NCBI GenBank assembly: GCA_043228905.1
Contig: JBHGNT010000012.1
Span: forward strand, 11,036,001-11,100,000
Length of the DNA stretch: 64,000 bases
Direction: 5' to 3'
From: Azolla caroliniana
Taxonomy: Eukaryota > Plantae > Polypodiophyta
Shown: positions 1 to 64,000 of the stretch, one piece after another
Layout of the letters: every line of letters begins with the position of its first letter
Position numbering within the stretch: the stretch's first letter is position 1
Notes under the pieces: generated by a model
What the model saw: the letters and a program-made list of their open reading frames with translations, nothing else
What the model was told of the DNA's origin: nothing
The model's database searches: none
Made by a program: the position numbers and the translations under genes

Positions 1-760
1 GCACATTTTCACTAGTGCTAGTTATACAAAAGTAATACTGTAACTTGAATAATAATTTTCCAGGGAACAACTCCCAAAAGTAATACCCTGATTTTTAATT
101 TATTTCCAAAATGCCCCTGAAGCGTTGTTGAATTCGTCAAATACCCAGTCAACACCCAAAAGAGAGAAAAAGGGGACAGATTAACCATATAATTACAACT
201 AGCACATGTAAGCGAGAAAGATGCAATGAAATGACCATATAATTGCTCAAGAAAAGTTCAACTGGGCATTTGGGGAAGTAACTGAAACGTAGAGGTATTT
301 TGGGAAATATTATTTCGTATTTTTTCCCTAATTCAATTACTCACAGTTCCAACAATACCAATGGTAATTCATCTTGAGTATTAACACATTGGAATTCTTG
401 TCACTGTGATTAGTTTGTGGAGATTCTATGTGCAAGTAACTAGTATTGGGGTTTATGCAAATATCCAAAAATATTCATTAATAACTGCAATGATACGAAT
501 AATAATCTCAATATCCCCAACAAATACCAACTGTAACTCATCTGTGTATCAACATGGATTGCCTATTGACTTTATTGGAATTATGATTTATTTGTGTGGG
601 ATCGAGCTGGGATGCGATGGTCATTACTGCAGTCACTTTTCATGTTTAAGTATCCAAAAAGCAGATCATAATTACAAATAATAGGAATTCCAACTGTAGC
701 AATGGTGGCTCATATTATTCTTGATGTACTTTTTACTATGTTATATTTTTTTGTCTTCAG

Positions 761-933
761 TGGAAGATGCCCTTGCTCATCCTTACCTAGCATCTATCCA
801 TGACGTGTCTAATGAGCCCATCTGTCCCAAACCCTTCAATTTCGATATTGAAGAAGATCGACTAACAGAGAATCAAATTCGAGATCTGATCTACCAGGAA
901 GCCTTGTATTTTAATCCAAAGTTCCGGCAATAA
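761..933 (+). CDS. Terminal exon of a group-A MAP kinase (MPK3/MPK6-like); upstream exons lie outside the window
   Basis: Acceptor ttgtcttcag at 751-760, then (V)EDALAHPYLASIHDVSNEPICPKPFNFDIEEDRLTENQIRDLIYQEALYFNPKFRQ*. This matches the plant MAPK C-terminus with the common docking (LHDxxDEP-like) motif. Confidence 0.9.
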
Positions 934-1315
934 TGCAAGCTCATTGTAAAAGAATGACCATTATTTTTACATACTACGATATATTACTAGATTTTGCGTT
1001 GGTTTTTCAGTTTTTTTTTCAATAGAATTGATGAAAATATTTGTATCATTATTTTTATGTGATTTACACTCATTCTTATCTAGGTTTGAAATTGTCTAGT
1101 TTGTTTGTTATATTCTATGATGGGGGTTCTAAGTGTTGAGTCAATATTCTGTTGAGCTTTAATAATCTACATTTTTGCATTTAAAAAGTATTTAGGTAGA
1201 TATCAAGCTTCTGATTATAAGTGGGGTGTGATTTTCAATCTTGTTATTGGTTATGTTGGGTTCTACAATCTGTGTCATAGTTTTTAGCAAAAGGAGGTTC
1301 AGTCAGGACAAGCTT

Positions 1316-1795
1316 TGTACTACACACCAGATTATGCTGCTATAGAAGAAAGCATGGTTACCAATCCTGAAATTTCCCCTCTAGCCAGAAGTGATGGAGA
1401 ACAAAAGAATGTTATCAATGTGTTGGAAAAGACATGGGGACAGCGCCCAAGATTAAGAATCCCAACCAGAGGAGATTTTGATGCATAATTCCTTACCGTC
1501 TGCGTTTTGATGATTGGTTGTTCTGTTAGTGACTATGGCCAACAAAATGTATATGCTACTGTACACCACAATATGTTGATATAGAAGAAGGCATAGTTAC
1601 CACTTCTGAAATTTCCCCTTAAGCCAGAAGTGACATGGAGAACCAAAGAATATTATCAATTTGTTTTTGAAAGGACTTGGTGCCCAAGATTAAGAGTTCC
1701 AACCAGAGGAGATTTTCATGAATAATTCCTTCAGCTGTCTTCATTTTGATGATTGTTTCTTTTGTTAGTGAGTGTGGCCAACAAAAACTATATGT
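1316..1795. repeat. Diverged ~240-bp direct tandem duplication downstream of the MAPK
   Basis: 1316-1556 and 1557-1795 share blocks such as tatagaagaa, tgaaatttcccct, agccagaagtga, gcccaagattaaga, ccaaccagaggagatttt and tggccaacaaaa. Confidence 0.85.
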
Positions 1796-2888
1796 AGCAG
1801 TTTCTTTGATGGTAATTGAAACTCAACTGAGATTGCATAGGTGTGCCTGAAGGGAAATCATGCTCCTATTTATTCCCAAACTGTAATTTGGTGAGATATA
1901 TGCTGCACAAATTTTGCCATGCCAAAAAGGTACTAGTGTCGTGTACATCAAGAATCATTGAACCATAAGAAGAATTGTACCTCGGTTAATGTAGAAAGCG
2001 TGTTATTATTTTATAGAAAGGCAGTGGGGGACACTTTAGATAAAATAAAGAAGTATTTCACAACTTGCATTGCCAACAGAAAGGTTTGTGTATCTAGATT
2101 AGTGTTGAAAGAGTTCTAATCTTTTATCAAAAGGCAGTGAAAATCTTAAGATGAAATAAAGAAGTATTTACATTTACATGCATATTGGAATATTCATCTC
2201 TTATCCTACAAGAGAGCATATGTTGAGCTATTATTTCATTTTTATAGATATTAAAAGAACTGCAGTTGCAACTACATTAGACATTCACATCTCTATTATG
2301 TATAAAACATAAGGTGATAAAAAAGCAGAAAAGAAAAAATTGCGTCAATGAATCTAGGCCCATTCATTCAATACATATGACAGGTAGCAAAATGTATAGA
2401 ATTCTTTGAATTGCAAAGGAAAAACGTAGTAACAATGATATCATACATGCAATATAAAATTTTGTTTGGTGTATATACACCTCACATGTAAGTTGTAACA
2501 AGGAGTCAGTCTATCATCTTATAATGAGCAAATTCCATCGTTCATACCTTGTGGAAAACTATGCACATGAAGGGTTAGGAGACTTGGTTCTTTTGTTTGG
2601 TCTTTAATGAGTATACAAATGTTAGTATGCTCATTACTAGCAACACCACCAATGCCATTGATGCGTTTGAGGTCATTGGTAGATTCTTGACTCTGAATAC
2701 TCCTATAATGATACATATATAAAGACCATTGCAAAGTGGAATAGCTTTCGCACCATAAAACACGATCCTTGGAATGATTTTTTCATTACTAACTGGTGCC
2801 GAAGAAAGAAGAAAAAGCTGAATTTCATGTGTACCAAGTCCTCCCAATGAATAAACACATCGAAAGCTAACAAGGATATTTACCGCCT

Positions 2889-5800
2889 TTACAACCCTAC
2901 CCACTTGAACCATCGGAAACATCGTCCAAATCCAAGAGGAAGACCATAATCCATGGCCACAGCAGGTTCATCCCTTGCACCTTTCGGATTTAACCACACA
3001 TAGACACCCCTTTCTTGCTTACTCCCAGGCACTGTATTGTCAAGGACAAATGCCACAATGAATGCTATCACCATATTCATGGACAGAAGTGTGTTCAGTA
3101 TAAAATTCAGCTGCATAAAGAAATAGAGCCATGGTTAGATGAAGATTTGTGCAAAACAAAATATATGTCCAGGTGTATGTATAAAATATATATCTATATA
3201 TGTATTTATATAGTCCATGTCCAAGCACACATGTACATGCATATATATATATATGTACATGGATACGGATAGGAATGCATGCCTATGTGTACAAAAAATG
3301 CATGTGCATGTCCCTGTGACTATGTCTGTGTACCTGAAGATAGATATAATAACTGACCAGTCGTTACCATTGTTTTTCTTGTGTTTTCACCTCAGAATGT
3401 GGTCTCCCATTAATAATATTAACGTTTATGTGTATATTAGTAAACACCAACTCATCATTCATTATAAAACAATTTATTTCTTGAGATTTCAGTACAATGT
3501 AGTCTCCCTAATAATATTAGTATCATAAAAACAAAAAAATGTGTATGTGTTCATGTATGTACAGAGAGGGCATATGCATGTGGACATGTATGAATATAGA
3601 TTGTGCATGTGCATGTGTATGTGATGATTAGGTATCAGCACCGATACGGTTTGAACCAAACTGCAGCTCCTTAGCTTAACCACTGGTTCCGTTCAGTTCA
3701 ATTTAGAAATCTATAACCGGTTTGGTTTGAGGGTTAAAGAGTTTGGTTTGAGCCTTTATCAGCTTAATGGTATAATGGCTTAACAGCTTAATGGTTTAAC
3801 AACTTATATGACTTAACAGTTCATGGGAACATTTTTGAAATATTTATAAAATAACTTTATAAATTTTGGGATAAGTAATATTGATGTGAAGTTTTAACTT
3901 TGAACGTGAATAATTCGTTGAAGTTTAGTTTTCTTTCTTGAAAAGTCAAAAACTAAGTGTGCATCTGCCAATAATTTGAATTGAGCCGCAACCAAACCAT
4001 GGAACCATGGCTTAAAGGTTTGTAGATCTCTTGAACTATTTGGTTTGAGCTTGAAAATTCCTCAAACAGTTCGGTTTGAACAGTTTCAGTTTAAATGGTT
4101 TTGGTTTAAAATTTTCATGGTTCGGTTAAGTTTGAAAAGTTTTAAATGGTTTGAGTCTGAGACTCCCACTCCCAAACTGTTGCCGATTACTAATGATAAT
4201 GATATTTATTTCAACTCATTCAGATTTCTCACCAACCAATAGCATTTATATAGGTATACATATACATATACATATATATGTGCAAATAAAATGTCTTTTT
4301 TGTAGATTCTCACCTTCACATTAAGATTTGACACAAAAAAAATGTATAGCATAGAAAGAGTTACGTGTGTTTGTGTGTATATATATGAACCTTATGATTT
4401 TTGACAAAATTATACTCACCCCCAAAGAACTCGTATTAAATGGCCCATGAGATGCAACAACGTAAGGCTGGAGATAGCTTGATGTGGTGGCTACAAAGTC
4501 AGGGCTCACACCATAATCCTCAAAGAATGTGGGAATCGACAAAGAGAAGAACAACGCGAGCCCCACAATGACAACATTCCGGGAGCTTCCAGTCTCACTG
4601 TAGCGAAGATTTGAAAGACCTAAAGCTGCTAACATTGCCCACATTACACATAGCAGCCCAGCAACAATGACTTGTGGAATGGAAGCAATAAATGCACCCA
4701 CTTTACCTGTATAGAAATAAATAAAACATGTCTCTTCTTTTTCTCCATACAATGTAATGTTTGGTACTATGTACAATACAGATTCCAGAAAAACAACATC
4801 TAAAATGTTTCTACCACCAAAATAAGTCCTCAGAACAAAACCAAATAACTTTATATATAAGACATGGGAAGTTTTGGACCTCTAATATTTCTCATATGCA
4901 TCCTAAAACGTCTCACTATCCAAAGACAAGAAAAGGTAAAACCTGTGAATGTGATTTGTTGGTTTCTTTAAAGAATCAATTTGCATAAAAATGTGTAATA
5001 CCAATGAAGGAGAGGAGAATAAGCATGCAAGCCCCAAACTCCACAGCTCGTCGGCTTCCCATCTTTGTTACGGCAATGGTGTGTACATTTTCTGTGAGGG
5101 TGGTGCACCCCGTGCCGATGCCCCAAAGACTAGCTATGGCACTGGTGATACCTTCCATTCCAATTCCCCTGCTAACCACACCAGGTGTAGGGGCTCCTGA
5201 TGCTACTAATAAGGATGATGCATGATATGTTCCCACCTGCACAAGAACAGAATATGCTTAAACAAATGTGACAAGAATTTGTGCTGTAGCTTTAGGGAAA
5301 GTTCAAGTGGTAAAAGTTTTCGTGCTGTGAAAGCTCATCCTTTTTTTTGCAATAGTAGTGTTCCAAAACCATAACCATTCTCATGGCAATACACTTACAG
5401 AGTCCACTGATGCTATGATGGATACAACGATCATAACAATTGATGATTTATAGTGAAATGTTGGTGCTCCCCATTGTAGAGGATATGGAAATCTAATCCA
5501 TGCAGTTGTCTTGAATGCATCGGATGTATCGGTACGACAATGCTTCATCGTAAACACATGTTTTTGGCAGCTCTCAGATGAGATATTTGATGAAGGAATG
5601 CTAAAATCACATCCTGTATAATTATAGTTTCCGATTTCTGTAAGTATGAATGCATATGCCCATGTGATTGCGAGGCCTAGTGGAACCTATAGAAAACAGA
5701 AACAAATGATATATGGTAGTCTCCAAAAAATGGCATAGACAAGGATCACAAGCAATAAATAAATATGTATCTTACCGCATAAACTTGAAAAATCCGATGA

Positions 5801-8485
5801 CCCATGATTGAGATCTTTCTCAAATACTGTGTCAGTAACAGTTTTTACAAGACAGAAACATCTTATAAGGAGATGAAATCATACTTAAATATGATCAATC
5901 TTCTTGCAAACAAAGTTCTTGGTCAGTTATTACAGCGAGAGGAGGATATACTAACCAATGCAAAAAATATAATTATCACAATCTGTGGAACACCGATTTC
6001 AATGCATGTACCCACAACAGGGAAGCCATACGTAAAGAATGAAAGCCCGATTGCTGCCACAGTTGGTGCAACAACCACTGGATTAATTAACCTGCGAACG
6101 AGAATCTACTAAGTCATTGTTAATTTCCAAAGTGAAAGTCTTATCTAAAATTAATAATAATAATATTCTATATTTAAACTGAGAACTTGTTGTAGAAACC
6201 TTAGAAGCACTGCCATTAATCCTGAGTAGCCCAAGAACATTTGAAAGATCGATGCTACAAGTATGCATCCTTGAAGTTCTCTCATTGTCTCTTTAAATCT
6301 CTATGAGCCTCAAGAAGAAGAGTGTAAAAACTTCAATGAAATCCACACAAATTTTTCAAATGGTATGAGCAAAACAGAAGATGTAATATGTATGTGTGAC
6401 CTTACATTGCTACCTATACTTGTAAAATCTGATGAATTGATGATGGCAAGGGCAGGTGCCAGATAAACAAAGGAAGCACCTTGTATAAGAGGCAATCTTG
6501 AACCAAAAGATGAATGCAGAAGGGTTGAGATGCCAGAGACAAATAATACCGTGGACACTACATAAGCAGTATCTTTCTGCAAAGAGATATATAACCAGTG
6601 CCACTGCTTAGAATTGCATGTTGTGAATTCTAACCTAGCTATTTCACACCTATGCCAGCAGAGTTGTTGCCACTTACATCATCTCCACCCATGGCTGGGA
6701 CAATCACTAGCGGGATCAAAACAAGAGAACCAATGATGGAAACAAACTGCTGAATTCCATAAACAACAAGGGAACCTGCATCAAATCTCGACAACGTCAT
6801 GCCATAGACATTATGGATGATTTTGTAGAAAACAAGATATTACATTCTAAAGCATCATATGAGAGAAATTTTAGATACTCTCTATCAGTTTGACCTTACT
6901 AAGAACTGCTATGTTTCTTTACATTTGTGAATAAGCTTAAGCTTCATGGGTCATTTTGGCCTTTTGTGGATGATAATATTACTTTCCTTCTTATAGATTC
7001 GTTAGCTTGCCTTATTCAAATCCTTCAATTTAATAGATAAACTTGATCATGTAGAGTAAAGCCAACCTTCAAGGTTGATGGTTAAAAGTTGGAGAAATGG
7101 GCCTGATATTGCATTCATAGGATTCTTGGAAATCATGTCAAATTTGACAGATTGCTATTAAAAAATAGAATTACAAATTCACTTAAATTTCTAGTTTGAG
7201 ATCATGTCAGGTGAAATCTTTCATATTTTTAATTAGAGATAATAGTTTTGTAAGTTCATTTTCAACAACAAAAGGTTTATAAAGAATTGCATTGCCTTAT
7301 AAATGCAAATAAAGAAGTGGCAAATGATAGCATTATCTTACCGATGCTAGCAAAAGAAAGAAGTATGGGTATAAACACCACACATACCCCAAACTGACGC
7401 AAGCTCAAAAATGATGGCATTGCCGTATGAAAGGAAATTCAAACAAAAATATATGCACACAACATTCAGAAACACATACATTGCCTTACTTATAATAGGA
7501 TAAAATTTCTAATGAAAGAAAGAGTCCTATGCGTACATTAGTGTATACACATACCTACATTTCCTTCTAAAAGGAAATTTGTAAACATAAAGAGGATGCG
7601 TATGTAAATAAATTTGACTTACAAAAAAGAGATTCTAGCTAAAAAAGCGTTAGTATGTCTGCATACATACAGCATCTTCTAAAATGAAAATCTAACAAAA
7701 AGAAGTAGTCTACATACATACACTACCTTATAAAAGGAAATGCTAACAAAAATAAGCAGTAGAATGTATACATGTATGCATTACCTGAAAAAACTAACTG
7801 CTATAAAAATAAAATAAAAAATAAAAACTATATGCCTACCTGCATATGTCTCGTAGGTACATACATACATGCCATATAGACAGACAGTACACATATACAT
7901 ACCATATCGAGGAGTCTCGCGAATCTCATACTTGATGTGGGAATGCTTGGCCAGGTGATCATCATCTGAATCTTGGGACAACGAAGTGGCATCCACATCT
8001 GAAGAGTCCTTAACTCTTTTGATGGGCTCAATTCGGATTGCTGGATGCCCACTGCTATTTTCTACAATATTACTAGTATCATTATCAATATTGGTATTGC
8101 TACCATGATTGGTGGTGTAACCACCAGTACTAGTATTTTTATTATTGCCCTCTTTTTTAACCCCTTTCCCTGAACTTCTTGGAGAAGGAACTTGATGAGG
8201 AGCAGTAGGAGGCTTTAAGAGACTCTCTGGAGGTTTCGCCATTTTCTCTTTACCATTTTGCTCCCTTTTAGTGTTAGGGTGAGGATTTCCTATTAAATCT
8301 GGAGGTTCTGATACTTTTGTCTGAGCTGCCATTCCTGTTGAACCCATCTCTAAATCTTTGGATTCTGTATCACTGATGCTCTCCCCAGACAAATTACTCT
8401 TGAACCCAGTCCGTTTAGCCCAAGTTCCTCTAGTTGTTAGTCCAGGATTATGAGTGGAGTCAGAAGGAGAAGACGAAGGATCCAT
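2889..8485 (-). CDS. NAT12: Nucleobase-ascorbate transporter, NAT11/NAT12 clade, 10 exons, ~723 aa
   Basis: Exons 8485-7903, 6775-6678, 6576-6406, 6300-6200, 6091-5956, 5826-5776, 5686-5399, 5236-5002, 4706-4420 and 3110-2889. All introns are GT-AG and phase-consistent (2172 nt total). Motifs: WAKRTGF in a long hydrophilic N-terminus, FGSRLPLIQG, PYPLQWGAP, NAT signature ENVHTIAVTKMGSRR, LDNTVPGS. NAT11 vs NAT12 orthology cannot be resolved by eye. Confidence 0.95.
3629..4192. mobile_element. Old hAT-type MITE in the last NAT intron
   Basis: Degenerate TIRs taggtatcagcaccg ... ctgttgccgattacta. Degenerate 8-bp TSD gtgatgat/atgataat. Internal cggtt/aaccg motifs match the 9959-10469 copy. Confidence 0.65.
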
Positions 8486-8494
8486 ATCCCAAGG

Positions 8495-8865
8495 AAGAGA
8501 AGAAGAAGAAGAAGAAGACGGAGACTAAAACACTCTGCTTTCCTCTATGTTACTAACGTTGTGAGAGAGAGAGAGAGACAGAGAGACAGAGACAGAGACA
8601 GAGACAGAAGGTGCTCGCTCTCTTTCTTAAAGAGTAGAAAGAAAGCTAAAGCTATAAGTATGTATGTATGTATGTATGTAAGTGAGAGTTATGATGATGA
8701 TAGAGAGAGAGACAGAGAGAGAAATGGGTATGTATGTATATGTATGTAATTTCTTCCAACTGCAATTCTTCTTCTTGGACAATGAATGAATGAATACATA
8801 CCAAAACCAAAACAAAACCAAAAAAACAAAGAAAGGGAGGAAGGAAGGAGACTCTCTCACTCCAC

Positions 8866-8897
<32 letters not shown>
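8495..8897. repeat. Microsatellite cluster (AAG)n, (GA)n/(GAGACA)n, (TATG)n, (CT)n in the NAT 5' region
   Basis: Directly visible at ~8497-8517, 8562-8608, 8658-8680 and 8870-8897. Confidence 0.9.
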
Positions 8898-8901
<4 letters not shown>

Positions 8902-9958
8902 CTTGTTGTTGTGTCGAGTAACTATGTACATACATATGTAGTTAAAAAAGGATAAAAACAAAAAACAAAAGAAACTTCCTCTTTGAAAATAAAAACTGAC
9001 TAAACCAAACCTTTTAATTCCCCTGCCTCCCGAGCCCTTCCCTTCTCTTGGATGGGATGGGATGGGATGCTCATGCTCATGCTCATGACTCATGGACCCT
9101 TCTCTCCTCTTCTCCCGCTATTCTATTCTATTCGTAGTCAGCCAGCCCCCCATCACAATGGATCTTCCATCGACATTAAAAACATATCTATCTATCCTAC
9201 TCGTGACTATTTGCTACCAAATCATAAAGAAGTCTAGCTAGCGAGAGAATCACAATCACGGATGGTGCAAGGTACGTTTCGAATGGGCGCGTTGGATCTA
9301 CACTCTCAGATCATTATCCACAAAAGCACATGCGAACTGCACTGTCATATCATCATCCAAAAAAGTGCATGCCACCCGACTTTCATCAACCTATGTCACT
9401 AATAACCCTGCTTTGCCCCTTGCAGTGTCACGACTAACCCGACTTTGTCCAACCTTTGTCAAGGCTAACTCAACTAGCACAGGTAAATTTTCTGTTGAGA
9501 TAAAAAAGTTCCTCTAAGATGATAGATAATAAATAAATAAATAAAATGTAAAACATATTCAAAGATCAAATTCTTTGAGTTATAAATATAAAAACTACAA
9601 TACTCACCAAAAACTTGGGCCATCCATCATAAACAAGGAGTCACTGATCATTCCCAAACGCCATTCTCAGATTTCAACCACAATAATTAAATTTTGAGCA
9701 CCAACTCCTTTCTTGAAGATATTCGAAACTTTAAATGAAATAAAAGTTAAGCCAAGAAAATCAACAAAGATCACACATATTTTGCAAAACCATTATAATC
9801 ACCGAACCTTTTGAGATTTTGGAGACACAACAAATTTTAGCTACATTGAAAATTTCAAAACCAAATTTTTCTTTGAAGATACGAGAAACTTCAACTTACA
9901 CAAATTTCAAAGTTCACACTATTTGGCATAACCATAAACACCTAACCTTGATTGATTT

Positions 9959-10469
9959 TAACAATCGGCAACGATTCGGTTTGAACCGAACCGAACCGCG
10001 AAACCGCGGTTTAACGGCTTAACGGTTTCAACAGTTCAGTTCAGGGTTAGGTTTTTTTTAACGGTTCGGTTCGGTTTCGATTTAGTTTAATGGTTTAACA
10101 ATTTTTATTTATTTACTTTTTTATTTATATTTATTTATTTTAAAATTTTAAAATTTTAAAAAATAATTCTAAAACAATTTAAAAATTGTTTTTAAACAAT
10201 CTTTTCATTTTTACACCTTATTCTCAAATTTTAGGAATATCTTAAAATTTTTAAAAAGTCTAAATAATGAAATTTTATAAATTTTAAAAAATAAAAAATT
10301 TGACCTATGTTGAAAACCGAAACCGAACCATGAAACTGCGGTTTTTATAGTTTAATGGTTTAACGGTTTGAAAAATGTTTAACGGTTCGGTTTTGCGGTT
10401 TCACGGTTCGGTTCCAAACCGATTCGGTTTGAACCCTCTCGAACCGAACCAAACCGTTGCTGATTGTTA
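9959..10469. mobile_element. hAT-superfamily MITE upstream of NAT
   Basis: 15-bp TIR taacaatcggcaacg / cgttgctgattgtta (1 mismatch). 8-bp TSD attgattt (9951-9958) / atcgattt (10470-10477). Subterminal aaccg/cggtt repeats and an AT-rich core. Confidence 0.85.
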
Positions 10470-11206
10470 ATCGATTTCAAAGACCCAAGAAATTCTAGCC
10501 ACCAATGGTAATGACCCACATAGGGATGACATGTCTCTCAATGGTTATTTGAATCCCGAGTAAATGCTTATGTTTGCTTGCAAGGTCTTGACAATCACAA
10601 TAAGAGCATTGGAGGGAGATATTGTACCATACACTGAGAGTGGTCATGCTCAATATTCTAAACCAATATCGGGTCTCATCCACAATATGCATTGTGTTGT
10701 TATTAGTCACATACCTTTTTAGTATCCTCTAGGCGTCTTTAAATTTTTAGCTTTGATCCTCACAAATTTTATGGGGTGCGAATATACCACTCACATCTTT
10801 CTTGCCTTTGCATTTACCCAATGCAAGTGTGTATGTTTCACTGTCCTTGATTAAGACATGCAAAAGATCGGTAATAGAATGGTTTATTCTTCCTCTCGGA
10901 GCAGTGTGTATGTACTTGATAAATTATTGCCAAATGTCTATCTCTCAACAAGATTGGTAGTGTTGACATGTCTGTAGTTGAATAATCTACCAAACTTGGG
11001 CAATAGATACCTCCAAACACAAAGTTAGTCCACACCATCCTCCTCCTTCTATATATGTACATACATATTGCCAAACTCCATATTATTATTATTAAGTTTA
11101 TGTACTTTTATTATTGTTATTTTCTTACTTTTACCAATATTTATTAATAATAATATTTTAATTAAATAAACATTTATTTACTATAATTTTTTTAATACAT
11201 ACATAT

Positions 11207-12257
11207 TGTGGTGTGCATGTGTGCCTTTGTGCCACCCTTTTAGCACACCCTTTTTAGGATGCATGTACCTAAGCCGACCCACACTTTTAGCACACCCTTT
11301 TTTTAGCTAAGCCAACCCAAATGGGTAACCTTTTATCAACTATAAATTGAGTAAGAAGTAAGAAGCTAATTAGGCTGGTTTTGATCTCTTATGTGCATTC
11401 TCACATATTGGTGGAGATGCGGGGTACCAGTCCCCCACATCCAAGCATCCACTTCTTCCCCCTCACCTTAGTTTGCCCACTAACTTCTTCTCCCACAAGT
11501 TTCCACGATCCCCCTCCTACACGATAGGCCTCTTGTCCCCCACCTCAGCCAAGTCCAGGTGACCCTCAGTCCACAGGAGAAATTGCTCTTTCTCTGCCAA
11601 TTGACCTTTCCCCGATCCCCCTCCGACATGATAGCCCTCCTATCCCCCACGTTAGCCAAGTCAAGGTGGCCCTCAGTCTACAAGAGGAATTTATCTCTAT
11701 CCGCCAATTGTTAGCTCATTTTTCGTCACTAGCCCCATCCAACTATTATCTAATCATGGCCGCCAATTCCACGAGGATGTCCTCAACGTCGTTCCAGCTC
11801 AACTATGTGTCCAACAAGTGTTTACGTCCTCATACCATCCTTAGACCAATGGCCTCACCGAACGCCTCAACAAGACCCTCAAGCAGGAGGTTGTCGCACG
11901 AATCAACCCTTTTCGAGCACTCTATGGGCGTGATCCTCGCCTCCCACCAGAATCGTCCATTGACGTCCATTCCAAACCTGCAACATGCCACCCTAGGCCC
12001 ATCTTCTGATCCCCATCCTTTCCCCATGTTGTAAACCTCCTTGTTTCTCTCTTGGGGGAAATGTGGTGTGGATGTGTGTCATTGTGTCATTGTTTTAGCA
12101 CATCCTTTTTAGGATGCATGTACCTAAGCCGACCCACCCTTTTAGCACACCCTTTTTAGCTAAGCCAACCCAAATGGGTACCTTTGTATCAACTATAAAT
12201 TGAGTAAGAAGTAAGAAGCTAACTAGGCAGGTTTTGATCTCTTATGTGCATTTCACA
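11207..12257 (+). mobile_element. TRIM-like non-autonomous Gypsy derivative (~1.05 kb) with tRNA-Ala PBS
   Basis: LTRs 11207-11405 and 12062-12257 (TG...CA). PBS tggtggagatgcggggta at 11409-11426. PPT gggggaaa before the 3' LTR. Flanking atat/atat. Integrase remnant LLSNHGRQF...TSSYHP*TNGLTERLNKTLKQ...NPFRALYGRDPRLP at ~11740-11945. Confidence 0.85.
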
Positions 12258-13267
12258 ATATATTACTAAATGAATAAGATAGTATCTATGTAAATTTAGT
12301 AATAATAATCTAGTTGTCCAACAGTGAGTGAGTGAGCAGTGACTGATGACGACGACTAGCAACATATGTAGTGATGTGTGTTGGCGGCGGACACGACCAA
12401 TGCATACATAGTTGTAGTTGACAACGACAATTAGAAAGTATGTAATAGAGGAATAGAGGGATAATGGCCATAGTGTTGAGACCCATCATGTTGGAAACAG
12501 GCAATCAGAAGGATGGCCACGCTGCACCGCAAAGTGGGCAACGACAGTTGCAAGAGAGAGCCCCTTTGACTCGAAGCCTCAAAGTCAAAAAGGTTCATTC
12601 AAGGTTGAACAACCTCTTTTTGGGCGATGGTTGACGGCAATAGGCAGCTGCAACAGCAACCGAGCCGAGCCTTTCACTCGAAAACTCAAAGTTGAACCCT
12701 CGATATAACAGTGTGCATTCTAGTCGAAGCTTTGAATCTTCCACTTGAAGAAGGCTAAGGCAGCAACGCCTTGGACTTGTGGGTAGTAATCGAATCTATT
12801 TAGAGGCGAATGCTTGTTTTTATTTAATTTCGTTTTCAAATTGAATTTATTATTATTATTATTATTATTATTACTTGTTTAACCCTCTTGAGGCGGGGGA
12901 ATAAAAATGTTTATAAAATAAAAGTACCCCCTCCCTCATGGAGGCGGGTAGTTTCAGAAATTGCGTCTCGGCCTTGTCCTCGTGCGTCATCCGGTGGATG
13001 GGACGTTAGTTTCGGCTGGCATGACATGACGGGTTCGACTCTCGTCGCCCAAAACTTTATGAGTAGATTCAATTCCTTGCTTGATGGTCAAATTTGAGAT
13101 TCAAAAAAACTATTACTATCCTCGAAGCGAAGTCTTCGTGTTGACCAGATGAGTTTTCTAGTGAGACAGTTCAATAATTCATTATGGCACGTCGATTTCG
13201 TCAAATTCCCATAACTTTGTCTAACTCAAATTTCCATGTCAAAAATTCTTTATGGAAGTATAATACT

Positions 13268-14068
13268 TGTAAGGTTGAGACATAGAAATAAAAGGAGATA
13301 AGGTAAATTAATTTAGGAAATCACAAACTAGTACTTATTGAATGATAACTAATAGTTATTGAACGCTAGAGCACATTTCCGCTTCCCAAAAATGGGAGGC
13401 CCCCTTTTCCAGGAAGATGAGGTTTATTAAATATCTTACCTAGGAATGAGGAATAGGGATCGCTTCATGACTAAAACGATTCCTCTTCTTTTATATTTAT
13501 ATTAAGTTAACAGTTCTTTATTTTATACAATCGTAACAATCTCCCACCATGGAAGAGAGTTTCGACCATGAAACTAGGATAACTGCTAGCTAACAAAGAT
13601 CGGGTTGATTTAATGGTGCTATCAACCATTCAAACCCTGGTTGATGCAATGCTTCTTTTGTCACCCATGAAGCTTCCGCTATTGATCGTCCCTGCCACTT
13701 GAGACCAAGAAATGAAAATTTCCCCGTCGGACTTGCTTCTTCAAAATTCCCTTTGGCTCATAAGCCGTGTTATTGTGCTCATCTCGGCTCCATGTCGCAT
13801 TTGAATGAAATCTTTTCAATAGACTAACGTGAAAAACGTCATGTATTTTTTATGTCATTGGCAATTGAAGTTTGTAAGACACGTTATTCATATTCTTTGT
13901 GATGACATACGTACCATAGAACCTGTGATTGAACTTTGGCGTTAATCTCTAAGTAAATGGCCAGCTTGATGCACTTACAAGCACGAGATCCCCTGGAAAA
14001 AATTCCACGTGTTCTCGTTTCTTGTTGATGCGAGCGATCATCTGTGTGTTTGTTTTGTTGGGGATGGT
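13268..14068 (-). mobile_element. 3' remnant of a chromovirus Gypsy: integrase C-terminus, chromodomain, PPT and 3' LTR
   Basis: Minus-strand translation EFFPGDLVLVS...PKFNHRFYGTYVI...YKLQLP..KIHDVFHVSLLKRF...YEPKGILKKQVRRGNFHFLV[fs]KWQGRSIAEASWV. PPT ggtgggagat at 13548-13539. LTR ~13538-13268. Confidence 0.8.
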
Positions 14069-14802
14069 TGTTATGGGCATGCCCATATAATATCTCATGC
14101 TAAGATTATACCGTAGTATTCTATACATGTGAATGAAGTGTGAGGGTTAAATGAGTGTTAAGAAGGGATAGATTACTTTTAATACTTGGGGTTGAGACAA
14201 CCCATTAAGGTCAAGTGTGGACTTGCCTAGGGGCCTTAGGTCTAGGTATAAATATGAGGCCTAGCTACCCTCATTTGAGGATGATCGACTACGTCGAGAC
14301 TCTGTCCTCGCGGTGATTAAACTCTTGTAAGCGAGCACGCCAATATCAGGTACGACTCAACGCCACAATGGTGGTATGGGACACCGATCTAGGCTCGAGT
14401 CCATATCGATCCCTTCGCTCGGGTGTGGTCGGGTGGATCGACATCCTTCTTTCTCTCTCTCTCTCTCTCTCTCTCTCCTTTCTTTTCTATCTACCTATTT
14501 TATCCGTATCATATGCTTACATTAGGATCTAGCTCTAACAGTTGGTATTCGAGCCTTGATTCCTAATGTTTCTTTTGTTGATTGTTTTGTTTTGGTTGGA
14601 TGGTCATCGCTCGATGTGCGGTCAAGCTTGATCCAGAAACATAGCAACAAAAGAACTTCGGTATTCCTTCCTTCCTTTCTTTTATATTCTTTATTCTCCC
14701 ATTCTAATCATGTTTATGTCATTATGTATTAATTTCAATCATTAAAATATGTTGTAGTAGTAATAAATTGGTTGTATAAAACGTACATATGTATATATGC
14801 GT
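14069..14802 (+). mobile_element. Gypsy LTR (14069-14540), Met-type PBS and leader; duplicate of 22176-22885
   Basis: tgttatggg...ctctaaca, then PBS tggtattcgagcc at 14543. Closely similar to 22176-22885 and, reverse-complemented, to 43399-43686. Confidence 0.8.
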
Positions 14803-16090
14803 TGTCGTGTGAATCTTCACACACTATGTAAAAAATAAAATGAAATAATTATTATAGATTAGATTAGTAGCTTACTATAGAAAGATGGATATATTCAAGA
14901 GCTTCAAAATATATTTTACTATATACAAAATGGAGAAATACATATCAAGTTATGAGAAAATAAAGTTTGATTAGATAGGGAAATTAGAACTATCCCACAT
15001 AGATAGGAAAGTTAAGGCCCTGACTATATAAACACCTTGAGCTTCCTCATTTTTCATTTGTGCTAAGAGCACTTTGGCCACTTTGTCTTGATGGATGATG
15101 GTAGCCAAATTCCCCCAAATCCGGAAACCGGCCGATATGCAATCCGGAAACCGACCGGTATGCAAAACCGGAACCGGCCGGCAAGCAAAACCGGAACTGG
15201 AACGGGTATGCAAACCGGAAACTGGCCGGTAAGCAAAACTGGAACCGGTCGGCAAGCAAACTGGAACCGGAACCGGCAAGCAAAACCGGAACCGGCCGGC
15301 AAGCAAAACCGGAACCTGGCCGGTAAGCAAAATCGGAACCGGCCGGCAAGCAAAATCGGAATCGGATCCGGCAAGCAAACCGGAACCGGTCGGCAAGCAA
15401 AATCGGAACCGGCTAGCGGACGAGGTTGGATGCGGACAGACGAAAGATTGGATCATGCAACAAACTAAAGTAAAGTGAAGAGAACTAAAGTAAAGGCCAT
15501 GTGGACACAAGCAACTAAAGAAGGAGTGCATGGAAAAAGTAAAGGTCATGTGGACAGTCACATGCAACCAAAAGAAAAAGCTAGGCAACTAAAAGTAGAG
15601 GCCATGCAACAAAAAGTGAAAAGGCTATGATCAAGAGAGAACTCCATATTTATTCCATTTTTTTCCTACACTAGGGGGGACTCTCCATGTTATCTTAATT
15701 TTCTTTTCTTTTCTTTGGGAGCTCTCTTATATTATCGAAGCCAATAACCCTAAATTTATATATGGAAGTTATCTCTCAAGTAAACCATAATTTCCATACG
15801 GAAGCAAGCTCTCAAAATCCAAAATTCCTTGTAAAAGCCATATCACTCAAGAATCATAATCTCTTATTTCCTCTAATCTATTATTCTAATCATCTCCATA
15901 AGATAAAACTTTTGTAATCCCAATCTTGGGATTGATTGTAATCTTTCTTTCCCTTTTATTAATGAAATTTGTTAATCTTTCTCATTTCGGTTAATTCTTA
16001 GTACATAAATACACGAATTTGATATCCTCTAGACAAAGGCCCCGGGGTCTTGCCTCAACGTTCACGTATCCTCGTCGTATTTTCGCGACA
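14803..16090. mobile_element. Solo LTR (1288 bp) with an internal GC-rich minisatellite
   Basis: Ends tgtcgtg...cgcgaca. 4-bp TSD gcgt (14799-14802 / 16091-16094); the empty site can be read from the duplicate copy at ~22885. Repeat gcaagcaaaaccggaaccggccg at 15120-15420. Confidence 0.8.
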
Positions 16091-16112
16091 GCGTATGAGG
16101 TCAATACCTCAA

Positions 16113-19100
16113 TGTTGAGCGAGCAAGCTCAACCGGATCCAGATTGGCTAAATAAGCCAGAGCTGGATCGGTATCCGGAACGGAGAACCGGATTGGTGTT
16201 TGGATGATATCGGGAACCAGGAGCCAGATCAGAGAGCCGGATCGGATTGAAACCGGTAGGCTGTTGATCCAACCTAGTACGTAGGCATATTTTTGGGAGT
16301 CAGTGACAGTCGCTCGTATGAGCATTGAAGTACATGTAAGTACTTCTATCAGTCCTTTATGGACTTGTATAAAAGTGCTCTTTGAGCAGATACTATGTAC
16401 ATAGAAGATTATTATTTTAGAATAGAGTTTTATGTTCTGCTCTCTCTTTGTCTCTCCCGTGTATGCTAAATATTCTCAAGCTTCCATTGAACCTATGTTT
16501 TCTATTCTCTGTTGCTGCCCGGCAAAACCGGTTTTGTCAAGCTTCTGCACGCTAACTTTTACATCGTATCAGAGCGCGAGGGTTGAGACTCCTCTGCAAC
16601 CGACATATGCTTTCGAAGACAAACCCTAACACTCGGTGAAGAACAGTAGAGAACCGAAATGGACAGAGGTATGGCAAGTTTGCTTCCCACAGAAAAGCTC
16701 GACCGAATCAACTATACATCTTGGTCATATAAAATGCACCAGTACCTGCTGGGGCATGGATATTGGAGCTATGTGGAAGGAACCAACGAGGAAGCACTGG
16801 AGCCGACACACAAAGACTTCCCGGCATGGGAGCAAGGAGCGAGCTGAGTATTGTACTGCCTCGCGTCCGGTGTGCATGATCAGATGCTCGGCTACATCAA
16901 GGATGCAAAAACGCCAAAGGAGGCCTGGGAAAATCTACGGAAGATTTTCGCTGCAAGTACCACAACCCGTAAGTTGCAGCTCCGGCAAGAGCTGAACAAC
17001 ATCCAGTAGAGAGATATGTTGGTTACGGACTATACCACCAAGATTAAGGAGATCTACGATCAACGTAATGGTGGAAGAAGACGAGATGGTCCAGATCTAT
17101 CTTGGTGGTCTAGCACAATGGTACGAGCCAATCCGGATGACAATTTGCATGTGGGAGAAACCATAGTCCTTCTTCGACTTACAATCCATGTTGACGTTCG
17201 AAGAAAACCACGCGAGTGGGTCGAGGACCACTCAATTGGATAGTCGGATGTTGTACATAGAGGTGGATCGACCCCGTGGGCGTGGAGGACGAGGTGGGTC
17301 AGCACGCAATGGAGGTGACCGGCAAGAGCAGAACCGAAGGCATAGAGACGGTGTCGACAACAGTTCAGGACCCTCCACAAGCAGGGGGAGTCAAGTCGGA
17401 GCAGAAAACCGACAGTCGAAAACTAACACGGAATGCTGGTACTGTGGCAAGAAAGGCCACAGAGAGAGGGAGTGCTGGAAGAAGCGTGCCGATTCGGATA
17501 AATCCAGATCCGGCAAGGCCGGACAAGGGAACCGGCAAAGCTCGCACTACGCAGAAGGATCGGAAGGATCCAGAACCTAGAAGATCGGAAAAGGGTTAGT
17601 CTTCGTGATGAAGCACAAGGCGAACTCGATGAAGAAGACCACTTCCGGATCGGAGGAAGTATGGTGTGTTGATTTCGGAGCGTCAAACTAGATGATGAGC
17701 CACGAAGAGTGGTTCTCGTTTTTGGAGAAATCGGAACAACCGAGAATCGTCGAAACTGGAGACGACCCCCCTCACCCGATTGTGCATGTCAGAGAAGTCC
17801 CTTTAAGCCATGTTGGACAAAAGGGAAAGCTGATGAACGTACTACACATTGGGACAATCACAAAGAACCTGATGTCAGTCAGACAAATCGTCGACCAGGG
17901 AATGCAAGTGCGGTTTACGCACCTTGGGTGCTTCATTGAGGAAGAAGGCCGGATAATCGCGCAAGGGTGCAGGGAAGGGAGGATGTTCATCCTCAACACA
18001 AATGATGTTGGCACCACCATTTTTGCCAAAGGACAGAAGATTGAATCAGACATCGATATCTGGCATAAGCAGATCGGCCACGTCAACTACCAGAGGCTTC
18101 AAGATCTGCAATCGAAACATGTTGTGTTCGGATTGCCGAAGTTTAGTGGCCGGAAGGCCCAAATATGTGAAGCTTGCCAACTCGGGAAGCAACACCGGCT
18201 TCCATTCCCCACCGAACGAAACCGGTGCCATAACAAGCTCGATCTAATCCATTCAGATGTATGGGGACTGGCACAGAACATTAGTCTTGGCGGGAGTCGG
18301 TATTTCGTCTCCTTCATCGACGACTACAGTCGGCACACGTGGATCTACCTCATTGAGAAGAAAAATGAAGTCTTCGACTGTTTCCGGAACCTTCAAAGCT
18401 TAGTCGAAAGGGAAACGGAGATGAAGATAAAGTGCTTGCGGTTGGATAGCGGAAAAGAATACTTTTCCGGCCAATTCAACAGTTATCTGCAGCAAAAAGG
18501 AATTCAGAGAGAATTCAACTACTGATATACACCGGAACAAAATGGTGTGGCCGACGCGGCAAGGGCAATGTTGGAGGAGAAGAGCATGCCCAAATTCTAC
18601 GGGCTGAGGCGGTCTAGATGGATGCCTACATCCAAAACCGGATCGGGGACGTTGTATTTCGGGCGGAAGCCGAATTTGAGACACCTTCGGATACTCGGTA
18701 GCATAGCATATGTGCATGTACCAGTTGAGAAGCGGAGGAAGCTGGATCTGAAATCGGAGAAGTGCATACTCGTCGGCTACTTGCATGAACATAAGGGGTA
18801 TAAGTGTTATAACCCCCAGACTAAACAGGTACGAGTAAGTCAAGATGTTGAGTTTGATGAGTCGGCATCATGGTACTCCCTACCGAATCGAACTCCCGAT
18901 GAAGAGCCGATTCTGGAGGATGAGGCTAGTGAACCCGGAGAGGTTCAAGAAGAAGATGAAGGATTCGGTACTTTAGATGAGAGTCCGATCTCATTCCGGC
19001 TAAGTGGACCGAATGAGCGGCTGATTCGGGATGACCATTCGGATGAAGAACTGATGAGTAGTGGAGACTCTGTCGTGCTCTCCCTGCGCAAGGAACTGAG

Positions 19101-21971
19101 GAGACGGTTCACGCGCAAAGAGAAGGGGAAGAAGAAGATGCCGAAATATGATACTGGCAGTGAAGGGTCGGATCGGAGCGAATTGGACCCTGGAAAGGAA
19201 GAAGGCGGATCTTCAAAAAGGAAGTCCGAACCGGCCAAGAAGGGCCTCAAACCGGCTAACGAAAAGTTACACCGCTCAATCTACCAGAAGAACCCCATCT
19301 AGAGGTACGGATACAATGAGTACATGGCGCATCACTATGCGTACATGACTAAGGTGGCGGAAGTGTGTGAGCCGGAGAGCTACGCAGAAGCGAAAAAAGA
19401 CACAAATTGGCATGCTGCTATGGAGGAAGAAATGCGGGCACTTGATGCCAACGACACATGGGACCTAGTTGACCCTCCCTAACAGTGTAAGCCAATTGGT
19501 TGCAAATGGGTATATAAGGTGAAGTACAATGCCGACGGTTTGGTCAACCGGTACAAGGCCCAATTAGTGGCAAAGGGATACACACAGACCCACGGAATCA
19601 ACTACGATGAGACCTTCGCTCCGGTAGCTAAGATGACGACGGTTCGTGTGGTACTGGTTGTTGCTGCGACAAGGGGATGGCGTCTTCACCAAATGGATGT
19701 GAAGAATGCATTTCTTCAAGGTGACCTTGAAGAACGGGTCTATATGATCCAACCCCCCGGATTCCAATCGGAGATGAACAAGTCGATAGTATGCCAACTC
19801 AAGGAGCCGCTTTACGGTCTGAAACAAGCCCCCCAAGCTTGGAATGTGAAGATCATGCACCGGTTGCGTAAGATGGGGTTTGCGGCCTCAAAATCCGACT
19901 CGTCACTGTTCATCCGGAAAGGTCCGGATAGTCCGGTTTGTATCCTGCTATATGTTGATGATTTAGTCATCATCGGACCTGGACTAGATGAAATTGGCAG
20001 TGTGAAGTTCCAGTTGTTAGATGCATTTGAAATGAAGGACCTGGGGAACCATCATTATTTTCTTGGGATCGAGGTGATCCGGACCCTCGATGGCATATTG
20101 CTCTCACAAAGACACTATGTGTTGAATATGCTGTACAAGTTTGGCATGACGGAATGCCGATCGATCTCCACACCCTTGGACTGGAACGTAAAGCTACGTC
20201 TGGACTCCCGCCCGACCTACGATGAGAAACGGTTCTGGCAAATTGTCGAAAGCCTTATATACTTGACGATCACCCGAGCCGACATCAATTATCTAGTTGG
20301 GGTGATCAGCCAGTTTATGCAGAAGCCAACCATGGAGCACCTTCAGTGCGTGCATCAACTATTGCGATATGTGAGTGGCACGAAGGACTGGGGACTATTA
20401 TACCGACACAGTATAGCTGGGAAGCTGGTCGGGTATACCGATGCCGACTGGGCTGGTGATGCATCGGATCGCCGGTCCACCTCCGGTTACATGTTTTCTC
20501 TTGGTACCGCGACTGTTGCATGGAGTAGCAAAAAGCAGCCAACAGTGGCTCTGTCGAGCATTGAGGCTGAGTACCGGGGCACTACCATTGCCACCTGTGA
20601 AGCCATCTCGCTTCGACGACTGCTGCGAGACCTCCGGATCGAGGTGCCGACCCCGATCCGGATTTATTGTGACAACGTAAGTAGCATACAACTCGCCAAG
20701 AACCCTGTATACCATGCTCGGACAAAGCACATAGAAGTGCATTATCACTTTGTTCGTGAGCGGGTCCTGAGCAGTAAAGTTGAACTTCGGTATGTTCACA
20801 CGGATCGGCAGGTTGCCGACATCTTCACCAAGCCGCTCGGATCAGACAAGTTGCAACATTTTTACGGAGATGCTCGACATTCAACATCTCGATGTGCCGC
20901 ACTTGAGGGGGAGAACGGGAACGGGAACTGATGGCACCAAACAAGGAGCCGGAGAGGAAGAAAGAACCAAGGGGGGAGATGAGCAGACAAAGGAAGTTGA
21001 GCCGACCGAAGGAGTCAGTACATCCAAACAAGTCGGAGGAAGCGGCAACAACGACAGAGTCAAGAAGGATAGAGCCGACTAGATGAAGGCCAAGACCTGG
21101 ACGTGGTCCGATGTGGTGAAGGGCCTAAAAACGGAAGACAAGTTGGAAACTACCAACTCGGACAAGAGCTGGAACAAATCGGAGGAAGCCGATTCGGTGC
21201 AACAGTTGGATTCGGAAGAGCTAGATCAACTAAAGGCCAAGCGGACGAGAAGGTAGAGGAAGTCGACACCGACACGGAGGATTTGATGGGTCGACAAGCG
21301 CCAAAGTCATAGCAGTGAAGGACCTGAGATGGGCTTGCTGAATAGACAAGTCGACCAAGGAGGATGAGGTGTGCAAAACCGGACGGGTCATGGGAGGCAG
21401 AACTAGACCGGACGAGGAGCGTGAACAAGGCGGGAGGACGTAAGAAGGAGGCCGAGGAAAGGACCGCCTACTGCAGACATTGGCACCACGATCCGACCTC
21501 AAGTTGAGCTTGAGGGAGAGTGTTGAGCGAGCAAGCTCAACCGGATCCGTATCGGCTGAATAAGCCAGAGCCGGATAGGTATCCAGAACGGAGAACCGAA
21601 TCGGTGTCCGGAACCAGGAGCCATATCAGAGAGCCAGATCGGATTGAAACCGGTAGGCCATTAGAGGCCTACGGATCCAGCCTAGTACGTAGGCATATTT
21701 TTGGGAGTCAGTGCCAGTCGCTCGTATGAGCATTGAAGTACCTTTTAATACTTTTGTCAGTCCTTTATGGACTTGTATAAAAGTGCTCTCTGAGCACAAA
21801 CTATGTACACAGAGGACTATTATTTTAGAATAGAGTTTTATGTTCTGCTCTCTCTCTGTCTCTCCTGTGTATGCTAAATATTCTCAAGCTTCCATTGAAC
21901 CTGTGTTTTCTATTCTATGTTGTTGCCCGACTAAACTAGTTTTGTCAAGCTTCCACACACTATCTTTTACA
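16113..21971 (+). mobile_element. Full-length, decayed Ty1/Copia LTR retrotransposon
   Basis: LTRs 16113-16563 and 21521-21971. TSD ctcaa/ctcaa. PBS tcgtatcagagc (Met-type). PPT gagggagag at 21512-21520. Confidence 0.95.
16659..21082 (+). pseudogene. Copia gag-PR-INT-RT-RNaseH with stops and frameshifts
   Basis: CWYCGKKGHRERECW zinc knuckle, WCVDFGASN protease, WHKQIGH...CEACQLGK, IHSDVWG integrase, QMDVKNAFL and LLYVDD RT, YTDADWAG...CDNVSSI...RTKHIEVHYH RNase H. Confidence 0.92.
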
Positions 21972-22175
21972 CTCAATTGACATATACTTGATATGTGATT
22001 TTAGTCGTATACATATGAGACCATAGAACCTGTTATTGAACTTTGGCGTTAATCTCTATGGAAATGGCCAGCTTGATGCACTTACAAGCACGAGATCCCC
22101 TAGAAAAAAATCCTCGTGTTCTCGTTTTTTGTTGACGTGAGCGATAATCTGTGTCTTTTGTTTGTTGAGGATGGC

Positions 22176-25100
22176 TATTACGGGCATGACCATAAAATAT
22201 CTTGTGCTAAGATTATACCATAGTAATCTATACACGTGGATGACGTGTGAGGGTTAAACAGGAGTGTAAAGAAGGGATAGATTACTTTTAATACTTGGGA
22301 TTGAGACAACCCATTAAGGTCAAGTGTGAACTTGCCTAGGGGCCTTAGGTTTGGGTATCAAAATGAGGCCTAGCTACCCTAATTTGAGGATGATCGACTA
22401 TGTCCAGACTTTGTCGTCGCGGTGATTAAACTCTTGTAAGCGAGCACGCCAATACCAGGTACGACTCGATGCCATAACGGTGGTATGGGACGCTCATTGA
22501 GGCTCGACTCCGTATTGATCCCTTCGGTCGGGGGTGGTCGGGTGGATTGTCACCCTTCTTTCTGTGTCTCTTTTCTTTTCTATCTACCTATTATATCCTT
22601 ATCATATGCTTACATTAGGATCTAGCTCTAACAGTTGGTATCCGAGCCTTGATTCCTAATGTTTCTTTTGTTTATTGTTTTGTTTTGGTTGGATGGTTAT
22701 CGATCAATGTGCGGTCCAACTTGATCTAGGAACGTAGCAACAAAAGAACTTCAGTATTCCTTTCTTTCTTTCTTTTATATTCTTTATTCTCCCATTCTAA
22801 TCATGTTTATGTCATTATGTATTAATTTCAATCATTAAAATGTGTTGTAGTGGTAATCGATTGGTTGTATAAAACGTACATAGGTATGTGTATGAGCTCA
22901 ATACCTCAATTGACATATGATTGATATGTGATTTGAGTAGTCTGCGTATGAGATCAATACCTCAATTTTTATGCATTTGATATTAATATTTATTACGTGA
23001 TATTGGTATATCGACGGTTGTCCTTTTCGGGGAAAGGAACATGGTGGTCGTCCTCACATTTTTTGTGAGAAAGGCATAGTCACCATCATTTAAACAAATT
23101 TCTTTTTGTTATTCCCCTTGGTCACCTCGATTTCGCGACACGTTAGAACAAAAAAAGCTTACCCACAATGAGGTTGTGAGTGTAAGGACTTGATCCACTT
23201 CATGTGAGGTCACCCCTATGACACATCCATCCAACATCCCTCACTCCTTACATGATTACAATGCCACCATGAGATCATCATTACGAAAGGTATTTGTAAT
23301 GACATAAGCATGTGATGGGCCACGTGGGCCTACTACAAAAAGTTGGCTACTGTTGGCTTGGCCATTCTGTTTCTCCTTATGGTATGCCATTGTAATGACG
23401 AGACTTGAGGTTGGGTAACATACCAACATAGTTGTCTAGTTAAAGAGGGGGAAATGAGCTTTCTAGTCACATATATTTTCTTTTAAAAAACATATATGGG
23501 CAAATGCCTTCACATATCTCTCATACGCAAAAATGTTAAACATTCAAACAGAGCATACCATTTGGTTAGCTTAAGTGTTTAATGTATTTGTTCTCGAGGT
23601 CTTGAGTTCAAATATGACCAACATTATTGATACATATGACTATAAAACATGTTTCGCCTTTAGGTCTACATCACGACATGATGTTATTACTATTTGTTTG
23701 ACCTTATCCTATTTCTTTGCAAGAAATTATGAATTAATGGCTCATAATAACGACCCGATGGCATCCACCCAAGCAGAAGGAATTCAAGGAAATCCTCCTA
23801 GCCCAATCCCCATTGAGTCGTATTTTTTACAAATACAAAATTTCCTTAATTCTACCTTAATTTCAACAATCTCATAGTCCTCTTGAGGCACATGTCATTA
23901 GTGTACAACGTGATACTAATAGACCCGATGAGCATCAAGGTGAACCATCATTTGTCTTAAAGCAATTTACGGGAGAAAAAAATGTGTAAAAGAAAAATCT
24001 CTTTCGATTGTTTCCTCTCCATCAATATCTGAATTGTCTTGTTCTTCTTTATTTTATTGTGTACCTGATCCAAGCATTCATGTTTATAATATCGATAGTG
24101 TCTCAGGTTAGTTATCATATTTTGAACAACAACAACTTGATGAAATCTTAAATGATTTTCGTGATGTTTTTTTCGAGTCAACTACCACATGGGTTACCTC
24201 CTAAACATAATATAGACAATCGTATAGATTTTGTACTTGGCATTGCACCAATAAGTATACCTCCGTATCGCTTAAGTCAATCTGAAGAGGATGAGGTATC
24301 TAAGCAACTCAAGGACTATTTACGAATGGTTTATATACGTTATAGTAAATCTCAATCGGGTGCACCTTTTCTCTTGGTAAAAAAGAAAGAGGGCACATGG
24401 TGTATGTGTATTAATTACCGACGCTTGAACAAAGTGACGCTCAAGAATTCATAACCATTGCCCCAGGCCGACGATCTGATTAACTGTCTTCAAGCAGCTT
24501 GATATTTTACGAAACTTGATCTTCGTACATGTTACCTTCAAATTCGTATAAGTGAGGAAGATGTTCCTAAAACAACATTTCATATATGCTATGACCATTA
24601 TGAGTTTTTGTCATGCCTTTCGGTTTGACCAATGGTCCGACCACATTTCAACAATAAATGAATGACACTTTATGAGACCAACTTGGAAATTTGTCGTTAT
24701 TTTCTTGGATGATATTCTAGTCTATAGCCATACATTAGAAGAACATGCTAAACATGCCCGCTTTGTTTTACAAACCTTGCACAACAAACAAAACTATGTG
24801 AAGATCTCATAATGCGAGTTCTTGAAGAAATCAATTACTTATCTTGGACATCTCATAACCGAACGAGGAGTTGAAATTGATCATTGTCGTATCGAGAAAG
24901 TCAAACTTTGGCCCACTCTTCGGAATATTCGAGAAGTTCGATCATTCCTTGGTTTTGTTGGGGTTTTGGGAAAATCTCTTCGCAATTACTCCCAATTGAC
25001 AATGCCGTTTACTGATCTTCTAAAAGGTCAAACGCGTAAGTCTACAAAACCTATTGTATGGAATGCCACACTAGACCTCGCCTTTAAGGAACTAAAGGAC

Positions 25101-25849
25101 TAGGTGTGCAAGGTTCCTTTACTTCTTTTACCAGATCCATCAAACCTTTTCAGGTTGAAACCGACACAAGTGATTATGCTATAGGTTTTGTCCTATATCG
25201 AGATGGTAAGCCAATAACATTTAAAAGTAAGAAACTTGATTATGCTCAATGTCGGTAAGGAATTATTTGCAGTTATCCATGCGCCAAAGTTATGGTGCTA
25301 TTATCTTTATGGAAATCGTTTTGTGGTAACTACGAACCACGAGTCCTTGAAATATTTTTGTGACCAACAAGACCTCAAGGGTTGTAAGGCACGATGGGAA
25401 AATCTCATCCAGGACTTTGATTTTTCCACACAATATCGTAAAGGTTCCATAAACACTATCGTTGATGCACTGAGTCGCATTTGTGAACTTAACATGCTTA
25501 TCTTCATTGAAATAATATCAAATCTTTATGATCACCTTCAAGGAAAGTATCCTGATGACAATTATTTTGGAAAATACTGGGCAAGAGTTGAGTCTGGAAC
25601 AGACAACACCACATCCTTGAAGGAATCCTTCCACATTGCTAACGGTCTACTCTACCGTAATGGGAAGGTTTGTGCTCTAGATTTTCCTGAGGTCAAAAAG
25701 AGAATTCTTTTTGAATGCCATGATGCACCCCTCAACAGGGCACACTGGAATACATCACACACTTGTTCTCATCTCTACTCCATATTACTAGCCTAAGATG
25801 CATCTTGACATACATAGTTATGTAACTAAACGTCACTAGTGTTAGGTTT
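22176..25849 (+). mobile_element. 5'-portion of a degenerate Gypsy element: LTR, PBS, long non-coding leader, RT-RH-partial INT
   Basis: LTR 22176-22633. PBS tggtatccgagcc. pol remnants at 24150-25849 ([45 protein letters not shown]...YVTK). Truncated at a Copia LTR. Confidence 0.85.
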
Positions 25850-27474
25850 TTTAGGAAGCAAGTCCCTCCGGATGGGAAGCGAGATCGAGTCGTATTAGTT
25901 GCATCCGAGGAAGAAGAAAAACCAGATCCAAATCATATTCGTAAATAGATTTTGTCGCACCTATTTTGGGCCAGAATTGTAAATAACCCTAAAGTTGTAT
26001 TAGTATAAATACAACTTACGACAAATCATTTGTAGGTATGATGTATGATTTATTGTGGGTAGTTGGCTCTGTAACTAAGAGTATGCGTAGGATGTTCGCA
26101 AAAAAGGCCAAATCCTTCCAATTTGTATCCTAGTGTGAACATGTCCTCTGTCTAAGGCTTGAGTATATGAGCTCAACCCTAACATTGTAAAGAATAATCT
26201 TGGAGTGTATGAGTTACAGAGAGAAAGAAGAAGAACTTCCATTGAAGCTCGTATCTGAGTCTATTTTATGTTTCTCCCTTTGTCATCTATCTGTGTTGTT
26301 TGCTATGCACAACTCAACAGGTCCTCACACATTCTTCCGCATATCTTCCTTCAAGTGGTATAAAAGGGATTTCCTATTTTGCGACAATGAAAAAGCAGAA
26401 AGAAAAGACTAGGTCAATGACCTTCATCTTCCCGAAAAATGGCGACACAATCTGTCACAAATGTGGAGATCTGGATGTTCAATGGAAAGAACTTCTCCTT
26501 ATGGAATGAAATGATGCAAGACGTGCTAATAATTTGAAGACAAGTTGAAGCCATCTGGCATAGGGAAAAGTCTGCTTCAATGTCTGCTGAAGAGTGGAGA
26601 TCCATGGATGAAATAGTACACTCCACCACTCGGATGCATCTGGTTGAAAATGTCTATTTTAGCATGGCTAAGGAGACAAAATCATTCTTTTTGTGGGAGA
26701 AGTTACAGGTTATATCTGAGAAGAAGTCCTGCTCTTCAAAGTTGATACTAATTCGACAGTTATTCAACATGAAGATGAAAGAGACAGATCCAACAATTTC
26801 CCACATCAACACCTTCCGTCAGGTGTTGTCTGAACTCTCCTCCCAAGGGATCAACTTTGAAGAAGAAGTCAAGGCCCTTGTCCTCCTTTTGAGCTTGCTG
26901 GTGAGTTGGGAGGTATTCTACAAGACTTTTGCCAATAGTTGCCCTAGGATGAACCTGGATGAGACAATCAACCAAGTCCTCACAGAGGACATTTGGCGAA
27001 AATCAATCGGACTCACCATCGACCAGTCGGCAGAAGCCCACCACTCGATCGAGTCGATCGAGCGATCCAATCAATCGAGAGAACAAGTTGAATGAAGAAG
27101 TCGAATCTCTAGTCGGCCGAGAAAGAGGGGAGACCGACAATGGTCGAAGTCGAGGAATAGTAGGTCAAGTGATTTTTGCACACATTGCAGAAAAGCTAGT
27201 CACAATATTTCCGACGGGTGGTCGATCAAGTGGAAGGAGAATAGTTGACGATTCGAGCGGAACTCAGGATGATCCGACTCGAACTGTTCTCCAGTCGGCA
27301 ACCAAATCAATGTTGTCAGCTCCCGATCAAGAGAAATTCTCTCTAGAGGAATCGATGATTGGAGAAGTCCTCTATAGTGTGCACGACACACAAACGTGGC
27401 TACTAGACTCCGGTGCCACATTTCACGTAACCCCCAACATCGAATGGTTTTCGAACTATTGGCCCGGTGCCAAT
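25850..27474 (+). mobile_element. 5' fragment of a Copia element (LTR, PBS, gag, protease)
   Basis: LTR ~25850-26353 (...cttccttca). Degenerate PBS tggtat at 26356. gag FNGKNFSLW...LWEKLQ...RQLFNMKMKE. Protease WLLDSGATFHVTP. Confidence 0.85.
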
Positions 27475-30400
27475 TGTCGTGACTTGAGAGTAGGAGAGAG
27501 AAAGATAAAAAGATGATGATAGAAAGTATAGAGAGAGAGAGAGAGAAAGAACAGTAGAAATCACAAAGAGTTTATATTATAAGAGAACAAAGGTTACAAA
27601 GAGTAGGCTAAAGGGCTAAAGACTAGTGTTGAACCGAATGAGTTATGATGAATGAATAAACACCTATTTATAGGTCCTTATGAAGTATTCTAGAATGTTC
27701 TAGAATATTTTAGATATTTAATATAATCATGGAATAATCTAGAATACTCTAAATATCTTGTAATAACTAATAATATAATTATTATAAGTATATATCATAT
27801 ATGTTATTATAATGGTTAAAGGTCTAACATATAGACTAAGATGTTGTGCGTTAGAATCCTTGTAAGCCGAAATGTATGTCTTCATGATATTATCCCCTCT
27901 TTTCGACGACGAGTTCCATGAGTCGGAAGACAAGATTTCGAACTTCAGGCTTATGGGGATATTTGTTGTGAAAATGCAACAACCTTGTTGGAGGTATTAG
28001 CAGGATTCTTGAAGGCTCCCATTTTCGATCATTAGGTGTATAACCTAACCAGTCAGCCAAATAATACAGTTTGTTGCGGATAATCTTGGAGTCAAGAATG
28101 GTAGCAACTTCATATTCAGAGCCATCGAAAACTTCGACTGGATGCGGGGGAGATGTAAGACGACCCGGAATACAACTGGTTGTGTAGGGCTCCAAAAGTG
28201 AAACATGGAAGATCGGGTGAAGACGCATATGAGGAGGAAGATCAAGGCGAAATTCCACATCATTGATGTTACTAGATATCACATATGCGCCAAAAAGTTG
28301 ATAATCCAATTTGTAGCAAGGTCGGGTGGTTTTAATGCTTGTAAGAGCCATACTTGATCTCCCACTTGAAACGTAGTCGATGAATCACGTCGATGACGGT
28401 CGACAACCTTCTTTTGAGTGTTTTGAGCATCACATAAATAATGCGAAATGATATCCTGACTTTCTTTGAGTTGGGTGAGCCGATCTTCAGCATCCGGGAT
28501 TGTCGGGAGTTCGGGATGTTCAAGAATCATCCAACGAGGATGGTACCCAATGTTCGCAAAATATGGGGAATATCCAGTAGAAGACTGTTTTGAGTTGTTG
28601 TAAGAAAATTCCGCCAAATGTAATAGATCAACCCAATCATCTTGTTGATAGTTGACAAAACAACGAAGATATTGTTCTACTGTTTGGTTGGTGCGCTCAC
28701 TCTACCCGTTAGTTTCTGGATGGTAGCCGGAAGAGATTTTGCAAGAAGTATGTAAGAGTTTGAACATGTGCCGCCAAAATTTTGGATGAACTGGGGACCT
28801 CGATCACTCATAATATCATCGGGAAGACCATGATTCCGAAACACCTCTTGCATGAGTAACTTGGTTATCTCTTGGGTAGTAATGGCCTTCGTGTATGGAA
28901 TAAAATGTGCCATCTTCGTAAAACGATCTACTACCGCGAGAATAGAATCAAAACTTTTGAAAGGTGGTTGATCCATAATGAAGTCCAATGAAATAGATTT
29001 CCATGGACTCTCAGGAGTGGACAATTTACAACTATATGTCCTGGACCGCCACAATACAGGCAGAGGCGATGCGCTCGACGCCGTTGCTTCTCAGCATCTG
29101 ATAATGGCCCACAACGTTGTGTTGACTCTATTTCCATTGGAGTTGGGCCATCCCTTGTAATGGGTCTAGAAACTTGTGGACGCGTTGTGACTACGGAAGT
29201 GTAAGTCTGCTCAGGTTGGTGGTGTAACATTTGTTGGCGCTCAGAACGTCGCTCAAATAGGCGATTATCACATCGCACGACTCGACTAATGGCTTCTGTA
29301 AGCGACTTCGGATCTTCATGGAAAGTAAGAAGAAGATTTTTGACATCATTTCGCAAACCTTGACGGAATTGATCCATTAAGGCCACCTCATCCCAAGGGA
29401 TATCACATGCCAAGAGACGGAAATCGGCTGCGTAAGCTGACGCGGGACGATCTCCTTGTCGGAGCCTTCGAATCTTGTTTATCGCTGTCCTAGTGCTGTT
29501 GGTGTCTCCGAAACTAGCTTCAAACTCTTTAACAAATGCCTCGAAATCCTCCAATAATGGTGATTTCTTCTCGAGAAGTGGTGCAAACCATGCGAACGTC
29601 GTACCGCATAGCAAAGTTCCCACTAATCCCACACGAGTAGCATCAGTTGGATACCGATTGGGATGTAGCTGAATAACCAGACGAACTTGATTCAAAAAGC
29701 CTCGAAATAAAGACCTTGTACCATCAAACTTGGCGGGGAGGCTGATCTTTGGCTCTCTAGGGGAGTTCTGAGTCCTTGACGCTTGCTCTCGTAATGACAA
29801 TATAGTCGCCTCGAGTTGATGAACCCGCTGTGATAACTCTTCATATTGTTGAGCTTTTTCGGTGCTCACGTGTTGTAGGTCTCCAAGTAGCCTTTGATTC
29901 TCATGCTCTAATGCCACAAAATTTATTTGTGACCATGTTGAGCTCAGAAAGAGCACGGATGTATTCTTGTTTGCTCATGGACTCCATAGCTTATGAGGGG
30001 AGAGGAGAAGGAGGAAGAGAACTTGTTAGGGTTTATGGAAGATGAAGAGATGAAAGGAAAAAAATGGTTCAAACTGTCAAGATAGAGATAGTGAGAGAGA
30101 GAGAAAGAGAGATAGAGAGATAATTGAAAGAGAATTATTATATTGAAGAGTAAAATGTATTACAAAGAGTAGGCTACAAAATGGCATTGAACCAATTTAG
30201 GTTTGGGATGAGTGGTAGATCCCTATTTATAAGTAATAGAGAACACTCTAGAATATTCTAGGTTATCCTAGAATGTAGAGTAATCTAGAAGATCTCTAGA
30301 GTATTCTAGAAAGTTCTAGTGGTATAGAACACTCTAGAATATTCTAGGTCATTCTAGAATGTAGAGTAATATAGAATATTCCTATGTTATTAGATTTCAT

Positions 30401-30545
30401 ATTCTACAAACTATACATACAAGAATATTAATACAATGGTTAAGGATTTGACATGTGTACAACAAGGTTGTGGGTTCAAATCCTTTCGAGTCATAATGTG
30501 AGTGTCATGATCCTTTCGATGCATGATGTGAGTGTTATCATGAAA
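27475..30545 (-). mobile_element. Internally deleted Tcn1-like chromovirus (gag plus integrase-chromodomain only)
   Basis: LTRs ~30545-30075 and 27889-27475. gag ~29977-29020 (PAKFDG, CLYCGGPGHIVVNCP) is joined directly to integrase (PESPWKSISLDFI...SDRGPQF) and chromodomain (YEVATILDSKIIRNKLYYL). PPT agaggggataa. Confidence 0.88.
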
Positions 30546-33500
30546 AAAGCAAACCTCGGGTCTTCTTTATCCCTTCAATACTCCCTAGTCCAAGACCCTC
30601 GTGGTCCTGCCCAAGTAACACACATGCGTGAAACATCACGACATAAATTGGGGAACCCGATGTGAAAGGGCGGAAAGGGAGAACCGAGATGCGAGGAGGA
30701 GAACTCGCTGAAGCGATGGTGGCGGTGGTGGACCGCTTGGTAATTGCCCGAAAAGGCATCACCGGCCTAGACCAGGCCATAAAGACGGTGGTCAACACAA
30801 CAGGTCAGTTCAATGGAAGAGATACCACAAGCTACTTGGATGCCTATAAGGCCTAAATGCTTATGCAAAACGTCCTGAAGATATGCGGCTAACCAGATTT
30901 ACTAGAGTGGTAACGCCGAGTATCCACGTTGAGGTACTCGAGATCCAAGCAGACTGTTGCAATTGGGTGGAGTTTGAAGAAAGACTCCTCGAGAAGTATG
31001 ACCTTGATGACTCACTCAGAATTTCGAAAAGGGATCTAATGGAGTGGGTTGAGGTTCCCGGCAAGGGGAGAAATACTGTGGCACTTCTACAAGAATTTGA
31101 GAAGCGCTTCGCGCAACTCTCGGTTCTCGATAGGATGGTGCTTGACACAAGCAAGGTCCTCCTATTCATAAAAGTTGTTGATGTACGAGACCAAGAGAAG
31201 GTGGGGCTCCTCTTCGAAACTGATGATGGGCTCACAACGGATTGGGCTATGGTAAAACGGGTTTGTAGTCGCTTCGATAAGAGAAGGGAATGGAACGACG
31301 GGTCTCCGTCGAGCAACCAAACATCCACAGGCTCCATTAGTGAGACATACGAAACCAGTGGTGGTAGAGCACATCAAGAAAGAGATCAAGCCAATGCAAG
31401 GTTCGTCCCCGAGAGAAACGTGGTTGAAGCACCGTCGAGAGGGTCGGCAATAGACGAGCTCACAAAGATGGTATGAGATCTCCAAATAGCGCAAGCTAGG
31501 AGAGAGAGTGGCGGCCCTCAAGATCGACGTCCCCCGTTCGTGCAAGGATGTATGTGGTGCGACAATCCCGACCACCTACGAAGGGAGTGTGGAGACTTTC
31601 AAGAGGCCCTAAGAAGGGATATTGTCTATCTTTGGAACAATAGGGTCTATTCGATGGAGACAAGGTGCCCCTTAGGATTGAATCAAGGCCGAGGGGGCAT
31701 GAGAAGGCTAATGGAGGAGGCCAAAGCATGACATGTTGAAGCCATCCACTACTCGGCGTTGGCTGGGATTGGAGTGGGGAAAGAGTTGAGGAGGCAAGAG
31801 GAGAAAGAGTTTGACTTTTGGCCGTCAATCCTTGGAAGCCTCTCTAGGGGAAAGTTCAAAAGAGAAGAAGTGGACAACGCGGAAAGAAGGGTCCAAGAAG
31901 CACCCGAGTGGAAGGATCCGATGGAAGAAAAGACAGGCTTCGTGGAAGCCGCTTGCCAAAACTACGAAGTAATGGTAGAAGAGAGGTAGGAAATGACGAG
32001 GGAGCCGGTTCATCAAGGAAATACAACGCTCGAGGTGCACGAAGAAGGGAAGAGCCGAACCAGTCTCAAGCATGCACGAAAGATGGAAAGAGAAGGGGAA
32101 CCCCCCTAACTTTTCAAGCTTTGCTCTGAGATTGAACAAGCAACGAACTTGAAGAAGGTAGTGGAGGAAAGGATCCTCGATAGTTGCGTAGAGTTTACTC
32201 TGCGAGAGGTCCTCGGAATTGCCAAGAAAGAATTCCACGAGGTCATCATTGACCTAATGAAGAGGAAGCGGCTCTTGATGGAGCAAGAAGTGGCAAAGCC
32301 TGCGATTGTAAATGTATTGTCAACTGAGGTTCCTGAGGAAGACAAAGACTATGCGGATAGTCACTACACGAGGCCGCATTGGACGAGAGCGACAACGGAG
32401 ACACCGGTACGGTTCGGATATGTACAAGAGCCGGTTGTAGCATTGATCGACCATGGCTTTGAGATCAACCTTATGTCCATGAACTTTTATAAAAAGGGAA
32501 AGTGGTTGATCAACACAAAGCACGGGTGGAAGATTAGAGCGGCGACCTGAGCAACCGAGGAGCTATACGGGGCTTGCCCGAATGTACGTGTGAAGGTGGG
32601 GGACGTAGAAATAGATCAAGATTTCTTTGTTCAAGAGACATCCTCGCACCCGGTCATCTTGGGTGAACCATACATCACGGCGGCTCGCATGGAGACGAAG
32701 GTGCTAGACAACAGGTCGGCATATGCAAGGGTCAAGAGCCAAGATGGGAAGCATTCGGTCCAATTCCTTACGGTGAGGCCCAACCATGAGCGCAATCGAG
32801 CCTCCCTCAAAGGGGAGAGCCAAGAGGATTTTTGATGCGGGCTATTAAAGAGTGGGGCCGCAATAGCCCGAGGCAAACTAAGACCCTAAACCCTTGTAAA
32901 ACTATTAAATGTAATAGGAAACAATTTTGGTTCTCCGAAAATGGAGCTTGTAAAATTACTAGTTTAAGTGATAGAGATAAGCCTAGGGACAAGAGGTACG
33001 GAAGGTATCTCAAACAATGTAATTTATTGGGGGAAGATGACACCATAAGCGGTGTCGTGAAGTTGACACTTCACGACACCCACCACCTCTGAACTTGCAC
33101 ACCTATGGGCGAGTTCACACCACTTCATTTTGATCCTCTTCGAAAAATTCTTTATCCTCATTTTCTATGAGACTAGCTTCGGTGTCTTCTCTTCTTTTAA
33201 AAATCTTTATTCTTTTTCCCGCAATTGGTGTCTAGATCTCAGTCCCATCCAACTCATTTAGGTAGTAGGTAGCCTTATCAGTCACCTTCCGTACTTTGTA
33301 AGACCCAAACCACCGTTTTGCGAACTTCCTCATTGTACTGTACTGGTTCTCGAGGCTACTATCCAGTACCAACACCCAATCTCCTTCTTGAATCTTTCGT
33401 GGTCTTAATCTATTTACTTTGTCAAATCTTGCTTTGTTCTTTATCCGAGCTTCCTTCAATTTCTTAGTAGCCTTTTCTACATCTTCTGCTTGACATTGTA

Positions 33501-35545
33501 GTTGTCGGATACGAACTACTAGCAAGTCTTCTCTACTCCTCTCTGACTCCCATGGTAGCATTGCCCATGTAGCAATCTTCTCTTCAATCGGCATCATCGG
33601 CCTTTGTCCTGTCATGAGCTCTATCAACATATATCCTGTCACCGAACTGTGTGTGGTCCTATCCGCCCACAATGCATATGGCAAGACCTTTGGCCAATTA
33701 CCTACTTTGCCTTTACATGCTTTTGCAAGTGCTTTAACTATCGGGGTATGACCTCTTTCTATCTTTCCATTTGCCTCAGGATTATACGCTGTGGTAAATT
33801 CCATCGAGCTATTCAAAACCATCAAGGAGTATGTTCAAAATGAAAAAGCTCAAATAAACACCAAGTACAAAATGATGGAGAAGAAGGTCCGGCCAACAGC
33901 AACACCACTTCCAGAAGACAATGAAAAGATAATGAAGGAGGTGTCGACCGAGCCAATTCTTCGGGATCCAAAGAGAATTGGGCACAAGTTCATGGAAGAA
34001 ACAATTAAAGAACTAAGAATTGGAGGGGAGGACTTCCTAACACCTATAGAAGAAGCAGAATTCAGAAAAATGCTAGGGCAGAATGGGAAAGCATTCTCCT
34101 TCAACCCTGAAGAAATTGGATGTGTGAATCCGAAAGTAGTTGAACCAATGGTCATCTTCACGATCCCACACATTCTGTGGAATCTGAAGCCAATCCTAGT
34201 GCCAAGAGCAAGGATACCGCAATTAATCGAGCTTCTAAAAGAGAAAATGGACATGGGCATCTTGGAACCATCAAATGCTCCATGCTCGAGTAGATGGTTT
34301 ACGGTGCAAAAGAAGGATGGGCGGCTTCGATTCATTCAACACATGCAACCTATGAATCAAGTTACTATCCGGAATTCAGGAGTAGGGCCGATAGTAGATG
34401 AGTTTGCAGAGATGTTCGCTGGAAGAGCGATCTACTCTATGGGTGATCTCTACTCCGGTTATGACCAGTTCCAGCTTGTGGTCGATAGTCGGGATATCAC
34501 CTCCATTAGGACTCCTATTGGATTACTTCGAACGTGTACCCTACCTCAAGGTGCGACCAACTCAGTCGCTCACATGATGAATGGTGTGCACAAAGTTCTC
34601 TGAGATTTTATTCCTCACATAACCATGCCTTTCTTGGATGATATACCCATTAAAGGATGCGAGGAAAGAATGAAGAATGAAGAATTGGATAGTAGTGGAT
34701 GTTGGAAGTTCGTCAGGGATCACATAGAAGATTGTGATAAAGTGCTTTCAAGACTAGAGGAGGTACACCTAACACTTTCGGCCCCAAAATCAATATTCGG
34801 GGTTCAAGAAGTACTAGTGGTAGGACATATGTGTGGGCCATACGGAAGAAAGCCAGCACCAACAAAGATCAACACAATACCGAATATGAAAGAAAAATGC
34901 AACTCTGTATCTGAAGTTCGGAGGTTCTTGGGTGCATGTGTCTTCTATTGCAGGTGGATTCCACATTATGCCCACATATCAGATCCATTGTATCGGCTAT
35001 TAAGAAAAGGGGAAGCATTTGAGTGGACAGAAGAACACTCAAATACAATTAAAAGACTGAAGGAGAATCTGGATAAAGCTCTTGCATTGAAACAACCTGA
35101 CTACACCCAACCAATAATCCTCACAGTTGACTCAAGTCTGATTGGAATCGGGTGGGTAATAAGCCAACAAGATGAGGAAGGAGAAAGACATCCGATTCGA
35201 TTTGGTGCGAAGGTACTTAGCGGACGTCAACGAAAGTATGCGCAAGTGAAGAGAGTGTCATAACTAGACTCGAACCCATAACCTTTTGTTACATGGGTCG
35301 AGACTTTACCATTAGGTTATGAATTGTAATTTGAAGGATATTATTTTCATTTAGGTTTTATTGGGAAATTGATGTATATTCCAGATTTCTCTGGAACATT
35401 CTAGAAACTTCAGGAGTATTCCTGAAGACACTATAAAAGGAGGCGCAAGGCATTAGTTCGAACCAAATCGGTTCAACGCCAGTCTTAAGCCTTCTAACTA
35501 CTGTTGTATATCTTCCTTCATATAATACATATATCTTTCGCATCA

Positions 35546-35581
<36 letters not shown>

Positions 35582-35815
35582 ACTCATTCCTTCTCTCAAA
35601 GTTCGACACCTCTCATAGTACTAATCCTTCTCTGTCTTAGTACTATTCCCCAACAATAGTACTAATCCTTCTTTTAGTACTAATTCCTTCTCTGCCTTAA
35701 TAGAGTTCCTGACAGTTTGAACCGATTTCTGGGTGCCTGTCTGGTCTTTTCTCTCCCTCTTCCTTCTGTCTCCCTCCTTTCCTACTAGTCTCTTATTTCC
35801 CTTTTCCTTCATCCC

Positions 35816-36979
35816 ATGGCCACCGTTAGCGCTGAAGAGTATCAATCCGTTTTCTCGGAATTTCAATGCTTGAAAGAGAAGTTTCATGCTTTGGAACAAG
35901 AAAATCAACGCTTGTTGGGGGATCTTCAGCAAATTTCCTTAGAAAAGCAGCAAACGCAACAACAACATGGGGAACTTGCGTTACGCGTGCAACAACTCGA
36001 AGCAACCATCGTAGCAATGCAACAACAAGGGCACGGAGCACAAGGGATTCATAAAGAACCCAAGATTGGCCTTCCCACGAAGTTCGATGGAACGCGATCG
36101 CAGTTTAGAGGGTTTCTTAACCAGGTACGGTTAGTTATTCAAATGCATCCGTCCCGATATCCCACCGATGCATCACGAGTGGGTTTAGTAGGCACGTTGT
36201 TAAATGGCTCAGCATTAGCATGGTTCGCTCCGCTACTAGAAAAGGAATCTCCAGTACTAAATAATTTTGAAGAATTCATAAGTGAGTTTAAAGCATGTTT
36301 TGGAGATACTGACAGCATAAGGACTGCAATCAACAAAATCCGGCGATTACGCCAAGGTGACCGTCCAGCCTCCGCATATGCTGCAGATTTCCGTCTACTC
36401 GCCGCCGATATCCCCTGGGATGATCAAGCATTGATGGAGCAGTTCCGCTATGGTCTACGCAACGATGTCAAGGATTTACTCTTGACTTTCCCTGAAGAGC
36501 CAAAATCATTAACAGAAGCAATCAGTCGAGCGGTCAGATGTGACAACCGCCTCTTCGAGCGACGTTCGGAACGACAATTTCAGATGCCGAGGGCAAGATC
36601 CGAGCCTACCTATGCCTCAGTGGTAGCGAAACCTTTTCAAAGGGAGTCACATAATGCGCCTCCAGTAAGTACTCCAACTCCAATGGAAATTGACACTACA
36701 CGTCGTCGTGGGCCGCTATCGGAGGAGGAAAAGCAACGACGCCGAACAAACCGATTATGCCTTTATTGCGGTGGACCAGGGCATATCGCGATAAACTGTC
36801 CCCATAGACCAAGAAGGCAGGTAAACCAAGTCGTTGTTAGTTCTGACTATACTAAACCCGAGTCTATTTCAGTAGGAATCTCTGATAGTCCTCATAGTCA
36901 TAATAGTCCTAATAGTAGTCCGAATCTCGCAAACAAATTTGATGTCCTTAGCCAATTAGAAGAAGAGTTAAACGACTAA
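35816..36979 (+). CDS. gag: Chromovirus gag (387 aa, intact)
   Basis: N-terminal coiled coil, PTKFDG, retrotransposon capsid region, PMEID, CLYCGGPGHIAINCP zinc knuckle. Confidence 0.92.
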   Translation: MATVSAEEYQSVFSEFQCLKEKFHALEQENQRLLGDLQQISLEKQQTQQQHGELALRVQQLEATIVAMQQQGHGAQGIHKEPKIGLPTKFDGTRSQFRGFLNQVRLVIQMHPSRYPTDASRVGLVGTLLNGSALAWFAPLLEKESPVLNNFEEFISEFKACFGDTDSIRTAINKIRRLRQGDRPASAYAADFRLLAADIPWDDQALMEQFRYGLRNDVKDLLLTFPEEPKSLTEAISRAVRCDNRLFERRSERQFQMPRARSEPTYASVVAKPFQRESHNAPPVSTPTPMEIDTTRRRGPLSEEEKQRRRTNRLCLYCGGPGHIAINCPHRPRRQVNQVVVSSDYTKPESISVGISDSPHSHNSPNSSPNLANKFDVLSQLEEELND

Positions 36980-39900
36980 GTCCAGCCAAAATAGGAGCCG
37001 TTTGGTTGGACAGCCCTAGATCTGTGCAGCCCATTAGTGGTTCCATTCCCTCTAAGCAAGTTAGTGATGTGTTCGTAGCCCAAGTAGCAGTTAGTACTAA
37101 AAGTACCCCTCCAGTACATACCTTAGCCCTTCTAGATTCCGGAGCTAATTCTTGCTTCATGGATAGGAATTTTGCCCGAGCTCATCAGATATCTCTCAGA
37201 AAGCTCCCATGTCCAGCCTCAGTAATAGTCATTGATGGTCGTCCCATTGCTTCTGGTAATATCATAGAAGAGTCGGAACCCGTTAATATTGTCCTAGATA
37301 ACTTAACATGTGTAGTATCATTTAATATTATTAGTATTCCAGAACATCCCATAGTTTTAGGATTACCATGGTTCGAGTTACATAACCCAGACATAGATTG
37401 GAGGACAAGGGAAATCCGGTTGCGACAAACCCGAGGATCTACCCAGAAGGTTGCAACCATTTCGCTATGTCAGTTGCGTGAGGAAGGGCGCAAGGAGGAA
37501 ATGTTTCTCTTCGCAATATCAGTACAACCCTCCAGCACCACCAAAGAGGAGTCCACCGTTCAACTTCCCGAGAAGTATCGTCAGTATGCTGATGTGTTCG
37601 ATAAAGTACAAGCCAACACACTTCCTCATCATCGGCCGTACGATTGCGCCATCGACTTACAACCGGGAAAAGAGCCGCCATGGGGACCGATCTACAATTT
37701 GTCACCAACCGAGCTAGAAGTCCTTCGAGCCTATATAGAGGAGAATTTGGAGAACGGTTTCATTCGGCATTCGAAATCTCCAGCCGGCGCACCCATTTTC
37801 TTCGTCAAGAAAAAAGATGGCTCGCTTCGACTCGTTGTAGATTACCGTGGCTTGAATAAGGTCACAGTAAGAAATAGGTATGCTCTTCCCCTTATCTCAA
37901 GTCTTTTAGAACGGATCAACGGTGCCAGGTTCTTCACGAAGATCGACTTACGAGGAGCCTATAACCTCGTACGGATCCGACCAGGAGATGAATGGAAGAC
38001 CGCGTTTCGCACCAGATATGGGCACTTCGAGTATACGGTCATGCCGTTCGGACTCACTAATGCGCCGGCAGTCTTCCAGCACATGGCGAATGATATATTT
38101 CGAGATCTCTTGGATGATTTTTTGATCATCTATTTGGATGATCTACTGGTTTATTCAAAGACCCAAGAAGAACATGATTCTCATGTACTATTAGTACTAA
38201 AACGGCTTCGAGAACATGGTCTGTATGCAAAGTTAGAGAAATGTAGTTTCGGGTGCAACCAAGTGGAATTTCTCGGCTATGTCATCTCCTCAGAAGGCAT
38301 ATCCATGGACCCAGCCAAGGTCAAAACGGTGATAGAATGGCACACTCCGCGTTCGGTGCGGGATGTGCAATGCTTCCTAGGCTTTGCAAATTTTTACCGG
38401 AAGTTCATACAAAATTACTCAAAAATTGTGCTGCCTCTCACACAGCTCACCAGGAAGGGACAATCATTCATTTGGTCTAAAGAGACGGACATGGCTTTCG
38501 AGAGTCTTAAGAAGGCGTTTACATCAGCTCCAATTTTAGGTCATGTGGATCCGGAAAAACCATTCATTATCGAAGCTGACGCATCGGATTTCGCATTGGG
38601 GAGCATTCTGTCACAACAGGGTAACGACGAGAAGCTACATCCTGTGGCTTTCCACTCCCGTAAGTTTGACGCCGCCGAAATCAACTACGAAATTCATGAT
38701 AAAGAGCTATTAGCAATAGTTGATTCTTTTATGCAATGGAGGCATTTCCTGGAGGGATCTCCTCATCAGGTCACTGTATTCAGTGACCACAAGAACCTTG
38801 CCTACTTTCAAGATGCTCGTGTACTGAATCGACGTCAAGCTCGGTGGGCCCCGTATGCGACAATTTGTCGAAGATTTTGTTCGGACTTGCGATACATGCT
38901 GCAGAGCGAAAATGCCAAGACATCATCCATATGGTTTATTAGAACCATTACCAATTCCAAGCAAGCCATGGCAATCCATTGCTCTTGACTTCATTACAGA
39001 TCTTCCAGTCTCTAAGGGATTCAGTGCGATTCTCACAGTGGTGGATCGATATACGAAGATGGCTCATTTCTTACCATGTACTAAAGAAATATCTAGTGAA
39101 GACACCGCCGAAATTGTCATGCGGGAAGTATGTCGGCATCATGGACTCCCTGATAATATCATCAGCGATCGTGGACCCCAGTTTGTGTCAAAATTCTGGA
39201 AGCACCTTTTTAAAATGCTGAAGGTCACTTGTAACCTCTCCTCCGGCTACCACCCACAAACCGACGGTCAAGCCGAACGAACAAACCAAACACTGGAGCA
39301 GTATCTGCGGTGCTTTCTCAACTATCATCAGAATGACTGGGCAGATATTCTTCAGTTCGCCGAATTTGCCTATAATAACGCTATCCACGCATCGACTAAA
39401 GTCACGCCATTCTACGCTTATACGGGATATCATCCCCGGTGGTGTGTCCTTGAAACCCCAGAAGTGTCCACAAATCCTTGCGCGGAGGATCGTTTGGAGC
39501 GGTTACGCAAGATACAAGCGGATTTATCTACTCAACTCCAGCAAGCCCAACAATCACACAAGGACTACGCAGATCGTCATCGACTTCCATCCAGTTTTAA
39601 CATTGGAGATCGGGTGTGGCTGCTACGACGACACATCAACACTACTCGCCCATGTGAGAAGTTGGATTATCGGCGATTAGGTCCTTTCCGTATTATCGGG
39701 AAGATTAATGATGTCGCTTTTCGTCTCGAGCTACCTCCGCAACTTCGGATACATCCGGTGTTTCATAGTTCTCTCCTCGAACCCTATCACGAGAGCACTA
39801 TCCCAGGACGTACTATACAACCACCACCTCCTATCGAGCTCGAAGATGGACCTGAGTATGAGGTCGCTGCCATCCTCGATTCCAAGATTGTTCGCAACAA

Positions 39901-40084
39901 GCTCTACTATCTAGTCGATTGGCTAGGATATAGTCCCAGCGAGCGTACTTGGGAACCGATCGAGAATGTGACCAATGCTCGTGCTCTTCTAGAAGACTTC
40001 CATCGACGATACCCCGAGAAACCGGGTCCTCAATCCAAAACGACTCGTGGAACTCGTCGTTTTAAAGGGGGGATAGTGTCATAA
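36967..40084 (+). pseudogene. pol: Chromovirus pol (PR-RT-RH-INT-chromodomain) in the -1 frame, with an internal deletion/frameshift at ~38852
   Basis: ALLDSGA, YLDDLL, EADASD, DKELLAI and RQARWA, then a jump to MRQFVEDFVRTCDTCCR, DFITDL, SDRGPQF, GPF and YEVAAILDSK...WEP. Confidence 0.9.
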
Positions 40085-40366
40085 CTAGACTCGAACCCAT
40101 AACCTTTTGTTACACGGGTCGAGACTTTACCATTAGGTTATGAATTGTAATTTGAAGGATATTATTTTCATTTAGGTTTTATTGGGAAATTGATGTATAT
40201 TCCAGATTTCTCTGGAACATTCTAGAAACTTCAGGAGTATTCCTGAAGACACTATAAAAGGAGGCGCAAGGCATTAGTTCGAACCAAATCGGTTCAACGC
40301 CAGTCTTAAGCCTTCTAACTACTGTTGTATATCTTCCTTCATATAATACATATATCTTTCGCATCA

Positions 40367-40402
<36 letters not shown>

Positions 40403-43398
40403 ACTCATTCCTTCTCTCAAAGTTCGACACCTCTCATAGTACTAATCCTTCTCTGTCTTAGTACTATTCCCCAACAATAGTACTAATCCTTCTTTTAGTA
40501 CTAATTCCTTCTCTGCCTTAATAGAGTTCCTGACAGCTAATTTGAAGGATATTATTTTCATTTAGGTTTTATTGGGAAATTGATGTATATTCCAGATTTC
40601 TCTGGAACATTCTAGAAACTTCAGGAGTATTCCTGAAGACACTATAAAAGGAGGCGCAAGGCATTAGTTCGAACCAAATCGGTTCAACGCCAGTCTTAAG
40701 CCTTCTAACTACTGTTGTATATCTTCCTTCATATAATACATATATCTTTCGCATCATCATTCTCTCTCTCTCTCTCTCTCTCTCTCACTCACTCATTCCT
40801 TCTCTCAAAGTTCGACACCTCTCATAGTACTAATCCTTCTCTGTCTTAGTACTATTCCCCAACAATAGTACTAATCCTTCTTTTAGTACTAATTCCTTCT
40901 CTGCCTTAATAGAGTTCCTGACAGAGAGAGCTCTGGGGGATAATCATTGCTATCAAGATGGATAGGGACTATCTGGTTGGTGCCGAGGTGATTGTGGAGA
41001 CAGATTGCTTGCCAATTCTGGGATTATTGCAAATTGCAATATTCCAGACCAAGCAATGCTTAGGTGGTGTATCTACATCAAAACCATCAACCCATATGTT
41101 CGACATATATCTGGTGAGAAGAATGCAATGGCTGATATGTTATCCAGAGCAAAATATGAAAAAGAAGAAGTGGCAGAATCAGATAGCGACGAAGAAGAAT
41201 CAGCTTTGGTCATAAATGCAATTAGAGGGGGTGAGCCACATGAAGAACATGAGTTTAAAGAAGAAGAGTATAATGAAGAGTTTAAGGAAATCGGGAAGTA
41301 TCTACAAGCACCATGGAAGGAAGGAACTTGGATAAGCCACGCCTATGGTGGCTAAAGGAGGGGAGGAGAAGGAAAAGCGAGTGAAGAAGCTCGCGTGGGT
41401 ATGGGATGCAGAGCTCGCCAAAGAAGATGGTGGCCTGCATAAATCAAGACAAGAGTTAAAGAAAAGAAAGGGGACGCAAGAAAAGGAAGAAGTTAAAGTG
41501 GTGTATCTCAAACTCCTCTTTGTAAACAAAAGGTTGTGAGTTCGAATCCTCTTCAAATAATTTCTTTAGGTAATCAAATTTTGTAATATAAATTTAGTAT
41601 ATATAAAGTGAAAGAGAAAGACAAATAAATAGAAATCAGAGAGATTGAAGTGGTCTATCTCAAACGCTTCTTCTCAAATAGAGTTTTTGAGTTCAAGTCT
41701 TGCCAAGTAACTTTTGGCAAATAAATATTGTAAGTGGTTGTTTTACAAGTAAAATTCTTTTCGCGACAACGTCGTATTTATCTTGCCTTATTGGCTTCTT
41801 GTCATCGCACTGTTTGCGATTACGCGTTTTCACCCCGATCATCCCCGAGTCACAGAACCCCGGCGGTTGCGACACACAACCACAATCTTCGCGACAACGG
41901 CGTCATGGAGGCGGTCTCGTTCGACGACACTCTCAGAGAGATGGAGAGGATAGTCGTTTCGGGCCTCAATGAAGACAAGGTAATTCCAGTCAACTTAGTT
42001 GACATGTACAAATCCATCGAAGAGCTTGGGCGGTTGATTGAGGAAGCGAGGACGGTCAAGGTGCAAACAAAGTACAAGACCGTGGACAAGAAGGTGAAGC
42101 ATGTGGCGGCCCCATTGCCTAACGATAGTTGGGATCAGATAAAGGGGGTAGTGGTTGATCCTAGCTTTCGGGACCCACGAGGCATAGGGCACCGGTTCAT
42201 TGACGAGACGCGACAGAAGATCCGGATTGGTGGGGGTGGCTTCCTATTTCCTAGGGAGGAGGAAAGATTTAGATGGATGATCGAAATCCATGGAAGGGCT
42301 TTCGCCTTCTCTTCGGGTGAGATAGGGTGCGTAAACCCTAAGATCGTGGAACCAATGGTGATCTTTACGTTGCTGCATGTACCGTGGAACATCAAACCAA
42401 TCCCGGTTTTGAGAGCTCACATCCCGAAGTTGATTGAGCTACTCAAGGAAAAGATCGAGATGGGTATCCTCAAGCCATCAAGCGCCCCATGCTTGAATCG
42501 GTGGTTCACTATGCCAAAGAAGAACGGTACCTTACGCTTCATCCATGACCTACAACCTGTTAATCAAGTGACAATTTGAAATGCAGGGGTTAGGCCGAGC
42601 GTTGACGAATTCGCCGAGGTCTTCGCTGGAAGGTCTATTTTTTCGATCGGTGATCTATACTTGAGGTATGATCAATTGCAACTAGCTATGGAGAGTAGGG
42701 ACATCATGACGATGCGGACCCCTATCGGCCTAGTGCGAATGTGTACCTTGCCACAAGGAGGCACTAACTCTGTAGCCCACATGGTAAATGCATGAACAAG
42801 GTATTGAGAGATTGCATCCCCGACATCACCATGACATTCCTCGATGACATCCCCATAAAAGGGTGCTCTGAGGCGGAGAAAGATGAAACCTTGGACGAGG
42901 ATGGGTGCAAACGTTTTGTGGCATATCACATCTCCAATTGCGAGAAGGTTCTACAAAGACTCGAAGATGCACACTTGACCTTCTCGGGTGAGAAATCAAC
43001 ATTTGGCCAACCAGAGATTCTTGTGGTGGGACACTTGTGCAGGGTGTACGGACGGAAGCCATCCCTGGAAAAGGTGGACGCCATCACAGACATGAGGGAA
43101 GAATGTAAATCGCAAATAGAGGTGAGGTGATTTCTTGGTGCTTGTGCATTCTACCACATCTGGATCCCACACTATGCTCACCTAGCTGAGCCCTTGTATG
43201 GGCTACTCAAGAAGGGGTGGAAGTTCAAGTGGGAGGAAGAGCACACAGAGGCAATGAAGAGGCTCAAAGGAATGTTGGTAGCGGCACCAACTTTATGAAA
43301 ACCCATATACAAGGAAGGGGTGCCCATCTACGTGACGGTAGATGCGAATTCAACAGGGATTGGATGGGTCATCAACCAAGAAGGAGAGGATGGGTCGT

Positions 43399-43686
43399 GT
43401 TGTACCTGGTGTTGGCACGCTCGCTACAAGAGTTGACCCACCACAAGACAGAGTCTCGAAGTAGTCAACAAGATGATGAAATGAGGGTAGCTAGGCCTCT
43501 TATTTATAGTGATACCCAAGGCCCCCAGGCAAGTTCACACTTGGCCTAATGGGTTGTCTCAATCCCGAGGATTAAAAGTAATCCTCTCCTTCTTTACACT
43601 CTCATTTAACCCTCACACTTATCCACGTGTATAGAATACTATAGTAAATTCTCAACACGGGATATTATATGGTCATGCCCGTAACA
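43399..43686 (-). mobile_element. Inverted LTR fragment of the 14069/22176 family
   Basis: The reverse complement begins tgttacgggcatgacc and matches the first ~290 bp of those LTRs. Confidence 0.8.
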
Positions 43687-44567
43687 CTACCAATGCATAC
43701 TTTTTGCTCTCCAATTCACGTAGTAGCTGGTGTTATCGACTGAAGTGTTGTTGCAGTTCAGTGTGCTCATTTTGGATAACTAGGAGTTGGTCATTTGTTA
43801 TTGCGGAACCCATTGATATCTCATTGATCTTGGCAACTGATATCTCGTTGGTGGTCTTAAGAGCAATCATGCCTTGTGCTTCCATATCATGGCAGCGGCT
43901 TCGTCGTTGGCGACCTGAAGAGCTGTCACGGCTTTCACTTCCATTTGTTGGAGGGTTTTCATATACTCGGCCGTTCGTGCGTCGAGTTGGTGCTGTAGTT
44001 CGGCTTCTCGTTTTAGAGCCTCCTCGAGGATGCGATTGATTTCCTCCTTGGCCTCCTGGTACCGTTCTTTGGCCTTCTCGGCAATCACCATTTGGGCTGT
44101 AAGTTCTTCTTCATAGTGTGGTGGCGACACCATTGCCGTGACGGGAGGTAGGAATGTGTCATGTTAGGTAGTGGTGACCGGTTCGGGTGTCTCCTCGGTG
44201 TATGTGTAAGCATCCACCTGACTAGTGTGTGGAGTGCGAGAGGGTCATTTTGCCCCACGTTTTCGATTTCTTGGAGCTTTCCTTCGAGCTCGGCTATTTG
44301 GTTTTTCGAAGCCTGCCATAGCTCTGTCGCCATCTTAGCTTGCATGCATGCCTCTTTGCTACATCTAGCCATATCCTTGGCCTGCGGGTTTTTTTGTCCA
44401 AGTCTCGGAAGGCTTCCACTAAAGCCGTGTTTAGCTCGGGTAGCTCGATGAGGAGGCGACTGCTCTTGTTCTGCCATTTTTCGGTCGATTTTCTACAACA
44501 CGGGCTCTTCGTCCGACTCGAGTTCTCTTGCAAGAGCTCGTTGGACCATCTATTTCTTTGCATGTTC

Positions 44568-46696
44568 TTGTTGGGATACAGGTCCCTCCGGATGGGTTCT
44601 GGATGAGAACCAGATGAGCTGAAGGAAGGAACCGGATCGAATGGATCCGGTATGAACCAACAAATAGGAACATATTAGTAAATATGTTCAAACATGATTG
44701 TAAATAGTCCCAAAGTTATATAAGTATAAATATAACTAGGGAAACATTGTTATGTGTGTAGTAGTTATTATCGTTGTACAAAGCGTGAGAGATAGAGAGA
44801 TACAGAAAGTTTATTTCTGTTGTAACCGCATGTTGGTGAAGATATAGAGCTTGAGGTCGTTGCCTCTGAGTCTCATTCTGGTGTATCCCATCTCTATAGT
44901 GATTCCTTGATAAGGGTTTCCACGTTAACATCATGTGTCGACCCATTTTGTATGTAAGTGTGTTGATCTTATTTTTGTTCTGATTCTTACAGTGGGATTA
45001 AGACTCAGTTGTGGCCGAGCAGAGTTTTCTTCAAACTGGTATCACGTCGAAGTTCTAAACTTCAAACAAAGAAAGAAGATGGAAGAGTCATTCGGTAGCA
45101 TGTGCAAGCTCACTAGCTCCAACTACCCAGTGTGGAAGTAGAAGATGAGATCTTTGGTTGCCCGTACAGTTTGGTGAGAAAAGACCGGACAAGATCGATG
45201 TCATGACCTGGGAAGTAATGCACATGAAGACGACGACATACATTTGGTCCGTCATCAACATGAGCTTGTAAAAAACCTTTAATTAAGAGAACAAGGCCAA
45301 TGAGCTATGGGAGAAGATCGGCATGATGCTGGAGAACAAGAACATCATAAATCGGGTCTCGGTATTCTAGAAGATAGTGAGGCTTTGGTATCAAAACGAC
45401 ACCCGCATGGTAGAGCATATCACACCTTCTACGGGCTGATAAACCAGACTATCTCGCTCAAAGTACCGCTAACCGACGAGGTACTGACATTGTTATTGTT
45501 CGAGTCCCTCCTAGATAGCTGGGAGACATTGGTTGTCACTCTGGGCAATGCCGGACCGGAAGGAAAGAACTTATCTCTGGAGAGAGTGAAATCAAGCTTG
45601 CTAAATGAAGAAGCTCGCCGGAAGGACCGGGAGTCTAGAAGCGATCCGAAGGCCTTGGTTACAGAAGACGACCATAACCGGGGAAGGGGCAGGAGTCGGA
45701 GTTCTCAGAACCGGGACAAATTGGGGACGAGGTCGAAGTCAAAGGGGATGCCCACTTGCTTTTATTGTGGAAATTCGGGGCACTTCCAGAAGAATTGCTG
45801 ACACTTCCAGAAAGCCAAAGGGGGAGCCAACATTTCGGCACCGAAGAAGAGTTTGGAAAGGAGAGGAACGTCGGCAATCGCGAAAAGTGAAGAAGAGTTG
45901 TTGCTGATCACTAGGAGAGTGAGTTGCATCTTGTTAGTGATGAAATGACGTGGGTGGCCGACTCCAACGCGTCGTTTTATCTGACCCCCAACCGGAAGTG
46001 CTTTTGATCCTACAGAGCCGGAGATCATGGTTGTGTCCAAATGGGGAATGAAAGTGCATGCCGAATTGTCAGCATAGGAGATGTGTTTCTCATGACGTCA
46101 ACTAGGTGCAAGTTGCTACTGAAAGATGTCCGAGGTGTTCCCGAGGTTTGGTTGAACCTTACATGGGTAACATCTGGAACAGAGTCATGAAGTTCAGCAA
46201 AGGAAGCTTGATCGTAGCCCGAGGCCGGAAGATCAACACTTTGTACCTTATGCATGGCCGGATTTGATGGGAAGAAATGGATGTGGTATCCCACACTCCA
46301 GGTGAGTTGGGGCACAAGAGGTTGTGTCACATGAGCCAGAATAGAATGTGGAGACTTGCCGAAGATAACCTTTCCGAAGGTGAAAGACTTGCAGCTTGAG
46401 AAGTGCACCGATTGTTTGACGGAAAGAAAAACCGAACCTCTTTTTGAACCTGACCACCATTGAGAAGGAATGCACCACTGGAACTTGTGCATACCGATGT
46501 ATGGCAAGTGGACATGAAGTCACATGCTGGGCCGCAGTACTTCATGACGTTCATAGTTGACCACAATCGGAAGTTGTGGGTCTCACCACTGAAGATGAAG
46601 GATCAGGTACTATCCATCTTCAAAGAATTCTACGTGAGAGTGGAAAGAGAATCTGGTTGGAAGCTGAAGGCGGTTCAAGCAAACAACGGAGAAAAA
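44568..46696 (+). mobile_element. 5' part of a degenerate Copia (LTR, PBS, gag, PR, INT)
   Basis: LTR tgttgggatac... to ~45033. PBS tggtatca at 45037. gag MCKLTSSNYPVWK, CFYCGNSGHFQKNC. Integrase LELVHTDVW. Confidence 0.85.
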
Positions 46697-49191
46697 TGAA
46701 GAGAATTGCGCAGAATATTGCTCGGCACAACTGAGCCTTGAATCACTTCAATGAGAATGAAACACAAAAATAGGAAATAGAGAGTACATAGGATGTTTAC
46801 GTGGAAAACCCTAATAGGGAAAAACCATGGGAGCCCACAGACTCCGAACTATCACTATATGAGAAAGGTACAATCAGAGACTCTGAGGTGACGACCTCGA
46901 GCTTTGTTTCTTCGCCAAGCGATGTTTACAACAGAGACCGTTTTGTATCTCACTCTCTGTCTATCAATTGCTCTATACAACAGTTATACATGCAACAATA
47001 TGACAACATTCATAACACTTTAGAGTGATTGCCCTAAGTCGTATTTATACTTCTATCAACTTAGGGATATTTACAAATATAGCCTCAATAGGCTTACTCA
47101 AAACATATTTACAAATATGTCTTCTCTTCCGGTTCTCACCGGGTCCATCTGATCCGGTTTCCGGATCTCTTCCGGTTCTCACTGGGTCCTCTTCATTCAT
47201 AACCGGATCCCATCCGAAAGGATCGATTTCCCAACAATCTCCCCCTTCACTCCGGCATGGGATGTCTCGCAAGCCCGATCCGCTTTTGGCACGCATCCAG
47301 CTTGTTGGTTGTCAACACCTTGGTCAGCATATCTGACCCCTTCTCCTCCGTGTGGATCTTGGTCAACACGAACTCCTGATCTTCTAATCTTTCCCAGATC
47401 CAGTGGTAGTCCGCTGGATATATTTTCTCCAGGAGTGGTAGGCCACGTTCTTTGCAAGGTGGATGGCACTTTGACTATCACAATAGAGCCGATATTCCTC
47501 TTGTTGGATACCTAGCTCTTCGATGAAGTTCTTCATCTAGATTATCTCCTTGCCGGCTTCTACAGCTGCCATGTACTCCGCTTCCGTGGTTGACAACGCA
47601 ACTGTCTTCTGCAGCCTCAACTGCCATGAAACAGCTCCCCCTGCATAAGTCATGACATATACGGATGTCGACCGGTTGGTATCCACATCAGCTGACATAT
47701 CCGAATCCGTGAACCCGTCAAGTTGGGGATTACCAGAGCTGAATCAGAGACACATGCACGACATGCCTTTCAAATACCAAACTATCCACTTGACCGCGTT
47801 CTAGTGCTCTCTTCTAGGATTGCTCATGAACCGGCTCACCACTTCGACAACATATCCGATATCTGGCCAGGTACATACCATCGCATACATCAAGCTTCCG
47901 ACAGTAGAGGCATATGGAATCTTCATCATATCTGTCTTCTCCGCCTTTGTCCTCGGGCTTTGTTTTCCAGATAGCTTGTAGTTTTGCCGGAAGTGTCGAT
48001 TCGACCGGCTTCGCCTCGACATGTTGAACCGTTGAAGCACCTTTGTCACGTACTTCTCCTGTGACAACCACAACAGCTTCTTCGACCGGTCCCGGATGAT
48101 GTGCATTTCCAATATCTGTCTTGCTAGACCCAAGTCTTTCATTGAGAAGGTCCGGTTCAGAGCGTTCTTCAACATCTGAATCTTGCATTGGTCTCGTTCG
48201 ATGATCATCATATCATCCACATATAGGAGGAGTATCAGGAAATCTCCTCAGTCGAATTTCTTCACAAACATGCAATGATCGGCCTGTGTCTTGTGGTACC
48301 CTTGGTCGTTCATGAAGGAGTCAAACTTCCGGTACCATTGCCGGGGGCTTGCTTCAATCCGTATTCTTTAGCCGGCACACCAGGTACTCCTTCCATTTCT
48401 TCTCAAATCCTTCCGGTTGATGCATGTAGATCTCCTCTTCGAGGTCACCATGGAGAAATGCCGTCTTGATGTCCAATTGCTCTACCTCGAGGTCCATGCT
48501 TGCCGCTATGCCCAATACCGTCCGGATGGATGTCATCTTTACTACTGGGGCAAAGATCTCATCGAAGTCCACTTTTTTGTTCTGTTGGAAGCCCTTCACC
48601 ACGATTTGGGCCTTATACCTTGGTGGATTTTTGGCATCTCCCGATTTTAGCTTGTACACCCACTTGTTTCGGAGTGCTCTCTTCCCTTTCGGCAACTTCG
48701 TTAGTTCATACGGTGTGGTTCTCATGCAGGGAATCCATCTCATCTTGCATGGCACTCAACCACTTGCAACTGTGGGTGTCTCTTTTGCTTCTCAGAAGCT
48801 TTCCAACTCCCCCTTATCGGTTAGTAACACATGCTTTGCATTCAGAAATCTCCGGGGGGTTCTTCTCTCTCAGAGAGGATATCTTCGTCCTTGGTTTCTA
48901 ACTACCGGTTCCTCCATTTGTTCCTCATCCTCATCCGATTCGAGATCTTGTCTAGTTCCGGTGTCTTCTTCTTCTTCTTCGGTCGGTTCGGTTTTGTCAT
49001 GATATGGCAAGACTCGAGCCCATGAACATGCTTTGCATCCAGAAATCTCCGGGGGGTTCTTCTCTCTCAGAGAGGATATCTTCGTCCTTGGTTTCTAACT
49101 ATCGGTTCCTCCATTTGTTCCTCATCCTCATCCGATTCGAGATCTTGTCTAGTTCCGGTGTCTTCTTCTTCTTCTTCGGTCGGGTCAGTTT
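46697..49191 (-). mobile_element. 3' part of a Copia (RT, RNase H, PPT, 3' LTR)
   Basis: NKWVYKLK, QLDIKTAFLHG, LLYVDDM, YCDSQSAIHL. PPT aagggggagat at 47247-47237. LTR 47236-46697. Confidence 0.88.
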
Positions 49192-52100
49192 TGTCATGAT
49201 ATGGCAAGACTCAAACCCATGATCTTATGCTACATGGGTCGAGTTCTTGACCATTAGACCATACATTGTAAACGTAGAATATTATTTTCATTTATATTTT
49301 ATTATAGAAAATTGATGTATATTCCAGATTTCTCTAAAACATTCTAGAAACTTCAGGAGTATTCCTGAGAACACTATAAAAGGAGGCACAAGGCATTATT
49401 TCGAACCAAATCGGTTCAACACCACTCTTAAGCCTCCTAGCTACTATTGTATACTCTCTTCACATAATATATATCTTTATCATCATTCTCTCACCCTTTC
49501 TCTCTCTCGCTCACTCTTTCCTTCTCTCGAGAGTTCTACACCTCTCTTAGTACTAATCCTCATCTTTTAGTACTAATTCCTTCTCTGTCTTAGTACTGAT
49601 CCTGACAGTTTGAACTGATTTTCCGTCCTCCTTCCGTCTCCTCCTTTCCTCTTCCTTTTATCTTCTTACATATCCCCTTTTTCCGGTCTTCTTTTCGGTT
49701 TCCCTCATCTTCTTACCCCGTTCTTCCTTTCATACTAATCCTTTTATCCTCCCTAGTAAAATTGAAACTGTTAGCGCTCAGGAATACCAATCTGTTTTCT
49801 CGGAGCTCCAGTGCTTAAAGGAGAAATTCGTAGCACTAGAACAAGAAAATCACCGTTTGTTGGGGGATCTTCAACAAATAGTGCTGGAAAAACAACAACA
49901 CAAGGAGCTGACGTTGTATGTGCAACAACTCGAAGCAACCATCGTAGTGATGTAACAAAAAGGACCCGAAACACAAGGGATTCATAAAGAACCCAAGATC
50001 GGACTTCCCATGAAATTTGATGGAACGTGATGGCAGTTTAGAGGGTTCCTTATTCAAATGCATCCTTCCCGATATCCCACCGATGCATCATGAGTGGGTT
50101 TAGTAGGCACGTTTTAAGTGGCTCAACGTTGGCATGGTTTGCTCCATTGTTAGAAAAAGAATCTCCATTATTAAACAATTTTGAAGAATTTATAAGTGAG
50201 TTTAAAGCCTGTTTTGGAGATACTGACAGCATAAGGACATCAATCAACAAAATCCGACAACTATGTCAAGGCAATCGTCCAGCCTCCACATACGCTGCAG
50301 ATTTTTGCCTACTCGCCTTCGATATCCCCTGGGATGATCAAGCGTTAATGGAGCAATTTCGTTATGGTCTACATAACGATGTCAAAGATTTACTCTTAAC
50401 CTTTCCCAAAGAACCAAAGTCATTAATAGAAGCAATTAGTCGCGTAGTGAGATGCGACAATCGCCTCTTCGAACGACGTTCGGAACGTCAGTTCTAGATG
50501 CCAAGGGAAAGATTTGAGCCTACCTACGCCACCGTGGTAGCGAAACCTTTTCCGAGGGAGTCATATAATGTGACTCCAGTAAGTACTCCAACTCTGATGG
50601 AAATTGACATCACACATCGTTGTGGACTACTATCAAAAGAAGAAAAGCAACGACGCCGAGCAAACCGACTATGTCTTTATTGCGGTGGACCAGGGCATAT
50701 CGCGGTAAATTGCTCCCATAGGCCAAGAAGGCAGGTAAACCAAATAGTTGCTAGTTCTAATTGTACTAAACCCGAGTCTATTTCAGCAGGGATATTTGAT
50801 AGTCTTAATAGTACTAATAGCCCAAAATCTGGTGAACAAATTTGATGTCCTTAGTAAACTCGAAGAAGAGTTAAACGACTAAGTCCAACCAAAATAGGAG
50901 CCGTTTGGTTGGACAGCCCTAGATCTGTGCAACCCATTAGTGGTTCCATTCCCTCTAAGCAAGTTAGCAATGTGTTCGTAGCCCAAGTAACAGTTAGTAC
51001 TAAAAGTACCCCTCAAGTACATGTCTTAGCACTTCTAGATTCCGGAGCTAATTCTTGCTTCATGGATAGGAACTTTGCCCAAGCTCATGAGATATCACTC
51101 AGAAAACTCCTATGTCCAGCCTCTATAGTAGTCATTGATGGTCGTCCCATTGCTTCCGGAAATATCATAGAAAAGTTAGAGCCCGTTAATATTGTCCTAG
51201 ATAATCTAGCATGTGTAGTATCATTTAATATAATTAGCATCCCAGAACACCCCATTGTTTTAGGATTACCATGGTTCAAATTACATAACCCAGACATAGA
51301 TTGGAGAACAAGAGAAATCCGGTATCGAAAAGCCAGAGGGTCTACTCATGAGATTGCAACCATTTCGCTACATCAGTTGCAAGAAGAAGGACACAAGGAA
51401 GAAATGTTTCTCTTCGCAATATCGGTAAAGCCCTCAGACACCATTAAAGAGGAGTCCACTGCTCAACTTCCAAAGAAGTATCATCATTATGCCGATGTGT
51501 TCGATAAAGTACAAGCCAATACGCTTCCACACCATCGACCGTATGATTGCCCCATCGATTTACAACCGGGGAAAGAGCCACCATGGGGACCAATCTACAA
51601 TTTGTCACCAACCGAGCTAGAAGTCCTGCGAGCCTATATAGAGGAGAATTTGGAAAATGGTTTCATTCGACATTCGAAATCTCCAGCCGGCGCACCCATT
51701 ATCTTCGTCAAGAAAAAGGATGGATCACTTCGTCTCGTTGTAGATTACCGTGGCTTGAATAAGGTTACAATCAGAAATAGGTATGCACTTCCCCTTATCT
51801 CAAGTCTTTTAGAATGGATCAATGGTGCCAGTTTCTTCACGAAGATCGACTTACAGGGAGCCTATAACCTCGTACGGATCCGAGCAGGAGATGAATGGAA
51901 GACCGTGTTTCGCACCAGATATGGGCACTTCGAGTATATGGTCATGCCGTTTGGCCTCACTAATGCGCCAATAGTCTTCTAGCACATGGCAAATGATATA
52001 TTCCGAGATCTCTTGGATGTTTGTTTGATCATCTATTTGGAGGATCTATTGGTTTATTCGAAGACCCAAGAAGAGCATGATTCTCATGTACTGTTAGTAC

Positions 52101-52444
52101 TAAAACGACTTCGAGAACATGGTCTTTATGCAAAGTTGGAAAAATGTAGTTTTGGATGCAACCAGGTGGAATTTCTGGGCTATGTCATTTCCTCGGAAGG
52201 CATCTCCATGGCCCCAGCTAAGGTCAAAACTGTAGTAGAGTGGTAGACTCCGCGTTCGGTACGAGATGTGCAAACCTTTTTAGGCTTTGCTAATTTTTAC
52301 CGGAAGATCATACAAGATTACTCAAAGCTCGTTCTGCCTCTCACATAGCTTACCAGGAAGGGACAATCGTTCGTTTGGTCTAAAGAAGAGGACATGGCTT
52401 TCGAGAGTCTTAAAAAGGCATTTACATCGGCTCCAATTCTAGCT
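49192..52444 (+). mobile_element. Older Tcn1-like chromovirus 5' part (LTR, gag, PR, RT), paralogous to 35256
   Basis: LTR 49192-49607 followed by gtttgaactgatttt. gag with stops. pol ALLDSGA...MPFGLTNAP. Truncated before RNase H. Confidence 0.92.
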
Positions 52445-52700
52445 TAATGCCTTGTGCCTCCTTTTATAGTGTTCTCAGGAATACTCCTGAAGTTTCTAGA
52501 ATGTTCCAGAGAAATCTGGAATATACATCCATTTTCTATAATAAAATATAAATGCAAATAATATTCTACGTATTACAATGTATGGTCTAATGGTCAAGAG
52601 CTCGACCCATGTAGCATAAGGTCATGGGTTCGAGTCTTGCCATATCATGACACTATCCCCCCTTTAAAACAACGAGCGTCACGAGTCGTTTTGGATTGGT
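52445..52700 (-). mobile_element. Inverted 3' end of the same chromovirus family (end of INT, PPT, U3 part of LTR)
   Basis: 52445-52652 is the reverse complement of 49192-~49398. 52653-52700 is the reverse complement of the 40030-40076-type sequence including the PPT. Confidence 0.88.
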
Positions 52701-52719
52701 GTTCCGATCTGGCTCCTCA

Positions 52720-53498
52720 CTGACATCCTCTAGGTGCACGATATATTGGGAGACCGCTTTGGCAACGTCTACTTTCTTTGGTCCTGGAGTTCGGTGACAT
52801 TTCGTTTGTTCACTTTTTCGATCCATTCTATGGCTTGTTTTCAGATAGTTTCCTGAGTCTCCCATTCAGCCATCTTCCCTTTCGACTGGGTGGTGACTTG
52901 TTGGATGTCGGCCACCTCTGCGACCACCATGTTGACTATCAGCCGTTTTTTGTTAGTCTTCACTGGACACTGATTGTTGTAGTGCCCGTCCTACCGGCAA
53001 TAGTAGCAATACACCTTCCGTGTATTGCTAGACTCTACTTTTGGCGCGTTACCCAACTGAAAACCAGGTGATGCCCAATTGGGCTCCTCTATTCTTCGTT
53101 GTTCTGATTGAGCGCTAGTTATGCTACTATCCGGCCCCCGTTGGTAATCCTTCACCCGTTTCCGACGCTCCTCTTTTTGAGCGTTCCGTTTTTTATTAAA
53201 ACGTCGGTTGTTTCGATATCCTTGCTGGCACCGATCATCATAGTCTCCCCATTGATCCGCTCTCCTACGATTGTAGTCGGGGGAGTAATCTCGATCATAA
53301 CGATCACCGTTATAGTCCCGACTTCGATCATTCCGGTTCCGGTCATAATCGTCCCGTCTATCACTGTATCAAACATCTTGTATCGGTCTGTACCGATCGT
53401 CTCGGCGAAATCGTTCTTCTTCGTCTTCTTGGTCGTTCCGGGTTTCGATGTGCCGGATTGGTGCAACTTGCCAATTTAGTAGGTTGTATTCACAGCGG
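52720..53498 (-). pseudogene. Gypsy gag fragment (RD-rich region plus zinc knuckle)
   Basis: Minus-strand KVYCYYCR*DGHYNNQCP preceded by RD/RY-rich repeats. Cut by the LTR at 53499. Confidence 0.65.
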
Positions 53499-56400
53499 TG
53501 TCATGAAGATTCCGGGCCATAAGCGGAAACAAGGTGAAACGTGTAGGGACACTGGTGTACGCGAGTGCACACCCCGAGGGAATTAAATAGGACAAGTACT
53601 AGGCATAAGTATAAGGAGGGGTACTAGGTAGTTAGAGCATTAAAGAAGATATAGACATCGCATAAGTAGGGAGAGTTACGAGGATAGTAAATCAGGGGAG
53701 AGAATCTAGGATGAAAAGTGACGAGTCATGAATGCTTGTAACGGTCACTCCTTGTGCTATAAAAGGGGCGACCTTTGACTGTCTTCGGAATGCCATCTAG
53801 AGAAAAGGATATACAGAGAAGGACCGACGACTGATCGCGGAAGAAGGCGTTTCCCCTGCTCGCGTCTGAAGCCCGAGTGCTCCCGACCTGGGGATTGACC
53901 TTCTACGCACTGACTTCTCTTTGTATCTGGCTATTACCAAGCTCCACGCTCCATCACCGACTTTGATCCGACTGTAATCACCCACCGCACTGTGCACCTG
54001 TGTTGTTTACCAAGCTCCACCCTCCATCACTAGCTCTGATCCGACTGTAATCACCAACCGCACTGTGCACTTGTGTTGTTTAATAGAAACCCTCTTTGTG
54101 TAACAAACGTTTTTCTCAGTGTCTTGCCCGTGTCTGCGTCTACGCACGACTCTTTTACCCTCTCTCGGTCGCTAGCATTACTTGTTTTCCTACGGTCCCA
54201 AGACCTACACAATTCTCAAAAGGCTCCCTTCTCGTTTCCTCAATTCCTCGGTTCGAGACCCCCGTGGTCTTGCCCGAATTCCACGCATCCACGAGGATAA
54301 CCTCAACATCATTGGTGAACCCGACGTGAAAAAGGGTGGCAAAGGAATCTGGAGATGAGAGGAAGCAAACTTGCAGAAGCAATGGCGGTGGCGGTAGACC
54401 GCCTGGATAGTGCTCACGAGGGCACGAGTGCCCTCGACCAGGTCATAGAGGCAACAATCGGCAAGATAGGCTGGTTCGGTGGAAAGGACGCCATGAGTTA
54501 CTTAGAGGCCTACAAATCTGAAATGTAGATGAGGAACATACCCGAAGATAGATGGCTAGCGGGGTTTCCCCGGATTGTAACACCACACATCCATACAGAG
54601 ATGGTCGAGATACAAGCGGGCTGTCACGATTGGGTGGAGTTCTCAAAGGAAGTTCTCAAGAGGTACAGCTATGATGATTCGCTCCGGCTATCAAGAAAGG
54701 ATTTTATGGACTAGGTCAACAACCCCGACAAGGTTCAGAACGCTTCTGCGCTCCTCCAGGAGTTCGAGTCACGGTTCGCACGACTCTCTAGGTTGGAACG
54801 AACCGTGCTCGAAATGAGCAAGGTTCTATTTTTTGTCACTTTGTTCGACTCACGCGTCCGGGAAAGCGTGGGTCTTCTTCAAGAAACCAACCAAGCCCTC
54901 ACGACTGACTGGGCAACCGTCAAGGAAGCATGCAACAGGATTGACAAACGCCGGGACTGGAAAGAAAATGGTTCCTCATCGGTCGAACCGGTTGTCGAAA
55001 TCAGGGCCGAACCAATGCCGACCCGAATGGAAGAAACGAGGAGGTGGCTCAAGCTAGGCCCACCCCCGGCGAACATAGTCGCGGGACCTGCAGGTGGCGC
55101 CAGGCTAGAAGAACTGACAAGGATCGTGCGCGACCTCCTATAAGGGAAATGATGAAACAAGAACCAATTCCGTCAGGAAGGCTTCATGATGTTTAGCAAC
55201 TTGTGGCCATACTTGTCTAAGGTTCTCTTAAGGAAATTCTTTATACATCATGGGTGGAAGATACGCGCGGCTATAAGAGCCACGGAAGAGCTACATGGGG
55301 CTTGCCCGAACGTCAGGGTGAGCGTCGTCGACATAAACCAACACTTTTTCGTGCAAGAGACGTCCTCTCACCCGGTCATCCTTGGGGAACCATACATCAC
55401 GGCGGCTAGAATGGAAACAAAAGTGTTGGACAATGGTTCAGCCTACGCGAGGGTAAAAAGTTAGGATAGCCGTCACTCCGTTTAATTTTTGACCGTTCGG
55501 AAGAACCACGAACGAAATCTGGACACCCTCGGAAATGATAACAAGCCGGATTTGTGAAAAGGGCTATCAAGGCGTGGGGCCATTATAGTATGGATAACCG
55601 GAAAGCTCCCCACACTTGTAAAATAGGTAGGAAAGTTTTGTTCTCCGACAACGGAGGATGTACCATAGTCAGCATCAGTGGTCGAGAAAGAAAACAGGCT
55701 GAGATACGCTTAAAGGTGTGCGGAGCCTTGAGCCGTGACGAAGGAATTGGGGAAGCCGTGGAGGCGGTCTCGTTCGATGACACCCTGGGGGAAATCGGGA
55801 AGGTAGTCGAAGGAGGTCTAAGCGAAGACCGAGTCATACCGGTCAACTCGATCGACATGTATGCAGTCATTGCGGAGTTCGAAAGAGGAACCCGGGCGCA
55901 TCGGATCGCCCGAGTAGACACGAAATACAAGACTGTGGATCGGAAGGTGAAGCCCGTCGCGGCTCCCTTGCCGGAGGGCAGCCGGGAACGAATAAAGGGG
56001 GTCGCTATCGACCCCAACTTACGGGATCCGGCCGGCATAGGGCACCGTTTCACCGACAAAACGCTACGAGAGCTGAAGATCGGTGGGGGTGGTTTCCTGC
56101 TTCCGGCAGAAGAGGATCGGTTTAGAAGGATGCTCGAAAGGCACGGAAAGGCCTTCACATTCTCACCAGGAGAGATCGGGTGCGTCGACCCGACCATCGT
56201 CGAGCCAATGGTAATCTTTACGGTACCACATGTACTATGGAGCCTCAAGCCAATCCAAGTACCGAGGGCTCACATGCCGATGCTGATGGAGCTCCTTAAA
56301 TAGAAAGTAGAGCTGGGCATCCTCGAACTGTCGAGTGCCCCCTATTCTAACCGGTGGTTTACGGTATCGAAGAAGAACGGTACGCTGTGGTTCATCCAAG

Positions 56401-59342
56401 ACTTACAACCGGTCAACAAAGTGACCATCCGAAATACGGGAGTCGAACCGTCGATCGATGAGTTCGCGGAAGCCTTCACTAGAAGGTCCATATACTGAGT
56501 CGGAGAACTTTACTCAGGATACGACCAATTCCAGCTGGCCATGGAAAGCAGGGACATCACAACGATGCGAACCCCTCTCGGTCTAGTTCGGATGTGCACC
56601 TTACCACAAGGAGGAACCAACTCGGTTGCACACATGGTGAATGCTATGAACAGAGTTCTGAGGGATTGCATTCCGGACATCACCATGCCTTTCCTGGATG
56701 ACATCCCTATCAAGGGGTGTCCGAAGGACACCAAGGATGACTCGATCGGCGCGGACGGGTGCCGAAGGTTTGTCACGGACCACATTTCCTACTACGAAAA
56801 GATACTACAGAGGCTCGAAGGCGCGCGGCTTACCTTCTTGGGAGAGAAGTCGGCCTTCAGGCAACAAGAGATATTAGTGGTTGGCCACCTATGTGGGTCG
56901 TACGGCCGGAAGCCATCGCTGACCAAGGTAGAGGCCATCTCGGCAATGAGGGAGGAGTGTGGATCCGTCACAAAGGTCCGATGATTCTTAGGGGCATGCA
57001 CCTTCTACCACATATGGATCCCTCACTATGTGCACGTCGCCGAACCGCTCTACGGCCTGCTAAAGAAGAGCAGGAAATTCAAATGGGCAAAGGAACATAC
57101 GGAGGCAGTCCGGAGGCTAAAACGAACGCTGGCCGCGGCACCGGCTTTCCGCAAAGCGGAATACGCACCAAGTACTCCGGTCTACATCATAGTGGACACC
57201 AGCCCGACCAGGATTGGATGGGTCGTGAATCAAGAGGACGAAGACGACACGCGCTTCCCTATCCAGTTCGGTGCGAAGGTACTAAGTGAACGACAGCGAG
57301 GATACGCCCAAGTCAAGCGCAAGCTGTGGGGTATCGTTTCGGCGGTTAAGGTCGACAAAGACTACTTAATTGGGGCGGAAGTAATTATAGAAACGGACTG
57401 CTTGCCGATTCTCGGTATGGTCTTCGGATGCATGACCCCTGACCTGGCCATGCTCAAGTGGATTGCGTACATCAAGTCCTTGAACCCGGAGATACGACAC
57501 ATCTCGGGTAAAGACAACGCCATGGCCGACATGCTTTCCAGAGCAAGATTCGAGGACGAGGACGACATTGAATCGGAGAACGAAGAAGTCGGCGCGGACT
57601 TCTTCAAATCGGCGAGGATGAGTTTAAAAAGACGAAGCACTCTGCCAGTAAATGAATTCGACGAGGACGGCTACGATGGAGAATGGCTTCTAATCGGGAA
57701 GTTTCTAAAGACAATGACTAGGGAGGAGGCCGGACAGCTCCGGAAGAAGGCATACAGATATTTCCTACGGAACAGGAAAATCTGGAGGGTTCCAAAAAGG
57801 CGAAATGACACGCCGCTCCGGGTAATAGCGCGGACGAATGAACAACAGAAGCTGATGTCAGAGTTCCACGAGAGCCCTTGGTCTGGACACCGGGGTACAT
57901 GGGCTACATTCGAGAAGTTAAAGGAAAAATACTGGAAAAATGTGAAAGCTGCCAGATGCACTCGGTGGTTTAGCACCGCGACGAACTACACCCGACTTAT
58001 CCTCCGACCGTGCACTTCAACTGGATGGTTGACTTAGTTATGATGCCGATGGGCAAAGGGCAGAAGCGATACCTAGTGCTGGCTAGAGAGGACCTAACCA
58101 ACCAGGGAGAGGGACGAGCACTAACGAACAAGACCATCGCGGTAGTATGTAAGTTTCTGATCGAGGATGTCATATGCCGATATGGGTGCGTGGGGAAAAT
58201 CGTGGCTGACCGAGGAGAGCTAGACGTGGAAGAGGCCGAGGAACTGTTCGATCAGTTAGGCGTAAAACTGTCCCTCACAACGTCATACAACCTAGAGGCA
58301 AATGGAAAGATTGAACGGGGCCACCGTCCGATCGTAAAGGCCATTGTACGCGCGTGCAAAGGTCGAGCCGGCAACTGGTTGAGGTTGCTCCCATACGCGC
58401 TGTGGGCGGACAGGACCACCCACAGTTCGGTGACAGGGTACATGCCGGCGGAGCTAATGTACGGATAGAAACCCATCATGCCAGTTGAGAGAACGATCGC
58501 CTCGTGGACAACAATCGATTGGTCTAACGAAATGAGTAGAGAAGAGCTGCTAGCGGCACGAATTCGGCAATTCGAGCGAAGACCGGAAGACGTGGAACGA
58601 GCCACGGTAAAGGTAAAAGAAGCGTGGATCCGAAACAAAGGCCAATTCGACTGAACGCACCGACTCCGGCCAAGGAAGATCGAGGAAGGTGATTGGGTGT
58701 TAGTCTACGACAACAGCCTCGACAACCAACATAGGTCTACACGCAAGTTTGCGAAGTGTTGGTTCGGATTGTACATGGTAAATAGCGTCAATAACAACGT
58801 GACGTATCATCTCGTGGAGCTTGACGGGACGCGGATAACGACTCCGGTGGCTGGGAAGCGGATAAAAGCCTTCAAGAGATGGAACAAAGCAGAACCGAAC
58901 CTGGGAGCCGAAAGCGCCAGTTCAGGAGAGGATGACGAGTAACTGATGGCCCGGAATCCCTCACTAAATTCGCAATCCGGCACATACCGGAGGATGTGCG
59001 ATTTAGTGGGGGTGGATGTCGTGAAGATTCTGGGCCATAAGTGGAAACAAGGTGAAACGCGCAGGGACACTGGTGTACGCGAGTGCACACCTCGAGGGAA
59101 TTAAATAGGACAAGTACTAGGCATAAGTATAGGGAGGGGTACTAGGTAGTTAGAGCATTAAAGAAGATATATACATCGCATAAGTAGGGAGAGTTACGAG
59201 GAGAGTAAATCAGGGGAGAGAATCTACGACAAAAAGTGACGGGTCATGAATGCTTGTAACAGTACCTCCTTCTGCTATAAAAGGGGCGACCTTTGACTGT
59301 CTTCGGAATGCCATCTAGAGAAAAGGATATACAAAGAAGAAC
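53499..59342 (+). mobile_element. Near-complete tRNA-Trp-primed Gypsy element (decayed)
   Basis: 5' LTR 53499-54308. PBS tggtgaacccgacgtgaa at 54313-54330. gag (partly deleted), then RT (FLDDIPIKG), RH and INT (HESPWSGHRG, VADRGE, EANGKIERGH). PPT agtgggggtgga. 3' LTR from 59017, interrupted at 59343. Confidence 0.92.
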
Positions 59343-61790
59343 TGTTGTCCGCCGGAATAGAAATGGACAGACAAGCGCGTAGGAATAAGAAATAATATAA
59401 GATCATAACGCATGTAACGGTTCACGTAGGAAGCGTGAACAGCTAAATAGACCCTGCATATATAAAGGGCAAAAAACCTCTGATAGAGGGAGCGTGTATT
59501 TTGGAATGTAAAGAGCGTATCCTAATAGAATTCTATCTTCTCTGAAAATCTGTGTATAGCGACGACTAATCTACTATGTGTATAGAACACCTGAGAGTGT
59601 AAGAACGTGAGTGTAACCACTGCTAAGGACTCGGTTGTAGCCGTCTCCCTTATACGCTGCTAGGTTACGGGGAACATACCCCTACGTATACGCATAAACG
59701 CCACCATTTGTTGTTTCACAATCACTTGTAGGTCTAGGTCGAAGGACTGACCGCAGACTGTTGTCGTGAAAATCCGTCACTATGTGCGGATTGTGAGCCG
59801 GAATCGCTGGGGTTCTGGACTAGAAGGATTTAGAGCAACATGTACAACACAAGCAAGCTTTAAGCATAAGACAAGTGGGAGAGACAACATTAGTTTATTG
59901 CAAAAGAAAATCGATTCTTTGTAATTTTAGAATCGTGTTACAATGGGTTGGGTATGGAAATGAGAGATTAATTTTTCAAAGAAAGGAGCCAACAACCATG
60001 CAAGGAGTGGTCCGATATGAATACGAGAGATAATTTTTGACAAGAAAGATCAAGGAAACAAAGCTAGGAGTTTGATATCAATATGTGAGATAATTTGTTT
60101 CTCGAATCCGAGAGGGAAGAAGAAAAAAAAGGGGAAAAAAAACTAGGAGGGAAAAAATGGGACATATATCGAGCTCCTCGTTGATCCTCCTCCCCAATGT
60201 TACTTTGCATGCCCACTTTTAGTTGGATGGCCTCTATTTTTAATTGCATGGCCTTTGCTTTTAGTTGCATGCTTCCATTTTTAGATGCATGCCTTTTACT
60301 TTTAGTTGCATGGCCTTGGCTTTTGGTTGCATGCGATTGTCCATATAATTCGGCCAAATGACACAATCATCCATAAAGTTTAGCCTGTGCGCAATCCGTA
60401 TGTGCATCGCAACCAAACCATAGACGCGTCCACGCGCAAAAGTCCCGACCGCGTAGTAGCTTACGCATCCACGCATGCGTGCGTCCCGACCGCGCCGTAG
60501 TGTACGCATCCACGCATGCGCACACACGCATCGGCGCGCGTGTCCGCACATACGCGTCCGTCCGAAACGTCCACGCGTACGCCCAAAACTTGCACACGCG
60601 CGTACATCTTAAGACGTCCATGCGCGCGTACATTCGAAAACGTCTAGTCGGCCATGCACACGCACCTACGCCCGAAGAGTGCACACCACACAATGTAGCC
60701 CAAGTCACCTTGAACATTCTATGTTCCACACATTGATAGAATGAATATGTTTTGGTTTCCCTTATATATCCTGGGTTCTAATGTTGTCCTATCTATGTGG
60801 GATATCTCACAATTTTGTCTTTTCTTTCTTCTTCTTCAAACTTCACAGTCACATAGCTTGATACTTGTTTATCCGTTTCATGCGTAGTAAAATACGCTAT
60901 GAAACTCTTGAAGACATCTATCTATATGAATACATTAAGCTAATCTTCAATAATTATTTTACTAGTTTTCATATTGTGTGTGAAAAACCACACGACACCT
61001 GTTCCTAATCGGTAACACTTTTGGCACGCTTGGTGATCTGTGTCTTCTCCCAGACAAACAACGACGAATGGATGTTTAGCCGTAGACGCCCCAGGGAATC
61101 AACACGACAAGACCGACCAATCACAAGGTCCGTCATACGCCAAACAGAGGAACGCGCACGACAAAAGCCTCGCCTCAGCGACCCCAGTACTACCTGCCGT
61201 GATTACAAAGGTACGCGGGCAGTACGGTCACCACAAATGTGACCCGCCGTAGCCCCCAGCATGGCCTTAGCCTATCCCTGCTTTAACGGCGAAACTGACG
61301 CCGCAACCCATATTCGCATGTTCCTCAATGTCTAGAATGCTAACCACATGGCGTAGAGCCTTTCGGAGGCGGTAGCGCACCAGTCGAAAATGACGGAGTT
61401 CGGGTTAACATTGGATGGGCGAGCTACATTATGGCATTCACAGATGGATTTACCAACAATCACAACCTTCGATCAGTTGCAGTCTGCCTTCTTGCGGTTC
61501 TTCCATCGGAGGGTTCCACAACGCGAAATCCTCAGATAGTTCTACACGATTAAGCAACTGCCGACCGAGACGATCGCGAACTTCAGCTTACGTTTCCAAA
61601 ATTTACGGCGGAAACTGGAACGGAGCCCCGCGGAGGACGAGGCTCGCAAGACATTTCGGGCAGCATTACGCCGACCCATATGGGCAACGCTCAACAACAA
61701 TAACGTGAAAGGGGAAACGGCGGATATGGTCATTGAACGAGCGTTACAACTCGAATTGGAGGAGGAGGAAAGGTTTTCTATGTCCAACAC
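59343..61790 (+). mobile_element. Non-chromovirus Gypsy 5' fragment: LTR (interrupted by a solo LTR), Arg-like PBS, gag remnant
   Basis: tgttg...cggtaaca (ends 61017). PBS-like tggcacgcttggtg at 61022. gag YPCFNGETDAATHI...TLDGRATLW...FDQLQSAFL...IKQLPTETIANFSLRF at 61260-61780. Confidence 0.7.
59762..60997. mobile_element. Solo LTR (1236 bp), inverted relative of 14803-16090
   Basis: TIR tgtcgtg/cacgaca. Flanks actgt/cctgt. The reverse complement of its right end aligns to 14803-14970. Internal acgcat/cgcgt-rich repeat at 60390-60670. Confidence 0.7.
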
Positions 61791-63184
61791 GTTTGCGTTC
61801 ACAAGTGGAAGGATCGCGCACAAGTGGAAGGATAAGGAATATTCCGTTTGATTTTGGGGTTTTTTTTGCCATTTCACAAAACATCTTGATACTAGTATCA
61901 CATGTTCACCAAAACTTGATGAAAAAGTTGAAAATTTCACCATTTGGTAAAATTGAAAAATGCCAAATTTGGGTAAAATATGAAAAGTAACTTTGTGGAT
62001 TTTTAAAGAAAAATGACAACTAATAAGTTTTTAGATCTTAAAGAAATCAAAGTAGAATATTTCAAAACAATGAACGTTTTTATTCCATTCGATAAAATGT
62101 TGTCTAAATTTGTTACATATAGTTGCACAACAAATACATTTGGGAGTTATTTGCATGACTATCATCATTCTTTTCATGAGACTCACTACTATAGATAATA
62201 TACAATTGTGACTCTTCCTCCTCATCTTCCAATGTACCAATCAAATCATTGTCTTCACCAAATGGTATCTCCAAATTTTGTGCAATAAATCTTCTTCACC
62301 TTCAATCTGAGATATCTTCTAGACTTGCTAATATCTCTTTTATTATGCATATCGTTGTTGTCCTTATACATCCAACTTTTGTTTGTGTAAAGTCATACAT
62401 AATGATATCCACCTCATTAATGTCAATGATAGATGTATTACAAACTTTTAATACATCATCACTTCCAAAACTTTACCAATGCAGAATTGGTACCCTAGGT
62501 CATGGCCATCTACAAGTGTAGCTATTAATATCCCCATCTTGAGTTCTTGCAAGTTTCCTTGTCATCTGAGTTATACTTGTGTTGTCATCCTTCATTCCAA
62601 CTATAAAGATTAACATTAAGTAGTGATTAAGAACCACGTGAACACACTTATGGACCATGTAAATGGCATTTGCAAGGTTCAATTACCATCAACACAATTA
62701 TTAATAGTTTTTTGTTAATCAATGATGCACATGTTCACCATAAAGTATCTTGTTGTACAACATACTTGTTTGCACTATCGATATGCATCTTTTTCTCTTG
62801 TTAAAACAAACATTTTAGTATGATTCAAGTTCATGTTTAAAAAACCTCTTTTATTTGAAAAAGAACAAGATTTTAAACATTAAGTCGATATGTTATATCG
62901 AGTTGATGTAAAAAATAGAGTTTTCATCATAATTCCATACAATGTATTGAATTCTTGCTCAAAGTTTTTTTTACTGGATTTAAAAAATAAAAATAAAAAT
63001 AAATTGTGCTTGAGTTCATCTAGAAAACCATAATTTTCATCACAATTCGATATAATGTATTGAGTTCATGCTTAAAGTAATTTTTTCTAATTGTTTTCAA
63101 TTTTGTTTCAATTTTTTATTGATTTTGTTTTATTTTTTAAACATCAATTTGATACATTGTATCGACTTGTGATAAAAGCTCTGG

Positions 63185-64000
63185 TTTTTTCATCACTTAT
63201 TAAACCTCAATTTTGTTTTAGAAAAAAAAACAAAATACAAAAATAAAATAGAAAAAAATGTAATTATTTTTTAAAAAAAATCCAAAATTAAACTTTTCAT
63301 GTCATGATATGGTAGGACTTGAACCCATGACCTAATGTTACATGGGTCAAGCTCTTGACCATTAGACCATACATTGTAATACATAAAATATTATTTTTAT
63401 CACTTATTAAAGCTTAATTTCTTTTTAGAAAAAAAACAAAACACCATAATAAAATAGGAAAAAATGTAATTATTTTAAAAAAAAATCTGAAATAAAACTT
63501 TAAACATGAACTCGATACACCGTATCGGGTTCATGTAAAAAAGTTAGCTTTTCAAGATGAACTCGATACGGCGTATCGAGTTCATGTTGAAAAGGCGTAT
63601 CGAGTTCATATAAAAAAGTTAACTTAGTTCATGTCATGATTTGGTAGGACTCAAACCCATGACCTTATGCTACATGGGTCAAGCTCTCAACCATTAGACC
63701 ATACATTGTAATACATAAAATATTATTTTCATCACTTATTAAAGCTTAAAGTTTTTTAGAAAAAAACAAAATACCAAAATAAAATAGGAAAAAATGTAAT
63801 TATTTTTAAAAAAAAATCCGAAATAAAACTTTAAACATGAACTCGATACGCCGTATCGAGTTAATGTAAAAAATCTAGCTCAGTTCACGTCATGATATGG
63901 TAGGACTCGAACCCATGACCTTATGCTACATGGGTCAAGCTCTTGACCATTAGACCATACATTGTGATACATAAAATATTATTTTCATCACTTATTAAAG
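63185..64000. repeat. Tandem array (~256-332 bp units) containing a chromovirus LTR head and palindromes
   Basis: The LTR-head block tgtcatgatatggtaggac...aatattattttcat starts at 63300, 63632 and 63888. Palindrome atgaactcgatacggcgtatcgagttcat at ~63557, with variants at 63505 and 63836. Confidence 0.9.

What the first reader, a model, noticed from the sequence alone, without database searches (positions are those of the whole stretch)
52575..52695. tRNA-like Pol III promoter (A-box + B-box) built antisense into the tip of chromovirus LTRs
Seen: reading outward from the U3 end, each Tcn1-like LTR head carries an A-box/B-box pair at tRNA spacing. Examples: tggtctaatgg (52583) + ggttcgagtct (52627), 44 nt apart; taatacaatgg (30429) + ggttcaaatcc (30473), 44 nt; taacctaatgg + ggttcgagtct, 43 nt, in the 35256/40077 LTRs; and a decayed copy at 27805/27849. 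The boxes are kept while the sequence between them diverges across subfamilies. From a 3' LTR, a Pol III transcript would run antisense over the PPT, through a hairpin (aaaacgac...gtcgtttt) and stop at TTTT (~52688; plus-strand aaaa at 40037), giving an RNA of roughly 115 nt. Established: the A/B-box offset in tRNA genes is ~44 nt, Cassandra TRIMs carry 5S Pol III promoters in their LTRs, and TFIIIC-bound B-boxes can act as chromatin barriers. Inference: these coding-type LTR elements carry a captured tRNA/SINE head. It may act as an anti-silencing insulator, a source of regulatory antisense RNA, or a SINE precursor. I do not recall this being described for chromoviruses.
Basis: partly seen in the sequence, partly recalled or inferred. 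Interest (0 to 1): 0.82.

Follow-up and report, generated by a model that had tools for sequence, protein, structure and literature searches.

The report
Outward tRNA promoter in moss retrotransposons
Many distantly related protein-coding jumping genes of a moss-type lineage keep tRNA-gene promoter motifs, pointing outward, at the tip of their end repeats while the bases around them have diverged to background, so the motifs likely bind the host factor TFIIIC and would shield the element's own promoter from silencing.

Summary
All cited box pairs are present. Among 34 LTR-head families (window plus metagenome relatives), 18 carry an antisense A/B pair with at most 3 mismatches in the first 120 nt, 17 at 43-44 nt; sense strand 0 of 34, shuffles 0 of 1020. 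Two deep integrase clades share it; a third lacks it. Between clades, identity is 0.62 (A box), 0.78 (B box) and 0.89 at an unselected variable-loop motif, against 0.30-0.33 in spacer and flanks. tRNA stems do not covary, and terminator position varies or is absent, so the proposed ~115-nt RNA is not conserved. Best reading: a DNA-level type 2 Pol III promoter (TFIIIC site) in autonomous, self-priming Tcn1-type chromoviruses, likely a chromatin barrier; binding, transcription and function are untested. Helenus TRIMs (sense, non-coding) and foamy-virus U3 cassettes are the nearest known kinds. I found no description in 10 literature searches; the scan noted similar boxes in fungal chromovirus LTRs elsewhere.

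The parts
52445..52652 (-). First 208 nt of a 3' LTR of a chromodomain Ty3/Gypsy element (fragment, inverted against the truncated element 49192-52442)
   Evidence: 96% identical to LTR 49192 and 87% to LTR 35256
52583..52593 (+). A box (tRNA positions 8-19), antisense to the element
   Evidence: 0 mismatches to the recalled consensus; T8, A14, T16 in 17 of 18 and G18, G19 in 18 of 18 families (these columns were used for selection)
52594..52599 (+). D-loop/D-stem remnant after the A box (positions 20-24)
   Evidence: Not used for selection: A22 in 18 of 18, purine at 23 and 24 in 18 of 18; 0.65 identity between clades
52600..52618 (+). Spacer of anticodon-arm length, sequence free
   Evidence: 0.30 identity between clades; anticodon stem 42 of 90 cells paired, not above row shuffles
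52619..52623 (+). Variable-loop motif AGGT(C/T) (positions 44-48), 8 nt before the B box
   Evidence: Not used for selection: G45, G46, T47 in 18 of 18 families; 26 of 29 loci; 0.89 identity between clades
52627..52637 (+). B box (positions 52-62)
   Evidence: 1 mismatch; G53, T55, A58 in 18 of 18, C56 in 17 of 18; 0.78 between clades
52538..52578 (+). AT-rich stretch upstream of the A box, predicted TFIIIB side, facing the element's Pol II promoter
   Evidence: Mean 80% AT against 65% further into the LTR; C+purine 14 nt before the A box in 10 of 18 families; no positioned TATA hexamer
52653..52665 (-). Polypurine tract
   Evidence: Directly abuts the LTR end
52689..52692 (+). First T4 run after the B box (possible terminator in this copy only)
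   Evidence: 51 nt after the B box; position not conserved across families
35256..40923 (+). Chromodomain Ty3/Gypsy element with gag, protease, RT, RNase H, integrase and chromodomain, partly duplicated 3' LTR, 5-bp target duplication
   Evidence: Pfam; GAGAG at 35251-35255 and 40924-40928; LTRs 99.8% identical
35266..35319 (-). A/B unit in the 5' LTR (43 nt), reading out into the flank
40087..40140 (-). A/B unit in the 3' LTR (43 nt), reading towards the polypurine tract
35717..35728 (+). Self-priming primer-binding site, 12 nt complementary to LTR positions 210-221 (35465-35476), about 33 nt after the TATA box at LTR position 177
30429..30483 (+). A/B unit in the 5' LTR of a divergent minus-strand chromovirus (44 nt)
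27805..27859 (+). Decayed A/B unit in a 3' LTR (44 nt)
   Evidence: intact in relatives L009, L016, L019
49207..49261 (-). A/B unit in the 5' LTR at 49192 (44 nt; C56 changed)
63300..63990 (-). Three ~100-nt LTR-head fragments with intact A/B units in an AT-rich tandem repeat, each followed by a T4-T8 run

Best explanation
The LTR tips of two deep clades of moss-type, self-priming chromoviruses carry a tRNA-derived A box, variable-loop motif and B box that face outward and stay conserved while the bases between and around them diverge to background; they likely act as DNA, as a TFIIIC/TFIIIB binding site that would keep the LTR open and would act as a barrier for the element's own Pol II promoter. 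Shown: presence, orientation, spacing, conservation across clades, loss of tRNA stems, no fixed terminator. Inferred: an ancient tRNA or SINE head was captured antisense a few bases inside U3 and is copied to both LTRs at each cycle; TFIIIC binds the extended B box; TFIIIB assembles on the AT-rich stretch that faces the heat-shock-like repeats and the TATA box 110-200 bp further in. In the 5' LTR the unit sits between the flanking host chromatin, where a chromodomain integrase is expected to place the element, and the Pol II promoter; facing outward avoids transcription through that promoter. Any Pol III RNA would be a by-product of variable length. I put the TFIIIC-site step at about 0.75 and the barrier role, given that, at about 0.55.
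For: 18 of 34 families have the pair antisense in the first 120 nt, 0 of 34 on the sense strand, 0 of 31 in the next 120 nt on either strand, 0 of 1020 shuffles. A matrix trained on 14 clade-A families scores 16-40 bits, above all 40 shuffles, in 8 of 12 held-out clade-B families and finds nothing in 4 of 4 clade-C families (clades from the quick tree). Between-clade identity 0.62/0.65/0.89/0.78 in the motifs against 0.30-0.35 elsewhere. Bases contacted by human TFIIIC lie in the B-box core, and the winged-helix domains also enclose the region upstream of it (PMC11811891, passages), where the variable-loop motif lies. Two clade-B families keep B box and a plausible A box at 54-55 nt (L043, L046), a flexibility expected of TFIIIC. 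Acceptor, D, anticodon and T stems are not above row shuffles (475, 589, 400 and 1209 of 2000 reach the observed value); ARAGORN finds 0 genes in the window and in 40 of 40 loci, and Rfam lists no tRNA match. G45 and G46 show no G-to-A change in 18 families, which RNA pairing would tolerate. The upstream AT richness and the C+purine at -7 resemble plant tRNA gene flanks (PMC3082873, passages). tRNA genes are nucleosome-poor and have insulator activity (PMC11346459, passages). In run X1, 21 of the 22 variants above 3% can be placed; one falls in the A box (degenerate position 12) and none of the 21 in the B box or variable-loop motif (weak, see full report).
Against: No binding, chromatin or Pol III data. 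The unit is absent or decayed in 4 of 12 clade-B families, weak in 4 held-out clade-A families and absent in clade C, so it is dispensable. All 10 RNA reads of runs X10 and X11 that cover the site carry C at position 45, so the variable-loop motif is not invariant in that organism's transcribed family. No positioned TATA motif upstream. Spacing of 43-44 nt in 17 of 18 families is tighter than TFIIIC needs and could point to an RNA constraint. A hairpin pairing 21-30 with 55-64 covaries weakly in clade A (8 of 3000 shuffles; chosen after looking, not tree-corrected; absent in clade B). T4 within 60 nt of the B box occurs in 11 of 17 families against 5.8 expected, which leaves real transcription open. 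[quoted passage not shown] Families were defined by 80% head identity and are not independent; the tree is the quick one.
Confidence: 0.45

Rival explanations
1. The unit is a working Pol III gene whose antisense RNA matters: from 3' LTRs it covers the polypurine tract and the end of integrase and tunes element copy number, or it folds into a hairpin processed to small RNAs as in foamy-virus U3 cassettes.
For: Both boxes are kept, not the B box alone; C+purine at a start-site position in 10 of 18 families; T4 within 60 nt in 11 of 17 against 5.8 expected; the unit folds strongly in 4 of 18 families (z -2.1 to -4.2); foamy viruses do this in U3 (PMC3993851, passages).
Against: Predicted length runs from 72 to 127 nt in 11 families, 192 and 412 nt in 2, and no T4 within about 430 nt in 4; T5 near in 1 of 17. 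No fold shared by both clades. 5' LTR copies would read into arbitrary host DNA.
Confidence: 0.2
2. The motif works in the genomic RNA: the 3' U3 is the complement of conserved tRNA loops and anneals a packaged host tRNA to aid dimerisation or strand transfer, as reported for HIV-1 U3-R and (recalled) the bipartite primer site of Ty3.
For: Orientation fits exactly (complement in the sense RNA); colinear tRNA spacing in 17 of 18 families; the variable loop is kept. The HIV-1 precedent was seen as a title in a reference list only.
Against: These elements have a self-complementary primer site (12 nt in the window, L008 and L043; 10 nt in L054), so no tRNA primer needs bridging. No wobble-tolerated G-to-A change at G45/G46 in 18 families; anticodon arm and acceptor positions are at background; AT-rich upstream DNA is not explained.
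Confidence: 0.12
3. It binds TFIIIC but for another purpose: damping the neighbouring Pol II promoter (tRNA-gene-mediated repression, recalled from yeast), tethering the cDNA or the integrated copy to Pol III sites, or serving as a landing pad for Pol III-targeting elements.
For: Same sequence evidence as the best explanation; earlier scan notes e1-10420520 and e1-10420559 report insertions upstream of such boxes in a fungal genome (unchecked).
Against: None of the 9 boxed LTR heads in the window has a retroelement inserted upstream of its A box; B box to LTR end varies from 5 to 64 nt, which argues against a fixed contact with the intasome.
Confidence: 0.13
4. A different host factor or a DNA/RNA hairpin is what is selected, and the tRNA likeness is only ancestry.
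For: Clade-A hairpin signal; similar variable-loop plus B-box motifs with poor A boxes occur outside LTR tips (23605, 41539, 41690).
Against: Three separate tRNA-like blocks are kept in register over saturated divergence; the hairpin is absent in clade B.
Confidence: 0.07
5. A neutral relic of one recent tRNA or SINE insertion, or chance motif matches.
For: Lost or decayed in several families.
Against: Spacer and flanks are at background identity (0.30-0.33) between clades whose integrase ends are 54-58% identical to the window's, while the motifs are at 0.62-0.89; strand and position controls are empty.
Confidence: 0.03

Closest known systems
Helenus (tRNA-derived), Cassandra and Ajax (5S-derived): TRIMp3 elements (Kojima 2024, PMC10886601; read parts 1-4 of 6, figure legends, and supplement passages on the Selaginella family)
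   Same: tRNA-derived A and B boxes inside LTRs, conserved boxes without a working tRNA, proposed origin by SINE insertion into an LTR. The paper notes that 'not a few LTRs' in Repbase contain tRNA-like sequence but analyses only TRIMs.
   Different: Helenus is non-coding, under about 1.3 kb, tRNA-primed; in the entries I saw the unit is in sense and is proposed to transcribe the element. Here the elements are 5-kb coding chromoviruses with a TATA box and self-priming; the unit is antisense at the U3 tip and cannot make the genomic RNA. The paper expects autonomous elements to rely on Pol II.
Foamy-virus U3 Pol III miRNA cassettes (Kincaid 2014, PMC3993851; passages)
   Same: A/B-box Pol III units inside U3 of an autonomous, Pol II-driven retroelement.
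   Different: Those have shown transcripts, hairpins and terminators that give miRNAs; here no conserved hairpin, terminator or RNA is shown, and the unit keeps tRNA spacing and a variable-loop motif.
Tcn1 clade chromoviruses of mosses and club-mosses (Novikova 2010, PMC2864245; Neumann 2019, PMC6317226; passages), probably including RLG1 of Physcomitrium (PMC7466625, passages; identity with RLG1 not tested)
   Same: Chromodomain with aromatic residues, self-priming site, fungal relatives, 5-bp target duplication.
   Different: None of the three texts contains 'polymerase III'; no tRNA-like LTR motif appears in the passages shown.
tRNA-gene and TFIIIC chromatin barriers (review PMC11346459, passages; yeast examples recalled)
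   Same: A/B-box DNA next to a heterochromatin border is the proposed mode of action.
   Different: Those are fixed host loci; here the site would travel with a heterochromatin-targeting transposon. Barrier activity is not tested here.
tRNA-like sequence in HIV-1 U3-R (Piekna-Przybylska 2010; title in a reference list only) and Ty3 bipartite primer site (recalled; not held)
   Same: tRNA-related sequence embedded in U3 of an autonomous retroelement.
   Different: Those act by pairing with the primer tRNA; these elements are predicted to use no tRNA primer.

Membership tests
Tcn1 chromovirus (Ty3/Gypsy) | gag, PR-RT-RH-IN order with C-terminal chromodomain | tested here: met
   Pfam
Tcn1 chromovirus (Ty3/Gypsy) | Aromatic-cage type chromodomain | tested here: met
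   Tyr, Trp and Tyr at the cage positions by eye in P0001; PF00385 5.8e-15
Tcn1 chromovirus (Ty3/Gypsy) | Self-priming site instead of a tRNA primer site | tested here: met
   12-nt complement 35717-35728 to 35465-35476; found in 3 of 19 long loci tested (L008, L043, L054), most lacking a 5' LTR end
Tcn1 chromovirus (Ty3/Gypsy) | Clusters with reference Tcn1 elements in an RT/IN tree | tested here: inconclusive
   No named Tcn1 reference was available; the only named relatives were Ustilago proteins at 44-45%
Helenus / TRIMp3 | tRNA-derived A and B boxes within the LTR | tested here: met
Helenus / TRIMp3 | Short non-coding TRIM | tested here: not met
   Elements are about 5 kb and code for gag-pol; relatives were found by their integrase
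Helenus / TRIMp3 | Pol III unit oriented to transcribe the element | tested here: not met
   Antisense in 18 of 18 positive families, sense 0 of 34; sense in the Helenus entries seen
tRNA gene | Cloverleaf with paired stems | tested here: not met
   ARAGORN 0 in window and 40 of 40 loci; no Rfam tRNA match in window or 17 loci; stems not above shuffles
Type 2 Pol III promoter | A and B boxes at tRNA-like spacing, conserved above flanks | tested here: met
Type 2 Pol III promoter | Plant-type upstream TATA (about -35 to -29) and CAA (-7 to -3) | tested here: inconclusive
   AT-rich and C+purine at -7 in 10 of 18; no positioned TATA
Type 2 Pol III promoter | Oligo-T terminator at a fixed place | tested here: not met
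Type 2 Pol III promoter | TFIIIC/Pol III occupancy and box-dependent transcription | not testable with these tools
   No ChIP or small-RNA raw reads were offered
SINE | Independent copies with own target duplication and 3' tail | tested here: not met
   All boxed copies with good A boxes in the window lie in LTR heads ending at the LTR terminus; whole genome not held
TFIIIC chromatin barrier | Blocks spread of silencing in a reporter assay | not testable with these tools
   Bench test

The most novel reading that the evidence does not exclude
An autonomous, heterochromatin-targeting retrotransposon lineage carries its own portable tRNA-gene insulator: it inserts into silent chromatin through its chromodomain and uses a captured, outward-facing TFIIIC/TFIIIB site at the LTR tip to keep its Pol II promoter open, scattering thousands of Pol III factor sites through moss genomes.
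Probability: 0.4. Interest if true: 0.85.

Novelty: new variant of a known kind. Interest (0 to 1): 0.67.

Why it matters
How chromoviruses stay transcribed after targeting heterochromatin is open; a conserved outward-facing Pol III promoter at the LTR border is a concrete, mutable candidate. A chromodomain Gypsy family makes up almost half of the class I space of Physcomitrium (PMC7466625); if it carries this unit (not tested), the genome holds thousands of potential TFIIIC sites that could shape chromatin borders and compete with tRNA genes. It also extends Pol III capture from miniature non-coding LTR elements to coding ones, with the opposite orientation, and can be tested in a moss with efficient gene targeting.

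Tried and rejected
Whole-genome copy collection: no genome held. Viral-contig scan: no relatives. tRNA gene or cloverleaf: rejected. Conserved hairpin plus T4 terminator: rejected. Positioned TATA upstream of the A box: not found. Expression: no RNA holder listed; three poly(A) runs of a related species label gave 14, 8 and 3 reads from about 12% of each run, mostly in the element's sense if the libraries are stranded as usual, with no pile-up of starts or ends; poly(A) libraries cannot show a short Pol III RNA, so this is no evidence either way. Careful tree did not finish; the quick tree was used; label clustering of the box<=3 group on that tree was not significant (69 of 500 shuffles as low), as expected when two large clades both carry it. 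Eleven of 78 loci were dropped before counting because no polypurine tract or too little LTR was present (L012, L013, L024, L028, L029, L032, L037, L039, L041, L045, L078). Landing-pad idea: no inserted element upstream of the boxes in the window; the partial 3' LTR duplicate starts near LTR position 72-73 but is a tandem duplication inside one target duplication. Literature: 10 searches gave no description of this unit; the HIV-1 and Ty3 primary papers are not held; subscription journals, Repbase entries and bioRxiv supplements were not seen and may mention it.

Full report
What the window is. The window is a transposon island with nested Gypsy and Copia elements. The element at 35256-40923 encodes gag, protease, RT, RNase H, integrase and a chromodomain, has 99.8% identical LTRs, a 5-bp target duplication, and a primer-binding site that is the 12-nt complement of its own LTR about 33 nt after the TATA box. 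Chromodomain type and self-priming are the features given for the Tcn1 clade of mosses and club-mosses (PMC6317226, passages; PMC2864245, passages). That the host is a moss is inference; no genome is held. The copy at the finding is a fragment: LTR bases 1-208, the polypurine tract and 46 internal bases, inverted against a truncated element.

Observation. All quoted boxes are present at the quoted places, with four more copies. The window has 7 pairs with at most 1 mismatch per box at 42-46 nt, against 0.1 in shuffles. The box patterns used are recalled consensus motifs. The non-chromovirus Gypsy and the Copia LTRs of the window have no pair at their heads (0 of 5).

Relatives. An alignment of the integrase end found 78 metagenome loci at 47-94% identity. 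Eleven lacked a usable LTR head and were dropped; 67 loci plus 4 window copies gave 71 heads in 34 families at 80% identity. Eighteen of 34 families have an A/B pair with at most 3 mismatches antisense in the first 120 nt (12 at 44 nt, 5 at 43, 1 at 42; 41-47 was scanned). Controls: 0 of 34 on the sense strand, 0 of 31 in the next 120 nt on either strand, 0 of 1020 shuffles. A MAFFT alignment of all 34 heads made without any box prior peaks at the same blocks. The quick tree (the careful search did not finish) gives clade A (16 rows, with the window element), clade B (12 rows) and clade C (4 rows), each with SH-aLRT 99-100. Two window heads without an adjacent integrase were placed in clade A by similarity. 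A matrix trained on 14 clade-A families scores 16-40 bits and beats all 40 shuffles in 8 of 12 clade-B families, is weak or empty in the other 4, empty in 4 of 4 clade-C families, and weak (7-18 bits) in 4 held-out clade-A families.

What is conserved. On tRNA numbering, in the 18 families with at most 4 mismatches at 43-44 nt, positions that played no part in selection are as fixed as the boxes: A22, G45, G46 and T47 in 18 of 18, pyrimidine at 48 in 18 of 18. Between clade A (14 families) and clade B (4 families), ungapped identity is 0.62 in the A box, 0.65 at 21-24, 0.89 at 44-48 and 0.78 in the B box, against 0.32 upstream, 0.30 in the spacer, 0.35 at 49-51 and 0.33 downstream. The distance from B box to LTR end varies from 5 to 64 nt. 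Within one DNA-like run (X1, 1118 contigs), 22 variants exceed 3%; 21 can be placed from the table: 16 at 15 positions upstream of the A box, 4 in the spacer, 1 at degenerate A-box position 12, none in the variable-loop motif, B box or tip. This is weak support, since the 15-nt tip is also invariant, 15 rows were not shown and matching favours conserved stretches. Against invariance: all 10 reads of runs X10 and X11 over position 45 carry C.

What is not conserved. ARAGORN finds no tRNA in the window or in 40 of 40 loci, and Rfam lists no tRNA match in the window or in 17 loci. None of the four cloverleaf stems exceeds row shuffles. A different hairpin (21-30 with 55-64) shows a weak signal in clade A only (104 of 140 cells, 8 of 3000 shuffles; picked after looking), and the unit folds strongly in 4 of 18 families. 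The terminator is not fixed: first T4 at 0-54 nt in 11 of 17 families (5.8 expected within 60 nt), at 119 and 339 nt in 2, none within about 430 nt in 4; T5 within 60 nt in 1 of 17. The stretch before the polypurine tract is not more structured than shuffles (mean z +0.12; 2 of 33 below -1.5). The ~115-nt RNA is therefore a property of some families (117 nt from tRNA position 1 in this copy), not of the system.

Mechanism. Conserved boxes with free stems is the pattern of a promoter kept as DNA, as in Helenus (PMC10886601, parts 1-4 of 6 read). Human TFIIIC reads the B-box core and encloses the DNA just upstream (PMC11811891, passages), which offers a reason for keeping the variable-loop motif; this link is my inference. 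Upstream of the A box the DNA is 80% AT against 65% further in, with C+purine at -7 in 10 of 18 families but no positioned TATA; plant tRNA genes have AT-rich flanks, TATA near -35 to -29 and CAA at -7 to -3 (PMC3082873, passages). The unit faces out of the element, back to back with the Pol II TATA box 110-200 bp away in the families where both were seen, with heat-shock-like repeats between them in many. tRNA genes are nucleosome-poor and have insulator activity (PMC11346459, passages), and the chromodomain is suggested to direct RLG1 to heterochromatin (PMC7466625, passages). I therefore commit to a TFIIIC/TFIIIB site that keeps the LTR open at its border with host chromatin (0.45 overall). 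Binding, transcription and barrier action are all untested. The rivals are a functional antisense RNA (0.2), TFIIIC binding for repression, tethering or as a landing pad (0.13), tRNA pairing on the genomic RNA (0.12), another factor or hairpin (0.07) and neutral relic (0.03).

Expression. No RNA holder was listed. Three poly(A) runs of a related species label gave 25 reads in all, with no pile-up of ends; such libraries cannot test a short Pol III RNA.

Comparison and novelty. Helenus, Cassandra and Ajax are short non-coding elements; in the Helenus entries seen the tRNA unit is in sense. Membership fails on coding capacity and orientation. Foamy viruses have working Pol III cassettes in U3 (PMC3993851, passages), with hairpins and terminators that are not conserved here. 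Kojima remarks that many Repbase LTRs hold tRNA-like sequence but studies only TRIMs, so the general idea is not new. Ten searches (listings only, except the papers named) showed no description of an antisense A/B unit in Tcn1 or other autonomous plant LTRs; a 2026 preprint mentions only the TRIM cases (passage). Subscription journals, Repbase notes and preprint supplements were not seen. Earlier scan notes (unchecked) report tRNA-type boxes in chromovirus LTRs of a gut-fungus-like genome and antisense tRNA-like units inside fungal Gypsy elements; no note matched this sequence. Verdict: real, old, conserved, apparently undescribed for this lineage; a new variant of a known kind, with function open. 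Interest 0.67.

Noticed in passing
window 63300-63990: Three ~100-nt LTR heads beginning at the LTR terminus sit in an AT-rich tandem repeat with palindromic hairpins; each has intact boxes and a T4-T8 run shortly after the LTR end, so each looks like a complete ~100-nt Pol III unit (possible nascent SINE-like array; T runs may be chance in AT-rich DNA).
   Followed up: partly
window 35380-35430, 49330-49370, 52470-52515, 30230-30380; many loci: Arrays of heat-shock-element-like repeats (GAA/TTC units) lie between the Pol III unit and the TATA box; 2-9 units in 15 of 34 families (many loci hold only part of the LTR).
   Followed up: partly
window 35465-35480 and 35717-35728: Self-priming primer site; the primer stretch at the predicted Pol II start itself resembles a sense B box (1 mismatch) in this subfamily, but not in L043 or L054.
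   Followed up: partly
window 23560-23620, 41490-41560, 41640-41710; L054:11678; L066:3426: Variable-loop plus B-box motifs outside chromovirus LTR tips, some with weak A boxes; suggests other dispersed tRNA-derived repeats in these genomes.
   Followed up: no
window 40538-40923: Tandem partial duplication of the 3' LTR starting near LTR position 72-73, just upstream of the A box, so the duplicate lacks the Pol III unit.
   Followed up: partly
window 49192-52698: Truncated element joined head to head with an inverted 3' LTR fragment cut just after the TATA box; a 197-bp tandem duplication at 48829-49222 includes the first 30 nt of the LTR.
   Followed up: no
L043, L046, L056, L038 (LTR heads): Clade-B families with the B box 5-28 nt from the LTR end and a degenerate or displaced A box (about 44-55 nt).
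   Followed up: partly
L044, L034, L058, L062 families: Clade C lacks the unit; its U3 is built of short tandem repeats instead.
   Followed up: no
window 4321-4881 (-): Fragment of a xanthine/uracil permease family host gene (PF00860).
   Followed up: no
P0024: A related chromovirus polyprotein carries dUTPase-type Pfam entries.
   Followed up: no
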